Origin: an uncultured Mycoplasma sp.
GTDB taxonomy: Bacteria; Bacillota_I; Bacilli_A; RF39; UBA660
NCBI GenBank assembly: GCA_947646115.1
Contig: CANSFH010000004.1
Location: forward strand, 1 to 59,481
DNA length: 59,481 bases
Direction: 5' to 3'
Notes under the pieces: generated by a model
The model's database searches: none
The model's input: the letters and a program-made list of their open reading frames with translations, nothing else
What the model was told of the DNA's origin: nothing
Made by a program: the position numbers and the translations under genes
In this document: positions 1 to 59,481 of the stretch, one piece after another
Numbering within the stretch: position 1 is the stretch's first letter
Layout: every line of letters begins with the position of its first letter

Positions 1-341
1 ATGGGAAAATAGTCTTTAAATCTTTCTTCTTCACATAAGGCTAAAGCTTCTTCAGGTCTTCCTAGCTTTATTAAGCAAGTAATTCTCTGTTTTTGAATAG
101 GAAAATAGTCTTTAAATCTTTCTTCTTCACAATAATTAAGAGCTTCAATAATGTGTTTATTTCTTATTAGTTTTTTAATTAGAAGAGATGCTCTTATATT
201 TTCTATTTCTGTCTTATTTTCTTTTTGCCAACGATAAATAGTAGATTTAGAAATATTTAATTCTGTACATATTTCTGTTATACTGATATTTTTGGCTAAT
301 TTAAACAAGGCTATATTTTTGATTTCTTTGCTATAAGACAT
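1..341 (-). CDS. HTH + 32-aa TPR-like repeat protein, runs off the left window edge (not in ORF track)
   Basis: ATG at 341 with GAGGT RBS. Manual translation MSYSKEIKNIALFKLAKNISITEICTELNISKSTIYRWQK...EALNYCEEERFKDYFPIQKQRITCLIKLGRPEEALALCEEERFKDYFP; open to the edge. Confidence 0.8.
   Translation of the reverse strand, partial: MSYSKEIKNIALFKLAKNISITEICTELNISKSTIYRWQKENKTEIENIRASLLIKKLIRNKHIIEALNYCEEERFKDYFPIQKQRITCLIKLGRPEEALALCEEERFKDYFP
5..131. repeat. 96-bp-period intragenic direct repeat (31 bp identical at 5-35 and 101-131)
   Basis: gaaaatagtctttaaatctttcttcttcaca occurs at 5 and 101. Confidence 0.9.
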
Positions 342-400
342 GATTTTACCTCTTTCGTTAGCATTTATTCTAAAGGATAATTTAGAAAAAGTAAAGCATT

Positions 401-1483
401 TTAAAGCTTTATAGTACTTTCTAATTTAAAATTAAATAGCTTATCATAATAAATATGTCCTTTAATTAAAATAATTAGAACATTTATAAGATAAAAAAAC
501 ATAATAAATATTAAGGCTGCTAAATAGATGAAAAAACGAATTTGATTTAGTCCATAAAAATCTACGATAAAATGCGTTAAAATAATTATTGCGAATGGTA
601 AATAAAAATAATAAAAACAGGTAAATAAAGTACGTATTATATTTATAATAAAACCATACCATTTATAAGTCATTTTAACATTTAAAAATTTCATTCCCAA
701 AGTACAATTTTGAAACATTAAGGGAATTAATCCATAATATGCTATAAATGAAATTAAAAAATTATATTCTTTTAAAAAAATTGACACTACTAGAAAAAAG
801 ATTAAATAGATAAATAAGTCTAGAAAGAATACTGTAAGGCGTCTAAATCCTGATACTACCTGCCCTCTTGTTTTGGCTTCAATATCAATTTCATCACGAG
901 TTGGTAAGAATTTAAGAGTTCCCATTAAAAGATAACCTAAAGCTCCACCTGTAGTATTTTGAATTAAATCATCAATATCACAAAAACGATAAGGATTAGG
1001 ATAGATAAAGTATAAACCTGTACCTTGAGTAAATTCAAAAAACAAACTTAATAGTAAAGTATAAAGAACTGTTTTCTTTAAACTACATTTAAAGAAATAA
1101 CGAAGATACATACCAAAAGGAATAGTCATTAAAATATTAAATACAACAACATAAAAGCAAGGCTCTGTTAAGGCACTTATATAAGTACTCGGTTCTGTTA
1201 TAACAAAACTTGTTTCATTTATAAATTCAGTGATAAATTGAAATGGAATAAAATTAAAATGAGGCCCTTTTATTTTTAAAGCTTCTGCAAAAGTTGGAAG
1301 TGGCAAAATCACCAGGAAAAATATTACTAATAAATATAATATAAAAGAATATATAATACCAGCTCGTAAGTAATAGATAGAACCATATTTATGATATTCA
1401 TATAAAATATATGGTATTAACAAAATAAAAGCTATAATTGGAAAAATAATTATAGCTGTTTTGATTGCATATAAATAGCTCAT
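401..1483 (-). CDS. VanZ-family membrane protein with C-terminal RDD-like domain
   Basis: NILMTIPFGMYLR and CDIDDLIQNTTGG VanZ motifs; RRLTVFFLD RDD-like motif. Likely start MSYLY at 1483 (ORF open to 1531). Confidence 0.8.
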   Translation of the reverse strand: MSYLYAIKTAIIIFPIIAFILLIPYILYEYHKYGSIYYLRAGIIYSFILYLLVIFFLVILPLPTFAEALKIKGPHFNFIPFQFITEFINETSFVITEPSTYISALTEPCFYVVVFNILMTIPFGMYLRYFFKCSLKKTVLYTLLLSLFFEFTQGTGLYFIYPNPYRFCDIDDLIQNTTGGALGYLLMGTLKFLPTRDEIDIEAKTRGQVVSGFRRLTVFFLDLFIYLIFFLVVSIFLKEYNFLISFIAYYGLIPLMFQNCTLGMKFLNVKMTYKWYGFIINIIRTLFTCFYYFYLPFAIIILTHFIVDFYGLNQIRFFIYLAALIFIMFFYLINVLIILIKGHIYYDKLFNFKLESTIKL

Positions 1484-1569
1484 CTTATTACCTCTTTTCA
1501 TTATAATAATTATATCATAATTATTATGCAAAAAATCTTACAATTTAGTAACATAAATGAAGGCTTTAA

Positions 1570-2310
1570 TTAACAACGAGCAGCACCATCAACGCTTAAG
1601 ATGTTACCTGTAATATAGCTTGCCATATCACTTGCTAAAAATAAAAAGGCATTTGCAATATCTAGTGGTGTACCAATTCTACCTAATGGAATAGTTTTTA
1701 TTAAAGGCTCAATTGTAGAAGCAGGTAAATTTTTTACCATATCTGTTTCGGTAATACCTGGAGCTACAGCATTTACACGAATACCTTTGGGAGCTAATTC
1801 ACGAGATAATGATTTGGTAATTCCATTTACAGCAAACTTTGAAGCAGGATACATAACTCCGGCTGGTTGACCATAAATACTTACCATTGAACTAGTATTT
1901 AAAATTACACCTTTAGTAATACTCAAATATGGAACTATTTCTTTTGAACAAACAAATACTGCTTTGATATTTAAATTGGCTATTTTATCATATTCTTCTT
2001 CACTAAAATCTAAAAGGGGTGTGGATGAAGATATACCAGCATTATTTATCAATATATCTATTTTACCAAAGGTATTATTTATTTTGGAGAAACACTCACG
2101 AACTGATTCAGGATTATGAAGAGTTGGCGCAAAACCGATAACCTCATAATTAGGATTTTCTTTTTTTAACTCTTCTATCGCTTTATTAACACTTTCATCG
2201 TGACTTCCTAATATTACTACTTTAGCTTTATTTTCAAGAAAAAGTTTAGCTGTTGCAAAACCAATTCCTCTTGTTCCGCCTGTTATAATGGCTACTTTAT
2301 TTTCTAACAT
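1570..2310 (-). CDS. SDR oxidoreductase, 3-alpha-hydroxysteroid-dehydrogenase-like
   Basis: TGGTRGIG, NNAG, NTSS and YPASK motifs. Confidence 0.85.
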   Translation of the reverse strand: MLENKVAIITGGTRGIGFATAKLFLENKAKVVILGSHDESVNKAIEELKKENPNYEVIGFAPTLHNPESVRECFSKINNTFGKIDILINNAGISSSTPLLDFSEEEYDKIANLNIKAVFVCSKEIVPYLSITKGVILNTSSMVSIYGQPAGVMYPASKFAVNGITKSLSRELAPKGIRVNAVAPGITETDMVKNLPASTIEPLIKTIPLGRIGTPLDIANAFLFLASDMASYITGNILSVDGAARC

Positions 2311-2394
2311 TTAAATCTCTCCATTTCAATACTCTTTAATTGTAAATCTATTTATAAATTTTAGCAATATTTTTATTTGAGTTGCTTATAATTT

Positions 2395-3543
2395 CTAACT
2401 TATTTTTTGTTTTTGACGAGAAACAAGATTATTTATAACAATAAAAGCTATACTAAATAAAGTTATTATGATAATATTTATAATTATGGGTTTTAGAGAA
2501 AGTAAATTAAATTCTTGAATTGTTTTAATAAGTTCATTATTTTTGATAAAATAATATGATGGTAAAATATGAGCAATATTTAAAACACTAGTTGGTAAAT
2601 ATTCCATTGGAACAAATGCTCCACAAAGAAAACTTGTACCAAGAGCAATTACATTTACAATGCCATTAATTGCTTCTTTATTTTTTACAATGTTACCAAG
2701 TAAAAAAGCAAGAATTACAGTAAATAACATAAATATAAACGAATTTAGAATAAATAATGTTCCATTAATTGTAAACATAATTTTGCCAAAAAGAATAATA
2801 CTTAATAAAACGTAGAATATCCATAATATTGTTGCGAATAGTATATTACATCCAAGTAATTTTATATTAAATTTTTGATAATTCATAGAGCTAACTATAG
2901 TTCTTTTATTTATAAGTTCATTCTTAAAACTAGATAAAATTAAACAGATAATATATATAGCAGAGGCTAAAAAGCAATAATTAGTAAAGTTATAATAAGC
3001 TCCTACTCTTGCTAGAGAACTTGTATCTAATTTAGAAGTAAGAGTAATTTTGCTTTCAGTATTTATAGTTTCATTAACTTTTTTAATTATTTCTTCTTCT
3101 TTTAGATTACTATTATTATAAATATTAGCAATTCGTATATATTTTTTTAGCATCATTTCGGCTAAACTAGCATTATAATCCCCTGTTGATTTAATTTTTA
3201 TTTCCGGATTCTTTTTATTTAAAAAGTTTTCACGAAAATTATTAGGTATATAAATAACATAGTTTACATCACGATAAAATATAGCATCATTAATAGCTTC
3301 TTCACTATTTTTAATTTCTTTTATATTACTATTTTCTTTAATATAATTAATTAGTGATTTTGTTATTCCTTTTTCTTCATCATTATTGATAATTAAAACG
3401 TCAGGAGTACTAGCTATAAAACTCATACTATTATCATTATTTTTCATATTAAATCCAGCAAAAAATATTAAAATTACAGCATACATGATGATAGTAACTT
3501 TATATTTATTTAAGACTTTTAAAAATGTTTTAAATATTGTCAT
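2395..3543 (-). CDS. ABC-2 type exporter permease
   Basis: N-terminal TM, extracellular loop, 5 C-terminal TMs, GAFVP motif; in operon with an ATPase. Confidence 0.85.
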   Translation of the reverse strand: MTIFKTFLKVLNKYKVTIIMYAVILIFFAGFNMKNNDNSMSFIASTPDVLIINNDEEKGITKSLINYIKENSNIKEIKNSEEAINDAIFYRDVNYVIYIPNNFRENFLNKKNPEIKIKSTGDYNASLAEMMLKKYIRIANIYNNSNLKEEEIIKKVNETINTESKITLTSKLDTSSLARVGAYYNFTNYCFLASAIYIICLILSSFKNELINKRTIVSSMNYQKFNIKLLGCNILFATILWIFYVLLSIILFGKIMFTINGTLFILNSFIFMLFTVILAFLLGNIVKNKEAINGIVNVIALGTSFLCGAFVPMEYLPTSVLNIAHILPSYYFIKNNELIKTIQEFNLLSLKPIIINIIIITLFSIAFIVINNLVSRQKQKIS

Positions 3544-4717
3544 AGCTTGTCCTCCTTAAACTAATTATGGATATACCAAGTAAAATAATAGCTATAATAA
3601 TTAAGCTTATGATATTAATAAAGAAACGATTAAGAGTATCATAATAATATAAAGAATAAAAGCCATCAGTAATTAAACTTGCAGGATTAATTTTGTTTAT
3701 TATAGGCACATTAGTATCAACAATATATTTCATGGTAATACCCATCATTCCTGATAAGAAACAGCCTAGCATTGTAATTGAAATCATTAAGCCAATTTTT
3801 AAGTCTTCTCCACTTTTTAATATGCTAGCTATCATTATACCAAGAGATAGGCCTGTAAATGATCCAATTAAAGCAAGTAATATGACTAAAAGTAGATTAT
3901 CACCATAATCAACTTTGATAACAAAAATGGTAAATAAGAATAAAATTAAAAGACCAATTAACTGGGCAATATATCCAGCTAGAGCACTACTTAATATGAC
4001 ATTACTTTTTTTAGTTGGCGCAACACTTATTCTTTTACCAATATTCCCCATATTAGCTAAACATCGATTAATAGACCACATTCCAAGTATTCCACCATAA
4101 AGACAAGTCATAGCAATAAGTGTATAATATTCAATCATTGTATAACTTAAATTATTAGGACTTATATCATTAATGTTAGTAAAGTCTTCATTTATTAGAC
4201 CTAAAACTTCCTGATATATATTATTTTTAAACTCTTCAAAATTATTTAGTACTGTAGGATTATTCATTACACCGGTTTCAATCTTTTCGGTTATTATATT
4301 TTTAATAATTAGTTCTTGTTCTAATAATTCATCTACAACAGTTTTTAGGATTGTTTCATTAATTCCACTACTATTTACTACAATATTCGCGGAATCAGTA
4401 AAAGTAACATAACCTGTGATTTTTTTATTCTCAAGTAACTCTTTGGCAGTATCTAGATTTACATATTCGATATTAAAAAGCTTGGTATCAGAAGTACTTA
4501 AACTTTTAAAAGTTTCTTGATACAATTCATTATTTTTAAATTCTGAAGTATCAATAATTGCTATATCAATTACAGTTAGTTTTTCACTATTCTCGATGTT
4601 AGAGAAAGCCATATTAAAGAATAAACCTAATATGATAGGAAAAGCAAAGGTCCAAAAAATAAGCATTTTATTTTTAAAAAGAGTTAGTAATGTATATTTA
4701 AAATTATGGAAAAACAT
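3530..4717 (-). CDS. ABC-2 type exporter permease
   Basis: FWTFAFPIILG start, FLSGM motif; overlaps neighbouring genes. Confidence 0.85.
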   Translation of the reverse strand: MFFHNFKYTLLTLFKNKMLIFWTFAFPIILGLFFNMAFSNIENSEKLTVIDIAIIDTSEFKNNELYQETFKSLSTSDTKLFNIEYVNLDTAKELLENKKITGYVTFTDSANIVVNSSGINETILKTVVDELLEQELIIKNIITEKIETGVMNNPTVLNNFEEFKNNIYQEVLGLINEDFTNINDISPNNLSYTMIEYYTLIAMTCLYGGILGMWSINRCLANMGNIGKRISVAPTKKSNVILSSALAGYIAQLIGLLILFLFTIFVIKVDYGDNLLLVILLALIGSFTGLSLGIMIASILKSGEDLKIGLMISITMLGCFLSGMMGITMKYIVDTNVPIINKINPASLITDGFYSLYYYDTLNRFFINIISLIIIAIILLGISIISLRRTSYDNI

Positions 4718-5655
4718 TAGTCTCTAAACTCCTTCCCAGTTAATTCTAGGAAAACATCATTAAGAGTTGGACGTTCAGAGAATATTTTATTATACTTAAT
4801 TTTTCTATTATTAAAATATTCTATTAAAATTGATAAATTATTTTTACCTTTTTTGTAAACAACTATTAAATTATTATTTATGTAGCTAACCTCATGAATA
4901 TTTTTTAATTCTTTTATTTCTGCAAGATTTTTTTCAGTGAGATTTGATATTTCTACAGTTACTTTTTCTTCAATTTTAGCAAGGCTTTTTAATTCATCAC
5001 AAGTTCCTTCAGCAAGAATTTTACCTTTATCAAGAATAATAACTCGGTCACATAAAACCTCAACTTCTTCCATATAATGAGTAGTATATACGATAGTTGC
5101 TCCCATATCTCGCAGTTTTTTGATACCATCTAAAATATTGTTACGACTTTGAGGGTCTACTGCGACGGTTGGTTCATCTAAAAATATTAGTTTAGGTTTA
5201 TGAGCAATGCCACAAGCAATGTTTAAACGTCTAAGTAAACCACCTGATAATTGTTTAGGATAAAACTTTTTAAAATCTTCTAGACCAACAAGTTTAATAG
5301 CATCAAGAATATATTTTTTACGAATATTTTTATCTTTAATATATAAACCACAGAAATAATCAATATTGTCATACACATTTAATTCATCAAATAAGGCAAC
5401 ATCTTGGAATACTACTCCAATATTTCTTTTTATATCGTAGCTAGTTGGACTCATTTTTTTAGCAAAGATATTAATACTTCCACTTTTAAAATTTAGAAGT
5501 GATAAAATACAGTTGATAGTGGTTGATTTACCTGAGCCATTAGGACCTAAAAGACCCAATATTTCTCCTTCAAAGACATCAAATGATAAATCATCTATGG
5601 CTTTTAATTTTTTATATTCTTTTGTTAAATTTTTAATTTCAATTACTTTTTTCAT
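4717..5655 (-). CDS. ABC exporter ATP-binding protein
   Basis: GPNGSGKST, LSGG, FLDEPT, TTHYM. Confidence 0.95.
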   Translation of the reverse strand: MKKVIEIKNLTKEYKKLKAIDDLSFDVFEGEILGLLGPNGSGKSTTINCILSLLNFKSGSINIFAKKMSPTSYDIKRNIGVVFQDVALFDELNVYDNIDYFCGLYIKDKNIRKKYILDAIKLVGLEDFKKFYPKQLSGGLLRRLNIACGIAHKPKLIFLDEPTVAVDPQSRNNILDGIKKLRDMGATIVYTTHYMEEVEVLCDRVIILDKGKILAEGTCDELKSLAKIEEKVTVEISNLTEKNLAEIKELKNIHEVSYINNNLIVVYKKGKNNLSILIEYFNNRKIKYNKIFSERPTLNDVFLELTGKEFRD

Positions 5656-6224
5656 TTAGTTTTTCCTTCCTTTAAATAACCTATTAACATTTCTTTTACT
5701 GTGTTTTCGAGTAATATACTTATTTCACCCTCACTAAACTTGATAGTTTTAGTGGCTACTAAACAAGCTATACCATGTGTAAATATCCAAACTTTAACAT
5801 GAAATTTCTTTTGTTCTTCAAAACTTAAACCAGTTAAAATTTGACCTTTTTTAATTATTTCACTTCCTGCATCGTCAGCCATAATAAAATTTTCAGCATT
5901 TAGCTCGGTGTTTTGCATAAAAATAATTTTGAAAAACAGAGGATAATCTTTAGCAAATTTAATATAATTTAAGCCCATATTTTTGTAAGCTTTTGGAGAA
6001 TCAATGTCACTTAACATATATGATTTATACAAATTATATATTCGCTTATAAACTTCATGTTTTAATTCATCCATATTTTTAAAATTATTAAATATGGGAT
6101 TAACCGATGAATTTAATTCTTTTGCTATACGCCTAGCATTGAGTTTTTCAAATCCTTCTTTTTTTGTTATTTCAAAGGATGTTATAATTATTTGTTCCCT
6201 ATCATACTTTTTTATTGGTGGCAT
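5652..6224 (-). CDS. TetR/AcrR-family regulator
   Basis: N-terminal HTH LNARRIAKELNSSVNPIFNNFKNMDEL; first gene of the ABC operon. Confidence 0.85.
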   Translation of the reverse strand: MPPIKKYDREQIIITSFEITKKEGFEKLNARRIAKELNSSVNPIFNNFKNMDELKHEVYKRIYNLYKSYMLSDIDSPKAYKNMGLNYIKFAKDYPLFFKIIFMQNTELNAENFIMADDAGSEIIKKGQILTGLSFEEQKKFHVKVWIFTHGIACLVATKTIKFSEGEISILLENTVKEMLIGYLKEGKTK

Positions 6225-6247
6225 TTCATCACTCCATTTATATCTAT

Positions 6248-6274
6248 TGTTATATAACTGATGTTATATTAACA
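6248..6274. promoter_or_regulatory. Candidate TetR operator (imperfect inverted repeat)
   Basis: tgttatataac-tgat-gttatattaaca, 24-50 bp upstream of the tetR start. Confidence 0.55.
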
Positions 6275-6321
6275 CAAAAAAAAGAGTTAGTAAAGTTAAA
6301 AAAGATATGAAATCATATCTT

Positions 6322-7095
6322 TTAACCTAGCGCAACATCTAAAATCATCATAATTGTAAAACCTAGCGCTACTCCGACTGTAGCAAATTCTGCATATTTA
6401 TTTTGACTTGATTCTGGAATTAATTCTACTACTACTACATATATCATAGCTCCAGCAGCAAATGCTAAAATATAAGGAAGTATTGGAACAACAAGACTTG
6501 TAAGAAGTATCGTTAATCCTGCCCCAATTGGCTCAACTATTCCAGATAAAACGCCATAACTAAATGATTTCTTTTTAGACATTCCCCCACTTTTTAGAGG
6601 CATTGAAATTATAGCTCCTTCTGGAAAGTTTTGGATTGCTATTCCAGTTGCAAGAGCAAAAGCACTAGCTAAAGTTATACCTGATGCTCCACTTATAAGT
6701 CCAGCAAAAACTACACCTACTGCCATACCTTCTGGAATATTATGAAGGGTTACCGCAAGGACAAGCATTGTATTTTTCTTAAGTTTATTTTTAATTTCTA
6801 CTTTTTGACCATTTTTTTCTAAATGATGTATAAGCTTATCTAAAAGCATTAGCGTAAGAACACCTATACAAAAACCAATTGCAGGAGGATACCAAGCAAT
6901 AGATCCTCTTTCTTCTGCCATTTCTATCGCTGGTATTATTAAAGACCAAACTGATGCGGCAATCATGACCCCTGATGCAAAACCAATTAATATTTGTTCA
7001 AATTTCTTATTAATGTTTTTTTTCATAAAAAATACAAATGATGCTCCAATAGTAGTACCTATAAATGGAATTAAGATACCTAGTAAAATATCCAT
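6322..7095 (-). CDS. ZIP-family (ZupT/GufA-like) metal transporter
   Basis: LHNIPEGMAVG and IQNFPEG motifs. Confidence 0.92.
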   Translation of the reverse strand: MDILLGILIPFIGTTIGASFVFFMKKNINKKFEQILIGFASGVMIAASVWSLIIPAIEMAEERGSIAWYPPAIGFCIGVLTLMLLDKLIHHLEKNGQKVEIKNKLKKNTMLVLAVTLHNIPEGMAVGVVFAGLISGASGITLASAFALATGIAIQNFPEGAIISMPLKSGGMSKKKSFSYGVLSGIVEPIGAGLTILLTSLVVPILPYILAFAAGAMIYVVVVELIPESSQNKYAEFATVGVALGFTIMMILDVALG

Positions 7096-7153
7096 TTTAA
7101 TATCACCTATTTTATTTTATTCTGAGTTTAATAATTGGTTAATAAAAACAATA

Positions 7154-7690
7154 TTAACCTTTTAATTCCAAATATTTCTCTAAATATTCCCAACAACCAG
7201 ATTTAGTGGTTAAGTCTTCATAATTATTATGGATTCTTCTTACAAGTTCAGTTGCATCTACCCATTTAATATCTGAAACTTCTTCAGTTTCTAGCGTAAT
7301 ATCATCTATATCAATATCTTTTTTAACAATATAAAATTCATTAAAATGATTATCAATAGTATTTCCTTTTATATTTTTAGATATTGTTGTACCAATAAAT
7401 ATTAAATCTTCTCTTTTTATATCGATTCCTAGTTCCTCTTTAGTTTCACGTATGATAGCATCATAGCCAAATTCGTTAGTCAAAACATGACCTCCTGCAG
7501 ATATATCCCAAAGATTCGGCCACATTTTTTTAGTAGCGCTTCTTTTTTGCAAAAGCACCTCATTTTGAGAACTAATTAAAAATGCAACAACAGCTCGATG
7601 CCACAAACCTTTTTCGTGCACTTCATCTCTAGTTTTTATTTCTCCAGTAAATTCACCATGTTCGTTTAGAATATCAAACTTTTCTTCCAT
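7154..7690 (-). CDS. NUDIX hydrolase (Idi-like subfamily)
   Basis: GLWHRA, LLQKRS, WDISAGGH...RETKEELG Nudix box. Confidence 0.85.
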   Translation of the reverse strand: MEEKFDILNEHGEFTGEIKTRDEVHEKGLWHRAVVAFLISSQNEVLLQKRSATKKMWPNLWDISAGGHVLTNEFGYDAIIRETKEELGIDIKREDLIFIGTTISKNIKGNTIDNHFNEFYIVKKDIDIDDITLETEEVSDIKWVDATELVRRIHNNYEDLTTKSGCWEYLEKYLELKG

Positions 7691-7721
7691 TATATTTCAC
7701 CTAGTAATATTATAACATACT

Positions 7722-8420
7722 TTACTTATCTTTAGGAGTACTTAAGTAACAGCCTAAATAGCTTGGGCGATTGAAAACTCTTTGTAATTGATGTGGTTTA
7801 TAACCTTTACAAATGTTATTTTTAGCTAGTTCATATAGTTTTTTTCCATCTATTTCTGATGATGTTTCACTTAAAAACATTTCATAATCAGGAATATCAG
7901 GACTAGGATTTAAAGCTAAAATAGCTAACAAGTAAGAATAACTCATCGTTTTTGTTAAATCTCTTAATTCTCGTACTTTTCCTTCTCCTAAAAGATTAGC
8001 AAAATTTATAACTGTATCAAAAGGAGTATTATTAATTTCAGAAAGAACTAATAATAAAATTCTATTAACTCTTTCAAAATTTAAAAGATAATTTTCACTT
8101 TTTTCAGGAATTAGATTAAGACTAGTTAAGACACTTAAAATACCAATTACAGAGTTGTAATATGATGACTTCAATAATTCACTTTCTTGATCATAACCAA
8201 ATAAACAACATATTTTATCAATAAATGTACTAAGTTGCTCTGCAACAGCTAATGAACTTTTTGGTAGTGTTTGATAGGCAATATCGGGAATTAAATCTTC
8301 TAAATATCTTACTTCGGTTTCAATAGTTCTTGGATCTATAAGTTTTAAATCCAACCCAAACATATTATAATATTGTAATATACTTGGAGTGGATAATTTG
8401 TAATATGAATGTTTACTCAT
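7722..8420 (-). CDS. Hypothetical protein
   Basis: 232-aa ORF with GAGGTGG RBS; no recognised motif. Confidence 0.75.
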   Translation of the reverse strand: MSKHSYYKLSTPSILQYYNMFGLDLKLIDPRTIETEVRYLEDLIPDIAYQTLPKSSLAVAEQLSTFIDKICCLFGYDQESELLKSSYYNSVIGILSVLTSLNLIPEKSENYLLNFERVNRILLLVLSEINNTPFDTVINFANLLGEGKVRELRDLTKTMSYSYLLAILALNPSPDIPDYEMFLSETSSEIDGKKLYELAKNNICKGYKPHQLQRVFNRPSYLGCYLSTPKDK

Positions 8421-8516
8421 AATTCCACCTCTTTAAATCGCCTTTATTATAGCATAATTTACTATTATTTCAAGATAAAATTTTACTTATAAATAAATAA
8501 ATGTTATAATCTTGAT

Positions 8517-10649
8517 GTGATGTTTATGAAAAAATTATTTAATATTATAAAGACTATTTTTTGGGCATTTTGGGCTTTTATCAAGGGATGGTTTTCAGAT
8601 AAGAAACCAGGTAAAACTATACAAGAAAATACTCTAGAAAATGTACAAAGAGATAATGCTAAAATTAAAATTATCGATAGTAATGGTTTTACTACTGATG
8701 AAGCTAATAAAGACCCTCAAGAAATATTTATATCTGAAGCACATGTTAAAGAAATAATTAGAGAAAAATATCAAGATAATTTAGGCAATAATTATAATGA
8801 AGATATACCTACAGTAATAGAAAATAAAATTTTAACGCAAGTTAAAAATGAAGTACAAAAAGAAGAAATTATAACTATTAATAATTTAGAAGCTATAATT
8901 GAAGAACAAGTAAAAGCCAATACTCAAGAATTAAATAATACTGAAGATAAGCCTTATGTGAAAAAGACAGCTTTAAAAGAAAATTTTGTAGTTTTATTTA
9001 ATGATAATACTTATCAATTAGTAGATAAATTTGATAATATTATTTCAGTAAGATTTAAAGCTCCTATTATAGATTATGTAGATAATTATTTAAAAGTTTT
9101 TTATGATAATAAATATTATGTTTATGATATTAAAGGTAATATTTTAACTAAAGTTGGTTTTAAGGATATTAGACTTTATGAGGATTTTTATGCAGTTATT
9201 AATGATGATTATTTGTTAGATGTTCGAGAGTATTTAGACCCCAATTTTAAATTATCTACACCTATATTGCTTGATAAAATGTGCTATCAAAGCGACTATG
9301 ATATAAAAAAATATATTAGTGAATATAAAATTAAAATTAAAAGCAAAAATGAAGTGTATCATGCTGATACTAATGGAAATATTTTAAATAAAAAGGAAGT
9401 TAAGCCAATTGATATAACTAACCCCGTAGTTAACTCGCCTATTTTAGAACAACAATCTATTACTAATGAAGATGATAAGCCTTTAGGTAATGAGCAAACT
9501 TATGAAATTAAATATGGTTATAAGGAAGCTAATACTAATGATGCTTTTGAAAATACTTCATATGAAGAAAAATCAGTTAATAATAAAAATGAAGATTTAA
9601 TAAATGATAATTTTAATGAAGATTATCGAGAAACTAATGAGGAAAATCATCAAGCATATAATGATGATGCTATAAGTAATGAAGCTACAGTTGTAAATGA
9701 TAATAGCAATAATAAAAATAGTAATGAAAAACGTGAGATAAATTCAAAAAAAGAAATTACAACAGAAATTCAAAAAGTAGTTGATGATGTTGAAGAAAAA
9801 ATAGAGATAATATCAAATAATAGAATAATAGAAAATAAAAAAGAAGAACTTGATGATAAAAATTATGAAGCTTTAGAAGAAGAACTAAATCAAGTGTTAG
9901 AAATAATTGAATTAAAAAAGAAATCATCTAAAAATCCAGAGGATTTAAAAAAATTGAATTATTTAGAAAATAAAACATTAAGATTAAAAAGGAATATAGA
10001 AATTCAAAAAAATGCTGATATTACTAAAGAAAAGGAATATTTAGATGAAGGAATTCATACTGGAGAACTATATGATTTACAAACAGAACTTAAAAATGTT
10101 CATTTATCTTATGAACAAAATTTAAATAGCTATGCTCTGCAAAGTATCGAAGAATTAAATAAAATAAGTGTTAATGATGCTAATAATATTGAAAAAGATT
10201 TATTAAAAAAGGAATTACATAAAGCAAATAAAGTAGCAAAAGTAGCTAATATTCTGGATTTAATCCCCTTCGTTCGAAATTGTTATTTTAAATTTTTTGC
10301 AAGTGGAATGCTTGTTAAAACACATTTAAAAATATATGAAATTATTTTAAAGAGAAAGACTACTCCTTATAGAGAAAGTAACTTTAATAATATGATTAAT
10401 GGACATACTGCTCTCAATGGTGGCCTTTCGTTGAATGTGAGAAATGTTAATCGATTGAATGCTCTTGATGAAGCAACTAAAGCAAAATTCCCAGAAATGG
10501 CTTATGATGAAGAATATCAATTAAGCATGAATAATTTAAAAAATTCTTTATTATCTGAACAAGAAAAAATGCTTAAGAAAAAAAAGATTATTGCAAAATA
10601 TAATTTAGCTAAAAAAGCTATTGTGAGAGAAAGAAAAAAAGCTGCATAG
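8517..10649 (+). CDS. Large hypothetical protein: amphipathic N-terminus, beta-repeat module, N/E-rich linker, helical C-terminus
   Basis: 710-aa ORF; aa ~156-290 align by eye to the C-terminus of the 24354-26489 protein. Confidence 0.8.
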   Translation: MMFMKKLFNIIKTIFWAFWAFIKGWFSDKKPGKTIQENTLENVQRDNAKIKIIDSNGFTTDEANKDPQEIFISEAHVKEIIREKYQDNLGNNYNEDIPTVIENKILTQVKNEVQKEEIITINNLEAIIEEQVKANTQELNNTEDKPYVKKTALKENFVVLFNDNTYQLVDKFDNIISVRFKAPIIDYVDNYLKVFYDNKYYVYDIKGNILTKVGFKDIRLYEDFYAVINDDYLLDVREYLDPNFKLSTPILLDKMCYQSDYDIKKYISEYKIKIKSKNEVYHADTNGNILNKKEVKPIDITNPVVNSPILEQQSITNEDDKPLGNEQTYEIKYGYKEANTNDAFENTSYEEKSVNNKNEDLINDNFNEDYRETNEENHQAYNDDAISNEATVVNDNSNNKNSNEKREINSKKEITTEIQKVVDDVEEKIEIISNNRIIENKKEELDDKNYEALEEELNQVLEIIELKKKSSKNPEDLKKLNYLENKTLRLKRNIEIQKNADITKEKEYLDEGIHTGELYDLQTELKNVHLSYEQNLNSYALQSIEELNKISVNDANNIEKDLLKKELHKANKVAKVANILDLIPFVRNCYFKFFASGMLVKTHLKIYEIILKRKTTPYRESNFNNMINGHTALNGGLSLNVRNVNRLNALDEATKAKFPEMAYDEEYQLSMNNLKNSLLSEQEKMLKKKKIIAKYNLAKKAIVRERKKAA

Positions 10650-10741
10650 TTAAATGATACTATAAGTAGACAAAAATATAATATGCCTACTTTTTCTATT
10701 ATAAATAATATAAATGTGATAAAATAAATTTGGTGATATAA

Positions 10742-11098
10742 ATGATTAGTAATGGTGTGGATATTATAAAAATTGATAGATTAAAAAAAATTGTAAGTAA
10801 TGAAAAAATGTTTAATAATATATTTACCGAAAATGAACATAAATATTTCGAATTTAGAAATAATAGTCTAGAAACTTTGGCCGGAATGTTTGCTGCTAAA
10901 GAAGCTGTTTTAAAGTGTATGCACCAAGGTCTTGATAGTTATAAATTATCAGATATTGAAGTTAATCACAATAATTATGCCCCCTACTTAACATTTTATG
11001 GTGAACTAAAAAAAGAAATAGAACTGCAAAATTTACACTTTTCGGTTTCTATTTCTCATGATGGCGAATATGCAATAGCTTTTGTTATTTCATTTTAA
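10742..11098 (+). CDS. acpS: Holo-ACP synthase (phosphopantetheinyl transferase)
   Basis: GVDII, FAAKEA and SISH motifs. Confidence 0.92.
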   Translation: MISNGVDIIKIDRLKKIVSNEKMFNNIFTENEHKYFEFRNNSLETLAGMFAAKEAVLKCMHQGLDSYKLSDIEVNHNNYAPYLTFYGELKKEIELQNLHFSVSISHDGEYAIAFVISF

Positions 11099-12026
11099 CT
11101 TCTTTTTTATAGTTAATTAAATCTTCATTCCAAGTATTATATTTTGAATCTTGTCTGTGATCAGTAAATCCTTTCATTTTCATATAGTTTCCAAGATATT
11201 CGGAAACTTTTTTTGAGCCTTCAAAGTTTAAATGATCCCCTTTATCTACAGTTTCAGTTGCCCAATCTATATTTAAATTAACATCTAAGTTTAAATCTAA
11301 ATGTGCTACTTGAAACTCTTTAGCAATTTCTTTAATTGCTAAATATTTAGAATAATTGCAATTTTTCATACTTGGAGTACTTAAAAGTATTAATTCAATA
11401 TTATTTTCTTTACATTTTTCAATAATTTTAGAAATGTAATAATAATTTAAATCAGGTATTTCTTTAACATCTTTTTTCTTTTTCATATAATTCTTATGAA
11501 CATTATCAGGTGAGTTAACTTTACTCATATAGCGAAAACCTTTTAAATGATCACGATCTTTATAATTTTCTTCAGCAAATAATTCGCTTAATGATAAATT
11601 TTTCCAACGATTATGATATTCAAATACAGGAAATATTTTTTTACCTTCAGCACCAATAACATTTATAACTTTGTATTTACGAAAAAATTGATTTGTTTCT
11701 AAAAAAACAATTTGAGGTTTTTGGTTTTTTAAAGTTTTAATTAAATTATTATAAGATTCATATAAATATTGTGCTGACATGGCAAGATCATAAGAAGTAT
11801 AACCATAATTTTCCCATATATGCATGGGATTTATTGCTGTGTAAACAAGTGAATCACCAATAAATAAAGCGTCAAGAGAATTATCTTTTTCTCCCATTAC
11901 TAAATTTGTTTTGCGCGTTCTTGTAGACATTGCAATGTTACTTTTTGGAACAAATATAAATGATGATACTAATAATAAGATAATAAAAATGATAAGAAAT
12001 ATAAGAACTTTAACAACATTTTTCAT
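11085..12026 (-). CDS. SGNH/DltD-like membrane-anchored acyltransferase partner
   Basis: N-terminal TM; FIGDS block I; DKGDHLN (DxxH) block V; follows the MBOAT gene. Confidence 0.75.
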   Translation of the reverse strand: MKNVVKVLIFLIIFIILLLVSSFIFVPKSNIAMSTRTRKTNLVMGEKDNSLDALFIGDSLVYTAINPMHIWENYGYTSYDLAMSAQYLYESYNNLIKTLKNQKPQIVFLETNQFFRKYKVINVIGAEGKKIFPVFEYHNRWKNLSLSELFAEENYKDRDHLKGFRYMSKVNSPDNVHKNYMKKKKDVKEIPDLNYYYISKIIEKCKENNIELILLSTPSMKNCNYSKYLAIKEIAKEFQVAHLDLNLDVNLNIDWATETVDKGDHLNFEGSKKVSEYLGNYMKMKGFTDHRQDSKYNTWNEDLINYKKEVKMK

Positions 12027-12036
12027 AAATTACCTC

Positions 12037-13626
12037 CTAAAAATTAGCATATATTGGATCAATTGGTGTATAACCAGGACCATAAGCGCCAAAGATTATT
12101 ATAAACATAATAAGTGCAAAATAAATAACCCATCTGAAAACTATATTATAGCTAGCAATTTTCTCACGAATATTTAAGCCTTTTTCTCGTAATAAGCCAA
12201 TTATAAAAACAATTATAATAGAAACAATAATTATAATAAAGTCATTGCCATCTACCCCAAAAGTTAAGAATTTACCATTAATAAAACTTTCAAAAGTAAA
12301 AGAAGTAAAGATTGTTTTTATCATATTTAAAGCTTGTGTAAATGTGTTTGCCCTAAAGATTAATTCTCCAAAGACAATTAAAATAAATAGTTTAATAAAT
12401 TCAACAAGACGATAAATTATACTATTACGATTAATATGAAGTTTTAGACATAAATCTCTTATGAATGGTTCAGTAATATTACCTAATAAAATTAAAATAA
12501 AATGATATAATCCAAAAGCAATATAATTCCAACCAGCACCATGCCATAAACCGTTTAATAACCAAACTGATAATAAAGCTACAGATCCAGTTAATAGTGG
12601 ACCAAAATGATTTCCTAATTTTTTACGAGTAACAATAGTTAGTTTTTTCATCTTTTTAGATAAAGATACTGGATAAAAAATATAGTCTTTAAACCAAGTA
12701 CCTAAAGTAATATGCCATCTAGTCCAAAATTCGGAAATTGTTTTAGAGAAGAATGGCTGACGGAAATTTTCTGGAAGTTTGATACCAAATATTTCTCCAC
12801 TACCTATAATGACATCCATTGTACCTGAAAATTCCATATAAAGCATTATCGTGTAACATATTGCGCCAAATAGCACTAAACCACCATCAAGGACTTCTAC
12901 ACCATCAAATACTACTTTCACAAAAGCATTTAAACGATCAGCTACAACAAATTTTTTTAAGATTCCCCAAAGAATTCTTTGACAGCCAAAGCAAATATTT
13001 TGAAAAGTTATTTCTTTGCCACTGTATAAATCTTCTGCAGTGTCATTATATCTTGCAATTGGTCCTTCCATAATTCCAGGAAAGAAAGCAAGATAAAGTG
13101 CTAATCTAGTTATTTTATGATCAGCATCGATTTTTTTATGATAAACATCAACTAGATATGATATAGCTGCTAAAGTATAGAATGAAACGCCGATTGGGGC
13201 AATTAATTTGAATAATTTAAATTCAAATGGAATATTGATAATCTTTAATAAACTATTTATATTTACTGTAAAAAATGGTAAATATTTATATATAAAAAGT
13301 ATTATTACTTGCATGAGTATAGCTAGTAACAAAAATCTTTTTTTCTTTTTCTTAAAAGCTTCTTTTACCTTCTTTTTATCTTCGACAATATTTTTAGCAA
13401 AAAATTCTTCAGATTCAGTATCTATTTTCTCAAATTTTCTTCCAAAAAAATAAATGGAAGCTGTAGTAAATAACAAGAAGATTATTAATTTACCGGATAT
13501 TAAAAAAAAGAAAATGTAACTAGCTAGAAGCAATACTAACCATTTACATTTCTTTTTAGCTATATGATAAATTAGAACTGTAAGTGGCAAGAAAAAAAAT
13601 AAATATACGACACTTAAGTAGTTCAC
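12037..13626 (-). CDS. MBOAT-family O-acyltransferase (DltB/AlgI-like)
   Basis: PIGVSFYT, EGPI, ENFRQP, EFWTRWHITL, GLWHG. Confidence 0.93.
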   Translation of the reverse strand: MNYLSVVYLFFFLPLTVLIYHIAKKKCKWLVLLLASYIFFFLISGKLIIFLLFTTASIYFFGRKFEKIDTESEEFFAKNIVEDKKKVKEAFKKKKKRFLLLAILMQVIILFIYKYLPFFTVNINSLLKIINIPFEFKLFKLIAPIGVSFYTLAAISYLVDVYHKKIDADHKITRLALYLAFFPGIMEGPIARYNDTAEDLYSGKEITFQNICFGCQRILWGILKKFVVADRLNAFVKVVFDGVEVLDGGLVLFGAICYTIMLYMEFSGTMDVIIGSGEIFGIKLPENFRQPFFSKTISEFWTRWHITLGTWFKDYIFYPVSLSKKMKKLTIVTRKKLGNHFGPLLTGSVALLSVWLLNGLWHGAGWNYIAFGLYHFILILLGNITEPFIRDLCLKLHINRNSIIYRLVEFIKLFILIVFGELIFRANTFTQALNMIKTIFTSFTFESFINGKFLTFGVDGNDFIIIIVSIIIVFIIGLLREKGLNIREKIASYNIVFRWVIYFALIMFIIIFGAYGPGYTPIDPIYANF

Positions 13627-13628
13627 TT

Positions 13629-13859
13629 TTATTCTTCCTCTTGTAATTTAGTTATTAGTGCATACATACTTTTTACAGAATTAAAGTTGCTAGGAATGAT
13701 TTCAATTGTTGGTATTTCAACTTCAAACTCCTCTTCTATTTCTGCGACTAATGATAAAATAGTTAAAGAATCTAAAAATCTTCCATCTACTAAATTATCT
13801 GTATTTTGGTAATCTACCTCGGGATTTAATCCTTCTAATATTTCAATTAATTTATCCAT
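13629..13859 (-). CDS. Acyl/aminoacyl carrier protein (DltC-like)
   Basis: 76 aa, acidic, LDSL phosphopantetheine site, NFNSV. Confidence 0.9.
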   Translation of the reverse strand: MDKLIEILEGLNPEVDYQNTDNLVDGRFLDSLTILSLVAEIEEEFEVEIPTIEIIPSNFNSVKSMYALITKLQEEE

Positions 13860-13867
13860 TTATAACA

Positions 13868-15025
13868 CTACCTTTCTTCATTTGGACTATTTAATTTACT
13901 TGTTTTAATATTTGCTCGTACAAGCTCAATATTATCACCATTTTTAATTAATACTTTAGGTAATTCTCTACTTAAGAATAAAGATATACCTTCAGTTGTA
14001 GAGTAAGCTCCAGTATTTTTAAAAACTATTATATCACCTAGTTCTAAATGCCCAGGATGAAATTCTTTTACTAAAATATCATTTATAGTACATAAAGAAC
14101 CTACGACAATATAAGTATCATTACCATTCCTTTTGGGAATAACTTCATTGTAAGGAGTGTTCATGGCCATATTACCACCATAATATACTAAATGATTTAT
14201 TCCTCCATCTACTAGAGCATATGTACCTGATTTATTAGTTTTTAAATCAACGACACTAGTTAGGTATTCCCCTGCAGGAGCAGCAATACTTCGACCTAAT
14301 TCAAGACTAACTTTTTTATTTTTAATATGTTTGATAATTCGACTAAATTCAGTTAAGAATTCATCTTCATTAAAATTTGATCCTTCAAAATAATAAATTG
14401 GAAAACCTGGGCCATATTCAAATTCTTCTAAAGTGATATTATAGTCTCTTTCTAAATTTTCCATTAACTCATTTACTTTAATTAGTTCTTTTTCTAATAT
14501 CGGAATTGAATGCCGTTGGGTCTTATTAAAATATTCAATTCCCTTAATATTCATAAACTCTTTATCAAAATGTTCCAAAACATATTTTACGTCACTTTCA
14601 CTCATTCCAAATTGGTTACCACTTGTAAGTCTTATTAAAACATCAATCTTACGATTATATTCTTTAGATAATCTAGATAAAAGTTGAAACTGGTTTAATG
14701 ATTCAAGAGTAAATTTACCAGGATTAGAATGTTCAAACATATAACGAATACTAGCTTCATCTTTATATACTCCTGATATTACCATTTTTTCATCAGGAAC
14801 ATTTGATGAAACTGCTATTTCATATTCGCCAAAAGAACATAATTCGACTTTTTCAACGTATTCTTTAATATAAGGAATTAAGAAAGTGTTAGCTTTTACC
14901 GCATATACTAGATCAATATCCTTACTAATATATTTTCGTAAATAGTTAATACGCTCTTTTAATTTAGCTATATCAAGTAAATAAAATGGTGTCGAATATT
15001 TTTTCGTTATTTCTTCAATATTCAT
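13868..15025 (-). CDS. PLP-dependent fold-type III decarboxylase (LysA/BtrK/VinO-like)
   Basis: YAVKAN, ELGR, GSLC, GAYS; the HIGSQ and GGG motifs are altered to YFNKTQ and YGPGF. Confidence 0.85.
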   Translation of the reverse strand: MNIEEITKKYSTPFYLLDIAKLKERINYLRKYISKDIDLVYAVKANTFLIPYIKEYVEKVELCSFGEYEIAVSSNVPDEKMVISGVYKDEASIRYMFEHSNPGKFTLESLNQFQLLSRLSKEYNRKIDVLIRLTSGNQFGMSESDVKYVLEHFDKEFMNIKGIEYFNKTQRHSIPILEKELIKVNELMENLERDYNITLEEFEYGPGFPIYYFEGSNFNEDEFLTEFSRIIKHIKNKKVSLELGRSIAAPAGEYLTSVVDLKTNKSGTYALVDGGINHLVYYGGNMAMNTPYNEVIPKRNGNDTYIVVGSLCTINDILVKEFHPGHLELGDIIVFKNTGAYSTTEGISLFLSRELPKVLIKNGDNIELVRANIKTSKLNSPNEER

Positions 15026-16527
15026 TATTTCACCTCCCTACTCATTAAAGCTTTACGATCAATTTTACCATTTTTGGTAAGAGGCATTTCTTCTACTTTT
15101 ATTAATTTGGTGGGAATCATAAACACGGGTAAAGTTTCCTTTAATTTTAAATGTAAATCTTTTTTATCCATATCGCCAATGTAGAAGCCATAAAGCTTAC
15201 TTTTTTCTTCATCAAATATAACGCAAGAACGAATTATACCATTTATTTTCATCATAGCTCGTTCAATTTCTTCTAACTCGATTCTATGTCCTTGATATTT
15301 AATTTGAAAATCTTTGCGACCACAAAATACTATTTCACCAAATTCATTATATTCACCAAGATCTCCTGTATTATACATCATTTCTTGATATTCGGTAACT
15401 AGAGGATTAGTTATAAATACCTCATTGGTTTTTTCTTTATTATTATAATATCCTAAAGCTAAAGCAGTTCCACTTACACAGATTAAGCCTTTTTCATGAG
15501 GTTTAGTTATTTCTTTAGAGTTATCATCAAGAAGCATTACTCTTTCATTAGGAAAGTGCTTACCAATAGGTATTTTATCTTCATACATTCTATTTCTATC
15601 AAGGATATGATAAGTACAATTACAAGTTATTTCAGTGGGACCATAAACATTAACAAACATTGTATTAGGTAATTTTTCCATCCAAATATTTAAATGTTTC
15701 ATTGGCATTACCTCTCCAGAGAAAATTACTCTTCTAACAGACTTGGGCACTTTATAATCAAGACCATGGAAAGTAGTAATTAAACAAAGTGCAGAGACTG
15801 CCCAAGTTAAATTAGTTATGTTTTTATCTACTAAATAATCTAGTAATTTAGCAGGATTTGAAAAATAACTTTTAGGTATTATAACAAGAGTAGCTCCTGT
15901 AAAAAAGGCCGCATAAATATCTTTTACGGAAACATCAAAATCAAATGGAGCTTGATTACCTATAATATCAGTATCATTAATACCAAAAAGTCTAGTAAAC
16001 TCTCGCATAAAATCGATAATAGAACGATGACTTACTACAACACCTTTAGGAACTCCTGTAGAACCAGAAGTAAAGTTAATATATACAGGGTCATAATCAA
16101 TTACTTTATCATGAATAATATTTAATAATTCTATATTTATGGTTGTATTTTTAATATCACTAATATTTACTACATTTTCAAATAATTCACAAGCTAGATT
16201 AAGATGGTCATCATCAGTTATAACAAGAGGACTATTTAGTACACTTTTAATATCTAAAATTCGGTTATGAGGAAATTCGGGATTAACTAAACAATAGCTG
16301 CATCCGGCATACAGTGAACCTAAAAATGAAATTGAAGTATCTATTCCTTTATCCATAAAAATAATTATGGGCTTTTTAAATATTTTTAAATTAGCTATAA
16401 AAGTTCCAACACTTCGAGAAGATTTAATTAAATTTTTATAAGTTATTTTTTCGTCTTCACATATAATAGCTAGTTTATCAGGATATAAACTCGCACTATT
16501 TTCAATATAATTTAAGACTGTGTACAT
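15025..16527 (-). CDS. Stand-alone amino acid adenylation enzyme (DltA-like)
   Basis: FTSGSTGVPKG, FDVS, YGPTE, YNTGD, GHRIELEEIE, NGKIDR core motifs. Confidence 0.93.
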   Translation of the reverse strand: MYTVLNYIENSASLYPDKLAIICEDEKITYKNLIKSSRSVGTFIANLKIFKKPIIIFMDKGIDTSISFLGSLYAGCSYCLVNPEFPHNRILDIKSVLNSPLVITDDDHLNLACELFENVVNISDIKNTTINIELLNIIHDKVIDYDPVYINFTSGSTGVPKGVVVSHRSIIDFMREFTRLFGINDTDIIGNQAPFDFDVSVKDIYAAFFTGATLVIIPKSYFSNPAKLLDYLVDKNITNLTWAVSALCLITTFHGLDYKVPKSVRRVIFSGEVMPMKHLNIWMEKLPNTMFVNVYGPTEITCNCTYHILDRNRMYEDKIPIGKHFPNERVMLLDDNSKEITKPHEKGLICVSGTALALGYYNNKEKTNEVFITNPLVTEYQEMMYNTGDLGEYNEFGEIVFCGRKDFQIKYQGHRIELEEIERAMMKINGIIRSCVIFDEEKSKLYGFYIGDMDKKDLHLKLKETLPVFMIPTKLIKVEEMPLTKNGKIDRKALMSREVK

Positions 16528-16599
16528 ACTACCACCTCTTACTTAACAAAATTATAGCAAAAAAAAATTAAGTGTATCTTAAATTAACCTTAATTTTTC

Positions 16600-18180
16600 T
16601 TAAGAAAGAGGAAACTCTATTATAAATTCAGTTTTATATGGTTTACGTGGTTTTTTTATAAGTCTAATTGCTCCCCCATTAATTTCAACTGCTCTTTTAA
16701 CTATCGATAAACCAAGACCTGTACCAGTAGATGGTCCACGTGAATCATCGCCACTTACAAAAGGATTAAAAATATTATCCATTAATTCTTCATTAATCCC
16801 CTTGCCATTATCAGCAAATGTAATTCTAATTGTTTTTTTGATTTTTTCAAGTTTAAAATAAATAGTAGTACACTTTTCATTATATTTTAAAGCATTAGAT
16901 ATTAAATTATCAAGCATACGATTCATAATTTTTTTATCTATGTTGTATATTATTTTATAATTAGGAATTTTAACGTCAAGTTTAAATTTTAAAATTTCAA
17001 TGTCATTATATTTATTAGCTAAATATGTCGTAAAATATTCACTTAAATCAACTGCTTCTAAATGAATATCTAAACCTTTATTTTCATATTTGGTAAATTC
17101 TAATAAAGAATTTATAACATTTGTAGCTTCTTCACATTTACTATAAATTGCTTCTAAATAAATACGTTTTTTATTGTCAGGGACAATATCGTCTAAAAAT
17201 GCTTTGGAATAACCTTCAATAACTGTAAGAGGAATTTTTAAATCATGAGACAAATTAGCAAATATTCGAGCTCGCTCCTGATAAAGTTTATTTTTCTTTT
17301 CTTCTTCTCTTTTTAATTTATTAAAAATACGTTTAAAGCTATATACTAGCTTTATAAATTCTTTAGATATTTTACTATTTTCAATGACAAACTCATTATT
17401 TTTTTCATAATTCTCTAAAGCAATATTTAATGGTTCTAAACTTTTTTTGATATTAGAAACTATAAGATAAGCATAAATAATAATTATAGCTAAAAATAAA
17501 GGAATAAAATAAATCCAAGTTTGATTGATATGATTTAGAGTTTTTTGAAGTTCATCAGGATTTAGTTCTTTTGATAAAAAAATTATTATTCTTTTTTCTC
17601 CATCAATAGTTTCATAACTAGCTTTTTCAATAGAAATTCCTTTAGTATGATTGCCTTCAATTAAATTAAATTCTCGTTCAGTTAATGATGTTTTATCACC
17701 AAATAAGCTTCCATTTACAATATTATAATCTTTATCTAAAAAAGCAAAATCTACATATTCATTTGTACCACTTGAAGAAAACTTACTTTTTATTATATGA
17801 TAAAACTTTTCATTTTTAATATTTTTTTCATAAACAGTATAATAACTATAATCATAATAATCATTAATAAAGTCTAAATCTTCATCAGCAATAATATTAT
17901 TTAAATTAGAATCAGTAGAATATATAACTTCAAAGTCCTCATTATAAATTAAAAAATTATTATTTTTAAACTTATATAATGGTAATTTTGTAAAGTTATC
18001 AGTACGTAATATTTCTTCATAATTAAGTAAATCATCAATATATAAAAAACTATTATCAAGGCAATAATCAACTAATTTATTTACCAGAAAAAAAGTTAAT
18101 AAAATAGTCGTAATAAATAGTATAAAATAAATAATAGTATTTTTAATTAAGCTTTTATTAATTTTCATTTTTAGTTTCAA
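16600..18180 (-). CDS. Sensor histidine kinase
   Basis: Two TMs, SHDLKIP H-box, NLISNALKY, DNGKG, GTGLGL. Confidence 0.93.
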   Translation of the reverse strand: MKLKMKINKSLIKNTIIYFILFITTILLTFFLVNKLVDYCLDNSFLYIDDLLNYEEILRTDNFTKLPLYKFKNNNFLIYNEDFEVIYSTDSNLNNIIADEDLDFINDYYDYSYYTVYEKNIKNEKFYHIIKSKFSSSGTNEYVDFAFLDKDYNIVNGSLFGDKTSLTEREFNLIEGNHTKGISIEKASYETIDGEKRIIIFLSKELNPDELQKTLNHINQTWIYFIPLFLAIIIIYAYLIVSNIKKSLEPLNIALENYEKNNEFVIENSKISKEFIKLVYSFKRIFNKLKREEEKKNKLYQERARIFANLSHDLKIPLTVIEGYSKAFLDDIVPDNKKRIYLEAIYSKCEEATNVINSLLEFTKYENKGLDIHLEAVDLSEYFTTYLANKYNDIEILKFKLDVKIPNYKIIYNIDKKIMNRMLDNLISNALKYNEKCTTIYFKLEKIKKTIRITFADNGKGINEELMDNIFNPFVSGDDSRGPSTGTGLGLSIVKRAVEINGGAIRLIKKPRKPYKTEFIIEFPLS

Positions 18181-18835
18181 ATTTATACCCGAGCCCCCTT
18201 ACAGTTACAATATATTTTGGTTTAGATACATTATCTTCTAATTTACTACGAAGATTAGATATATGAACCATTATCGTATTATCGTCAAAGCAATAATTAT
18301 TACTTATTGCTTCATATAATTGATATTTGGTAAATACTTTACTAGGATTTTTCATTAAAAGTGCTAATATTTTAATTTCTGCAGTGGTTAAATTTAAAAG
18401 TTCATCTTCTTTATAAACTAAAAAGTTATCTAAATCAAGTTTAATATTGCCAATACTAATAGTTTTAGATTCTTTAGAAGTTCTTCTAAATATAGCGTTG
18501 ATATAAGCAAGTACTTCTAGAGGATTAAATGGTTTGGTGATATATGCATCGGCGCCTAAATTAAGACCTAAAATGCGGTCATTATCAGAAGCTTTAGCAG
18601 ATAAAAATATTACAGGAACATCACTAAACTTACGAATGTTTTTTACTAGTTCGTAGCCGTCCATAACTTCCATCATAACATCAGCGATAATTAAATCAAT
18701 TTTTTTTTCATTATAAATAGTCAAAGCTTCTTTTCCATTATAGCTTTTATAGACATTATAGTTATTTGATTCTAAATAAAGAGTTAAAAGTTCAACAATA
18801 TCTTTATCATCTTCAGCAATAAGAATATTTTTCAT
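18158..18835 (-). CDS. OmpR-family response regulator
   Basis: AEDD, DVMM, ITKPF, TVRGLGY. Confidence 0.95.
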   Translation of the reverse strand: MKNILIAEDDKDIVELLTLYLESNNYNVYKSYNGKEALTIYNEKKIDLIIADVMMEVMDGYELVKNIRKFSDVPVIFLSAKASDNDRILGLNLGADAYITKPFNPLEVLAYINAIFRRTSKESKTISIGNIKLDLDNFLVYKEDELLNLTTAEIKILALLMKNPSKVFTKYQLYEAISNNYCFDDNTIMVHISNLRSKLEDNVSKPKYIVTVRGLGYKFETKNEN

Positions 18836-19065
18836 TATTATTCACCAACACTTTTTAACATGTTTAGTATAGCAAAAAAGTATAAATTTGTAAATTAACT
18901 TGTACTTATATTGTAATTAATATATTTATTTAATTTTGTCAAAAAAGAACTGACCATTTTAATATTACAAAATTTAAGTTTTTTATGAAGCTCATAACTT
19001 TAGTTGGTACAAACTCCTTTCAGAACAAAAAAAAGATTAACCGAAATTAACCTTTATGTATTGAA

Positions 19066-19110
19066 AGTCGAATTAGTTAGACTAATTTCCCTTTGGTGCC
19101 CTAAAGGAGA
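19066..19110. repeat. Degenerate copy of a tRNA 3' end plus inner inverted repeat (att-like remnant)
   Basis: tggtgccctaaaggaga (19094-19110) matches 12/17 to tggtgtcccaggcgaga (19836-19852); preceded by the IR agtcgaa...ttagact. Confidence 0.55.
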
Positions 19111-19122
19111 CATTAAACAACT

Positions 19123-19671
19123 TTAAAATCTAAACAAAAAATTAGTTAATACTTGATAAACTTCAGGTCTTTCAACTAGTTCATTATTATCTATCATTTT
19201 TTGAATTGAGTTTAAATTCACAAATTTTACAGCTTGTACTTCTTCCTTTTGAAAAAATAATGTTTTATCATCAACTCCAGTTGTTCTTAAAATAAAGAAA
19301 TCATAAAATTGTCTTTCTATAAAATCTTTTTTAAATACTTGTTCTTTTCTAAAACAATACATATATCTAAAATCTTTTATTTCAGTTCTGTAACCAAGTA
19401 ATACACTTACCTCTTCATTTATTTCGCGAGCTGCAGCGGATAAAGAATCTTGTCCAGCCGAAATATGTCCAGCAACAGAAATATCCCACATACCAGCATT
19501 TTTTTCTTTTTTTTCACTTCTTTGCTGTAATAAAATTTCATTTTTTTCATTTACGATTGCAACCACAATAGCTCGATGCCATAATCCTCTTTTGTGAACT
19601 TCACTTCTAGGTAATACTTCACCTGTTAAAATACCATTTTCATCAAGGACATCTATTAATTCAGTGGTCAT
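19123..19671 (-). CDS. NUDIX hydrolase (Idi-like), paralog of 7154-7690
   Basis: GLWHRA, LLQQRS, WDISVAGH...REINEE. ATG at 19671 with GGAGG RBS (ORF open to 19689). Confidence 0.85.
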   Translation of the reverse strand: MTTELIDVLDENGILTGEVLPRSEVHKRGLWHRAIVVAIVNEKNEILLQQRSEKKEKNAGMWDISVAGHISAGQDSLSAAAREINEEVSVLLGYRTEIKDFRYMYCFRKEQVFKKDFIERQFYDFFILRTTGVDDKTLFFQKEEVQAVKFVNLNSIQKMIDNNELVERPEVYQVLTNFLFRF

Positions 19672-19835
19672 ATTTATACCTCCATTCAATTACATATATT
19701 GTTTATGACAATATACAAGCGATTTACTAAATTGACATAAATCAATTTTATTTATATAAATATTTTATCATAATTTTAAATATATTAAAACTCGAACTTT
19801 AAAATAAATTAAAAGTTAGAGTTTAGTTATCACTC

Positions 19836-19910
19836 TGGTGTCCCAGGCGAGAATCGAACTCGCAATTAGGCTTTAGGAGAGCCTCGTTATATCCATTTAA
19901 CTACCAGGAC
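19836..19910 (-). tRNA. tRNA-Arg(CCT)
   Basis: Reverse complement GTCCTGG TA GTTA AATGGATA TAAC G AGGCT CT-CCT-AA AGCCT AATT GCGAG TTCGATT CTCGC CTGGGAC A CCA; full cloverleaf, 75 nt, encoded CCA. Confidence 0.95.
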
Positions 19911-19958
19911 AAGTTGCAAAATAATTATATAACTATTTTGCGTTTTTGACAATATTTC

Positions 19959-20303
19959 CTAATCAACTATTTTATGTTGGTCTTTGTTCCAAGCTGGTGT
20001 ACAAGTAAGAGTTAAAACTGAATATTCTGTTTCATAATAATATTTTTCATGAGGTAATATTAAGATTGCATCACCTTTAGAATAACTTATTTCATTATTT
20101 TCGAAATGAATAGTTCCCTTTCCTTCTAAAACATAAACAAGTTCTTTACTAACTAGATTTAAAGCATATCCAGTACTGGGAAATCTTCCAGTAATAGTAG
20201 CAACTCCTAAATCAATATCTTTATCCTGAAAAGAATATTCAATAGTTTTACATATTTCACTATTTTGACCGTTTTTAGAATCATGTAATTTTACTATTTT
20301 CAT
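19959..20303 (-). CDS. Cupin-domain protein
   Basis: ELVYVLEGKG...GDAILILPHEKYY cupin motifs. Confidence 0.8.
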   Translation of the reverse strand: MKIVKLHDSKNGQNSEICKTIEYSFQDKDIDLGVATITGRFPSTGYALNLVSKELVYVLEGKGTIHFENNEISYSKGDAILILPHEKYYYETEYSVLTLTCTPAWNKDQHKIVD

Positions 20304-20308
20304 GTTTT

Positions 20309-21043
20309 CTATTTAGTTCTCCTTAAAACAATTACATCTTCATCTTCAGCAATTCTATAATTTGCTGTCCTAGCAGAAGACATTGTATCTTCGATAATAA
20401 TACCTTTTCTTTCTGCTAAAAATGCATCAATATAATTTGTATGATATTCAGGTAATCTATCTTTTGGAACTTGAAGCTCTAAAGCTTCTGGTAATATTAA
20501 GCTTGTATCTGCATGTTGATGAAGCTCTAAATAATCATCTTGCGAATGATACCAAAGACTTCCTCTCGTACCGTTTTCTCCACTTAAATCAGCATGAATA
20601 ACATTATGTTCAATACTAACTTCTGGCTCATTTAATTGTTTAGCAATGTTTTGAACAAACTCACTATCCAACATAGTTTTAATTGCTTCTGCAAATTTTA
20701 CATCATCTTTAACTTGAGCGTGATAATATCCTGATAAAGCAAAAACATCATTAAATTCTTTTAAATCTTTAAAAGTTTCTTTACCATGTAGATTGACATC
20801 CCAACCAAATTTTAATAAAAATTCCATTAATGCAACACCTAATGAATTTTCTTTAATTTTAAAGTTTAAATATAAATTTGGATTATGTTCTGGAGTTTGA
20901 TAAATTCTAAAATTAAAATCTTGTACTCTTCTATCAGCTGTAAAAACATATTGTTTAAGTTTTGCTAATTCTTCTTGATGATGAAGATATTCTCCTCTTA
21001 ATCCAAATATAATGTTTTCGATTGTATAATTTTCTTGTTTCAT
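20309..21043 (-). CDS. Hypothetical protein
   Basis: 244-aa ORF in a co-oriented cluster; no motif. Confidence 0.75.
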   Translation of the reverse strand: MKQENYTIENIIFGLRGEYLHHQEELAKLKQYVFTADRRVQDFNFRIYQTPEHNPNLYLNFKIKENSLGVALMEFLLKFGWDVNLHGKETFKDLKEFNDVFALSGYYHAQVKDDVKFAEAIKTMLDSEFVQNIAKQLNEPEVSIEHNVIHADLSGENGTRGSLWYHSQDDYLELHQHADTSLILPEALELQVPKDRLPEYHTNYIDAFLAERKGIIIEDTMSSARTANYRIAEDEDVIVLRRTK

Positions 21044-21068
21044 TTTATTTTCTCTTTCTGTTTATTAT

Positions 21069-21317
21069 TTATTTTTCTAACACACTTTTTATTTCTTGTA
21101 GTTCAAAACGATATTTTTGTTTGATATCAGGATATTTTTCATGGTCCACTTCACTTAAAAACATAGCTAATGGTCTAATTTTTAAACTACAATCACCATA
21201 TAATCTTCGATATATAACATACTGTTCTTTCGTTTCTGAATGTTCTGCAATATCAACAACTATGTAATGATTTCCTTTAAAGTGCTTATATATTCTTTTT
21301 ACTTTTACCTCTCTCAT
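21069..21317 (-). CDS. DUF1653-family protein (copy 2)
   Basis: YKHFKG...VIYRRLYGD...[16 protein letters not shown]...QKYRF. Confidence 0.88.
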
Positions 21318-21330
21318 TTAAACTCCTAAT

Positions 21331-21576
21331 TTATTCTAAAGCACTTTTTATTTCTTGTAGTTCAAAACGATATTTTTGTTTGACATCGGGATATTTTTCA
21401 TGATCCACTTCACTTAAGAAATCATTTAATGGTCTTACACATACTGAACCATCTCCATAAAGATGACGATAAATGACAACTGGTTTTCCTGTTTCTGAAT
21501 CTATACCAATTTCTTCAACTAAATAATAATCGCCTTTAAAATGTTTATATATTCTTTTTAATTCTACTTCTCTCAT
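21331..21576 (-). CDS. DUF1653-family protein (copy 1)
   Basis: YKHFKG...VIYRHLYGD...[16 protein letters not shown]...QKYRF. Confidence 0.88.
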
Positions 21577-21581
21577 TTTGT

Positions 21582-24101
21582 TTATCCTTTCAATTTTTCT
21601 AATTTTTCTTCTTCTAAAGCTAATTTTTCTTTTTCAGATTCAACTAAATTAGCTGGTGCTTTACTAACAAAATTAGCATTAGCTAGTAAAGATTTTCTTT
21701 TAGCAATTGAAGTTTCTAAATCAGTTATTTCTTTTTCTAGAGCTAATTTATCTTCTTCAGTTAGCGTTTTTTCATAATATATTGTTAAATCATAGTTCTT
21801 ATAAGTTACATTATAAGCATTAATATTTAGAGTTTCAGTTGTAACATTATTTATTTTTAATAATTTTTTAATTAGCTCATAATCAGAATTATTATTAAAT
21901 TTAATCGTAGCACTTTTATTTAAATGATTTTCTTGATATGTTTTGCGATAAATTCTAATAAATTCAATCATATCAGTTATATTCTCTTCACATTCAGTGA
22001 ATACTTCTTTTTTATCAAATATTGGATAGCTACTAATCATTATGTTTTCGTGTGTATTAGGTAATTTTGAATATATTTCATCAGTAACATAAGGCATAAA
22101 TGGATGAAGCATTTTTAAAATACCACTTAAAACTTTCTTTAAAACACTTTTAGTTGTAATACTATCTAAATTAAATTTAGCAAATTCAATGTAGTTATCA
22201 CAAAAATCATTATAAATAAAATTGTAAATTTCTGTACCAGCATTATTAAGTTCAAACTTATCCATAAATTTGGTAACATTTTTAATAGTTTTATTATATT
22301 TACTTAAAATCCATTTATCAGTTTTTGTTAAGTTTTCGAAAGATTCATTTGATAAATCTTCAATATTCATTAATACAAAGCGAGAAGCATTCCAAAGTTT
22401 GTTGATGAAATTCCAAGTAGATTTTAAAGCTTCTTCATCAAATTTTAAATCCATGCCGTTAGATACAGCGGTTGTTAAGTAGAATCTTAAGGCATCAGCG
22501 CCATATTTTTCAGCCATATCCATTGGGTCAATACCATTTCCAAGGCTTTTAGACATTTTACGTCCTTCTTTATCACGAATAAGTCCATGAATTATGCAAT
22601 GTTCAAATGGACGTTTATTTAAAAATTCTAAACCTTGAAAAGTCATTCTATTTACCCAGAATGGAATAATATCATAACCAGTAACTAAAACATTATTTGG
22701 ATAATATGTTTCTAAATCTTTAGTATTTTCTGGCCAACCTAAAGTTGAGAATGGCCATAAAGCAGAACTAAACCAAGTATCAAGTACATCTTCATCTTGA
22801 ACCCAACCTTCGCCAGTTGGAGCTTCTACCCCTACATATACTTCATCACCTTTATACCAAGCAGGGATTCTATGTCCCCACCAAAGTTGACGAGAAATAC
22901 ACCAGTCATATGTAATTTCCATCCAGTGATTCATTATTTTTTCAAAACGACTTGGAACAAAGTTCACTTTATTATTCTTATCTTTTTGATTTAATAGTAC
23001 TCTATCAGCTAGAGGACGCATTTTAACAAACCATTGTTTAGAAATAATTGGTTCAATTAAAGCGCCGCTTCTTTCACTAAAAGGTGCATTATGGGTAATA
23101 TTCTCAACATTAAGTAATAGGCCAAGATTCTTTAAATCATTAACTAATTTTTCGCGACACTCAAATCTATCTAATCCTTCATAAACTCCAGCTGTTTTAC
23201 TCATTGTACCATCTAGCTCGATACATTCTATAGCATCTAAATTATGACGTTGTCCTACTTCATAATCGTTAGGATCATGGAACGGAGTTATTTTTACACA
23301 ACCTGTTCCTTTTTCCATATCAGCGTGTTCATCACCAATAATAGGAATTAATCGATTAACTATTGGAAGAATTACATTCTTGCCAATAAGTTTATTATAA
23401 CGGGAATCCTCTGGATTAACGGCGACTGCTGTATCACCAAATAAAGTTTCAGGACGAGTTGTTGCTACATCTAAATATTCTTCACTATCTTCAAGTTTAT
23501 ATTTTAAATGATAAAAAGCTCCTGGAACATCTTTATAAATAACTTCTTCATCAGATAGAGCAGTCATTGCAACTGGATCCCAGTTAATCATCCTTTTTCC
23601 TTGATAAATTAATCCTTTATTATAAAGGTCAACAAATACTTTTCTTACAGCATGAGATAATCCTTCATCTAAAGTAAAACGTTCTTTAGAATAAGCAAGA
23701 GATAAACCTAGAGTTGCCCATTGATTATGAATATTTAAAGCATATTCTTCTTTCCAAGCCCAAGCATGTTTTAGCCACTCTTCTCTAGATAAACTTCTTG
23801 GATTAATACCTATCCCACTTAATCTTTTATCAACTTTGGCTTGAGTTGCAATTCCAGCGTGATCCATTCCCGGAAGCCATAAAGTATTATATCCTTGCAT
23901 TCTTTTATATCTAATTAAAGCATCTTGAATTGATGTATCCCATGCGTGCCCAATATGTAATTTGCCAGTTACATTTGGTGGTGGTATTACGATACAAAAA
24001 GCTTCTTTAGCCTCACAATTAGGTTCAAAATAGCCATTCTTTTTCCAATTTTCATATTTGTTTTTTTCAACACTTAAGTGATCATATTTTTTGTCTAACA
24101 T
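21582..24101 (-). CDS. valS: Valine--tRNA ligase
   Basis: [39 protein letters not shown]-terminal coiled coil. Confidence 0.98.
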
Positions 24102-24114
24102 TTTTTATCCTCCT

Positions 24115-24305
24115 CAAAATAAAAAAAGGTAATACCAAAGGGTGCAAAACATGCACGGTACCACCTTTTATTTTACTTAAATTTTTAACGCATCACTGCG
24201 GGTATTAATAACCAACTCCCAAGAAACCTTCAGAATATATTCTTACTCACTTCCACCATTTATGAGTTCTCTATAAAGAAGTTTATTCTTACTCCTCTTG
24301 TTCTT
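24115..24305 (-). promoter_or_regulatory. T-box riboswitch leader of valS
   Basis: Minus strand shows AGTA/GAA S-turn, AGAGA, GGTGGAA, putative specifier GAA-G-GTT (Val), T-box AAGGTGGTACCGTG, then a hairpin and U-tract. Confidence 0.88.
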
Positions 24306-24353
24306 CGTTTTTAATAAATTTATTTTATCAAATTAATAATATTTTTACAAGTA

Positions 24354-26489
24354 TTAATCGCCTGTTATTGCTAAATTTCCAAAAAGATCAGTATTATAAA
24401 CTGTATTGGTACTTTTAATTTTAATAACATATCCTTTAGAATTTAAACTAACTTCATAATCATTAGGTCCTGAAACAGTTATTGTACCTTCAGGATTTAG
24501 CTTAAAATCTTGATTATCATAACGATGTATATCAAGTATATTTTCATTAGTTATAACAATATAATAATCATCTTCTAAAGAAATATCTGAATATCCTGTT
24601 TCTTCTATTTTATTACCTTCAAAATCATAAACATAATATTTACCATCATTTTCTACTTTTAAATGTTTACCTTTATAATCTATAATTTTATATCCATATT
24701 TACTAGTTACTTCTTTGCCATTTGAATCAAGCATTAAGTAAGTACCAGCACTTTCTTCAGCTAAATAATAGTCATGAATTTTACTTATATTTTTATAATT
24801 AAAGCCTATTACGCCTTTTACGTCTTCAGCAATTTTAATAACTCCATATTTATTACTTTTGTTTTCACCTATAATATAAGTAGCATTAGTATTTTTAAAA
24901 GTTATTTTATTTTCTTTGGTATATGAGCCTGTATCTATTTTTGAATATTTACTTAATGTCTTTCGATTTTTTAAATCATATAAAATAATGGTAGGATTTT
25001 TAGAATCGAGATTATCAGCAATAAATACATATCGTTCGTTAAAGATTGGAATCCAACCTAAAAGTTCTTCACTATTAGCTCCATCTATTAAATTGATATC
25101 ACTGGCAACATAACAATTACTCAAGCTTTTAGTATCTTTATTAATATTATTTTTATTAGAACATGTATAAGTTCCTAAAAGTTTTGTTTCTTCTTCATCA
25201 CTGTAAAAATAAAGATTGCCATTAAAATAATTTAAATAAGCTAAATTTTTACTAAACTTTCCTTCATCAAGATTAATGGTTTCTGTTTTTTCAGTATTCT
25301 TATTCTTATAAGTGACAGTTAATATATTTTCTTCAATATTAACTTCATAGGCTTTTTTAGTTTCTACTAAAACTTTATCAGAATTGTATATGTTAGTTAC
25401 ATTATAATCACTATTAGAAAGTTTAATACCTTCTTCATTATATTTATTATTTTTATAGTCTTTTAGATAAAGAGTTTGATTTTTTATTAAAATAGCATAA
25501 TCATTTAATAATTCTACATAATCGTATGATTCGTCAATTACTAATTTTCCAGAATAATCATATACATAATAACCATTATTATCAGCGACTATATATTTAT
25601 CGTTATAACTCTTAATATCGTATGAAATACCTTTACTTTCTAGTTTTCCATCCATATTATAAATAAAATGTTTTTTATTTGTTTCGGCTACAACTTTATT
25701 ACTATCACTTAATTTATCTAAGTTATCAAATGAAAATGCTATTTTTTCTTTAATACCTGTATCTGTTAATTCTAATGCACCATATTTATTATTACTATTT
25801 TTTAAAATAACATAATCAGAGTCTATAGAACCTCTTATTTCTTTATATACGCCTTCATTTTTTTCATCAGTTATATTATATAAAGTTATTACACCTTCAT
25901 TTTTTTTGGCATTATCATAAATAAATACATATTTATTATTATATATTTTACTTCGAATTAAGATATTACTTCCATCTTCATATACCATTTTGGAACTATC
26001 TAGACTACTTTCGCTATTATAATTTTCAACATAACATAAATCTTCTTGCTTATTTTTACACTCGTAAGTTCCTATTTCATTGTTATCTTTATCAATAAAA
26101 GATAAATTACCATCTTTATAAATATAATTTTCTTTTTCTACAATTACTGATGGAGTTTTATCAGGTTCCTTTTTTTCTGGTTCTTTTTCTTCTTTTGGTA
26201 AAAGAACTATTACAACAATAAGGATTATTAAAATAATTATACCACTACTAATAAAAATAATTTTTTTCTTTTTAGATAAGTTTTGCCATTTTTCTTTTAA
26301 ACTTTTTTTACTTTTATTATTCTTTTTCTTTTTAGAGATGATTTCATTTTCATCAAGGCTCAAAGTTGTTTCTTCAGTATTTGATAAATAATCTTTATTT
26401 ACCCCTTCCATTTCAATATTTTCGATAGGAATTGGGACATCAGCTATATCAAATAAATCTTTGGTCTTTTCTAAATCATCATACTTCAT
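24354..26489 (-). CDS. Membrane-anchored surface protein with WG/beta-propeller-like repeats
   Basis: Acidic then basic cytoplasmic N-terminus, single TM, repeated KYGxI / YYVYDxxGK units. Confidence 0.78.
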   Translation of the reverse strand: MKYDDLEKTKDLFDIADVPIPIENIEMEGVNKDYLSNTEETTLSLDENEIISKKKKNNKSKKSLKEKWQNLSKKKKIIFISSGIIILIILIVVIVLLPKEEKEPEKKEPDKTPSVIVEKENYIYKDGNLSFIDKDNNEIGTYECKNKQEDLCYVENYNSESSLDSSKMVYEDGSNILIRSKIYNNKYVFIYDNAKKNEGVITLYNITDEKNEGVYKEIRGSIDSDYVILKNSNNKYGALELTDTGIKEKIAFSFDNLDKLSDSNKVVAETNKKHFIYNMDGKLESKGISYDIKSYNDKYIVADNNGYYVYDYSGKLVIDESYDYVELLNDYAILIKNQTLYLKDYKNNKYNEEGIKLSNSDYNVTNIYNSDKVLVETKKAYEVNIEENILTVTYKNKNTEKTETINLDEGKFSKNLAYLNYFNGNLYFYSDEEETKLLGTYTCSNKNNINKDTKSLSNCYVASDINLIDGANSEELLGWIPIFNERYVFIADNLDSKNPTIILYDLKNRKTLSKYSKIDTGSYTKENKITFKNTNATYIIGENKSNKYGVIKIAEDVKGVIGFNYKNISKIHDYYLAEESAGTYLMLDSNGKEVTSKYGYKIIDYKGKHLKVENDGKYYVYDFEGNKIEETGYSDISLEDDYYIVITNENILDIHRYDNQDFKLNPEGTITVSGPNDYEVSLNSKGYVIKIKSTNTVYNTDLFGNLAITGD

Positions 26490-26625
26490 TTATAACGACA
26501 CTCCTTTATTATTAAAAATAGTATAACACATTTTTATTCAACTTGCTACATTTTATAATAAATTATTATAGATATATATTCTTTTTATAGCTAATTTAAA
26601 ACATTAAAAAAAGTTAGTTTCCTAA

Positions 26626-26814
26626 CTAGTTTTCTTCATTTTCTGTTTTGATTACTTCTACATTTTTGTAGTAACCACACTTAGTACATGCACGATGAGG
26701 TCTTAAAGTTTCACCACATTTTGGGCATTTTGTTAATGCTCCAACCTCTTTTTTTAAGTGAGTACGACGCATTCTTTTTTTAGTCTTACTTGTTCTTCTA
26801 AAAGGAACTGCCAT
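26626..26814 (-). CDS. rpmF: 50S ribosomal protein L32 (Zn-ribbon form)
   Basis: [21 protein letters not shown]...[10 protein letters not shown]. Confidence 0.97.
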
Positions 26815-26818
26815 GTTT

Positions 26819-27316
26819 TCACTCCTTCCTTTCGTCCAAAAGTTCAGCTAAACGCGCTAATCTTGGATCGATATTATCATTTTTATTTTCAACATTACCC
26901 ATACTCCAACCATCACCAGATAATTGCATATTTTCAGTTTTGGTTAATCTAATGGGTACTTCCAGAACAATATTTTCCCACAAAATTGTCATAATATCAA
27001 GTATATTTTGTTCTTTTTTATAATATTCCTTCAAATATTCATCTTCTAAACTATATTCATCATCTATTTGAATATTAATTGGATATTCAATATCTTCTAA
27101 AGTTACACTATCTTTTAAAATCATTATACCAGTTATAGTAAGATTAAATTCTAAATTTTCAGTAGCATTTAAGAAAATTCTACCCGCTGTATGTAGATTT
27201 TTTAAAGCTACAATATCTTTATTTTGATACACTTTTAAATCTATTTCAAAGTCTTCATCAATATCAATATAATCTTTAGTATATAACTTTTTTAAATCAA
27301 TTTGCACTTTTCTCAC
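26819..27316 (-). CDS. yceD: YceD/DUF177 protein
   Basis: ENIVLEVP and IDPRLARL; directly upstream of rpmF. Confidence 0.88.
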
Positions 27317-27423
27317 CTAATTAATTATACCATATATTATAAATTATTTGTAAAATAAAGTGCTATTTTTATAATTATTATCTTTTTTATTATTTTTTTG
27401 ATATACTTATATTGGTGATTTAA

Positions 27424-28533
27424 ATGGAAGCTGTAGGTATAATTTGTGAATATAATCCATTACATAAAGGGCATATTTATCATATTGAAGAAACCAAAAA
27501 ATTATTTCCAGGTAGCCCAATTATTTTAGTTTTAAATGGTTATTTTTTAGAACGTGGTGAAGTTAGTATTTTATCTAAAGAAAATAAAACTAAATTAGCT
27601 TTAATTTATGGTGTTGATTTAGTGGTTGAACTTCCATTTATTTTTGGTACGCAAAGTGCCGATATTTTTGCTAAAGCTAGTATTAAAATACTTCATTATT
27701 TGGGTTGTAAGTATCTAGTCTTTGGTAGTGAATCTAATAATATAGAAACTTTAGAAAATGTTATTAAAATACAAAATGATCCTGATTATAATGAACGAGT
27801 TAAAAAACTATTACAAGAAGGTGTTAATTATCCTACCGCTTTAGCTAAAGCTTTAAATATTAGTGAAAATATATTTAACCCTAATGATTTACTTGGAATT
27901 AGTTATATAAAAGCAATAAAGCAAAATAATTTTGAGATAACCCCTATTACTATAAAAAGAACTAGTACGTATCATAGTATCGATGAAAACAATGAAATAA
28001 TAAGTGCCAGTAATATTAGAAATAAAATTAAATTGGGTGAAGATATTTCTTTAAATGTGCCTAGAAAAACTATTAAATTAATTGAAAATATAAGTTTGAA
28101 TGATTTATTTCCTTTTATCAAATATAAAATTTTAACTGATTTAGACTTAAGTAAATATTTGACTGTTGATGAAGGAATTGAAAATAGATTAAAAGAAAAA
28201 ATATTAATTTCTAATAATGTCGATGAATTAATAAAAAATGTTAAAACTAAAAGATATACTTATAATAAAATTTGTCGAATGCTTATACATATTTTAATTG
28301 GTGTTCCTAAAGATATTAATAAACTAGCTAGTATAGAATATATTAAAATTTTAGGTTTTAATGAAAAAGGTCGTAACTATTTACACAATTTGCCTGATTT
28401 AGAAGTGGGGTTGGTTCCTATACCTACTAGCACAACTTATAAATATGAAATAATTGCTGCGCAAATTTATAGTTTAATTAGTAAAAATGATATTATAACT
28501 TATGAAAAAAGTAATAAACCAATATTCTTTTAG
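27424..28533 (+). CDS. tmcAL: tRNA(Met) cytidine acetate ligase (YlbM)
   Basis: GIICEYNPLHKGH, QSADIFA, NPNDLLG, SASNIR, TKRYTY; divergent from yceD-rpmF as in Bacilli. Confidence 0.9.
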   Translation: MEAVGIICEYNPLHKGHIYHIEETKKLFPGSPIILVLNGYFLERGEVSILSKENKTKLALIYGVDLVVELPFIFGTQSADIFAKASIKILHYLGCKYLVFGSESNNIETLENVIKIQNDPDYNERVKKLLQEGVNYPTALAKALNISENIFNPNDLLGISYIKAIKQNNFEITPITIKRTSTYHSIDENNEIISASNIRNKIKLGEDISLNVPRKTIKLIENISLNDLFPFIKYKILTDLDLSKYLTVDEGIENRLKEKILISNNVDELIKNVKTKRYTYNKICRMLIHILIGVPKDINKLASIEYIKILGFNEKGRNYLHNLPDLEVGLVPIPTSTTYKYEIIAAQIYSLISKNDIITYEKSNKPIFF

Positions 28534-28690
28534 TTTATTACTTTTTTTAGTTTTGATTTAGTTATTCTAGCATTACCATTTTGGACAATTAAATAACAGG
28601 CATATCTAGAAAGTTTAAAATCCTCAATTTTTGCTTTCTCTATTACACTAGCAAAATTACTCCATTATATTTTTGTATTTTATTCATCAT
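28530..28690 (-). pseudogene. DinD/BRO-like remnant
   Basis: 28664->28530 reads WSNFASVIEKAKIEDFKLSRYACYLIVQNGNAR...; the GGAGG/ATG at 28690 is in another frame and stops after 15 codons. Confidence 0.72.
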
Positions 28691-28752
28691 AAAAACCTCC
28701 CTTTTATACTTTAATATCTAATATAATTAGACAATCTTATAAACTTAAAGTC

Positions 28753-28776
28753 AAAAAAAGTAGAGCAAAACTCTAC
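28753..28776 (-). terminator. Intrinsic terminator after mutM
   Basis: gtagag-caaaa-ctctac hairpin with a minus-strand U-tract. Confidence 0.7.
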
Positions 28777-28785
28777 ATAAATTTA

Positions 28786-29604
28786 TTATTTTTGACAGTG
28801 TTCACAATAATAAGTACTACGTCCACCAATTTTTATATTTTTTATAGGATTACCACAAATAGTACAAGGCTCTCCTTCTTTTTTATGAACTTTTAATTTT
28901 TGTTGGAATCTTCCTGTTACTCCTAAACTTGAAGTATAACTTTTAATAGTAGTGCCACCCATTTTTATAGCTTCTTTTATTATTTCATCACTACCTTTAG
29001 AGATTAATTCACATTCTTCTTTAGTAATACTTTTTGCTTCTCTTAAAGGGTTTATTTTAGCATAAAACATTACTTCATTTACATAAATATTTCCAAGGCC
29101 ACTTATAATGGTTTGATCAAGTAGAACTGATTTAATTGGTAATCTTTTATTTTTAAATTTTTCTAATAGGTATTCACTTGTAAGGTTTTCATCACCAGGT
29201 TCTAGTCCTTGCTTCTTAATACTTTCTGTATTTTCTAATTCTTCTTTTTTTATTAAATTCATTCGACCAAATTTTCTGGTATCTTCATATCTTAAAGATG
29301 TATCATCTTGAAATATTATAGTTACATGTTCATGTTTGCCTTTAGGATCTCTACTATCTTTAATAAAAAACTTTCCTTCCATTCTAAGATGGGATAATAA
29401 ATATCTTTTATTAGTCTCAAATATTAGCCATTTTCCTCTTCTTTTGATATCAATAAATTCATCACCAATTAAATTTGCAGCAAATGAATTTATATCGCTT
29501 TCAATCATAGTATTATAATAAACCTTAACATCTTTTATTTTTTTGTTTAAAATTTGTCTTTTTAAAGTATTTCTTACTGTCTCAACTTCTGCTATTTCTG
29601 GCAT
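28786..29604 (-). CDS. mutM: Formamidopyrimidine-DNA glycosylase
   Basis: MPEIAEVE, HLRMEG, GLGNIYVNE, C-terminal Zn finger CTIC...CEHCQ. Confidence 0.96.
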   Translation of the reverse strand: MPEIAEVETVRNTLKRQILNKKIKDVKVYYNTMIESDINSFAANLIGDEFIDIKRRGKWLIFETNKRYLLSHLRMEGKFFIKDSRDPKGKHEHVTIIFQDDTSLRYEDTRKFGRMNLIKKEELENTESIKKQGLEPGDENLTSEYLLEKFKNKRLPIKSVLLDQTIISGLGNIYVNEVMFYAKINPLREAKSITKEECELISKGSDEIIKEAIKMGGTTIKSYTSSLGVTGRFQQKLKVHKKEGEPCTICGNPIKNIKIGGRSTYYCEHCQK

Positions 29605-29609
29605 TTTAA

Positions 29610-39851: not shown

Positions 39852-40629
39852 TGAACACATTAAATATTTAAAAAAGATTAAAAGAGAAAAACTTGTAGTC
39901 GCTTTCTTTCAAGTTTTAATATTAGTAGGTTTTATTGTATCTTGGGAATTATTAAGCAAATACAAAATTATAAATCCTTTTATCTTTTCTTCACCAACAA
40001 AAATTGTTGAAACTATTAAAAATTTATTTCTATCTTATAATCTAATTAATCACATTACAACAACACTTTATGAAACATTAATAGCATTTTTACTAGGAAT
40101 TAGTTTAAGCTTTATTATAGCCATTTTACTTTACGAGTTTAAATTACTCAATAAAATAATTGATCCCTATTTAACAATGCTTAATAGTTTACCTAAAGTC
40201 GCACTTGGACCACTTATTATAATTATCGCTGGTGCCAATACCAAATCTATTATTGTTATGGCTTTACTTGTTAATTTAATTGTAGGAATTATGAATATAT
40301 ATAATGGTTTTAATAATATTGATTCAGATTTAGTAAAACTATTTAAAACTTTTAATGCATCAAAAAAAGATATTTTATTAAAACTTACAATTCCAGCTTC
40401 TTATAAAACTATTATTTCTAGTTTAAAACTTAATATTTCAATGACATTAATTGGCGTTATTATGGGAGAATTTTTAGTAAGTAGAGAGGGACTTGGCTAT
40501 CTTATAATATATGGAACTCAAGTATTTAATCTTAATATGGTAATGAGTGGAATAGTTATTTTAATTGTTATATCATTTATATTATATAAAATAATTACTT
40601 ATATAGAAAAAAAGCTTCTTAAACAATAA
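39844..40629 (+). CDS. NitT/TauT ABC permease
   Basis: LNSLPKVALGP, IGVIMGEF, GLGYLI; ATG at 39844. Confidence 0.92.
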   Translation: MSNEHIKYLKKIKREKLVVAFFQVLILVGFIVSWELLSKYKIINPFIFSSPTKIVETIKNLFLSYNLINHITTTLYETLIAFLLGISLSFIIAILLYEFKLLNKIIDPYLTMLNSLPKVALGPLIIIIAGANTKSIIVMALLVNLIVGIMNIYNGFNNIDSDLVKLFKTFNASKKDILLKLTIPASYKTIISSLKLNISMTLIGVIMGEFLVSREGLGYLIIYGTQVFNLNMVMSGIVILIVISFILYKIITYIEKKLLKQ

Positions 40630-40650
40630 GAGGCTTTTAATTTATTTTAA

Positions 40651-42066
40651 TTAAAATATAGATTCTTTTTTACCTAAATAGATAATACCACTAATTGCAA
40701 CAATAGCAAAACTAGACATTAATAAGATATCATATTTTAATTTATCTAAAGTTGCAGGGTTTTCTATTTCATCTTTAGGTACTTCTGTTTCAGCGTTCTT
40801 TATGTCTTCATAGACTAAAGCATAAGTGGAAAACTTATCTGTTTCGAACGTTAGCATTTTATTATCTTCAGATATTTTAGTTTCTATTATATCTATAATT
40901 CCATTATGATCACGTAAGATATAATATTTTCTTGTATATCCTGCACTTGGTTTTAATTTATCAGGAATTAAAATGCTTAAGGCTATTTTACTTTCAAGTT
41001 CAGTTAAATTACCAATAACGTTATTTGTACTTTTATCAATTATATTAATTCTTATATCAAAATAATCAGCTATAGTGCCATTTTTAATTTTTTCAGCCAT
41101 TTTATTTTTTACTTCTTCATTTGGCTCAAAATCTTTAATATTTAAGGCAACATTTACATCTTTTTTAGTAATATCTACTTCATTTGTTTTATTAATTGCA
41201 TCTATTAATATTTTGTTTACTTCATTAGAATCAACTTTTATTTGTATATCAGTTGTATTTTCATCAACGGTAATATCACGATCATATTCTTTTAGTCCAA
41301 CTACAAAGGCATTATTTTTTTCTTTACATTCATAGCCTTCTGCTACAAATTCGGTTACATCAAAATCATAGGTACCACCTTTTATAATTGGTGGAACATA
41401 TATAGCGTCTCCATATTCTGAAAGACTAAATTTGCCTTTTTCTCCTTTAAATATTCCACCTTTTAAAGTAAGTTCACTTACAAATCCATCTTCAGCGGTA
41501 GTAATACCAACTGTTGCAAGACCTTTACTACTAAATTCGCCGCTTTCAATAGTAGCTGTTGCGTGTTCATCTAACCATACAGCGTAATATCTTTCAGTTC
41601 CAGTAGCTTTTACATTTCTTAAAGTAACATTTAAAGTATTAAAAATATTTATACCTGTAGTAGTAGTAATATTTTCTAAAACAATACCAGATGTTTCTAT
41701 TTCATCGCCTAAAAATAAAGAATAATCTGCCCCTACTTTAGTCTCAAATGTTCCGTTTTTAATTGTTATATTGTTACCTAACCATACGGAATTTGGAGCT
41801 TGGCCTTTAACTCCTGTAAAAATTGTATGACCATTTAAATCTAATGTTGAGTTATCTGGAAAGAGCCAATTAAAATAAATTCCATATTTGTTAGAATCAG
41901 ATACATCAACATCATCAAGTAAAGTAATTGTTTCACCTTCTTTAACTTGGGCAACGGCTTCATCAAATGTCTCGTATTCAGTATCAGCTATTTTTACTTT
42001 AGCATTTACAGTACTAGGCATTATCATTAAAACCAACAAAATAATAGAAATAAATATTTTTTTCAT
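40651..42066 (-). CDS. Secreted/cell-wall surface protein with beta-helix-like region and NPxT-type sorting signal
   Basis: Signal peptide MKKIFISIILLVLMIMPSTVNA; C-terminal ENPATLD, TM segment and KK tail. Confidence 0.8.
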   Translation of the reverse strand: MKKIFISIILLVLMIMPSTVNAKVKIADTEYETFDEAVAQVKEGETITLLDDVDVSDSNKYGIYFNWLFPDNSTLDLNGHTIFTGVKGQAPNSVWLGNNITIKNGTFETKVGADYSLFLGDEIETSGIVLENITTTTGINIFNTLNVTLRNVKATGTERYYAVWLDEHATATIESGEFSSKGLATVGITTAEDGFVSELTLKGGIFKGEKGKFSLSEYGDAIYVPPIIKGGTYDFDVTEFVAEGYECKEKNNAFVVGLKEYDRDITVDENTTDIQIKVDSNEVNKILIDAINKTNEVDITKKDVNVALNIKDFEPNEEVKNKMAEKIKNGTIADYFDIRINIIDKSTNNVIGNLTELESKIALSILIPDKLKPSAGYTRKYYILRDHNGIIDIIETKISEDNKMLTFETDKFSTYALVYEDIKNAETEVPKDEIENPATLDKLKYDILLMSSFAIVAISGIIYLGKKESIF

Positions 42067-42238
42067 TTTTCTCAACTCCTAAAATCATTAATATTATAGC
42101 ATACACCTAAAAAATGTAAATATTCCTGTATAATATTTACGTTTGTATTTACTAGTGCTTTACATAGATGCATAGTTTTTGCAATTCTTAATACAATTTT
42201 ATGCATAAATAATATATAATAATTATGGATGTGATAAT

Positions 42239-43057
42239 GTGACAAAATTAAAAGTAAAGTGGAATAATATTATTATTTTATCTATAGTAATAGCTTGTAT
42301 TATAATATTTATTTTATTAGGCTTTAAAACTTTTAGATGGAAAATGGACAGCAATGATATAAAAAAACAAATTGACGATATAAATGAAATAATCAAAGAG
42401 GAAGTAATACTTGATTCTGATAAAACAGAAATTATTGAACCAAATGAAGAAATAAATAAAGATAATCCTTATCTAGATTATATAAAAATGAATATGATTA
42501 ATGTTAATTTGGATGATTTAAAAAAAATTAATTCTGACGTTAAAGGATGGATAAAAGTAAATGGAACAAATGTCAACTACCCTTTTGTTCAAGCAAAAGA
42601 CAATAGCTACTATTTAACTCATAGTTTTAATAAATCATATAATCAAGCTGGATGGGTATTTTTAGATTATAGAAATAGCGAAATAAACAAGCATATAATT
42701 TTATATGCTCATGGTAGAAGTGATAAAACTATGTTTGGTTCTTTAAAAGATATTTTAACTAATGGTTGGTCAGAAGATAAAAATAATTTTGTTATTAAAA
42801 TGTCAACATTCAAGGAAAATTCTTTATGGCAAATATTTAGTGTATATCGTATTCCAACAACAAGTGATTACTTACAAATTGAATTTGAAAATGATGATAA
42901 ATTTCTTGAATTTGCTAATATATTAAAAAATAGAAGTTCTTATAATTTTAATACTAATATCAGTAAGGATGATAAAATATTAACATTATCAACATGTTAT
43001 AACAACAAAGAAAAAGTTGTTCTTCATGCAAAATTAATAAAAAAAGAAAATAAATAA
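42239..43057 (+). CDS. srtB: Class B sortase
   Basis: GWIKVNGTNVNYP, YYLTH, GWVFLDYRN, LYAHG, LTLSTC. Confidence 0.9.
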   Translation: MTKLKVKWNNIIILSIVIACIIIFILLGFKTFRWKMDSNDIKKQIDDINEIIKEEVILDSDKTEIIEPNEEINKDNPYLDYIKMNMINVNLDDLKKINSDVKGWIKVNGTNVNYPFVQAKDNSYYLTHSFNKSYNQAGWVFLDYRNSEINKHIILYAHGRSDKTMFGSLKDILTNGWSEDKNNFVIKMSTFKENSLWQIFSVYRIPTTSDYLQIEFENDDKFLEFANILKNRSSYNFNTNISKDDKILTLSTCYNNKEKVVLHAKLIKKENK

Positions 43058-43355
43058 ATTTTATAATATATTTAAAAGAATATACTAATTAAGGATATTC
43101 TTTTTTAGTTTCATAAGTATAAATTATTAAACATTAAATTATATTTCCAATAGCATGGACAATTATTTATGTTTTAATGGGTATTTCTTTTTATTTATGT
43201 AAAAATGATTATAATGAAAATAGTATTATTGATAAATTATATTATTTTCAATTATTATATAAGAAAAAGTCAATATCAGCATATCTTAATATTCCATATT
43301 TAATTTGGATACTATTTGCAACTTACTTAACATTAGGAATATATTTATTAAACTA

Positions 43356-43378
43356 AAAAAAGCTATCCTTTGATAGCC
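43356..43378 (-). terminator. Intrinsic terminator ending the cell-wall cluster
   Basis: gctatc-cttt-gatagc hairpin with a minus-strand U-tract. Confidence 0.65.
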
Positions 43379-43379
43379 T

Positions 43380-44456
43380 TTAATTATTATATATCTCTTC
43401 ATAACATTTATCTTTACGGTATTTAATAAAAGTATCATTTAACTCAATTACTTTATTATGGATATCTTGAATAACTTTAGTGTAATTACTATATCCATGA
43501 GTAGTAAAAATTGATAAAGCATAGGGACTACCATCCAAGTTTAATCCTATATCATGGAAATTTATATCCCAGCTACCATATTTATGGTACATTTTTACTC
43601 CTTCTCTATTAAAGGCATTATGATCATCATTGTCCATTATATTTAGCAAAAATGGTCCATATTCTTTATCTTTGCTTATAATTCGATAAGCTTCTTTTAA
43701 ATAAATGTTAGTATCTTCTGCAGTTTGATTACCAAATTTATCCCCGCCAGTTAAGATAACTTTTCCACCCAAAGACAATCCATAATTTTTAAGATTATCA
43801 AAACCAATATAATCAATTAACATTAAGTGTGCTGAATTATCACTTACTGAAATAGCATAACTAATTAAATCTCGAAGACTTACTTGATCACCTATTTTAT
43901 GTTTTGCTAAACCAGAAGAATAACCTGCAATATATTTATTTTCATAAATTATTTTTTCTTCATCTAAATTAAGTTTTTTATTAATATCTTCATTATTTTC
44001 TTCATTAGCAAAATGAGAACTATCAGGATTACTAGCTTTATTAATTAAGTATAAAGCATCAACTAATTTTATTAAACTACAGCCATAGTAAATTTTTGTA
44101 GCGTCATATTTATAAGTTAAACCATTCTCTAAATTTTCAAAATAAACTGAAGCCTGATAATTATTTTCTTTAATTAAATTATCTATTGCATTCATAGCAT
44201 TTGTTAACTCTGTTGTTTTTTCTGCTTCATTATAAGGACTTATTAAACAAGCATCATAAGCCTTTTCCTTCCTCTTTTTCTCCTCATAAGCTTTTTTGCT
44301 TTCTTCTTCAGCAATTCTTCTAGCTTCTTCTTCAGCTTTTAAAGCATTATTACTATCAATTAAATAATATATACCATAACCTGCTAAAACACATATAATT
44401 AATACGAGCAAAATCCCCTTTTTTAATTTTCTTTTTTTCTTCATACTCTTACTCAC
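43380..44456 (-). CDS. Membrane-anchored serine hydrolase (class A beta-lactamase / DD-peptidase fold)
   Basis: SLIK (SxxK), SDN and HKYG motifs; N-terminal TM and coiled coil. Confidence 0.85.
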   Translation of the reverse strand: MSKSMKKKRKLKKGILLVLIICVLAGYGIYYLIDSNNALKAEEEARRIAEEESKKAYEEKKRKEKAYDACLISPYNEAEKTTELTNAMNAIDNLIKENNYQASVYFENLENGLTYKYDATKIYYGCSLIKLVDALYLINKASNPDSSHFANEENNEDINKKLNLDEEKIIYENKYIAGYSSGLAKHKIGDQVSLRDLISYAISVSDNSAHLMLIDYIGFDNLKNYGLSLGGKVILTGGDKFGNQTAEDTNIYLKEAYRIISKDKEYGPFLLNIMDNDDHNAFNREGVKMYHKYGSWDINFHDIGLNLDGSPYALSIFTTHGYSNYTKVIQDIHNKVIELNDTFIKYRKDKCYEEIYNN

Positions 44457-46284
44457 TCACAAAATATACTTGATACCAAATTAAGAAGATTAAAATATTA
44501 TATAATTTTAAACTGCTTCTTTTAATATCATTATAATGATCATCTAATAATTTATTAATATATTCTTTATCAAAAAATTTTGATACATATGGTTTATTAA
44601 AATATTCCTTAATTATTTTATAATATTTTTCTTCACGTGCCCACGCTCCAAAAGGAACAGGAAAGCCTAGTTTTTGTCTTTTTGCCCATTCTTCTGGTAG
44701 TTCTTCAAAAGCAATATTTCTAAAGATATGTTTTGTTTCTTTATCTTTAACTAAATATTTAGATGGTATTTTTTTAGCAGTATTAAATACTTCTATATCT
44801 AAAAGTGGTACCCTAAGTTCTAAAGAGTTTGCCATTGACATTTTATCAGCTTTTAAGAGAATATCTTGCGGTAACCAAAAATTCATATCAATATACATCT
44901 TTTTCGTTACATCGCTTTCATATTTTACTTCATCACATAATGGTTTTAATAAATCACCAATAGTTTCATTATTACGAGTTTTATTATTTAAAATTTGGTT
45001 AGCTTCTTCTTCAGTCATATAAGAACCATGACCAATATATCTTTCATAGATTGGTTTACCATAGCGGATTAACGTATTTTGTCCAGGAAAATGAGGAAAT
45101 GGTTTTACAATATGACCAATAAAGGAACGAATAAATAAAGGTATTTTAGTATATATACGTAATGATAAAGGTTCATAATACTCATTATATCCTCCAAACA
45201 TTTCATCACTACCTTCACCAGATAAGACCACTTTAACTTCACTACTTGCTAATGCAGATAAGAAATATAAAGGAACAGTAGATAAATTAGCATGTGGCTC
45301 ATCAGTATGATAAACAATTGTTGGAAGTATTTCAAAAAATTCATCACCACTTACATATTTACTATAGTTTTTTATACCTATTATATCTGATAAGTCTTTA
45401 GCCATTTTTGTTTCATCAAATCCTTTTAAATCAAAACCAACTGTAAATGATTTATCAGGATGAGCAAAAGATGCTACATATGAAGAATCAACGCCCCCAG
45501 AAAGATAGGTACCTACTTCTACATCACTTGTAATTTGATGATACTTAATCGAATCTTCTAAAACATTTTTTAGTTCTTCGCGATATTCATTATAGCTTTT
45601 TTTACCTTTACTGTATTTAACTTTAAAATAACGCTTTACTTCTAAATTTCCATCTTTATATTTGAAATAATGACCAGGTTTTAACTTAAATACATTTTTA
45701 AAGAATGTTTCTTCGTGAACAGAATATTGAAATATTAAATACATTTTAAGAGCATCAGTATTTACTTCTTTTTTAAAATCTGGATGTTCTAAAAAAGTTT
45801 TTATTTCTGATGTAAACATAAATTCATTTTTACTTAAATAGTAATAAAATGGTTTTATACCAAAATGGTCACGAGCTCCTACTAACTCTTTTGTTTTTTT
45901 ATCATATATAACAAAAGCAAACATACCTCGTAAACGTGGAAATAAGTCTTCACCATATTCCTCATATCCATGAATTATTACTTCGGTATCTGTTTCTGTA
46001 GCAAATTTATGGCCTTTGCATATAAGTTCTTCTTTTAATGCTTGATAATTATAAATTTCACCATTAAAAATAATTACTTTATCTTTAGTTTCATTATATA
46101 TTGGTTGAACTCCACTATTTAAATCAATAATTGATAATCGACGATGACCTAAAGCTATTACATCATCAGTATAATATCCTGCATCATCTGGACCACGGTG
46201 TTTAATTCTATCAGCCATTTTTTTAATTATAACATTTTTTTCTTTTTTGGGTTTATTATCAACAAATCCTACAATTCCGCACAT
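44449..46284 (-). CDS. asnB: Glutamine-dependent asparagine synthase / amidotransferase (copy A)
   Basis: MCGI, HRGPDD, GHRRLSIID, FNGEIYN, LSGGVDSS, SGEGSDE, SLELRVP. Confidence 0.93.
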   Translation of the reverse strand: MCGIVGFVDNKPKKEKNVIIKKMADRIKHRGPDDAGYYTDDVIALGHRRLSIIDLNSGVQPIYNETKDKVIIFNGEIYNYQALKEELICKGHKFATETDTEVIIHGYEEYGEDLFPRLRGMFAFVIYDKKTKELVGARDHFGIKPFYYYLSKNEFMFTSEIKTFLEHPDFKKEVNTDALKMYLIFQYSVHEETFFKNVFKLKPGHYFKYKDGNLEVKRYFKVKYSKGKKSYNEYREELKNVLEDSIKYHQITSDVEVGTYLSGGVDSSYVASFAHPDKSFTVGFDLKGFDETKMAKDLSDIIGIKNYSKYVSGDEFFEILPTIVYHTDEPHANLSTVPLYFLSALASSEVKVVLSGEGSDEMFGGYNEYYEPLSLRIYTKIPLFIRSFIGHIVKPFPHFPGQNTLIRYGKPIYERYIGHGSYMTEEEANQILNNKTRNNETIGDLLKPLCDEVKYESDVTKKMYIDMNFWLPQDILLKADKMSMANSLELRVPLLDIEVFNTAKKIPSKYLVKDKETKHIFRNIAFEELPEEWAKRQKLGFPVPFGAWAREEKYYKIIKEYFNKPYVSKFFDKEYINKLLDDHYNDIKRSSLKLYNILIFLIWYQVYFVSE

Positions 46285-46285
46285 T

Positions 46286-47497
46286 TTAACTCCTCCAGTA
46301 ACTATTTTTATATTCTTTATAATAATTAAACCAACGTTTACGAAGCATTAAAAAACGTTTAAAATTTCTGTCACTCGGAGCATCCATTGGTTTAACAACG
46401 TTTTTCCAAAGTTTTAGAGCTTCCTTCTTAAATTCCTCATTAGTTATATATTTTTTTATTATTCCTCGAGGAACAAATGATAGCATTAATTTTTCATCTA
46501 AAAATTCAAATTTATGCTCCTTATTGTTAAGGCAATCATCAGTTATAGTTTTTACTAAATTTTTGCCTAAAGCTGCAACATAGTAACTACTTCGCCCTTG
46601 TCTTGCATTAATTTCTAAAATTTTAAAAGTATTATCTCGAACATCATACTTCATATCAACTTCTGCAAATCCACGATAATTTATACTTTCCATAAACTCT
46701 TTTAAAATTTTTACTTCCTTTTTTACATCACCTTTAGTAGTATTAAAGCCATTAATTAATACTGCGGCATTGCCTACCATACTTGAGGTTCTTTCTTGTA
46801 AACCAATTTGGGCAAATGTCATAAATTCGCATTTTCCTTTAGTATTTACATATAAAACAGCATCAAATAAAGCATCATCACCACCAGGAATAAATTCTTG
46901 AATAATTAACTTATCATTGTAACCGTTTTCTTTAATTAGATTTATAGTTTTATTTAATTCTTCATAGCTTTCTATTTTATAGATTTTCTTTTTACCATCA
47001 AAACTAATATGATTATATATTACAACATTAGCTGGTTTTAAAACTACAGGATATGTTAAATCTTCTGGAACTTTAACTTTCTTTTTACAATCATAATAAA
47101 AAGTACTTGGAAAAGATAATTTACTATCTTGATAAGTTTTATGAAAATTCTCTTTATTAGTTAAACTTTTAATAACTTCGGGAGATGGAAAATTGAAAAC
47201 ATAACGATCCTTTAATTTTTCTTTATTAGCGCTAACAAACTCGGTATAAGTTTCATTAGTACTAATTAAAACTATTTTACCTTTATGTTCATTAGCAAAT
47301 TTCTCTAAAATACGTAAAAATCCTTCTTCACTCCATATATCACTTTCATAAGAAACATTTAATATATTGGAATAAGTTGTAAATGAAAGTGGACTTTTAC
47401 CTATAACATAAGGCTTTTTATGAAATGCTTCATAACAGCATCTCGACATATAATATGCATTAGGATCTGTTCCTAAAATTAATACTTCAAAATCCAT
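46286..47497 (-). CDS. ATP-grasp carboxylate-amine ligase, D-aspartate ligase (Asl/YxbA)-like
   Basis: ILGTDPNAY, YPVVLKP, IIQEFIPGGD, EVDMKYD, EINARQGRSSYY. Confidence 0.82.
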   Translation of the reverse strand: MDFEVLILGTDPNAYYMSRCCYEAFHKKPYVIGKSPLSFTTYSNILNVSYESDIWSEEGFLRILEKFANEHKGKIVLISTNETYTEFVSANKEKLKDRYVFNFPSPEVIKSLTNKENFHKTYQDSKLSFPSTFYYDCKKKVKVPEDLTYPVVLKPANVVIYNHISFDGKKKIYKIESYEELNKTINLIKENGYNDKLIIQEFIPGGDDALFDAVLYVNTKGKCEFMTFAQIGLQERTSSMVGNAAVLINGFNTTKGDVKKEVKILKEFMESINYRGFAEVDMKYDVRDNTFKILEINARQGRSSYYVAALGKNLVKTITDDCLNNKEHKFEFLDEKLMLSFVPRGIIKKYITNEEFKKEALKLWKNVVKPMDAPSDRNFKRFLMLRKRWFNYYKEYKNSYWRS

Positions 47498-47522
47498 TTT
47501 AATTCTCCTTAATAGTTAGTTT

Positions 47523-48662
47523 TTATTTTTCTTTATAAATTCTTGGTACTCTACTAGTTATCATATTAAACAAATGATAACCATTTATATTTAATCTTCT
47601 TTTAGTCTCATTAATAGAAATATTATCACCAAATATCTCAACAATATCTCCTACTTTAATAGTTTCATCTACTTTAACCATAATCATATCCATAGAATCA
47701 CTTACTATTTCATAACGGTTACCATTAATTACAACATATCCATAATCTTTAGTTACCCCATCAGCATAACCAATAGCTATTGTAGCAATATAGCCGGAAC
47801 TTTCCATTATATAACTAGCATTATAGCCAACTCGTTCTTTAGCTTCTACTTTTCTAATAGCTATAACACTTGAATAAAGACTAAAAGCGGTTTTTAAATT
47901 AAGATCATTTTCACTTATAAAATCTATTTCCCTTTTTAATAATTTATTTTTTAATTTACTTTTAAAACTCGTACTAGGTTTAACACTACCACTAAAGCCA
48001 TACATTATAACTCCTAATCTTATCCCATTAACACAAGGAATTTTTTCATGACTAACAAAAGTTAAACTGCGATCAAAGTGAACTATTGGAATACTTTTTA
48101 AGTCAATTCCTGATAACAAATATAAAACTTTTTCTAATTGCTGTTTATAAAAAGAATCTCCTCTACCACCTGTAGCAAAATGAGTATAGACGCCTTCTAA
48201 TTCTAAATGCTTATCTTTATTAATTAAGGTGTATGCTTCTTCAAGTTCTAATTTATCTTTAAAGCCTAGTCTATTCATTCCAGAATCAATTTTAAAATGT
48301 ACTTTTAAATTTTCTTTAAATTTATTATCTAACAATTCTTTTAAATAAGTTAAACTTTCCACTGTAATTGTAATTTTATTTTTTAAAGCAACATTTATAT
48401 ATTTTAATTCTATTGGTTCTAAAATAAGAATAGGAATATCTTTATAAGCTGCTCTAATATTCATTGCTTCATCAAGACTTGATACTGCAAGATAATTTAC
48501 TCCACCTTCTATTAATGAAGGAACAATTTGAATTCCATGACTATAAGCGTTATTTTTTACAACTCCTATATAATAATCATAATCACTATATTTAGTAGTT
48601 ATTTCTTTAACATTATTCCTAATAATATTTTTGTTAATTAAAGCATAAGTATTACGATACAT
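47523..48662 (-). CDS. alr: Alanine-racemase-fold PLP racemase (divergent)
   Basis: VVKNNAYSHG, KIDSGMNRLG, EGVYTHF, VGY, IGYADG, SMDM. Confidence 0.82.
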   Translation of the reverse strand: MYRNTYALINKNIIRNNVKEITTKYSDYDYYIGVVKNNAYSHGIQIVPSLIEGGVNYLAVSSLDEAMNIRAAYKDIPILILEPIELKYINVALKNKITITVESLTYLKELLDNKFKENLKVHFKIDSGMNRLGFKDKLELEEAYTLINKDKHLELEGVYTHFATGGRGDSFYKQQLEKVLYLLSGIDLKSIPIVHFDRSLTFVSHEKIPCVNGIRLGVIMYGFSGSVKPSTSFKSKLKNKLLKREIDFISENDLNLKTAFSLYSSVIAIRKVEAKERVGYNASYIMESSGYIATIAIGYADGVTKDYGYVVINGNRYEIVSDSMDMIMVKVDETIKVGDIVEIFGDNISINETKRRLNINGYHLFNMITSRVPRIYKEK

Positions 48663-48676
48663 ATTAGACTCCTTTT

Positions 48677-50506
48677 TTATGCAACAGCATAGTCTAAAAA
48701 GAACACTTCATACCATTTTAAGAATGCATAAATAGCCCAAACTTTTTTATAAGTGTCTTTTTTTCCTTTTAAAGAGCTATCTAAAAGTTTCAAAATATAA
48801 TTTTGATCAAATAACTCTTTAACATATTCTTGTTTAAAAGTATTTTGGATTTCTTCGTGAACGTCACTTTCACTCATCCATGCACGAAGTGGTACTGGAA
48901 ATCCTAATTTTTTCTTTTTATAAGACTCATTTGGAATAACTTGTTTCGCTGCTTCCCTTAATGCTACTTTAGTATTTACTTTAGTTACTTTTTTGTCCAT
49001 TTCAAGAGAACTTGCTAAACTAAATACTTCTTTATCAATAAATGGAACTCGAAGTTCTAAAGAATTTGCCATAGTCATACGATCAGCTTTATGTAATATA
49101 TCTTTTACAAGCCAGAAATTAATATCTACTGCTTGCATTTTTATCAAATCATTTTTATCTTTAAATTTATTAAAAATTGGTGCTGTTAAATCTTTGTTTT
49201 TAATTTTACTTTTATGACCAATTACTTTACTTGCTTCTTTGTCACTAAATACACGATTCATGCCAATATATTCATCTTCTAATTTAGTTCCTCGTCTAAC
49301 TAAGAAATTACGTCCTCTAAATTCAGGAAGATAACCTAAAACTACTGCGACCATATGACGCATAAAATATGGTATTTTATTATAAAAGCTCATGTCTACT
49401 GTTTCTCGGTAAGTGTTATAGCCAGCAAAGAATTCATCAGCTCCTTCACCGGATAATACTACTTTAACATCACGACTAGCAAGTTCAGATAAGAAATATA
49501 GTGCAATTGATGCTGCATCACAAAAAGGTTCATCCATATGATACATTATTTTAGGAACAATTTTCATGTATTCATCTTTATTTATTTTACGACTTATATT
49601 TTCAATATTTAAGCGATTTGCTAAATCTTCAGCATAAGCAATTTCACTATATTTAGGAATATCATATCCAACAGTGTATGTTTTATCAGGACGTGCTAAA
49701 CTTACAATATATGATGAATCAATGCCACTTGATAAGAATGAACCTATTTCAACATCACTTTCTAAATGATGTTTAACTGAATCTTCCATTGCCTCGCTAA
49801 TTTCTTTAACCGCCTCTTCATAACTTCTTTTTTGTTCTTTAAAATCATAAGCATAATATTCTTCTATTTTAATTTCGCCATTTTTGTAAGTTAAGCTATG
49901 TCCAGGATTAAGACGATTTACACCTTTAAAAAACGTTTCGGTAGTAGGAGTAAAACTAAATGTAAGATATGGAGCTAAAAGTTCTTTATTTAATTCTTTT
50001 ATAAATTTAGGATGTTCTAAAAATGATTTGATTTCAGAGCCAAACATAAAAGTTCCATCATTTACATAATAATAAAATGGTTTAATACCAAAATGATCAC
50101 GAGCACAAAATAAAGTTTCATTCTTTTTATCCCAGATAGCAAAAGCAAACATACCACGTAATTTATTTGGTAAATCACTACCCCATTCTTCATATCCATG
50201 AACTAATACTTCTGTATCACATTTCGTAGTGAATTTATGTTTTTTCTTTTTAAGTTCGTTCATTAAAGCTTTATAATTATAAATTTCCCCATTAAAAACA
50301 ATAACTATATTTTCATCTTCGTTATACATCGGTTGTTTACCTGCATTAATATCTATAATAGATAATCGACGGTGTCCAAGTGCTACATTTATGTCTGTAT
50401 AATAACCTTCGCCATCAGGTCCACGATGAATAATTCTATCAGCCATTTTTTTAATTATTTTATCTTTGTTTTTTTCTTTATCTATAAAGCCAACTATTCC
50501 GCACAT
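48677..50506 (-). CDS. asnB: Glutamine-dependent asparagine synthase / amidotransferase (copy B)
   Basis: MCGI, HRGPDG, GHRRLSIID, LSSGIDSS, SGEGADE, SLELRVPF. Confidence 0.93.
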   Translation of the reverse strand: MCGIVGFIDKEKNKDKIIKKMADRIIHRGPDGEGYYTDINVALGHRRLSIIDINAGKQPMYNEDENIVIVFNGEIYNYKALMNELKKKKHKFTTKCDTEVLVHGYEEWGSDLPNKLRGMFAFAIWDKKNETLFCARDHFGIKPFYYYVNDGTFMFGSEIKSFLEHPKFIKELNKELLAPYLTFSFTPTTETFFKGVNRLNPGHSLTYKNGEIKIEEYYAYDFKEQKRSYEEAVKEISEAMEDSVKHHLESDVEIGSFLSSGIDSSYIVSLARPDKTYTVGYDIPKYSEIAYAEDLANRLNIENISRKINKDEYMKIVPKIMYHMDEPFCDAASIALYFLSELASRDVKVVLSGEGADEFFAGYNTYRETVDMSFYNKIPYFMRHMVAVVLGYLPEFRGRNFLVRRGTKLEDEYIGMNRVFSDKEASKVIGHKSKIKNKDLTAPIFNKFKDKNDLIKMQAVDINFWLVKDILHKADRMTMANSLELRVPFIDKEVFSLASSLEMDKKVTKVNTKVALREAAKQVIPNESYKKKKLGFPVPLRAWMSESDVHEEIQNTFKQEYVKELFDQNYILKLLDSSLKGKKDTYKKVWAIYAFLKWYEVFFLDYAVA

Positions 50507-50821
50507 ATATTATCCTACTTTCTTACAAAAACTTCCTATTATTAGTTTTTGTTCTTACTAAATAATTATACCATGGATAATATGCGATGTAAATTAAAGG
50601 GAATATTTTTTACACATATTCTTTAGGGAAAATAGACATATTTGCTAATTTATCAGTTACATTTTATTATGTTATATTTAATTTGGAAGATTCAATATCT
50701 TGGATATCTACCTAAACTAAATGGAGTCTTGATAAAGCGAAAACTAAAACTTTTTACATAAAAGTTTAGTTTTTAATAAAAAGCATTTATTTTAAGGCGT
50801 ATATGTAAAAAGTTAGAATAG

Positions 50822-50859
50822 TTTTACTACTAATTTACTACTTTTAAAAATGAAAATAT
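50822..50859. repeat. 38-bp direct repeat, copy 1 (DR2/arm-site-like)
   Basis: ttttactactaatttactacttttaaaaatgaaaatat; 35/38 identical to copy 2. Confidence 0.9.
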
Positions 50860-50891
50860 GTTAAAATATTTAAAGTGATTGAGGTGATAAT

Positions 50892-51446
50892 ATGATTTAC
50901 GTTACTAGACATGGTCAAACAAATTGGAATGTGCAAAAGAGGGTAATGGGAAGATGTGATGAGCCTTTAAATAATAATGGCATAAATCAAGCAATAGAAA
51001 CTAAAAATAATTTATTAAATAAAGATATAGATTTAATTATTTGTTCTCCATTACTTAGGGCAAAGCAGACCGCAAATATTATAAATGAAGGCAGAAATAT
51101 TCCAATAGTTTATGATGATAGAATTATTGAGAGAGATTTTGGCGAATTTGAAGGAATGCAAACAAACGATTTTGATTTTAATGGTTATTGGAATTATTAC
51201 AAAAATGAACAATACCGAAAAGCAGAAAATATACAATTATTTTTTGATAGAGTATATAGTTTTTTAGATTATATTATAAAAAACTATAGTGATAAAAACG
51301 TCCTGATTGTAGCACATGGCGGCGTAAGTATCCCTGTTGCTTGTTATTTTAACGAAAATATCCCAACAGGTTCATTAATTGAAGCAGGATTAGTGCTTGG
51401 AAACTGTCAAGTTTTATCTTATTCTTGTTGTTCAAAAAATAAATAA
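50892..51446 (+). CDS. Histidine phosphatase (phosphoglycerate mutase family)
   Basis: RHGQT, SPLLRA, ERDFGEFEG, VAHGG. Confidence 0.93.
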   Translation: MIYVTRHGQTNWNVQKRVMGRCDEPLNNNGINQAIETKNNLLNKDIDLIICSPLLRAKQTANIINEGRNIPIVYDDRIIERDFGEFEGMQTNDFDFNGYWNYYKNEQYRKAENIQLFFDRVYSFLDYIIKNYSDKNVLIVAHGGVSIPVACYFNENIPTGSLIEAGLVLGNCQVLSYSCCSKNK

Positions 51447-51498
51447 TAAGAAATTTAATAGTGATTTTTAAATTTACTATTTTAATAATTTAACATTT

Positions 51499-51624
51499 TG
51501 CTACATGCTTCATGCTACATAATAAGGGTAATACTATCCTTATTATGGCGAAGACTTAAGTGGCTACGCCACTAGTCTCGCCTATAAGACTATATCCAGA
51601 TACTATGACATGCATAGTATTTTT
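51499..51624. other. Triple-hairpin structured non-coding segment
   Basis: Stems at 51518-51547, 51547-51582 and 51600-51620; tandem tgctacat at 51499 and 51513. Confidence 0.75.
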
Positions 51625-51657
51625 AATATTTAAAATTAATAATTTAAAAAAGATCAA

Positions 51658-51695
51658 TTTTACTACTAATTTACTACTTTTGAAAGCGAAAATAT
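51658..51695. repeat. 38-bp direct repeat, copy 2
   Basis: ttttactactaatttactacttttgaaagcgaaaatat; 836 bp from copy 1. Confidence 0.9.
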
Positions 51696-51954
51696 AATAA
51701 ATTATAAAAATATATGTGATTATCTACCAAAAATCAAAATGTTGTAAACACTTATAAATAAAGGTTATGACGACATTTAAGAACTTATAAAAGCTTACCT
51801 AAAAAGTGCTATATTTTTTTTTATAAAAGTTTTTTAAGTCAATCTATATTTTATTCCTACTTACTTTTTAGTAATAGCCATTAAAAATGACATCTAATTT
51901 TGTAAGAAATTAAATATCTTCTATAGGTAGACAATACATATAAGATATTTACTA

Positions 51955-52968
51955 TTATTTAAGAATAAATTGAATACTACCTTTTCCATTTTTACATTCA
52001 ACATGAGCAATAGCTCCATTAATGATTGTCATTCTGGGTGATACATGACCGATATCAGCATTAATAATAACTGGTATATTTAATTCATTTAAAGCATGTT
52101 TAAGAGCTTCTTTAAAACTAATATCACAATAACTTACTTCTGCAAAATTTCTACCAAATATAATTCCTTTAGTATATTTAAACCACCCCATTATTTTAAA
52201 TTTCCATAATGTTCTGATGATACTTTCGCTAGTCAATCCAAAATTATCGAAATACCAAATTACCCCATCTTCTTGATAACGTTCAATAAAATCTAAAGTT
52301 TTATCAAAAGGTGTACCAGCTAGTTCAGATAAGTCTTCTATACAGCCTCCTATAATTCGACCTTTCATTTCAATTTTATCTTCATCATTTAGATTTTCCC
52401 ACTTAACTTTTTTGTCTAAAAGATAAGGTTCGTTTCCAATTATATATTTAGTATGGCCTGACTCATATTTAGGATAACTATTTTGGGTTATTATATTTCC
52501 TTGTAATATTTGAAAGTTATCTTCCAATGATTTATGCCAAGGCGTCATACCAAAAGCAGCAAAATTTGTTCCATAAATAGTTGCTATATCATAGTTAGTA
52601 GTTATTGTAAAAGTTAGGCATGTTGGATTAGAATATCCTTGCAACCATTTGGGATTATTTTTTACAACTTCAAAATTAAACTCTGGAAGCATTTCCATCG
52701 CAAATTCACCGCCAGCAGCACAAATTATCATTTTAACATCAGAATTCAAATATAAACTCTCTAATTCTTTCGCTTGAGTTTTACTACTTGAACTTCTTCC
52801 TTTACTCCCAGTTCTAACATTAGCAGTTTCCATAATATTAAAACCTTTATTATTAAAATTTTTAATCGCATAATCTAATCTTTTAACTTTCTCTGGTTTA
52901 GTGATGCCATTAGCAGGAGCAGTTACTCCTATTATATCTCCTACTTTTATAAATTCTGGATATATCAT
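51955..52968 (-). CDS. S66 peptidase (LD-carboxypeptidase / MccF-like)
   Basis: IGVTAPA, GG, WLQGYSN, GRIIGGC, DIGH. Confidence 0.88.
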   Translation of the reverse strand: MIYPEFIKVGDIIGVTAPANGITKPEKVKRLDYAIKNFNNKGFNIMETANVRTGSKGRSSSSKTQAKELESLYLNSDVKMIICAAGGEFAMEMLPEFNFEVVKNNPKWLQGYSNPTCLTFTITTNYDIATIYGTNFAAFGMTPWHKSLEDNFQILQGNIITQNSYPKYESGHTKYIIGNEPYLLDKKVKWENLNDEDKIEMKGRIIGGCIEDLSELAGTPFDKTLDFIERYQEDGVIWYFDNFGLTSESIIRTLWKFKIMGWFKYTKGIIFGRNFAEVSYCDISFKEALKHALNELNIPVIINADIGHVSPRMTIINGAIAHVECKNGKGSIQFILK

Positions 52969-52975
52969 TAAATTC

Positions 52976-53892
52976 CTACTTTCTATTACTAATTTCTTCT
53001 TCTATATATCTTATCATAATTTTATTATCTTTAGTAATTATTTTTTTACCTAATTCTTTTTCTAAATTTGCTTTGGTATTTTTAGCTATTTTGCCTCCCC
53101 GTTTAGCAATTTTTTTATTTTCAGCTAAACCAAAAGGTTTATGACATCGCGCTAGTTCTCTAGTTGCCACTTCACCAATGTCTGTTAATAATATTTCTAA
53201 ATCTGACATATTATCTCGTAAAGATTCTTTTCTAATTCCTTTAAAATCCTTGTATTCATTAGCATTCATACCTGACCACTCATGATATATTTCATTGGTT
53301 AATATAGCATACTCGTAATCTTTATTTATACCATTTTCTTTCCAAGTATCAGTTAACTTATTACGATTAATAATTGCTTTTATTCGAGCCTCAATCCAAC
53401 TATTATCACAACCTTTTCTTTGATAATACTTTATTGCTCTTTTAATAGCAAGTTCAGGCAAAAGTATTAATAATATTAATTTTATCAATAATACTTTATT
53501 GCTCTTTTAATAGCAAGTTCAGGGTCAAATACTTCATCAATTCTTTCACTCCCAAGAGTTGCTAACCACATTTTAAATGGTTCAGCATTAGGACTAGGAA
53601 TAGACTCTATTAATCTAAAAATGTCTTTGGTACATAGAGCATCTCGCATGCGCATTTTTCCGTCAGGTGCTAACATTTTCAACTGACTACAATTTGTAGT
53701 CACTTCACTTCCTTCTTTAATTAATCTTAACTTTAATACAGACCAATATTTACGAGGATTAACACTATTTGTTAAAACAGCAACAACATCAACTACACTA
53801 AAATAGTAATCTCCTTTCTCACTATCCCAGACACTTCTAATTTCATTTCCTTCAAAAAGATTTATAATTGTTTCTAACTTGTTTTCTTGCAA
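52976..53892 (-). pseudogene. Bro-N-family (antirepressor-like) gene split into two ORFs by a 65-bp insertion
   Basis: ORF 53485-53892 ends PELAIKRAIKYY and ORF 52976-53488 restarts with the same peptide. Removing 65 bp restores a 283-aa ORF (FSVVDVV, PSPNAEPFKMWLA, SLRDNM). Confidence 0.85.
53423..53523. repeat. Exact 36-bp direct repeat (53423-53458, 53488-53523) with a 29-bp filler
   Basis: ataatactttattgctcttttaatagcaagttcagg occurs twice. Confidence 0.93.
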
Positions 53893-53995
53893 TTCTTTTC
53901 CTTCTTTCTATTTTCTTAAGTTAGAACCTACACTCCATTTATAGTTTACCAAACGTTTGTTTTTATGTCAAGAATAATAGATTAAAAAAAGTAGC

Positions 53996-55117
53996 CTATG
54001 CTACCTCATTATTTTCTTTATTACATTTGTAAACAATTAATGGTACTAAAACTTCATCTTCAGTAATGCCAGCATGCATCGATGTATATTTTACACTATT
54101 TTCATTATATCTAAAATATTTATTAGAAATTGCAATTGCCAAGTAATCACCTAAAGAATCTTCAAACCGAAAATGATTTTGACCAATACCAAAAATATTT
54201 GTGTTAACAACCTCTTCTTTTGTATAAAGAATAAAATCTTTAGCAAAATACTTATTAAATAAATTTTTAAAATTTTCTTTTTCGTCTTCTTTAATAAAGA
54301 AATTGCAAGCTCGACCTTCAATTGATATATCACGTTTTAAAGTTTCAAATATATCTTTGTAATCACTTAAAGTAATGGCTTTAGAATTAAGATGGCCATG
54401 GTCAGCAACGACAATAACTAAAGTATTATCAAGACTAGCACATAACTTTTTAGTACCTTCATCAATTTCATTTAAAATAGCTTTTATTTCTTTAGCATCA
54501 GTTCCTAATTCATGCATCGTATGGTCAGGCTCATGATAATAAGCATAAATAAAATTTTTATTACCAGTGTTACATAGTTTTGATATAACCTGATACATAT
54601 CTTCTAAATTTTGATAAGTGTATTCACTAAAGGGAGAAACATAATAAGCCTTATGCTTTTTATTTATTAACTCTATTATAGAAGTATATGGGTAATATTT
54701 GTGAGCTACCGATTCATCTGATACTTTATCTTCGGTATCCTTTTTTGTATTCAAAAACATTGTAACAGTTTCATGAATATCTTTAAAATATAAATCCCAT
54801 CCTAACCAACCATGTTCATTGGGATTCAATCCTGTTAAAATAGTAGTTGTAGAAGCTGTTGTAGTTGGTGGGAAAACAGCATGAATATCTTTAATTTTAT
54901 TTGTTCTTAAAAAAGAATTTGATTTTAAATTTCTTTTTAAAATATTAGAACCCATGCCATCATATAAAATTAAAATAACATTTTTATAATTTTTTTCATT
55001 TAAAATTTCATCTAATTCAAGAATTGTATTATGAAAAGGTTTTATATCAAAATACTTTAAAATAGAATTAGTCAAATTACTTAAACCATCTGTATAATTA
55101 GGAAACATATATTTCAT
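53996..55117 (-). CDS. Alkaline phosphatase superfamily / nucleotide pyrophosphatase-phosphodiesterase
   Basis: LYDGMG, FPPTT, YYHEPDHTMH, ADHGH, HAG. Confidence 0.88.
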   Translation of the reverse strand: MKYMFPNYTDGLSNLTNSILKYFDIKPFHNTILELDEILNEKNYKNVILILYDGMGSNILKRNLKSNSFLRTNKIKDIHAVFPPTTTASTTTILTGLNPNEHGWLGWDLYFKDIHETVTMFLNTKKDTEDKVSDESVAHKYYPYTSIIELINKKHKAYYVSPFSEYTYQNLEDMYQVISKLCNTGNKNFIYAYYHEPDHTMHELGTDAKEIKAILNEIDEGTKKLCASLDNTLVIVVADHGHLNSKAITLSDYKDIFETLKRDISIEGRACNFFIKEDEKENFKNLFNKYFAKDFILYTKEEVVNTNIFGIGQNHFRFEDSLGDYLAIAISNKYFRYNENSVKYTSMHAGITEDEVLVPLIVYKCNKENNEVA

Positions 55118-55125
55118 AAAAACCT

Positions 55126-56001
55126 CTAATCTATATTTATTAGCTCATAATATTTAGAGCCAATTCCAAGTTTCTCTGCAGAATCGATAGTAAGCAATCC
55201 GTTACGTGAACTTACTCTTTCCATAAAATGGTCTTTACCTGGGTCACTAGAATTCCTTACTAAATCAATACAAGCCTCGTCAAGCGCGACTGGGTCTAAA
55301 GATGCCAAGACTCCAATATCTTTCATACAAGGATCTTCAGCAATACTACAACAATCACAATCAACTGACATATTAGCCATTACATTAATATAAACTATTT
55401 TATCTTGATAGAAATCAACAATAGTTTTTGAAGCATCAGCCATAGACATTAAAAATGAATCATGATCAGCATTCATTAATTCTTCAAAGGTTGCATTTTC
55501 ATTACCACTAGTATGAATATATTTTTTGCCTTTACTAGATGCAAGTCCTATCGAAATATTTTTTAGTGCGCCACCAAAACCACCCATAGGATGTCCTTTA
55601 AAATGGGATAAAACAAGCATAGAATTATAATTAGGCATTTTAGCACCTACAAAATTTTTATTAATAACTATACCTTCAGGATTTTCTAAAATAATATCAT
55701 CCTCACTATCTAGAATATCGACATTATAATATTTACTCCATCCATGATTTTCCATAAGTTTTAAATGTTTTTCTGTTGTATTTCGTTCACCTTCATAGGC
55801 AGTGTTGCATTCTACTATCGTACCATTTACACGTTCAATTATTTTACGCATAAATTCTGGATGTAAATAATTTTGATTACCTTTTTCACCAGAATGTACC
55901 TTAACTGCAACTTTGCCTGTTAATTCAACATTTAAACTTTCATAAATTCTCACGATACTTTCAGGAGTTATTTCACTTGTAAAGTATACTTTACTCTTCA
56001 T
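55126..56001 (-). CDS. DUF362-family putative Fe-S protein
   Basis: KVHSGE, ECNTAY, HFKGHPMGGFGGALKN, DCDC, DPVALD. Confidence 0.85.
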   Translation of the reverse strand: MKSKVYFTSEITPESIVRIYESLNVELTGKVAVKVHSGEKGNQNYLHPEFMRKIIERVNGTIVECNTAYEGERNTTEKHLKLMENHGWSKYYNVDILDSEDDIILENPEGIVINKNFVGAKMPNYNSMLVLSHFKGHPMGGFGGALKNISIGLASSKGKKYIHTSGNENATFEELMNADHDSFLMSMADASKTIVDFYQDKIVYINVMANMSVDCDCCSIAEDPCMKDIGVLASLDPVALDEACIDLVRNSSDPGKDHFMERVSSRNGLLTIDSAEKLGIGSKYYELINID

Positions 56002-56054
56002 AAAATCTCTTCTTTCTATAATTTATTATAACTGATAGTAAGAAAAAAAGATAC

Positions 56055-56327
56055 TTAATTTAAAGTATCTTTATAAAGTTTATATATAAATATTAAGTAA
56101 ATAGCTAATAAAATTAAACTTAACATACCTAGTATAATAGCATAGATTAGATTGTTTTTTAAAGCTTTTATACTAACCCATAATAATAAGAACATTATTC
56201 CTAAATAGAATCCACTAATTAAAATAAATAGTGGCACTCTAATCCATAACGATATTTTTTTGCTTTTAATTATTTCAGTTAAGCCTTCAAATAATATCTC
56301 ACCAAGAAACTCAATTAGTAATTCCAT
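56055..56327 (-). CDS. Small membrane protein
   Basis: Two hydrophobic segments; 3 bp after nusG. Confidence 0.7.
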   Translation of the reverse strand: MELLIEFLGEILFEGLTEIIKSKKISLWIRVPLFILISGFYLGIMFLLLWVSIKALKNNLIYAIILGMLSLILLAIYLIFIYKLYKDTLN

Positions 56328-56330
56328 AAC

Positions 56331-56864
56331 TTAAGCTTTATTAACTTGATATACTTCTACTTCTACTGGAGTTTCTTGACCAAATAAATCGATTAAAACA
56401 TTTAAACGATTATTTTCTAAATCAATATTATCAACACGACCCATCATACCTTTGAACGGACCATCAACAATATTAACTTTATCGCCAACGGCAAGCTCTG
56501 CTTCAACATTAACTCGACTCATACCCATATTAGCTAATATTTTATCAATCTCTTGTGGAAGTAATGGTGTTGGTTTAGCTCCTTTACCAGATGAACCGAT
56601 AAATCCTGTTACTCCTGGAGTATTACGAACGATATACCAAGCTTCATCACTCATTACCATTTCAACAATAATGTATCCGGGAAACATTTTATGTTTCTTT
56701 TCTTTTTTTACCCCATCTTTAACTTCAACTTCTGTTGTTTCTGGAATAATAATACGATAAATATAATCTTGTAAGCCCATTGATTCAACTTTAGCTTCAA
56801 GTTTTTCTTTTACCTTTGATTCATGTCCACTATATGTGTTAACAACATACCATTCTTTTTCCAT
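56331..56864 (-). CDS. nusG: Transcription termination/antitermination factor NusG
   Basis: WYVVNTYSGHE, FPGYIIVEM, TPGVTGF, KOW GPFKG, FGQETPVE. Confidence 0.98.
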   Translation of the reverse strand: MEKEWYVVNTYSGHESKVKEKLEAKVESMGLQDYIYRIIIPETTEVEVKDGVKKEKKHKMFPGYIIVEMVMSDEAWYIVRNTPGVTGFIGSSGKGAKPTPLLPQEIDKILANMGMSRVNVEAELAVGDKVNIVDGPFKGMMGRVDNIDLENNRLNVLIDLFGQETPVEVEVYQVNKA

Positions 56865-57115
56865 TAATTAAAAGCCCCCCTTATAACTGACATTAATAAA
56901 CTCATTAATATAAAGAATCCTACAAGCACTAGCACAAACATAATTGTTGCAAAAGTATATTTTAATACTTCTTTTTTACTAGGCCATTTAACTTTTTTTA
57001 GTTCGCTAGATATACTTGCAAAATAATTTTCTTTTTGAACTTTATTTTTCTTTACTTTCTTTTCAACTTTTTTAATTGTTTTTTCTTTTTTAGTTTTTGT
57101 TTCTTCTTTAGCCAT
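56864..57115 (-). CDS. secE: Preprotein translocase SecE
   Basis: ELKKVKWPS plus TM; upstream of nusG. Confidence 0.93.
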   Translation of the reverse strand: MAKEETKTKKEKTIKKVEKKVKKNKVQKENYFASISSELKKVKWPSKKEVLKYTFATIMFVLVLVGFFILMSLLMSVIRGAFN

Positions 57116-57207
57116 TTTCCTCGCCTCTTTTTTTGTAAATTAAAAAACACTTTCGTGTTCATCTATAATTTATCATAAATGAACTTAAATTGCAAGTGTT
57201 AATTTTA

Positions 57208-57566
57208 TTAAATTTCATCAATTATTCTTCTTGCTCTAGTGTAAGAATTATTAGTATTATTAGATTCAAATTCTTCAGCGTTATTACCTATGAAATTAAA
57301 CCCTTCTATAACTGATAGATATTCTTCTTTATTACAATTATTTAGACTTTTAATCCTAGTTATACCTAGACTTTCGCACAATAGGAGCCAAGATGCTAGT
57401 AAATATTCTAAAACTTTTGAATCATCTTATACAAACTTAAAGAATAGATATCTACACCGTTAATATTAGACTTAACTAAATAGAGAAGTTCCATTTTATT
57501 ATCATCATAGGAAACTTTAATTAAAGCTGGTTCGTTACATATTAAATCTTCAAGTATTGTTATCAA
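57208..57566 (-). pseudogene. Frameshifted hypothetical gene
   Basis: Frame A (LITILEDLICNEPAL...) shifts near 57425 into frame B (DDSKVLEYLLASW...YTRARRIIDEI*); no good start. Confidence 0.55.
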
Positions 57567-57595
57567 TTCTTTCTATAAGTTACTGTTATAGCATA

Positions 57596-58372
57596 TCATC
57601 TATCGAAATAAAAGCCAAAGAAAGCTCCTAATATAAAAATAATTATTAAATATAAATTGAGAGCTTCTATTATATCTAAAAATAAAATTAATATTGAACC
57701 AACCATAAAAGCAAAAATTATACTATGTGTTTCTTCTTTTTTATTTTTTAAAAGATAGTTCATTATATAACATATAACAACTATTCCAAACACCATTCCA
57801 AATAAATATATAAGAAAGATATTACTAAAAGGATTTGCTAGAATATTTAAAACAAATTCATAAACGCCTAGCATCATAAAGATAGCTGTACCGCTTATAC
57901 CAGGAACAATTGAAGTAAATGCATCAATTATACCTAATACTATAACATATAAATAATTGAATACTGTACCTGTAAATATAAAATTAGTTGAAGTATCAAG
58001 ATAAGTCGTTAGAAACATTAAGGATAAGAATATGAAAAATATTAAAATATTTTTTAAATTTAATTTTAAATTTTTACTAAAAGGAATTAATGTCCCTAGA
58101 ATTAGTCCTAAAAATAAATACATAGTTTCATTATAATAATTAGTAAGTAAAAAAAGTATTATTTTACTGAATATGATAATAGCTAAAAATACCCCTATAC
58201 CAAAATTAAGTAATAATTTAAAATGTTTTTTAGGATTATCAAAAAAGTTAGTAACTGCTTCTAAAACATTTTCATAAATGCCTAAAGTCATAGCAAGCAT
58301 TGAACCACTTACTCCAGGAATAATTTTGCCAAGACCGACAATAAAACTTTTAAGTATTAAAAAAAGATTCAT
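57596..58372 (-). CDS. DUF368-family membrane protein (putative undecaprenyl-phosphate translocase)
   Basis: Duplicated IPGVSGS / VPGISGT motifs, multi-TM. Confidence 0.88.
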   Translation of the reverse strand: MNLFLILKSFIVGLGKIIPGVSGSMLAMTLGIYENVLEAVTNFFDNPKKHFKLLLNFGIGVFLAIIIFSKIILFLLTNYYNETMYLFLGLILGTLIPFSKNLKLNLKNILIFFIFLSLMFLTTYLDTSTNFIFTGTVFNYLYVIVLGIIDAFTSIVPGISGTAIFMMLGVYEFVLNILANPFSNIFLIYLFGMVFGIVVICYIMNYLLKNKKEETHSIIFAFMVGSILILFLDIIEALNLYLIIIFILGAFFGFYFDR

Positions 58373-58432
58373 ATAATCACCATTAAATTATATGAATAAA
58401 AAAGAAATAACAATCACTTGTTACTTCTAATT

Positions 58433-59481
58433 TTAAGAATTACCTCCAACTACGATGTATGGATCTGTGATTGTTCCTGTTCCTGTTAATTCTATATCTG
58501 AGCGAAGGTTTATGACAGGACGTACCCCTAACGAATAATTTGGCGTATCATTTAGGAGAGCTCCTGTATTATCTACACGGAACACGCTAGCATAGCCTCC
58601 TGATCCAACCATATACGGAGTTAAAGTCCAGTATTGTTGACTAGCATATAAATAATAACTATAATTCTCTTTTACGTAATATCCTCCTGCTAATGCTACT
58701 TCATCTGCGGTTATTAGTCCTACTGGGTATGTTAAACTCTTATTTCCATTTTCTGATTCTTTAATTGTGTATAAATCTTCTGCTGAACACATTAAGTTTG
58801 GATTACGCATTCCTGTACTTAGCCTTATATAGCCTGCATAATATGTTACTTCTTCACCAGTACCTCCTCGATTATTTATTTCTACTTTACTTGTACTTGG
58901 CGTTCTATCTCCACAAAATCCTGCATTTATATCTATTTTAGTTGCATAATTTGCTAGATTACTCGTATACCATGTTTCTAGATTTGTTAATATTGTTGAT
59001 TTTGTTCCTGTTCCATGTACTTGTCCACTTGTATACTTGAATCCTACATACATATTATTATTATAACTTGAATTGAATGCGCTTGTATATGCTATTCCAT
59101 CATAGATTATTCTAATACTGCCATCACCATTTATTCTGATTATTCTCCAAATTTTATTAGCAAATTTTACGTAGTTATTTGTGACTGCCCCCCTCCAATA
59201 AAATGTATCGCCATCATTATCTCTAGCTTTAAATATCCCTTCATCTGTCGTTGCTACAGTTGAGAAATTTGGTGTTTCTTCATTTATAGGAATGCTAGAT
59301 AAAATATTGTTGCCAGCTTCCACTATTTTATCAAAATACAAATAACAGCTTGTTCCATTTTTTTTCAAATTATCAGTATAAAATCTCTTATTATAAATAT
59401 TCCATCCTGGTACTGTATCGTTTGAGCATACACTCTTTTCTACATTTAATGTATACCCAGTTTGAGGTATATCTTCACTAT
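58433..59481 (-). CDS. Secreted/surface hypothetical protein, 5'-truncated by the window edge
   Basis: Frame is open from 59479 to 58433 (SEDIPQTGYTLNVEKSVC... upstream of the ORF-track TTG); WRIIRINGDGSIRII, VGLITADEV, GVRPVINL, GTITDPY. Confidence 0.82.
   Translation of the reverse strand, partial: SEDIPQTGYTLNVEKSVCSNDTVPGWNIYNKRFYTDNLKKNGTSCYLYFDKIVEAGNNILSSIPINEETPNFSTVATTDEGIFKARDNDGDTFYWRGAVTNNYVKFANKIWRIIRINGDGSIRIIYDGIAYTSAFNSSYNNNMYVGFKYTSGQVHGTGTKSTILTNLETWYTSNLANYATKIDINAGFCGDRTPSTSKVEINNRGGTGEEVTYYAGYIRLSTGMRNPNLMCSAEDLYTIKESENGNKSLTYPVGLITADEVALAGGYYVKENYSYYLYASQQYWTLTPYMVGSGGYASVFRVDNTGALLNDTPNYSLGVRPVINLRSDIELTGTGTITDPYIVVGGNS

Follow-up and report, generated by a model that had tools for sequence, protein, structure and literature searches.

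The window, a 59,481-nucleotide stretch of DNA from an uncultured mouse-gut Firmicute, carries a minus-strand operon of five closely spaced genes. The first encodes a stand-alone adenylation enzyme (A-domain; 500 aa, 15025..16527; AMP-binding, 3e-58), and is followed by genes for a fold-III PLP decarboxylase of the DAPDC/BtrK clade (385 aa, 13868..15025; Orn_DAP_Arg_deC and Orn_Arg_deC_N, about 1e-12), an acyl carrier protein (ACP; 76 aa, 13629..13859; PP-binding, 2e-5), an MBOAT protein (529 aa, 12037..13626; MBOAT, 5e-13; DltB TIGR04091, 2e-44), and a membrane-anchored protein of SGNH fold, a putative transferase (313 aa, 11085..12026). On the plus strand, the holo-ACP synthase gene acpS (10742..11098; ACPS, 2e-14; TIGR00516, 64 bits against a cutoff of 60) converges on the operon and overlaps the SGNH gene by 14 nt at the operon's 3′ end. 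All six open reading frames named in a preliminary description of this DNA lie where it placed them. The adenylation and decarboxylase genes overlap at a TAATG junction, the later gaps are 8, 2 and 10 nt in gene order, and there is a ribosome-binding site at each. The operon is evidently native, since its GC content (0.268) equals that of the whole window (0.264).

The binding pocket of the adenylation enzyme reads D-V-K-T-I-S-V-C-N-K, with a family code of D-V-K-x-x-S-x-C-N-K, and 81 sequences all share D235, V236, K239, S301, C330, N331 and K517. This pocket differs from that of DltA in the presence of the invariant Lys239; in DltA the D-methyl group is recognized by L198 and C269 (PMC11253843). 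A DltA orthologue with a D-Ala pocket is ruled out both by Lys239 and Ser301 and by the DltA equivalog TIGR01734, which scores 301 bits against a cutoff of 560. Lys239 would suit an anionic substrate, and V236 and S301 agree with VinN and engineered TycA at two of their three features for binding beta-amino acids (PMC11253843); the three residues together appear to fit an anionic substrate bound in the beta mode. However, the beta13-beta14 loop shows no shortening in comparison with alpha-amino-acid domains, and the VinN-type reverse binding mode is therefore only partly supported; positions 330/331 are likewise C/N rather than the K/R of VinN-type domains.

The decarboxylase is publicly annotated as 'diaminopimelate decarboxylase', and its top NCBIfam match is TIGR03099 (2e-47). 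Several features rule out its identity as LysA, the meso-diaminopimelate decarboxylase. First, the LysA equivalog TIGR01048 falls short of its 298-bit cutoff with a score of 160. Second, in an alignment to LysA 4XG1 the segments CHIGSQ, LGGGLG and GPICETGD are replaced by YFNKTQ, YGPGFP and GSLCTIND, so that CE(S/T)GD is missing along with the HIGSQ and GGG motifs whose absence had already been pointed out. Third, the loop CTIND resembles CTPED of BtrK and CTPKD of SbnH, and differs from CETGD of LysA. Lys44 (the PLP lysine), Glu242, Arg245, Cys312 and Tyr341 are invariant across homologues. BtrK is the best PDB match by sequence (2e-26, versus 4e-22 for LysA) and the best fold match (E 1.5e-27, TM 0.81), though its lead over the DAPDCs is small (96 versus 82 bits; TM 0.81 versus 0.83). 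The enzyme thus resembles BtrK, as originally proposed, if only slightly more closely than LysA, and the DAP-binding signature of LysA is missing from it.

BtrJ/I/K, CtaD/E/F and FlvN/L/O all decarboxylate Glu or Asp while it is tethered to a carrier (PMC11350588; PMC7183216). We consider it probable that the operon specifies a carrier-fed MBOAT-SGNH system for envelope acylation, in which a decarboxylation on the carrier yields the acyl donor. One property of the predicted decarboxylase counts against this: Phe takes the place of the PLP-stacking His of HIGSQ, and GGG is changed to GPG.

Two other readings deserve consideration here. The decarboxylase could turn free Asp into beta-Ala, free Glu into GABA or free DAP into Lys, and so supply the A-domain with its substrate, much as a racemase supplies D-Ala to Dlt. 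The founding member of the DAPDC clade does use a free substrate, V236 and S301 would be compatible with a beta-amino acid as well, free beta-alanine for instance, and the order of the steps does not follow from operon membership alone. We nonetheless regard this as unlikely, because the invariant Lys239 would be left without a partner if the substrate were already decarboxylated, and because the enzyme lacks both the DAP-binding Glu and the HIGSQ of LysA. Moreover, no fold-III enzyme is known to decarboxylate free Asp or Glu. The characterized members of the clade other than LysA all use substrates with a derivatized distal carboxyl (PMC7857480; PMC7183216), and CtaF rejects free Asp (PMC7183216). 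Alternatively, DAP could be loaded through one alpha-carboxyl and decarboxylated at its distal center, giving a lysyl group that would be exported with two positive charges. The A-domain loop has the length seen in alpha-amino-acid domains, the proximal amine could be bound by Asp235 and the distal carboxylate by the deep Lys239, and the decarboxylase resembles DAPDCs almost as closely as it does BtrK. This route is nevertheless quite unlikely: LysA grips the far end of DAP with the Glu of CE(S/T)GD and the specificity-helix Arg, both of which are absent here, and V236, S301 and L/V322 make for a narrow pocket compared with the Lys-activating codes. Lysine is also open to direct loading, and there is no obvious benefit in the detour.

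The phosphopantetheine site of the carrier protein is Ser31 in an LDSL motif that is conserved in 77 homologues. The DltC model NF003464 scores 26 bits against a cutoff of 68, and the protein is a generic PP-binding ACP rather than a DltC. The convergent acpS gene that had been reported is present, and it occupies the same position in 36 of 80 related loci; with linkage limited to this part of the family it cannot be called a dedicated one.

The MBOAT protein has a DltB-like core followed by a C-terminal extension of two transmembrane helices (residues 461-479 and 495-513). It matches DltB 6BUG at 2e-23, while TIGR04091 reaches 152 bits, short of its cutoff of 375, over residues 74-425 of 529 only. 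His305 and His362 are invariant in 76 homologues, and His362 aligns with the His of the DltB WHG motif. In all 74-76 full-length homologues the protein ends in P[IM]YA[DN]F, which here is PIYANF-COOH (12040..12057, minus strand), containing Tyr526. The motif FxYxxF is an acyl-Tyr shuttle demonstrated for DltX and PatA, and takes the form FIYANF in Neisseria gonorrhoeae PatA (PMC12148441). The hexapeptide matches this shuttle motif, with a first residue of Pro rather than Phe. The invariant hexapeptide on two extra helices points to a PatA/AlgI-type architecture joined to a Dlt-type carrier protein. A DltB of about 400 aa working with a separate DltX microprotein is ruled out by the fused motif, by the TIGR04091 score below its cutoff, and by the lack of any separate DltX-like ORF. 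The MBOAT of the preliminary description is upheld in its place within the A/ACP/MBOAT/SGNH logic, but the protein resembles PatA/AlgI, with a fused Tyr shuttle, instead of DltB with a separate DltX.

The last protein of the operon has no Pfam match, even at E = 10. Its AlphaFold model (pLDDT 91.9) retrieves SGNH/GDSL hydrolases in Foldseek at a probability of 1.00, with DltD 6PFX only at rank 47 (E 1e-4), after generic SGNH hydrolases. A single N-terminal transmembrane helix is present, and G57, D58, S59 and H265 are invariant, Ser59 lying in a GDS motif and His265 in GDHLN. The Foldseek ranking and the absence of a Pfam match together indicate an SGNH fold with an N-terminal anchor that is not a close relative of DltD and does not belong to the DltD family. 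An SGNH/DltD-like protein had been predicted; the fold is as expected, and the likeness to DltD does not extend to sequence.

A survey of fixed linkage, proposed in the preliminary description, was carried out on 80 related loci belonging to Bacilli and Clostridia of the gut and rumen. The order A-domain, decarboxylase, ACP, MBOAT, SGNH is kept in 75 of them, spanning Bacilli, Lachnospiraceae and Oscillospiraceae at 46-90% identity, and this linkage exceeds chance by far. Four of the five exceptions are interrupted by contig ends. In the fifth (locus L035) the A-domain, decarboxylase and ACP genes are followed by ribosomal genes with no MBOAT or SGNH gene, which counts against envelope acylation as the function. 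The decarboxylase proves to be the integral member of the operon it was taken for, always present and placed between A-domain and ACP: its gene is flanked by the A-domain gene in 80 of 80 loci and by the ACP gene in 77 of 77, and every locus has it embedded in the operon by a start/stop overlap.

This arrangement bears on a further alternative, an ordinary dlt operon that happens to lie beside lysA. The public annotation of the decarboxylase, and the names DltA and DltB among the top NCBIfam matches, would favor it. It is hardly credible, however, and is contradicted by the model scores, since the lysA model and each of the four Dlt-type models fall far short of the curated cutoffs, by the in-operon position of the decarboxylase, and by differences in the pocket code, in the fusion of the shuttle and in the LysA motifs, which are missing. 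The survey also bears on whether the first three genes encode a starter module for the thiotemplated synthesis of a small natural product in the style of butirosin, closthioamide or the macrolactams, with MBOAT and SGNH serving export or self-resistance. All characterized carrier-tethered decarboxylations belong to secondary metabolism, and L035 has just this trio. Yet the 80 neighborhoods show no recurrent condensation, ketosynthase, ATP-grasp, transglutaminase or tailoring genes, and the only recurrent neighbors are acpS and a two-component system. In all studied cases, moreover, a Tyr-shuttle MBOAT and its anchored SGNH partner are dedicated to acylating a polymer. We therefore consider a natural-product module very improbable. 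Counting against envelope acylation, on the other hand, no glycopolymer synthesis gene is linked to the operon across these neighborhoods.

The two-component system lies on the minus strand upstream of the operon, and comprises a sensor histidine kinase (16600..18180; HisKA and HATPase_c) and an OmpR/VanR-type response regulator (18158..18835; Pfam Response_reg and Trans_reg_C), a probable regulator of the operon. The best NCBIfam match of the regulator is the VanR family, at 200 bits, which is below that model's cutoff. The kinase has transmembrane segments at residues 15-33 and 223-241 with an outside loop of ~190 aa. This pair adjoins the operon in 24-25 of the 80 loci. Upstream of the operon, direct repeats reading TTAAG-N5-TTAAG-N6-TTAAG-N6-TTAAT (16567..16603, minus strand) form a candidate operator for the response regulator. 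The pattern TTAA[GT]N5-6TTAAG occurs upstream of the A-domain gene in 19 of 24 two-component-linked loci versus 1 of 56 unlinked ones, against a background of 0.6% of 250-nt windows. A match to the extended -10 consensus, TGCTATAAT (16551..16559, minus strand), lies 24 nt upstream of the A-domain start codon with no good -35, and is a candidate activator-dependent promoter; the ribosome-binding site AAGAGGTGG of the A-domain gene is downstream of it. Mouse-gut metatranscriptome contigs match across the operon with 0-1 mismatches, although these data carry no strand information, are shallow and may include DNA.

The system shares parts with several known ones. As in Dlt (DltX, DltA, DltB, DltC and DltD; teichoic acid D-alanylation), a stand-alone A-domain loads a small AcpS-primed carrier, and there is an MBOAT with a conserved His, the Tyr of an FxYxxF-type motif, and an anchored SGNH protein. 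A two-component system also lies beside dlt in Streptococcus agalactiae (dltRS). It differs from Dlt in having a PLP decarboxylase between A-domain and ACP, Lys239 and Ser301 in the A-domain pocket, a shuttle fused to the MBOAT on two extra helices in place of a DltX gene, and an SGNH partner outside the DltD family. The additional MBOAT helices ending in a shuttle hexapeptide are shared with PatA/PatB, AlgI/AlgJ/AlgX and WssH/WssI, as is a separate SGNH partner, here membrane-anchored and with invariant Ser59 and His265. Those O-acetyltransferases are fed by acetyl-CoA, and because they use acyl-CoA they have neither carrier protein nor adenylating enzyme (PMC12148441); here, in contrast, A-domain and ACP are in the operon in all loci, and the proposed donor is an aminoacyl-ACP.

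Ligase, carrier and DAPDC-clade decarboxylase are likewise encoded together in BtrJ/BtrI/BtrK, CtaD/CtaE/CtaF, VinN/VinL/VinO and FlvN/FlvL/FlvO, where Asp or Glu is attached to the carrier through its side-chain carboxyl and there loses its alpha-carboxyl. The products of the butirosin, closthioamide and macrolactam modules enter antibiotics, whereas MBOAT-SGNH export is proposed here. BtrJ and CtaD are ATP-grasp enzymes, unlike the NRPS/DltA-like A-domain with its Lys239, and VinN-type A-domains have K330/R331 and a shortened loop, neither of which is found here. Finally, the exosortase-A-associated pair TIGR03098/TIGR03099 of exopolysaccharide loci always combines an AMP-forming ligase with a LysA-like PLP decarboxylase. 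Scores against these models are far below their cutoffs (162 versus 478 bits and 197 versus 592 bits), and the pair, itself uncharacterized, is found in Proteobacteria, where it has a PEP-CTERM context and no accompanying MBOAT-SGNH pair. A search of the full-text literature found no published description of the decarboxylase-bearing operon, and the preliminary description had known of none.

Our inferred scheme for carrier-fed envelope acylation, which extends to the choice of substrate, the sequence of loading and decarboxylation, the acceptor and the role in the cell, runs as follows. AcpS would convert the 76-aa ACP to its holo form, and the A-domain would adenylate a dicarboxylic amino acid, with Lys239 gripping the free carboxylate and Asp235 the amine, and thioesterify it onto the ACP; the likeliest substrate is aspartate bound through its side-chain carboxyl. 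The BtrK-like decarboxylase would then strip the remaining alpha-carboxyl from the tethered residue to give an omega-aminoacyl-S-ACP. The acyl group is most likely beta-alanyl, with 4-aminobutyryl or lysyl as possibilities. The MBOAT, with His362 as catalytic residue, would move it through the membrane onto Tyr526 of its own PIYANF shuttle, from which the anchored SGNH protein would take it onto Ser59 and then pass it in ester linkage to an extracellular glycopolymer or glycolipid. Where present, the adjacent two-component system may activate the operon through the TTAAG repeats. Such ester transfer would add positive charge to a surface polymer, and the system would be a relative of D-alanylation in which a decarboxylation step has been added to the A/ACP/MBOAT/SGNH logic.

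The genes lie exactly where the preliminary description placed them, as five open reading frames on the reverse strand and one convergent frame on the forward strand. Domain models (Pfam, NCBIfam) recognise an AMP-binding adenylation enzyme (A; 15025–16527, −; 3e-58), a fold-III PLP decarboxylase of the Orn/DAP/Arg type (DC; 13868–15025, −), a PP-binding carrier protein (ACP; 13629–13859, −) and the convergent acpS (10742–11098, +), and the sole NCBIfam match of the MBOAT protein (12037–13626, −) is DltB (2e-44). All scores of the operon proteins against the NCBIfam equivalog models for Dlt and LysA are far under the curated cutoffs. The genes are closely packed, with a TAATG stop/start overlap at the first junction followed by gaps of 8, 2 and 10 nt, each junction having a Shine-Dalgarno sequence, and acpS overlaps the last gene (SGNH; 11085–12026, −) by 14 nt. 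The source of the window is a bacterium of the mouse gut, and operon and window have equal GC content.

A scan of about 185,000 species genomes, one per species, finds relatives of the decarboxylase in 393, and we examined the gene neighborhoods of the best 80 of these, which are gut and rumen MAGs labelled, among others, as Bacilli, Erysipelotrichaceae, Lachnospiraceae, Oscillospiraceae and Eubacterium. This survey, a check proposed at the outset, shows the A-DC-ACP-MBOAT-SGNH order to be identical in 75 of the 80 decarboxylase-seeded loci – the decarboxylase being kept in these homologous clusters – and to be cut by contig ends in four others. In one locus (L035:3397–6289 and downstream, in an Agathobacter-labelled bin) A-DC-ACP, with TTAAG repeats upstream, is followed directly by rpsL-rpsG-fusA-tuf; neither an MBOAT nor an SGNH gene was found next to A-DC-ACP there. 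Either the system is split in this genome or the junction is an artefact of assembly. Clustering of the flanking ORFs across the 80 loci reveals only two recurrent neighbors, the convergent acpS (36 loci) and a response regulator-histidine kinase (RR-HK) pair (24–25 loci; 18158..18835 and 16600..18180, both −, in the window), together with a pair of ABC exporter genes that recurs within one subclade. In the latter (L027, L032, L053, L056–L060, L064, L068 and L072; approximately positions 1–4100) RR-HK and the operon are immediately preceded by two fused TMD-NBD exporter genes, which suggests a larger co-regulated envelope module. Glycosyltransferase, LtaS and Tag genes are not among the linked genes in this clustering, which hence gives no clue to the acceptor. 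A Faecousia MAG has a second, shorter MBOAT gene upstream of the operon (L062:1657–3057). Just past acpS in the window is an ORF (8517–10649, +) for a 710-residue protein in which N, E and K are abundant; it has no transmembrane segment and matches nothing in Pfam or NCBIfam. A partial homologue is located close to the same operon in a related locus (L002).

Public records label DC and its homologues 'diaminopimelate decarboxylase', but there are several departures from LysA. First, the closest PDB sequence match is BtrK (2e-26, versus 4e-22 for the top LysA), whose substrate for decarboxylation is gamma-glutamyl-S-BtrI, and BtrK is also the closest fold match (E 1.5e-27, TM 0.81), with DAP decarboxylases and SbnH close behind. 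Second, alignment to LysA 4XG1 bears out the reported absence of the LysA motifs, HIGSQ being replaced by YFNKTQ and GGG by GPG. Third, in the same alignment the substrate loop CTIND resembles CTPED of BtrK and CTPKD of SbnH, unlike CETGD of LysA. Finally, an invariant INHLVYYG stands where LysA has its IRPALY specificity helix, and the far-end contacts that LysA makes with DAP are missing. The PLP site is nonetheless intact, since Lys44, Glu242, Arg245, Cys312, Asp316 and Tyr341 are invariant among homologues. In the analysis of Phillips, Michael and colleagues, BtrK, SbnH, AcsE, MccE and FigC share a clade with DAP decarboxylase, the substrates of these five being amino acids derivatised at the far end (PMC7857480). 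Decarboxylation of Asp or Glu on a carrier is established for BtrK, CtaF and FlvO, and CtaF does not accept free aspartate (PMC11350588; PMC7183216).

The adenylation enzyme is a generic stand-alone NRPS-type A-domain, with single-domain scores of 232 bits to GrsA, 230 to TycA and 201 to DltA; a glycine-specific relationship to LgrA was rejected, as the 385-bit score to that protein adds two A-domains together. The ten specificity positions, mapped by motif and given in GrsA numbering, yield the code D-V-K-T-I-S-V-C-N-K, in which seven positions (D235, V236, K239, S301, C330, N331 and K517) are invariant in 81 sequences. In Glu-activating domains Lys at 239 binds the side-chain carboxylate, and its presence here argues that the substrate would retain its second carboxylate at loading, and that decarboxylation would therefore come after loading. 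No code starting with DVK is present in a published NRPS signature survey. One structural review of A-domains links beta-amino-acid binding by VinN and engineered TycA to three features, namely a larger residue at 236, a Ser at 301 and shortening of the beta13-beta14 loop by one residue (PMC11253843). Of these, A has the first two, both of them invariant; the shortened loop is absent, the segment after YGPTE aligning without gaps to the alpha-amino-acid domains of LgrA. A free H2N-CH-COOH group on the carrier can arise from only four substrates: Asp, Glu or 2-aminoadipate bound through the side chain, or DAP bound through one alpha-carboxyl. We rank conversion of Asp to a beta-alanyl unit first, because 4-aminobutyryl thioesters are prone to cyclisation – butirosin biosynthesis uses a protecting group for that reason – and no protecting enzyme is encoded at the operon.

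The DltB model spans only residues 74–425 of the MBOAT protein, and DltB 6BUG aligns with the MBOAT core, RWH and WHG included; His305 and His362 do not vary among homologues. The other 100 residues make up two helices, both strongly hydrophobic, and the protein ends in PIYANF. This terminal P(I/M)YA(D/N)F is invariant across full-length homologues and is, by sequence, the acyl-shuttle hexapeptide. In Dlt systems the hexapeptide is located on the microprotein DltX. PatA carries it as part of the MBOAT chain, with a Tyr that undergoes auto-acetylation, and the gonococcal PatA peptide FIYANF is the acetyl donor to PatB; systems with the fused motif are described as lacking a carrier protein (PMC12148441). 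In contrast to these, the operon has a carrier protein as well as the fused motif; a search for a DltX-like ORF at the operon found none.

The fifth protein (313 residues) has no Pfam match and no PDB sequence match, and its AlphaFold model, built from 33 homologues, is confident (pLDDT 91.9). Foldseek matches the model to SGNH/GDSL hydrolases with a probability of 1.00, but DltD ranks just 47; of the initial 'SGNH/DltD-like' assignment the fold thus stands and membership of the DltD family does not. Together with a single N-terminal transmembrane helix and the invariant GDS Ser59 and His265, this match indicates a predicted anchored SGNH transferase in the role of DltD or PatB, outside the DltD family. 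The family is large, a profile search finding 3,128 clusters (50% identity) at E ≤ 1e-30. Domain searches with two longer members, P0145 and P0285, gave DUF4300 alone or nothing.

Two sequence features precede the A gene: the repeats TTAAG-N5-TTAAG-N6-TTAAG-N6-TTAAT, and an extended −10 element, TGCTATAAT, that lacks a good −35. Of the 24 loci with the two-component system, 19 have the motif TTAA[GT]N5-6TTAAG no more than 220 nt upstream of the A gene, against one of the 56 other loci; in this single locus the upstream flank is too short to exclude the system. The background is 0.6% of 250-nt windows. This co-occurrence points to direct control of the operon by the OmpR/VanR-type regulator, as a prediction from sequence. 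A further operator-like match (56330–56344) sits on the nusG stop codon and was taken as chance. RR-HK has a good promoter of its own (TTTACA-17-TGcTATACT at 18894–18866, −), and the outside loop of the kinase is about 190 residues long. A GGTTAAT-N3-GGTTAAT direct repeat about 150 nt upstream of this promoter (19033–19052, −) may be an autoregulatory site. A promoter and terminator scan in this AT-rich DNA was not above shuffled sequences (58 found, 68.6 expected), and the promoter evidence rests on reading of the A-upstream region and cross-locus conservation. Low-depth contigs from two mouse-gut metatranscriptomes match most of the operon and of the two-component genes with no more than one mismatch, which agrees with in vivo expression but does not prove it.

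The operon would work as Dlt does, as a carrier-fed MBOAT-SGNH relay, yet it fails every Dlt membership test; its MBOAT has the PatA/AlgI architecture, and its donor would be made by the chemistry of the BtrK, CtaF and FlvO modules. The preliminary description was aware of no characterisation of such a system, and full-text literature searches likewise found no description of it; a Clostridium cellulovorans paper was rejected because btrK there is an unrelated gene name. Carrier-fed acylation with a donor decarboxylated on the carrier is the likely general mechanism. More tentatively, gut and rumen Firmicutes may have a second carrier-dependent MBOAT-SGNH pathway besides Dlt, in which carrier-bound Asp is decarboxylated and the beta-alanyl group is esterified to a surface glycopolymer via the MBOAT-fused Tyr shuttle, controlled in many lineages by a dedicated two-component system. 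The 'diaminopimelate decarboxylase' label probably inflates predicted lysine biosynthesis and can falsify lysine-prototrophy calls in these MAGs. If the proposed pathway is correct, carrier-protein donors and fused Tyr shuttles would be combinable, and this would be the first on-carrier decarboxylation serving the cell envelope rather than antibiotic biosynthesis. D-alanylation is the textbook Gram-positive means of tuning surface charge, resistance to cationic antimicrobial peptides and host recognition. Beta-alanyl esters would be a cationic envelope decoration chemically more stable than D-alanyl esters, and a different amino-acyl group would mean a new envelope chemistry for uncultured lineages that are among the most abundant in the gut.

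Follow-up and report, generated by a model that had tools for sequence, protein, structure and literature searches.

A NUDIX gene behind tRNA-Arg(CCT) as a likely member of a family of one-gene integrative cassettes in uncultured gut Bacilli

The window, meaning the whole 59,481-nt stretch of DNA analysed here, is contig C4 (CANSFH010000004.1) of a metagenome-assembled genome (MAG) of an uncultured Mycoplasma sp.; the MAG measures 1.23 Mb, has a GC content of 26% and is 91% complete. Contigs matching the window derive from uncultured mouse-gut and other gut Bacilli or "Tenericutes" MAGs, and all relatives compared below are MAGs or metagenome contigs. The locus is read on the minus strand, beginning with a tRNA-Arg(CCT) gene whose promoter, TTGTCA-17-TATAAT (19952-19924), is conserved with genome G003 of the same genus. 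The encoded CCA end of this tRNA at 19836 is junction 1, and the CCA end of a right-end motif at 19094, on the far side of a NUDIX gene, is junction 2. In the order in which they are read, the features are:

19836..19910, minus strand: tRNA-Arg(CCT), the anchor (ARAGORN; Rfam tRNA, 61 bits)
19787..19835, minus strand: left arm of the proposed cassette, a spacer plus a hairpin (IR1) plus a T-run (fold; same arm at 26 loci)
19672..19786, minus strand: putative cassette promoter and leader (promoter scan and direct reading)
19123..19671, minus strand: cargo gene, predicted NUDIX hydrolase, 182 aa (Pfam NUDIX)
19094..19124, minus strand: cassette right-end motif AAAGTTGTTTAATGTCTCCTTTAGGGCACCA (nhmmer; consensus in 26 loci)
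19010..19093, minus strand: stub, putative left end of a serine-recombinase/MobV element (~90% identity to L096, L098, L115 and L104)
18836..19009, minus strand: flank up to the response-regulator start (homology to L050-L052)

The left arm consists of a 12-nt spacer, GAGTGATAACTA, the hairpin AAACTCTAACTTT/AAAGTTCGAGTTT and a T-run. In cassette-free relatives an ordinary terminator is found ~11 nt past the tRNA, the same distance as the left-arm hairpin, and the hairpin and T-run probably also terminate the tRNA transcript in place of that terminator. The leader contains an extended -10 element, TATGATAAAAT, at about 19762-19772 and, at 19738-19710, a further site resembling a promoter. The start codon of the NUDIX gene is the ATG at 19671, behind the ribosome-binding site GGAGG (19679-19683), and not an upstream TTG, and the close homologues of the gene are all 182 aa in length. 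The translation scores 61 bits (1.5e-16) against the Pfam NUDIX model PF00293, which has a cut-off of 21, and the Nudix box GHISAGQDSLSAAAREINEEV can be read in it; among the NCBIfam models IPP isomerase ranks first with 66 bits, below its cut-off of 127, and no equivalog cut-off is reached. By these scores the product is a predicted member of the NUDIX hydrolase superfamily, of the IDI/YfcD-like branch and short of any family cut-off. The homologues retrieved number more than 1300, and the 120 best are 79-99% identical to it. NUDIX is the sole ORF between the junctions, with no recombinase or transfer gene, and the 31-nt right end starts at or overlaps its stop codon and ends in GGGCACCA. The segment is thus bounded on both sides by attachment-type junctions (CCA, spacer, hairpin) that match a family consensus described below, and we consider it likely that window positions 19094-19835 (740 bp) form a non-autonomous integrative cassette whose insertion point lies immediately behind the CCA encoded by tRNA-Arg(CCT). 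This agrees with an earlier reading of the window, made from the sequence only, in which the NUDIX gene was proposed to be a discrete one-gene unit within a tandem stack at the tRNA 3' end.

The sequence-only reading had started from a 12/17 copy of the tRNA 3' end and from an inverted repeat next to each end, all of which are present. The copy, TGGTGCCCTAAAGGAGA at 19094, is identical to the 3' 17-mer of the tRNA at 12 of 17 positions; one other match of at least 12/17 occurs in the window (119 kb, both strands), and ~0.02-0.03 same-strand matches of this quality are expected by chance within 1 kb. The similarity is confined to the CACCA/GGG end, so that the 12/17 amounts to a shared GGG(A)CACCA end. 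The arms of the first repeat, IR1 (19788-19800 and 19812-19824), are complementary at 12 of 13 positions and fold with -8.6 to -10 kcal/mol (z = -2.4); IR2, at 19066-19083, is complementary at 6 of 7 positions, and its counterpart in intact relatives is a perfect AGTCGA-N6-TCGACT. For a comparison of entire junctions, the last 17 nt before each CCA and the 49 nt after it (66 nt per junction) were globally aligned. The two junctions align with a score of 10, against -9 +/- 4.9 for random window segments, a score reached by 2/3000 random segments and 0/2000 shuffles. The resemblance of the two junctions is well beyond chance, and the claim that both borders carry the same flanking signature is borne out in the form of CACCA, ~12 nt and a hairpin. 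Scans of a more general kind returned little: an Rfam scan of positions 17000-22000 at E <= 1 returned the tRNA only, the motif and hairpins matching no known RNA family; a terminator scan gave no match because the stems are AT-rich; the composition profile showed no anomaly at the islet; and a perfect-stem junction finder run over the whole window gave chance matches only.

The distal repeat belongs to a sequence family that extends well outside this genome. An exact-pattern scan of one genome per species found the consensus motif AAAGTTGTTGAACGTCCTYCCTTAGGGCACCA in 26 loci of ~24 gut Bacilli or "Tenericutes" MAGs, closing unrelated single genes. Its conserved form, AAAGTTGTTGAACGTCCTCCCTTAGGGCACCA, is a cassette end of 31-32 nt that begins at the stop codon and ends in CACCA as a tRNA does. 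In nearly all loci the order is the same: the tRNA CCA, the hairpin GATTGATAnnAAACTCGAAC-loop-TTCGAGTTTT, a leader with a promoter, one gene (rarely two), and the motif at the stop codon, downstream of which lies either the next unit or a different spacer-plus-hairpin module. Seven tRNAs serve as anchors, Thr(CGT), Thr(GGT), Arg(CCT), Arg(TCT), Leu(TAA), Leu(TAG) and Phe(GAA), and over the 26 loci the left arm GATTGATAnnAAACTCGAAC...TTCGAGTTTT directly follows the CCA of Thr, Arg, Leu and Phe tRNAs as well as the cassette motif itself. Tandem arrays occur in L064, L078, L083 and L087, and L072 of genome G052 holds a cargo-free, empty unit. Six cargo genes were scored with Pfam (transglutaminase-like, GH43, GNAT, RibD_C, NT5C and KilA-N); a short-chain dehydrogenase and a metallo-beta-lactamase were named by eye from their translations only. 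As the motif is identical behind all anchors, it is not a copy of tRNA-Arg, and the earlier description of the distal repeat as a degenerate tRNA-Arg copy must be given up: judged by its constancy behind seven different tRNAs, the repeat is a conserved, cassette-borne end that mimics a tRNA end. The motif occurs once in this genome (nhmmer) and, among 44 genomes of the genus, in this genome, G003 and G052 only, while the junction signature is also found at other tRNAs in this genome and in ~24 others. The recurrence at other borders that the sequence-only reading would need is therefore observed, and if the mechanism proposed below is true, the 32-nt motif would serve annotators as a marker of cassette boundaries.

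Occupancy of the site differs between relatives. The tRNA-Arg sequence is strongly diverged among them (BLAST of the tRNA gave no matches), and synteny was established through the flanking genes (ValS). In G003, where ValS is 80% identical, the order is ValS, DUF1653, tRNA-Arg(CCT), 128 bp, response regulator, kinase and Dlt-like operon, with no NUDIX gene; the tRNA promoter is conserved between the window and G003, and therefore the locus is taken as orthologous and G003 as the empty site. In the close relatives L050-L052 (93% nucleotide identity) the tRNA is followed by NUDIX, a UDG-like gene, a Mur-ligase-like gene and the regulator, and homology with the window breaks at 19083 and resumes at 18936. 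L053 shows yet another continuation, and other members of the genus have unrelated genes after ValS and the tRNA. L050-L052 thus have NUDIX and a different second cassette. With an empty site in G003, NUDIX is not an invariable resident of this position, as had been anticipated, and the NUDIX gene of the window is best regarded as accessory and horizontally acquired.

In L049 the same NUDIX cassette (94.5% nucleotide identity) is located behind a GDSL-lipase cassette and not behind a tRNA. The lipase gene of L049 ends in AAAGTTGTTGAACGTCCTCCCTTAGGGCACCA, the sequence that also closes NUDIX in the window with four changes relative to the consensus; the window copy has a 1-nt deletion. The leader TGTCAATTTAGTAAAcacaCTTGtATATTGTCA is common to the L049 lipase and NUDIX cassettes and to L004. 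The BLAST alignment with L049 spans window positions 19851-19109, ending inside the right-end motif; it runs 16 nt past the CCA junction (19835/19836) because the L049 motif resembles a tRNA 3' end. The motif is eroded both in the window and in L050, where CACCA has become CACTT. Two further pairs locate the boundaries more closely. The ORF188 cassette is 97.0% identical over 1063 bp between G003, where it lies behind tRNA-Arg(TCT), and another MAG, where it lies behind tRNA-Thr(GGT); two copies of the ORF304 cassette, one behind tRNA-Thr(GGT) and the other behind the right end of a recombinase element, agree at 98.6% over 1147 bp. For each pair the homologous stretch runs from 5 nt before the CCA end to 9-23 nt past the motif, suggesting that the cassettes are moved as discrete units.

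These pairs bear on two readings in which no dedicated recombination enzyme takes part. In the first, no mobility is involved: hairpins and motif would be terminators, promoters or processing signals peculiar to the lineage, and the differences between relatives would be ordinary indels. The left-arm hairpin and T-run do look like a tRNA terminator, and the terminator ~11 nt after the tRNA in cassette-free relatives fits such a reading, but it is contradicted by sharply bounded cassettes that stand behind different anchors in different genomes and are nonetheless 97-99% identical, and likewise by the existence of an empty unit, the single occurrence of the motif in this genome and its presence in only 3/44 genus genomes; we give this reading next to no probability. 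In the second, ordinary homologous recombination exchanges the cassettes, with the left arm and right-end motif acting as portable homology and with no site-specific enzyme. Arms of 30-110 bp are indeed conserved between loci, and this genome has no cognate recombinase (see below). However, the same cassette is found behind tRNAs whose likeness to the motif is limited to CACCA, a stretch too short to serve as homology on that side, so that plain homologous recombination cannot explain insertion there; in addition, homology stops within a few bases of the CCA, and elements that do carry a recombinase have the same two ends. Homologous recombination as the general explanation is therefore judged unlikely.

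Beyond junction 2 the window holds what appears to be the remnant of an element of this recombinase-bearing kind. The 84-bp stub consists of a spacer, hairpin 1 (IR2, 19066-19083), a terminator hairpin (~19032-19055) with a T-run, and a ribosome-binding-site remnant, GAAAGGAG (19015-19022), and it is truncated at this site, before the first gene of the element. In L096, L098, L115 and L104 the sequence TAGGGAAATTAGTCGAACTAAATCGACTTTCAAAATATAAAGGTTAATTTCGGTTAATCTTTTTTG...GGAAGGAGTTTGATTAGTTATG follows the CCA of tRNA-Leu(TAG), tRNA-Thr(CGT), tRNA-Leu(CAA) and tmRNA; it is ~90% identical to window positions 19093-19010, beyond which the window diverges, and in these four loci the post-CCA sequence continues into an ORF of ~95 aa and a gene for a serine recombinase of ~590 aa. 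From this ~90% likeness to recombinase-element left ends it follows that IR2 is hairpin 1 of such a left end. IR2 had been assigned to the NUDIX cassette by the sequence-only reading; it belongs instead to the truncated neighbouring element, and the 84 bp beside the NUDIX cassette would be the scar of a lost mobilizable element. Positions 18937-19009 are unique to the window, and 18836-18936, from the point at which homology to L050-L052 resumes, is the promoter region of the response regulator and is common to close strains.

Recombinase genes were sought in 24 genomes, namely this genome, two genomes of the same genus and 21 others with the motif. Resolvase-domain genes were found in 23/24, with 2-22 in each; none was found in the motif-bearing G074. 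A tRNA or tmRNA is present in the ~3.4-kb locus of 12 of the 30 best Resolvase loci and always lies upstream of the recombinase gene on the same strand. Whole elements encode a serine recombinase of 560-640 aa together with a ~95-aa ORF to which neither Pfam nor NCBIfam gave a match. The recombinase scores highest with the CcrB model, at 153 bits and thus far short of that model's cut-off of 900; a MobV relaxase, which passes its own cut-off of 100 with 122 bits, is present in some of the elements. Serine-recombinase elements in L063, L080, L085 and L120, some with MobV, have a left arm of the same kind and a right end of the form AAAGTTGT...GCACCA. In L065, L067, L071 and L080 the recombinase elements start directly after a cassette motif. 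The exact cassette motif was not found at recombinase-element right ends within 7 errors, and direct reading revealed a related right end, AAAAGTTGTAGATAACTATCACTATCGCACCA, followed by the next left arm; it equals the cassette motif in length and agrees with it in the first eight and the last six bases. Both kinds of end are thus shared between cassettes and recombinase elements, and the expectation that a cassette lacking a recombinase would have counterparts elsewhere that carry one holds for L063, L080, L085 and L120. Judging by adjacency and shared ends, a large serine recombinase is the most likely enzyme, in place of the tyrosine integrase that acts in classical tRNA islands.

Tyrosine integrases usually target tRNA 3' ends (Islander, PMC4383910), and a classical island would require that such an enzyme had placed the NUDIX islet into the 3' part of tRNA-Arg, the distal 12/17 repeat being a decayed attR. 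Besides this general preference, a Phage_integrase gene lies ~150 bp past the last gene of a related array, L056. Against these points, the distal repeat is the same behind seven tRNAs and derived from none of them, insertion is after the CCA and not within the tRNA gene, and the NUDIX islet holds no tyrosine integrase. Furthermore, no tRNA was found near the tyrosine-recombinase gene in any of the top 30 such loci (0/30) of the 24 genomes, although these are mostly Xer-like housekeeping genes and make a weak control, and the tyrosine recombinases of several motif genomes number only one to three and are of Xer-typical length. An island of the classical type is accordingly rated very unlikely.

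A Y1 HUH transposase acting in trans is another candidate enzyme. In IS200/IS605-type single-strand transposition the unit would be inserted 3' of a short target, here TTGAT inside GATTGATA, and TTGAT is the target of ISDra2. The subterminal hairpin at the left end and the insertion beside a fixed short sequence with no target duplication would be in keeping with this type of movement, but no counterpart of the left hairpin is present at the right end, it is serine-recombinase genes that sit within elements having these ends, and Y1_Tnp genes, while present in 12/24 genomes, are absent from G000, G003, G052 and four genomes that have arrays. Single-strand transposition is hence scarcely plausible as the source of these cassettes, and membership in the IS200/IS605-derived miniature elements (PATEs) was rejected on the distribution of Y1_Tnp and the hairpins.

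Given the layout, the occupancy of the site, the boundaries and the shared ends, tandem accretion driven by a serine recombinase is in our opinion the likely mechanism. The serine recombinase would recombine the joined ends of a circular element, in which the right end AAAAGTTGT...GCACCA adjoins the left arm, with a sequence resembling a tRNA 3' end and its trailer. Since a mimic of a tRNA end forms the right end of each element or cassette, every insertion would create a new docking site, and elements would stack head to tail behind the tRNA. Cassettes that lack a recombinase would be moved in trans, or would have been left behind by deletion of the recombinase part. The accretion by a recombinase in trans that the sequence-only reading envisaged is supported to this extent by the variable site, the discrete cassettes and the ends shared with recombinase elements. 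In this assembled genome (91% complete) no cognate recombinase was found, only two phage-type serine recombinases of 28% identity that are not adjacent to a tRNA, and no MobV was found in it either. With no cognate recombinase in the genome and four changes in its motif, the NUDIX cassette is probably fixed here, a relic expressed from its own promoter.

The closest published framework is the tandem accretion of integrative elements with cis-mobilizable elements (CIMEs), known from ICESt1/ICESt3-type elements at one att site (PMC5704250). As here, CIMEs are recombinase-less units that keep both end sites and lie in tandem with integrase- and relaxase-bearing elements at the 3' end of a target gene (PMC5704250). 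The known cases, however, involve tyrosine integrases and a true copy of the end of one target gene, whereas here the candidate is a large serine recombinase, the anchors are many tRNAs or tmRNA, insertion occurs after the CCA and the distal site is a conserved mimic; integrative mobilizable elements with serine recombinases integrate inside genes and disrupt them (PMC5704250). Integrons and CALIN arrays are similar in having single-gene cassettes closed by a recombination-site-like sequence after the stop codon and small-enzyme cargo (GNAT, NUDIX and others), but the present cassettes have no IntI, attI or folded attC, carry their own promoters and are anchored at a tRNA end. With no adjacent integrase gene, with promoters in the cassettes and with no long hairpin in the motif, membership in the integrons was rejected.

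SCC elements and the ccr-less pseudo-SCC elements at rlmH/orfX are inserted at a gene 3' end by large serine recombinases and form composite head-to-tail arrays with varied cargo. They share with the present system the class of recombinase, the use of the extreme 3' end of a conserved gene, the head-to-tail arrays and the varied recombinase-less cassettes. They differ in using a single protein-gene target, the rlmH 3' end, in place of many tRNA/tmRNA ends, and the present units, at 0.2-2 kb, are far smaller and equipped with promoters of their own. Membership in SCC/Ccr was rejected on the tRNA/tmRNA targets and on the CcrB score given above, by which the recombinase is distantly Ccr-like only. 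The Dehalococcoides ssrA-specific islands, which McMurdie reportedly described in 2011, are said to use the serine recombinase DsiB and to form tandem stacks with repeats of the gene end between units. Both systems would then have serine-recombinase islands stacked behind the end of a tRNA-like gene, but the Dehalococcoides islands have the single target ssrA, true direct repeats and a large size, and we know of no one-gene cassette family with a portable mimic end described among them. Prochlorococcus tycheposons are likewise tRNA-anchored, with successive integrations, adjacent elements separated by partial tRNA copies, and degraded remnants (bioRxiv 10.1101/2020.12.28.424599). A minority carry large serine recombinases; most are tyrosine-recombinase elements, and they differ further in their partial tRNA copies, their size of several kilobases and their replication genes (bioRxiv 10.1101/2020.12.28.424599). 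In the literature searched, no account was found of one-gene cassettes that are linked to serine recombinases and sit at the CCA end of many tRNAs.

If the proposed mechanism is true, integron-like gene capture would have a second and independent route, in which serine recombinases are the driving force and tRNA ends the anchors. The mechanism would be at work in uncultured gut Bacilli with small genomes, a group whose ways of exchanging genes are poorly understood. It would also explain the hypervariable tRNA flanks in these MAGs, and the serine recombinases would have unusually generic, tRNA-shaped targets of interest to users of integrases as tools. More tentatively, and as something we hold possible but would not bet on, low-GC gut Bacilli may run an open-ended, integron-like platform in which serine recombinases recognise the generic geometry of tRNA/tmRNA 3' ends, so that any tRNA could grow a stack of self-expressed accessory genes exchanged between species. 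In the motif, GTTGAAC-GTCC stands 15 nt ahead of the GCACCA end; the tRNAs have GGTTCRAnnCC at this place, 14 nt ahead of their own end.

The two-component and Dlt-like block further along the window had been suggested to be an older layer of the same stack. The junction finder revealed no further junctions around the Dlt-like block, and no junction motif or other sign of such a layer was seen there, leaving that suggestion without support. In G003 the block abuts the tRNA directly; it is present in 4/44 genomes of the genus and is therefore accessory.

The tRNA-Arg(CCT) gene whose CCA end carries the one-gene NUDIX cassette (window 19836-19910, minus strand) has diverged strongly from the orthologous tRNA in same-genus genomes, as compared at L039 12340-12415 and, in a close strain, L053 3016-3090. 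It is 75 nt long versus 76-77 nt in the orthologues, its D-arm and anticodon stem are unlike theirs, and BLAST of the window tRNA against relatives returned no match at E <= 0.001. Despite this divergence, the tRNA promoter is kept between the window and G003, a same-genus genome that has the same locus without the NUDIX gene. Both halves of the T-stem in L053 are also unlike those of L050, another close strain, and of the window. The window tRNA has either evolved unusually rapidly or been replaced. A 36-nt inverted repeat, 72% complementary, lies on either side of this tRNA (arms at window 19731-19766 and 19918-19953), and a promoter of the TTGACA-17-TATAA type can be read in each arm. One of these promoter-like arms drives the tRNA, and the other is aimed at it from downstream, in antisense.

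On the 5' side of the tRNA, the window holds additional genes relative to G003, beyond what a recombinase targeting the tRNA 3' end would explain:

Window 19959-21317: cupin; 244-aa protein without a family match; second copy of DUF1653

Beyond the cassette, the block comprising the two-component system and Dlt-like operon (window 10742-18835) was found in only 4 of the 44 genus genomes, and its position adjoining tRNA-Arg(CCT) is common to the window and G003 only. The window also encodes, 12 kb away, a paralogue of the cassette NUDIX protein (7154-7690, 36% identity).

Elsewhere in the same MAG, cassette-type trailers follow tRNA-Arg(CCG), tRNA-Leu(CAA) and tRNA-Gly(GCC). In C2:64373-76000 and C8:75-1800, its tRNA-His and tRNA-Trp both have behind them a left end like those of the recombinase elements, in each case with a homologue of the small ORF, ~97 aa, downstream; no recombinase gene was found behind either left end in these intervals. 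Small accessory genes stand in a row behind tRNA-His, two of them NUDIX-like in appearance. In all four full recombinase elements inspected, the serine recombinase gene is separated from the left end by a conserved ~95-aa ORF:

L119 806-1087: ~95-aa ORF
L120 1183-1473: ~95-aa ORF
L121 647-940: ~95-aa ORF
L122 411-695: ~95-aa ORF

By tblastn this ORF was also detected past the left end in further loci. It has no match in Pfam or NCBIfam, and may encode a directionality factor or a DNA-binding partner.

Many tRNAs have behind them a leader of a second type, GATTGATAGGAAACTCGAACTTTTCGAGTA...AACGACTTGTCAAAAAGTCGTTTTTATGTTATTATGAATATG...AGGGAACTTGCATAAAATAAAAAGGGAA, which is highly conserved:

L064, L065, L070, L073, L076, L079, L083, L085, L086: first ~150 nt past the tRNA
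L049: 1-120

The tRNA-Thr(CGT) array of the related locus L056 (features at 7063-7141 and 7959-9089) comprises UDG, a 108-aa protein, NUDIX, MazG and a second NUDIX, the first NUDIX gene being 91% identical to that of the window. Between MazG and the second NUDIX is a tRNA-like sequence with acceptor GCCGAGG/CCTCGGC and an ACCA terminus, which ARAGORN did not call as a tRNA. In one sample, the downstream genes of this array are replaced by a tyrosine integrase gene.

Follow-up and report, generated by a model that had tools for sequence, protein, structure and literature searches.

The closest described counterpart of the locus analyzed here is the RacD/AslA (Aslfm)/AsnH pathway, which builds the D-Asp (D-iso-Asn) cross-bridge in Lactococcus lactis, Enterococcus faecium, and lactobacilli and follows the same logic of racemase, ATP-grasp ligase, and AsnB. 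A second point of reference is provided by the mDAP-amidating AsnBs, represented by L. plantarum AsnB1, B. subtilis AsnB, C. glutamicum LtsA, and Listeria AsnB, which acts in mDAP amidation. For L. plantarum AsnB1, genomic linkage to murE has been described (PMC4155827). Among single enzymes, the alanine racemase Alr (G. stearothermophilus, 1SFT; S. pneumoniae, 3S46) and PylC, which joins the carboxyl group of D-ornithine to the N-epsilon of L-lysine, are relevant for comparison.

The locus lies in a 59,481-nt stretch of DNA from an uncultured low-GC gut bacterium assigned to RF39. As claimed in a preliminary description of this DNA, it consists of a five-gene run closed by a terminator, and the boundaries of all ORFs and the positions of promoter and terminator agreed with that description. 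The ORF listing contains five co-directional minus-strand ORFs at 43380-50506 with intergenic spacings of 14, 25, and 1 nt followed by an 8-nt overlap. ORF identities were derived from Pfam and NCBIfam profile searches. In the direction of transcription, the features are:

50565..50593, minus strand, candidate sigma-70 promoter: TTTACA and TATAAT separated by 17 nt, extended -10 TG; consensus match only
48677..50506, minus strand, asnB_up, first gene, glutamine-dependent AsnB-family amidotransferase: 609 aa, begins with MCG, GATase_7 and Asn_synthase domains, 'second AsnB' clade
47523..48662, minus strand, Alr-fold PLP racemase of the ligase-linked clade: 379 aa, Ala_racemase_N and Ala_racemase_C domains
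46286..47497, minus strand, Asl-family ATP-grasp carboxylate-amine ligase (P0001): 403 aa, assigned by family homology and predicted fold
44449..46284, minus strand, asnB_dn, ligase-linked AsnB amidotransferase: 611 aa, assigned by orthology with ligase-adjacent AsnBs
43380..44456, minus strand, membrane-anchored class-A beta-lactamase-fold serine hydrolase, fifth gene: 358 aa, Beta-lactamase2 domain
43358..43381, minus strand, intrinsic-terminator-like hairpin and T-run: 10-pair stem, 4-nt loop, then TTTAGTTTAA

The candidate promoter has 11 of 12 consensus matches, reached the top score in the scanned region, and is located about 60 nt 5' of the asnB_up ATG; the terminator-like hairpin begins at the fifth gene's stop codon. 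The base composition of the region gave no sign of recent transfer. In the relative G009 the module is located about 380 nt downstream of nusG, and in this genome (G000) nusG is found about 5.8 kb past the operon start.

Both AsnB proteins start with MCG, providing Cys2 of the Ntn amidotransferase domain, share the GATase_7 and Asn_synthase architecture, and pass TIGR01536 with 525.8 and 524.3 bits (cut-off 267). They are 49% identical to each other and represent the sole AsnB copies in the 1.23-Mb assembly. A phylogenetic tree separated them into two distinct clades. In relatives, the AsnB encoded next to the ligase on its downstream side is an ortholog of asnB_dn (69-73% identity), and asnB_dn falls into a clade of ligase-adjacent AsnBs across taxa (99/95 support). 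The clade of asnB_up (100/100 support) comprises G009_up, the second AsnBs of L102 and L096, and the solo AsnBs of G003 and G010, which occur in these genomes without the ligase; the asnB_up type is co-located with the module in G000, G009, L096, and L102. The AsnBs of Listeria and Bacillus stand apart from both proteins, as a pair on a long branch of their own. These two separately conserved clades support the view that the AsnBs are functionally distinct paralogs. Since 10 of the 19 genus genomes are devoid of any AsnB, the enzyme is not housekeeping in this genus, and an association with peptidoglycan genes rather than with general asparagine supply seems clear for asnB_dn and weaker for asnB_up. 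One clade tied to the ligase and another that also occurs alone in relatives would fit two separate amidation steps. To this extent the earlier proposal of two distinct amidation steps holds, but parts of the D-Asx reading in which it was placed do not hold in their original form.

The 403-aa ligase matched the Pfam model ATP-grasp_3 only weakly (21.7 bits, cut-off 23.2), and a sequence search against the PDB returned no match. However weak this signal, the AlphaFold model (pLDDT 91.6) confirmed a predicted ATP-grasp fold: Foldseek placed ATP-grasp enzymes at the head of its matches (probability 1.00), the best being 3vot, an L-amino-acid ligase that makes dipeptides. Compared with Asl of L. 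curvatus, L. fermentum, and L. crispatus, the protein shows 28.9-31.6% identity at 96-99% query coverage (E 6e-40 to 4e-47). The neighbors of these Lactobacillus genes are racD in L. curvatus and asnB in L. crispatus (ligase E-values 5e-44 to 4e-47); the named references were taken from chromosome pieces filed as plasmids and represent Lactobacillaceae. Looking up 20 family representatives by name gave MAGs and Macrococcus only. In a quick maximum-likelihood tree of 137 family members, the alr-linked ligases formed a clade (SH-aLRT 99) apart from that of the three Lactobacillaceae Asl proteins, and carry the substitutions C122Y, E234Q, A246V, and N279E at positions whose conservation elsewhere in the family is 71-86%. 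By this phylogeny, the ligase is placed in a separate clade of the same family and is not an ortholog of Lactobacillaceae Asl. Proteins 67% identical to the ligase are called 'D-aspartate ligase' by JGI, a label that represents annotation by homology. The sister species G006, G013, and G014 carry a different ligase that is nearer to Asl (37-41% identity). A role as Ddl replacement was rejected, as the genome encodes a canonical ddl-murF pair (327.9 bits).

The stem peptide type was assessed from MurE, which has a DNPR motif and passes the diaminopimelate-ligase model NF001126 (483 bits, cut-off 373), whereas it fails the Lys model. MurE of this genome is thus predicted to be of the diaminopimelate type, not of the lysine type, which makes a Lys acceptor unlikely. 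MurC, MurD, MurF, Ddl, MurT/GatD, and MurI are present along with MurE. The genus is devoid of dapA, yet it has the Cys/Met-PLP, DapF, and MurE operon. A true wall in this lineage, for which the preliminary description had argued, is not new, as a walled state has already been published for most RF39 (PMC10868615).

The racemase passes the alanine racemase equivalog TIGR00492 with 245.9 bits (cut-off 168) and keeps the catalytic and PLP-binding residues K36, Y40, R131, H161, S199, R215, G217, Y280, Y299, and Y362. The Tyr265'/Tyr354 inner gate, which has been linked to the strict alanine specificity of Alr (PMC3485190), is retained throughout the ligase-linked clade (Y265 in 85/85 and Y354 in 82/85 sequences). 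No second Alr-fold enzyme of the genome is catalytically intact, and no other functional Alr was found in the genus. D-amino-acid transaminase (Dat) was rejected as a source of the D-amino acid, as PF01063 occurs in no genus genome. RacD is absent from this genome as well, where the single PF01177 member scores as MurI (TIGR00067, 179 bits), and no genus genome has a second PF01177 member. We did not accept the lack of RacD as an argument that the product of the Alr-like enzyme has to be D-Asp: sister species with the more Asl-like ligase also have no RacD. An Alr fold with the Tyr265'/Tyr354 gate, in the absence of RacD, leaves D-Asp as merely one candidate substrate.

The outer part of the active site differs from this conserved core. 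The middle layer of the Alr entryway (Asp171, Arg290', Arg309', and Ile352) is reported to be strictly conserved in all Alr structures (PMC3146814), but in the operon racemase these positions are occupied by G166, K305, D322, and N360. Relative to the G. stearothermophilus enzyme, the entryway changes, which make it more basic, are D171->G166, E172->R167, N203->R198, R309->D322, and I352->N360. Three of the four middle-layer residues are replaced across the ligase-linked clade (D171G in 85/85; R309 to E or D in 67/85 and never R; I352 to T, S, or N in 84/85), and the position of N203 is R or K in 79/85; we found no role described for Asn203 in the Alr structure papers. All 85 sequences also contain a basic insertion of about 25 residues with a median net charge of +7; in the operon racemase this interdomain insertion comprises about 20 residues. 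In four genomes, a canonical second alr that retains the canonical entryway residues is located a few kb away. Full-text searches of open-access literature and a 2026 review of bacterial D-Asp synthesis yielded no account of an Asl-type ligase partnered by an Alr-fold racemase. With a probability approaching one half, the clade may represent a neofunctionalised racemase with an intact core, a rebuilt entryway, and a basic lid insertion, being either the first racemase of the Alr fold to act on aspartate (acidic amino acids) or an enzyme that, together with the ligase, installs a D-Ala-type branch or a D-Ala-amide cap.

These data bear on an alternative in which D-alanine or a different small neutral D-amino acid is what the module adds, either as a D-Ala branch on the position-3 amine or as D-Ala that is linked via its amino group to a carboxyl of the stem, with AsnB subsequently turning it into D-alanine amide. 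In Renibacterium and some Arthrobacter, D-Glu is reported to carry a D-Ala-amide substituent (Schleifer and Kandler 1972; Kusser and Fiedler 1983). The alternative draws on the equivalog score, on the retained catalytic residues and tyrosine constriction, on the genus having neither another functional Alr nor Dat, and on the clade-specific substitutions of the ligase. In addition, one MAG carries both an alr-type module and an Asl-RacD-AsnB module, and we argue from their coexistence that the two are not equivalent. However, the clade-wide entryway replacements and the +7 insertion would be unexpected in a plain alanine racemase, four genomes retain a canonical alr nearby, and D-Ala joined through its carboxyl would give the tightly linked AsnB nothing new to amidate. 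The D-Ala-amide version would furthermore require the ligase to activate a peptide carboxyl, the reverse of Asl chemistry, and amidation of D-Glu is already covered by MurT/GatD. We regard this alternative as rather unlikely.

To place the locus in a broader context, we compared 80 species-level loci in a genome-contig scan. The racemase is encoded directly upstream of the ligase in 76 of them, spanning Bacilli and Clostridia, and the conserved core consists of these two genes only. An AsnB comes next after the ligase in at least 37 of the 80 loci and a MurE gene lies within 6 kb of the module in 36, while about half have no AsnB within 6 kb. AsnB-murE linkage, found in many module loci, is also seen in Collinsella. 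Lachnospiraceae and further uncultured Bacilli of the gut have the racemase-ligase-AsnB triad as well, with ftsEX, pcsB, and murE as neighbors, and a parallel AsnB-Asl-RacD-AsnB operon was found in Oscillospiraceae. Only one ligase of the Asl-type family is present in 48 of 50 module-bearing genomes. The single cultured isolate among the 80 loci is Lachnospiraceae bacterium YSD2013, whose locus comprises alr-like, ligase, asnB, ectB, and murE genes, and the scan tied no organism of known wall chemotype to the module. Within the genus, the module is accessory (3 of 19 genomes), and an AsnB outside the 'up' clade occurs in 6/6 genomes with a ligase versus 0/13 others (Fisher p = 3.7e-5).

The conserved racemase-ligase pairing, the AsnB that follows, and the nearby MurE make a role of the operon in peptidoglycan precursor synthesis well supported by genome comparison. 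That the genes are housekeeping neighbors without a shared pathway, i.e., a standard alanine racemase and a pair of asparagine synthetases next to an unrelated ATP-grasp enzyme, would agree with both AsnBs and the racemase passing generic NCBIfam equivalog thresholds and with the racemase being the only intact Alr-fold enzyme of the genome. This is very improbable given the adjacency in 76/80 species, the co-occurrence of ligase and AsnB, the absence of both AsnB and the operon-type racemase from most genus members, and a racemase clade that has its own signature and coexists with canonical alr. Equally improbable is a product other than peptidoglycan, such as a small D-amino-acid peptide metabolite or an amino-acid decoration of capsule or teichoic acid. 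The similarity to 3vot and one clade member in which a CapA-like PGA_cap gene takes the place of AsnB would be in line with such a product, but module loci are repeatedly linked to murE, murT/gatD, femAB, ftsEX-pcsB, and murJ-like genes, the only characterized relatives use UDP-MurNAc-pentapeptide (PMC4155827), and the operon contains no exporter or NRPS genes.

Overall, the operon probably adds an amidated D-amino-acid side branch to the cell-wall peptide precursor. For this reading, we infer where the branch is attached, in which order the enzymes act, and which D-amino acid is used, as follows. The Alr-fold racemase would make a D-amino acid, whose carboxyl group the Asl-family ligase would activate as acyl phosphate and join to the free omega-amine of residue 3 in the UDP-MurNAc-peptide, a residue that in this genome would be of the diaminopimelate type and not lysine. 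AsnB_dn would then amidate the free carboxyl of the new branch, and asnB_up another carboxyl, most likely the distal one of the position-3 residue. D-Asp, giving D-iso-Asn, is a plausible identity for the D-amino acid, held with less than even confidence, and D-Ala or another small neutral residue a slightly less likely one. Several observations run counter to this scheme: a DAP-type stem allows direct cross-links and needs no bridge, about half of the loci have no AsnB within 6 kb, the alr-type and RacD-type modules coexist in one MAG, and the ligase has its own clade with its own substitutions and the racemase its Tyr gate. Of the D-Asx-bridged reading proposed earlier, what stands is a peptidoglycan-precursor operon built around an Asl-family ligase, with two functionally distinct AsnBs; the ligase clade, the MurE type, and the racemase differ from the D-Asp pathway.

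The fifth gene stands apart from this scheme. Its 358-aa product matches Beta-lactamase2 with 72.5 bits, has an N-terminal membrane helix, and displays the motifs SLIK (SxxK), SDN, and KYG in place of KTG, features by which it is assigned to the beta-lactamase fold family. It reaches 38.9 bits against bla_class_A NF033103 (cut-off 200), too low a score to identify it as a beta-lactamase proper, and its closest PDB match is 3cjm, a 'putative beta-lactamase'. The gene occurs only in G000 and its closest relative G008, and it is absent from the 80 related loci. Thus, the hydrolase previously counted as part of the cluster is present, but does not belong to the conserved module; its distribution marks it as a lineage-specific add-on, whose product may be a peptidase that works outside the cytoplasm on the modified wall.

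Peptidoglycan side branches set which transpeptidases and hydrolases act, where sortases anchor proteins, and how lysozyme and NOD recognize wall fragments. Given that the racemase-ligase module is present in at least 456 species-level genomes, nearly all from Firmicutes of gut or rumen that have not been cultured, an entire type of wall chemistry may so far have escaped notice. If the racemase is indeed neofunctionalised, several hundred uncultured gut species would have a peptidoglycan chemotype new for Firmicutes, with a DAP-like residue carrying the branch in the genus studied here. The racemase signature also offers a clean test case for functional change in alanine racemases.

Compared with the single enzymes introduced above, the racemase shares the fold of Alr (1SFT, 3S46) and keeps the PLP lysine, Tyr265', Arg136, His166, Arg219, and three inner-layer tyrosines, but differs by its replaced middle-layer entryway and basic insertion. 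PylC resembles the ligase in its ATP-grasp fold (Foldseek E = 3.5e-13) and has the kind of chemistry proposed for it; however, at 13% identity and a TM-score of 0.52-0.60, and with free lysine as its substrate in pyrrolysine synthesis, it represents an analogy and not a family member. With the mDAP-amidating AsnBs, the operon AsnBs share the long-form architecture and the MCG N-terminus, and the stem here is likewise DAP-type, whereas they fall outside the Listeria/Bacillus AsnB branch. The RacD/AslA/AsnH pathway is matched by a full-length Asl homolog (29-32% identity) and by the AsnB-Asl adjacency in L. crispatus and racD-asl in L. curvatus. It differs in that RacD is PLP-independent while the racemase here is a PLP-dependent Alr-fold enzyme, in that its stem contains Lys or Orn instead of a DAP-type residue, and in that the operon described here has a second AsnB clade and a ligase of its own clade and is accessory within the genus. 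Judged from its sequence relationships, the operon is a variant of the known D-Asp bridge-type pathway with a different racemase and a separate ligase branch, for which D-Asp and D-Ala or another small residue are both candidate substrates.

The five-gene run and closing terminator reported in the preliminary description were confirmed: five minus-strand open reading frames, their domains assigned by family search, span exactly 43380-50506. The window is contig C4 of an assembly of 1.23 Mb, 46 contigs and approximately 26% GC:

50593-50565, minus strand: candidate promoter, 11/12 consensus match with an extended -10 TG, the top match of the region
48677-50506, minus strand: asnB_up, 609 aa
47523-48662, minus strand: Alr-fold racemase, 379 aa
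46286-47497, minus strand: ATP-grasp protein P0001, the ligase, 403 aa
44449-46284, minus strand: asnB_dn, 611 aa
43380-44456, minus strand: membrane-anchored class-A beta-lactamase-fold protein, 358 aa
43381-43358, minus strand: hairpin and T-run immediately 3' of the final stop codon

Along the operon, the genes are separated by 14, 25, and 1 nt, and the last two overlap by 8 nt. With moderate confidence, we favor reading this operon as a peptidoglycan branch module.

Gut metagenomes contain many relatives of P0001 (61-89% identity), and the order Alr-like gene, ligase, AsnB recurs on long contigs. In a rumen Lachnospiraceae MAG, this triad is flanked by ftsEX-pcsB-ctpA on one side and, on the other, by murE and a gene for an EctB-like diaminobutyrate transaminase. 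Scanning one genome per species, we found a ligase relative in 456 genomes. Among the best 80 loci, an Alr-like gene was located immediately upstream of the ligase in 76, AsnB came next in at least 37, a homolog of MurE was encoded within 6 kb in 36, and the beta-lactamase-fold gene occurred in none. This fifth gene was found only in the genome of the window and its closest relative, G008; in G009, of the same genus, another membrane protein takes its place. These counts and the G008/G009 comparison identify the racemase-ligase pair as the core of the operon, AsnB as a common third component, and the beta-lactamase-fold gene as a lineage-specific addition. Within the genus, the module is present in 3 of 19 genomes, and another three have an Asl-like ligase together with a second MurE.

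The two AsnBs, which are 49% identical and the sole copies in the genome, belong to separate clades in our trees. In the ligase-adjacent clade (support 99/95), asnB_dn groups with AsnBs from the triads of Bacilli, Lachnospiraceae, and Acutalibacteraceae. The other, the "second AsnB" clade (100/100), contains asnB_up, G009_up, the tandem second AsnBs of loci L096 and L102, and the solo AsnBs of G003 and G010, genus members without any ligase. The AsnB pair of Listeria and Bacillus grouped with neither clade. AsnB is absent from 10 of the 19 genus genomes, and an AsnB outside the asnB_up clade was present in 6/6 ligase-bearing versus 0/13 ligase-free genomes (p = 3.7e-5). The two conserved clades and this co-occurrence give good support to the earlier proposal of two distinct amidation functions; asnB_up would probably act on the position-3 carboxyl. 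In an abundant Oscillospiraceae/Acutalibacteraceae lineage, one operon (L032:3099-8830) encodes AsnB, an Asl-like ligase, RacD, and AsnB; these two AsnBs are closest to one another (local duplication), and the two-amidotransferase layout there is therefore of independent origin.

The genome encodes MurC, MurD, MurE, MurF, Ddl, MurI, and MurT/GatD, and the window also contains an S66 LD-carboxypeptidase and the following genes, including the DUF368 gene noted previously:

40651-42075, minus strand: secreted protein, 474 aa, no family match, with C-terminal NPATLD, hydrophobic stretch and KKE
42239-43057, plus strand: class B sortase (TIGR03064, 158.5 bits)
57596-58372, minus strand: DUF368 (PF04018) undecaprenyl-phosphate translocase-like gene (102.4 bits)

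The secreted protein adjoins the sortase and is its probable substrate; the SrtB anchoring point would be a free amine that the neighboring operon may modify. A true wall in RF39-type Bacilli, as argued in the preliminary description, is already in print (PMC10868615). Stem Lys, the acceptor assumed in the preliminary description, is unlikely here because MurE carries a DNPR motif and passes the diaminopimelate-ligase but not the lysine model, in agreement with the mDAP-type pathway predicted for RF39 (PMC10868615). A branch, if made, would be attached to a residue of the DAP type. Stems of this type can also be cross-linked directly, which fits an accessory module confined to 3 of 19 genus genomes.

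Elsewhere in the genome, outside the window, an operon (G000:C19:19294-22818) encodes a cystathionine gamma-lyase/synthase-family PLP enzyme, DapF, and a DNPR-type MurE. Its presence, together with the lack of dapA in 18 of the 19 genus genomes, suggests either salvage of DAP or, as in Fusobacterium, a position-3 residue of the lanthionine or cystathionine type. In three sister species (L009, G006:C9; L010, G013:C8; L011, G014:C17), this operon is extended by a different Asl-like ligase (36% identical to P0001, 37-41% to Lactobacillus Asl) and a second MurE of 507 aa, without a DNPR motif and with 37% identity to an asnB-adjacent Collinsella MurE; these species may make two different stem peptides. 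In Lachnospiraceae loci L033-L057, L060, and L063, including the cultured strain YSD2013 (L040), the genes after the triad encode an EctB-like diaminobutyrate transaminase and a MurE in which EDAR replaces DNPR, a hint that the walls of these rumen and gut bacteria contain 2,4-diaminobutyrate.

The racemase scores 245.9 bits against the alanine racemase model (cut-off 168) and retains Lys39, Tyr43, Arg136, His166, Arg219, Tyr265', Tyr284', and Tyr354 (Geobacillus stearothermophilus numbering). These catalytic and gate residues are essentially invariant in 85 ligase-linked sequences, but the entryway is remodeled:

D171: Gly in 85/85
E172: mostly hydrophobic; Arg in the genome of the window
N203: Arg/Lys in 79/85
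R309: Glu/Asp in 67/85; Arg in 0/85
I352: Thr/Ser/Asn in 84/85

In addition, all 85 share a basic insertion between the domains, about 25 residues long (median net charge +7). According to structural work, the middle-layer entryway residues are strictly conserved in every alanine racemase (PMC3146814), whereas the ligase-linked enzymes have three of the four replaced. Because four genomes also encode, a few kb from the module, an additional alr whose residues are all canonical, the ligase-linked racemase is a distinct paralog. Our full-text literature search turned up no report that pairs an Alr-fold enzyme with an Asl-type ligase, nor does a 2026 review on D-Asp synthesis in bacteria (PMC13631041) mention such a partner.

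Another Alr-fold gene outside the window (G000:C43:430-1422; 47.6 bits, cut-off 168) is conserved in the genus, with orthologs in G003, G005, and G012 (L117-L119), and has lost all catalytic residues (K39S, Y43F; substitutions at R136, H166, and R219; deletion of Y265). In most genomes of the genus, this dead copy is the only Alr-fold gene and D-amino-acid transaminase is missing, yet a canonical ddl-murF pair is retained.

The kept Tyr gate of the racemase indicates a small substrate, for example alanine, as the Tyr265'-Tyr354 constriction has been linked to alanine specificity (PMC3485190); the loss of acidic and gain of basic entry residues would suit an anionic one. Should the operon be a branch module, D-Asp is our tentative choice for the added amino acid, in line with the Asl-family membership of the ligase, its pairing with AsnB, the parallel operon of the RacD type that also encodes two AsnBs, and the near-exclusive presence of one ligase-family member per genome (48/50 module-bearing genomes). 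Addition of D-Ala or another small residue is the alternative, which we rate only slightly lower. Against D-Asp stand the alanine-type inner gate and the placement of Alr-linked ligases in their own supported clade among 137 family members, marked by C122Y, E234Q, A246V, and N279E at positions 71-86% conserved in the others. A MAG, a single bin that could be chimeric, that has both alr-type and RacD-type modules, each with its own AsnB, also counts against it. In one genome (G059:C3; L125, L126), the Alr-linked clade is represented by two ligases, one beside a racemase and the other without one, adjoining a MurE2-type ligase. The Bacillus mycoides conjugative plasmid pl546 (CP067054.1; L024) carries a decayed cassette of frameshifted asl, racD, and asnB close to a gene for the lipid II flippase Amj, and on this ground D-Asp branch modules may be carried between hosts by plasmids.

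A PDB sequence search returned no close solved structure for P0001. Its predicted structure (pLDDT 91.6) has an ATP-grasp fold, and the nearest structural matches are an L-amino-acid ligase, biotin carboxylases, PurD, PurK, and PylC, which joins D-ornithine to N-epsilon of lysine. The named Asl references lie on chromosome fragments deposited as plasmids, with aspS, racD, and ligase in L. curvatus, asnB and ligase in L. crispatus, and the ligase alone in L. fermentum; D-Asp bridges and aslA genes are documented for these organisms (PMC4155827; PMC13631041). P0001 is 28.9-31.6% identical to the three proteins over nearly full length, which upholds the family assignment of the preliminary description but not orthology: Lactobacillus Asl is a homolog of P0001 from a different clade.

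Follow-up and report, generated by a model that had tools for sequence, protein, structure and literature searches.

A single-gene 1.06-kb cassette with Tn916-type ends and a putative circovirus-like replication origin in a mouse-gut bacterium

Taken as a whole, the comparisons reported here suggest that a 1.06-kb cassette at positions ~50761-51819 of a 59,481-nucleotide stretch of DNA from a mouse-gut bacterium (the whole stretch analysed, hereafter the window) is probably a non-autonomous mobile derivative of an integrative mobilizable element (IME) of gut Bacilli, one that joins a Tn916/Tn1549-type Int and Xis to a circovirus-like HUH and SF3 helicase Rep, and that the cassette would be moved in trans. 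It contains one phosphatase gene, Tn916-type integrase-docking ends and a circovirus-like replication-origin hairpin, with a 6-nt crossover hexamer on each side, and judged from its sequence retains cis sites only, namely a putative attL (left terminus and two DR2 arm sites), an ori/oriT hairpin with iterons, and an attR. We observe homology and a common layout of the ends, an empty site, multiple insertion sites, a widespread family of related cassettes, and an Int-, Xis- and Rep-encoding relative (L130) with near-identical ends and origin; mobilisation in trans by L130-type proteins, nicking of the hairpin by Rep and a route of cell-to-cell transfer are what we infer beyond this.

The two arms of the cassette carry the 20-mer TTTACTACTAATTTACTACT exactly, at 50823-50842 and 51659-51678 on the + strand, and no further match with up to three mismatches occurs in the window (0.08 expected by chance). 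A preliminary description of this DNA had noted a 38-bp direct repeat around a histidine phosphatase and a hairpin cluster, which the exact 20-mer in both arms confirms, and the repeat can be extended to 60 nt at 82% identity. The left arm sites (50823..50842, +) are two tandem 11-nt DR2-type repeats (TTTACTACTAA TTTACTACT) and the right arm sites (51659..51678, +) are two tandem DR2-type repeats in the same orientation as the left pair, such that direct-orientation tandem Int arm repeats of this type (AATTTACTACT-like) are found in both arms. Int-N reportedly binds the DR2 sequence. That the motif would be the DR2 arm site of Tn916, as had been proposed, appears to be borne out by an identical TTTACTACTAATTTACTACT in the int-distal end of a tet(M) Tn916, the int-proximal end of which holds TTTACTACTTATTTACCACT (the Tn916 reference being a 20-kb stretch of the best-matching record, a Clostridium tetani plasmid). 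Tn1549 has DR2-type pairs in both ends in the same arrangement, the position of the right pair relative to the terminus is the same in Tn916, Tn1549 and L130, and the distances from the arm sites to the left terminus (62 nt) and to the right terminus (141 nt) are as in Tn916 and Tn1549.

Additional evidence comes from the right arm and right terminus (51679..51819, +, ending in ...GACATTTAAGAACTTATAAAAGCTTACCTAAAAAGTGCTATATTTTTT), which are 86% identical to the int-proximal end of L130; the right arm is 76-87% identical in nearly all sibling cassettes. This arm is colinear with the int-proximal arm of the Tn916/Tn1549 family: local alignment to the int-proximal end of the genuine tet(M) Tn916 spans ~175 nt, and positions 51658-51828 align over 170 nt, at ~70% identity, to the DNA that directly follows the int stop in Tn1549-type elements (E 4e-9 in a search of 7.3 Gb). 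The earlier statement that the right side follows the right end of Tn916 therefore holds, and extends to Tn1549-type ends; aligning the ends to Tn916-family elements, proposed at the time as a check, gave a positive result. The left end (left terminus, AAAGTTTAGTTTTTAAT..., with the spacer to the arm sites; 50761..50822, +) is the core-type end of attL and matches the L130 left end at 87% identity, its terminus being conserved across 18 family members. The left side had also been likened to the left end of Tn916, and this stands for the DR2 pair and its position but not further, as we found no colinear similarity to Tn916/Tn1549 left ends beyond them, and blastn of the left end against plasmids returned the DR2 core only. 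Comparison of the left AAAAGTTTAG with the reverse complement of the right AAAAATATAG as terminal inverted repeats gave 8/10 matches, which is weak alone in 27%-GC DNA.

The boundaries are fixed by alleles without the element. Four metagenome contigs (L005, L007, L009 and L010) lack it while their 3-kb flanks are 99.8-99.9% identical, so the search for empty-site alleles that had been suggested was successful, and since empty and occupied flanks differ by only 0.06-0.2% the presence/absence polymorphism is recent. The empty site reads CTTTT-N6-AAAG (e.g. CTTTT-TATAAT-AAAG), which is of the Tn916/Tn1549 target type; the Tn1549 target consensus is TTTT-N6-AAAA, with a 5-7-nt heteroduplex crossover (PMC5871717). 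Aligned to the empty site, the left crossover (coupling) hexamer TACATA (50755..50760) follows the target T-run CTTTT (50750-50754) and precedes the left terminus, and the right hexamer TTTATA (51820..51825) is followed by the A-rich half of the target, AAAGTTTTTT. The net gain at the occupied site is 1059 + 6 nt, as expected of Tn916-type integration, and a T-rich/N6/A-rich target with a crossover hexamer and without target duplication is seen here and again at sibling insertions. Of the limits proposed previously, the right one (51818) was correct to 1 nt, the terminus being at 51819, whereas the left one (50730) lay ~30 nt too far left of the ~50761 given by the empty-site alignment. The crossover hexamer is hypervariable among alleles with 99.8-99.9% identical flanks, and because the empty-site hexamers TATAAT and TATGAA match neither occupied-junction hexamer (TACATA, TTTATA), one-step Tn916 bookkeeping is not reconstructable from these alleles.

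These alleles bear directly on the alternative put forward in the preliminary description, namely that two tandem right-end remnants of Tn916-like elements flank a resident gene. Copy 1 is indeed 82% similar to copy 2 for ~30 nt beyond the DR2 pair, yet a distinct, family-conserved left terminus, 87% identical to that of L130, lies 5' of copy 1, the empty-site breakpoints fall exactly at the left and right termini, and the phosphatase gene is missing from the empty alleles, which makes it cargo and not resident. With its own left terminus and the empty-site breakpoint both against it we reject this reading, and consider the chance that it is right to be negligible. In the five occupied alleles the junctions are identical and the element is 99.9-100% identical, a pattern that one old insertion at the window site could explain. 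The assembler contigs (as distinct from raw reads) contained no excised circle, circle junction or excision footprint; contig joints running backward are not circles but the right DR2 pairs of siblings mapped onto the left pair. A metagenome scan with the left flank found nothing.

The identical junctions in 5/5 occupied alleles, with the element 99.9-100% identical, and the lack of a circle junction in assembler contigs are also what would be seen if the cassette were an inert relic, i.e. a decayed remnant that is now immobile, with the polymorphism reflecting one old inherited insertion. What speaks against this is the distribution of the cassette. We found the same phosphatase cassette, at ~85-93% nucleotide identity, in five unrelated places on the chromosome (the window, L136-140, L141, L142 and L153), with an identical cargo protein at 2/5 of them, and siblings in at least 25 other species-level genomes, comprising mouse, rabbit and human gut Bacilli/‘Tenericutes’ MAGs. 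At least 17 complete cassettes, plus further partial ones, have a different single gene as cargo (Nudix, HD, nucleosidase and others) between the same ends, and so the two remaining checks suggested for this element, the same element at other sites and the same ends with different cargo, both came out positive. In more than 25 siblings the internal breakpoints are identical, which requires spread after the deletion and does not fit independent decay in place. Moreover, all cis sites are intact, the DR2 pairs being exact, the origin loop unvarying and the termini 86-87% identical to those of a complete relative, and empty and occupied alleles are only 0.06-0.2% apart in their flanks, as expected of a recent polymorphism. 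An inert relic is in our view unlikely.

A further possibility is that the cassettes spread through homologous recombination or transformation via flanking homology, and not by site-specific recombination. Recombination between family members is evident, as there are four 235-bp ‘solo’ forms, one two-cassette array (L157) and mosaic arms between L141 and L142. However, there is no flanking homology among the five phosphatase-cassette sites and the sibling sites, and at all sites the same precise termini stand beside T-run/N6/A-run targets. Homologous recombination is contradicted for insertion at new sites, where we hold it to be very improbable, and is plausible for cargo swapping within the family.

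A mobile cassette of this kind would need a helper. Between its DR2 pairs the cassette has a single + strand ORF (50892-51446) and a strongly structured 214-nt spacer (fold z = -5.7); the other short ORFs listed in the element overlap the phosphatase ORF or the non-coding arm and were taken as chance frames. As the preliminary description had stated for int, xis and tra, tblastn found none of int, xis, rep or tra in the cassette or anywhere in the window. When Tn1549 and L130 Int, Xis, Rep and the P-loop protein were used as queries the window returned the arm DNA itself only; an int remnant 5' of the right DR2 pair, considered on the strength of matches to Int residues 400-429, was rejected because the L130 int ORF reads through the arm, making these matches arm DNA. 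L130 itself is a 7.3-kb relative with ends 86-87% identical to those of the cassette, in which the origin motif is followed by genes for a circovirus-like Rep (PF02407), a P-loop protein, a Tn916-type Xis (PF09035) and a Tn916-type Int (PF02920 + PF00589); the best solved relative of its Rep is the PCV2 Rep (7lar, E 5e-11). The MAG that holds L130 also holds two cassettes (L022 and L034) and two solo forms (L044 and L052). In runs containing the cassette, int/rep relatives of L130 occur at low depth only and at 85-93% identity, a co-occurrence at the level of the community and not of the same cell. Rather than Tn916 itself, the likely helper is a small IME whose Int/Xis are of Tn916 type and whose Rep is circovirus-like. 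The original proposal of a MITE-like cassette mobilised by Tn916-family integrases is supported (empty sites, five sites, siblings), and its helper would be such an element.

The connection to a Rep comes from the structured spacer. New here is the identification of the ‘hairpin cluster’ as Rfam family RF03070 (ssNA-helicase; score 47.3 bits, gathering score 41.5, E 1e-7), together with the circovirus nonanucleotide in its loop and the link to the Rep of L130. Matches above the gathering score are also found in 11 relatives. This family is said to have been published as an RNA candidate of unknown role near helicase genes. Sequence conservation between members with different cargo ends at ...ACTACTTT and picks up again 3' of the cargo at three 7-nt direct repeats (GCTACAT GCTTCAT GCTACAT on the + strand; 51500..51520, -), which family alignments and the RF03070 match mark as candidate Rep-binding iterons. 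Next to them is the putative origin hairpin (51518..51547, -), also within the RF03070 match, with a perfect 10-bp stem and a loop, ATAGTATTAC on the minus strand, that contains the circovirus nonanucleotide TAGTATTAC; in 25 copies the loop core (GTAATACTA on the + strand) never varies, and compensatory changes preserve the stem in L130. By analogy with circovirus Rep (PMC8780604), the nick is predicted on the minus strand between 51530 and 51529. A second hairpin, G+C-rich and bulged (GGCGAAGACTT..AGTGGC-TAC-GCCACT..AGTCTCGCC; 51547..51582), was recognised by folding and has compensatory pairs in 25 copies; it might be a single-strand origin or a site for Rep or a host factor. A third hairpin found by folding (ATACTATG-N5-CATAGTAT; 51600..51624, +) precedes a T-run and is likely the terminator of the cargo gene and/or a leftover of the region upstream of rep, and in all mini cassettes the homology to the parent stops just 3' of it, at the rep ribosome-binding site (family alignment). 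In terms of sequence features, the module has what is found at CRESS-type origins, i.e. a stem-loop with (T/n)AGTATTAC in the loop and adjacent iterons, and in L130 a PCV2-like Rep beside the motif. These data point to the hairpin cluster being the putative origin of a circovirus-like Rep and a part of the mobile machinery. A scan of viral contigs for this origin found nothing.

The window hairpin, which scores above the RF03070 gathering score, has no helicase gene nearby. We considered whether the module works as an RNA, be it as a small RNA or by terminating or stabilising the cargo transcript at its 3' end, in which case the cassette would need Int/Xis only and might have other routes of spread. 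Rfam files the family as an RNA candidate, the third hairpin with its T-run resembles a terminator of the cargo gene, and RNA-labelled runs hold the hairpin region at high contig depth, which DNA carry-over could produce. Set against this, the strand of the motif is antisense to the cargo gene and, in L130, to the adjacent rep, the motif there lying ~130-175 nt ahead of rep and on the other strand; the nonanucleotide in the loop is exactly the one that circovirus-type Reps nick, and it stands upstream of such a Rep in L130; 7-nt iterons flank the motif; and its orientation stays constant whatever the cargo, including L022 in which the cargo ORF is on the opposite strand. We regard a role as RNA as rather unlikely, if worth keeping in mind, and the data point instead to a DNA origin.

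With the module as a DNA origin, a plausible course of events can be laid out. If an autonomous relative is present in the same cell, the N-terminal domain of Int would dock on the DR2 pairs, and its core and catalytic domains would cut both termini with a stagger of ~6 nt, with Xis steering the reaction towards excision of a ~1.07-kb circle. Rep supplied in trans could then nick the origin loop, and the nicked circle might undergo rolling-circle replication and/or pass single-stranded DNA to a conjugation pore, after which Int would reinsert the circle at TTTT-N6-AAAA sites, often the T-runs of terminators. What the host might gain is the one cargo gene, in this case for a histidine phosphatase and with a putative promoter of its own.

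Comparison with known systems places the cassette closest to several without making it identical to any. With Tn916/Tn1549 (IntTn916 subgroup of tyrosine recombinases) it shares direct tandem DR2-type arm sites in both arms, placed similarly relative to the termini, ~170 nt of colinear int-proximal arm, and TTTT-N6-AAAA insertion with a ~6-nt hexamer and no true target duplication. Those elements, however, are 18-34 kb long, while the cassette has 1.06 kb and none of the Int, Xis, relaxase and conjugation genes of a Tn916-family conjugative transposon or ICE, its left end is alike in the DR2 pair and its position only, and their oriT is of MobT or MOBP type whereas the putative origin here is a Rep hairpin of circovirus type. 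The ‘pCRESS’ plasmids found integrated (Kazlauskas et al. 2019, PMC6668415) correspond to IMEs that combine a Rep-type relaxase (Rel_PF02407) with a tyrosine integrase (Coluzzi et al. 2017, PMC5357655). L130 resembles them, with its own integrase and a compact block of Viral_Rep-type HUH+SF3 Rep, P-loop (possibly FtsK/TcpA-like) protein, Tn916-like Xis and tyrosine integrase, whereas the cassette has the ends and origin of L130 but none of its proteins, and thus no integrase of its own. The published examples are mostly site-specific (tRNA genes, rpsI), in contrast to the many AT-rich sites used by the cassette lineage, and as far as the accessible text of these two papers shows, neither the origin motif nor non-autonomous derivatives are described in them. 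Like CIMEs, the cis-mobilizable ICE/IME remnants that retain attL and attR (PMC5704250), the cassette has lost its recombination (integration) and transfer genes, has kept both att sites and would depend on the recombinase of a related element; CIMEs, however, are described from a single specific attB and are moved in cis, through accretion with an ICE that enters the cell, whereas members of the cassette family are solitary at many sites, have a uniform single-gene architecture and keep a putative replication/transfer origin. MITEs and TIMEs, the latter Tn3-derived inverted-repeat miniature elements (PMC4133298), are likewise short, non-autonomous and multicopy, retain nothing of an autonomous element but its ends and are moved in trans; of the present family, the 235-bp solo forms come closest to them. 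They rely, however, on DDE transposases with target duplications, while the cassettes have tyrosine-recombinase ends with arm sites and in most cases also a gene and a putative origin. Finally, integron gene cassettes also consist of one promoter-poor or self-promoted ORF and a conserved hairpin site per unit, with varied cargo and occasional arrays (L157 here). The present family differs in that there is no integron integrase, attI or attC, insertions lie all over the chromosome, and the hairpin is a putative Rep origin while the recombination sites and boundaries are Tn916-type ends. Neither the window, which gave no tyrosine-recombinase match, nor L130 showed an integron integrase or attI, and the sole integrase of L130 is the Tn916-type Int.

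Tn916/Tn1549 integrases are major movers of antibiotic-resistance DNA, and this family suggests that their recombination sites can be carried in nature by tiny cassettes that encode nothing for their own movement, in which case any DNA between such ends could travel wherever a helper integrase exists. It also ties this integrase system to a circovirus-like Rep and offers a testable identity for an orphan Rfam motif, with the TAGTATTAC hairpin and iterons as the origin, and gives a pointer to an exchange network of small-hydrolase genes among poorly known, uncultured gut Bacilli, the units of which are at present missed by element finders keyed to integrase or relaxase genes. More tentatively, and with somewhat less than even confidence, we speculate that this is a gene-cassette system resembling integrons but built from other parts, in which ‘DR2 pair - one gene - Rep origin’ units might be shuffled among IME backbones, chromosomal terminator sites and arrays by a Tn916-type recombinase and a circovirus-like Rep, providing reduced-genome gut Bacilli with a shared pool of small nucleotide/phosphate ‘housecleaning’ enzymes, and in which the ssNA-helicase motif would be the DNA origin of bacterial CRESS-like Reps.

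As for the cargo itself, the gene at 50892..51446 (+) encodes a 184-aa histidine phosphatase (branch 1; CobC/PhoE-like; PF00300 His_Phos_1, E 9e-40) that scores under every NCBIfam equivalog cut-off, and it is the sole + strand gene within a 16-kb run of - strand genes. PADLOC gave no convincing defence-system match for ten cargo proteins, which leaves the idea of a defence or anti-defence cargo unsupported. A ribosome-binding site, GAGGTG, precedes the gene at 50881-50886 (+), and a candidate TG-extended -10, TGTTAAAAT, can be read from the sequence at 50859..50867 (+). In the preliminary description this -10 was supplied by the first repeat copy; we place it instead in the cargo-specific segment, outside the family-conserved arm, and it appears as TGTTATAAT or TGATAAAAT in other phosphatase cassettes and is not conserved with other cargo. 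Among 1277 homologues of the phosphatase the closest are found in cassettes, and the remoter ones are chromosomal.

Consistent with the preliminary description of a repeat that brackets a phosphatase gene and a hairpin cluster, we find that the DR2 20-mer TTTACTACTAATTTACTACT, the Tn916-type integrase arm site, occurs exactly just twice in the 59-kb window, both times on the plus strand (50823-50842 and 51659-51678), with no further copy in the window at up to three mismatches (0.08 expected by chance) and with similarity between the repeats reaching 60 nt at 82% identity. Between them lie one ORF (50892-51446, plus strand; 184 aa, PF00300 histidine phosphatase, E 9e-40) and a 214-nt spacer that folds far more strongly than shuffled sequences (z = -5.7). 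The phosphatase gene is the sole plus-strand gene inside a 16-kb run of minus-strand genes, and the base composition of the element does not differ from that of the surrounding DNA.

In a blastn search of 7.3 Gb of plasmid sequence with 51640-51830, the right arm proved ~70% identical over ~170 nt (E 4e-9) to the DNA that directly follows the integrase stop codon in vanB copies of Tn1549 and in a related Agathobacter element. Among the matches listed in a scan of one genome per species, dozens of streptococci, Veillonella, Anaerococcus and others have the 20-mer in identical surroundings, and in an annotated plasmid copy of the canonical tet(M) Tn916 these surroundings are the int-distal end. 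The window right arm is colinear with the int-proximal end of the same Tn916 over ~175 nt (Tn916 CTTCTGACAGC, window CTTTTGAAAGC; GTGAAGTATCTTCC, GTGATTATCTACC; AATAAGGCTTTACGAGCATTTAAGAAAATATAAAAAG, AATAAAGGTTATGACGACATTTAAGAACTTATAAAAG), and thus the right-end likeness to Tn916 given in the preliminary description is accurate. Similar to Tn1549, both arms carry a tandem DR2 pair in the same orientation, lying 62 nt from the int-distal terminus (~70 nt in Tn1549) and 141 nt from the int-proximal one (~140 nt in Tn1549). Lu and Churchward in 1994 and Wojciak and colleagues in 1999 reportedly found that the N-terminal domain of Tn916 Int binds the DR2 repeat. This arm-binding domain and its NMR structure have been described (PMC8138268).

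Among numbered loci from other genomes and metagenome contigs, four metagenome contigs (L005, L007, L009 and L010) join the flanking LD-carboxypeptidase-like gene straight to the asparagine synthase gene with the element absent, at 99.77-99.94% identity to the window across 3 kb per side. These empty alleles read AAAACTTTT-TATAAT-AAAGTTTTTTAAG (L005, L009, L010) or AAAACTTTT-TATGAA-AAAGTTTTTAAAG (L007), and the occupied allele reads AAAACTTTT-TACATA-AAAGTTTAGTTTTTAAT... at its left junction and ...GCTATATTTTTT-TTTATA-AAAGTTTTTTAAG at its right. The target has the form T-run/N6/A-run and matches the Tn1549 consensus, TTTT-N6-AAAA with a 5-7-nt heteroduplex crossover (PMC5871717); moreover, the occupied allele is longer by the 1059-nt element and one further hexamer, the gain expected of Tn916-type integration. 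The hexamers differ at 2-4 positions between alleles, whereas the flanks vary at just 0.06-0.2%, a local hypervariability of the pattern that coupling sequences would produce. The hypervariable hexamers (50755-50760 and 51820-51825, L005, L007) may also record repeated visits to this site by family members. Since the occupied-allele hexamers match neither empty-allele hexamer, the exact insertion history is not reconstructible; the five occupied alleles (window, L006/L011, L012, L013, L014) have identical junctions, so this site was probably hit once. Nearby, a Bro-N domain gene (52976-53892, minus strand) is split into ORFs of 135 and 170 aa that both contain ELAIKRAIKYY, which suggests a short internal duplication or a frameshift; it is a single intact 283-aa ORF in L010 and is split into 135 and 161 aa in L005 and L009.

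The same phosphatase cassette was found between nadE and prs (L136-L140, 92% aa identity), between the rplK operon and nusG (L141, 90% aa), after a peptidase gene (L142, with the same protein as L141) and at a fifth site (L153, 91.6% nt over 1080 nt). At these unrelated sites the promoter segment, origin module and arms are all in common with the window and all copies are bordered by T-run/N6/A-run, and we read this as movement of the cassette to other sites. The candidate promoter (TGTTAAAAT at 50859-50867) is kept only among phosphatase cassettes. Remoter homologues (77% and 74%) are without arms, and represent ordinary genes of the chromosome or else copies that have decayed completely.

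Judged by motif and structure, the hairpin cluster is a putative circovirus-type origin. It matches the Rfam motif RF03070 (ssNA-helicase; 51499-51547, minus strand; 47.3 bits, gathering score 41.5), with the minus-strand sequence CATAATAAGG-ATAGTATTAC-CCTTATTATG followed by TAGCATGAAGCATGTAGCA, a perfect 10-bp stem and three 7-nt iterons. In the loop lies TAGTATTAC, the nonanucleotide at which circovirus Rep nicks DNA (given in the Pfam text as AGTATTAC; mechanism, PMC8780604). The loop core GTAATACTA (plus strand) is invariant in 25 copies, a second G+C-rich hairpin is conserved too, and L130, an integrase-bearing relative, preserves the stem through three compensatory pair changes. The cassette family would newly explain the RF03070 motif.

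At least 17 of the 120 listed 20-mer loci are complete cassettes in which a single ORF lies between two direct DR2 pairs spaced 590-1370 nt from each other, and in most of these matches the hairpin module follows the ORF (it is diverged in L023 and L066 and absent from L026). Another ~8 listed loci are cassettes cut by locus ends, and a metagenome scan added 9 loci. At least 25 species-level genomes hold members; the hosts are MAGs from the gut of mice, rabbits and humans, recorded as uncultured Bacilli, Tenericutes, Mollicutes or Mycoplasma. Sibling cargo includes Nudix, three kinds of HD phosphohydrolase, an MTA/SAH-nucleosidase-like protein, DUF3201, small membrane proteins and several proteins without a family; PADLOC gave no convincing defence-system match for ten cargo proteins. 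The left terminus, DR2 pairs, hairpin module and right arm are conserved, with conservation ending exactly at the cargo boundaries. All members share an internal junction at which the rep ribosome-binding-site region is joined to a point ~8 nt short of the right DR2 pair, which argues for one founding deletion, then spread and cargo replacement. Solo forms of ~235 bp (L044:7047-7299, L052:2960-3191, L083:4150-4395, L121:1605-1830) consist of the left end, one DR2 pair and the right arm, all lie at T-run/N6/A-run sites, and are true MITE-like members of the family. L157:990-3320 is an array (left end-DR2-304-aa ORF-origin module-DR2-195-aa ORF-origin module-DR2-right arm), as if two cassettes had recombined via their DR2 pairs. 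In two mouse-gut runs, the DR2 and hairpin segments stand out by a 10- to 60-fold increase in contig depth, which fits many family copies in the community.

L130, from a mouse-gut MAG also holding two cassettes and two solo forms, is a complete relative of ~7.3 kb whose left end and right arm are 87% and 86% identical to the window's. Its gene order starts with an HD-domain cargo gene, 97% identical to that of cassette L026, followed by a sigma-70-like regulator and an ORF of 96 aa; then come the RF03070 motif (57 bits), a Rep of 329 aa (PF02407), a P-loop protein of 396 aa, a Xis of Tn916 type (PF09035) and finally an integrase that combines the Tn916 DNA-binding domain (PF02920, E 1e-32) with PF00589. 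Among solved structures, its Rep is closest to that of porcine circovirus 2 (7lar, E 5e-11), with nuclease and helicase domains both aligned. The int ORF runs through the right DR2 pair and arm (L130:480-600, minus strand), and Int has ~30 extra residues (…QQKQFYYEFTTFESENIRNYKN…) relative to Tn1549 Int. In runs holding the cassette, L130 int/rep relatives occur at low depth and at 85-93% identity only.

L130 fits an element kind already described in two papers, as integrated pCRESS plasmids with Rep, FtsK-like ATPase, tyrosine integrase and Tn916-like Xis (PMC6668415) and as IMEs with Rel_PF02407 'relaxases' (PMC5357655); so far as the available text shows, neither paper mentions the origin motif or derivatives lacking the genes. 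In a literature search we found no natural Tn916-type miniature or non-autonomous elements, the closest concepts being CIMEs (PMC5704250) and Tn3-derived TIMEs (PMC4133298). The observation is confirmed and the proposed mini element with Tn916-type ends is supported, the suggested comparisons of its ends, empty sites, other locations and other cargo all having given positive results, but it fits the description of a non-autonomous cassette from a Tn916-integrase/CRESS-Rep IME lineage better than that of a derivative of Tn916 itself. The uniformity and size of the family were unexpected, and the element is a fresh variation on known kinds of element.

We infer that Int and Xis of a resident complete element would excise the cassette via the DR2 arm sites and termini, and that Rep would nick the circle in its origin loop, at a site predicted to lie between minus-strand positions 51530 and 51529. 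The circle could then replicate by the rolling-circle route and/or pass on as single-stranded DNA. Int would reinsert it at TTTT-N6-AAAA, the cargo gene carrying its own candidate promoter with the cassette. Terminator T-runs, which would often be used, may offer harmless intergenic insertion places; at the left junctions of L021, L026, L056 and L066, the insertion lies exactly on the T-run behind the upstream gene's terminator-like hairpin.
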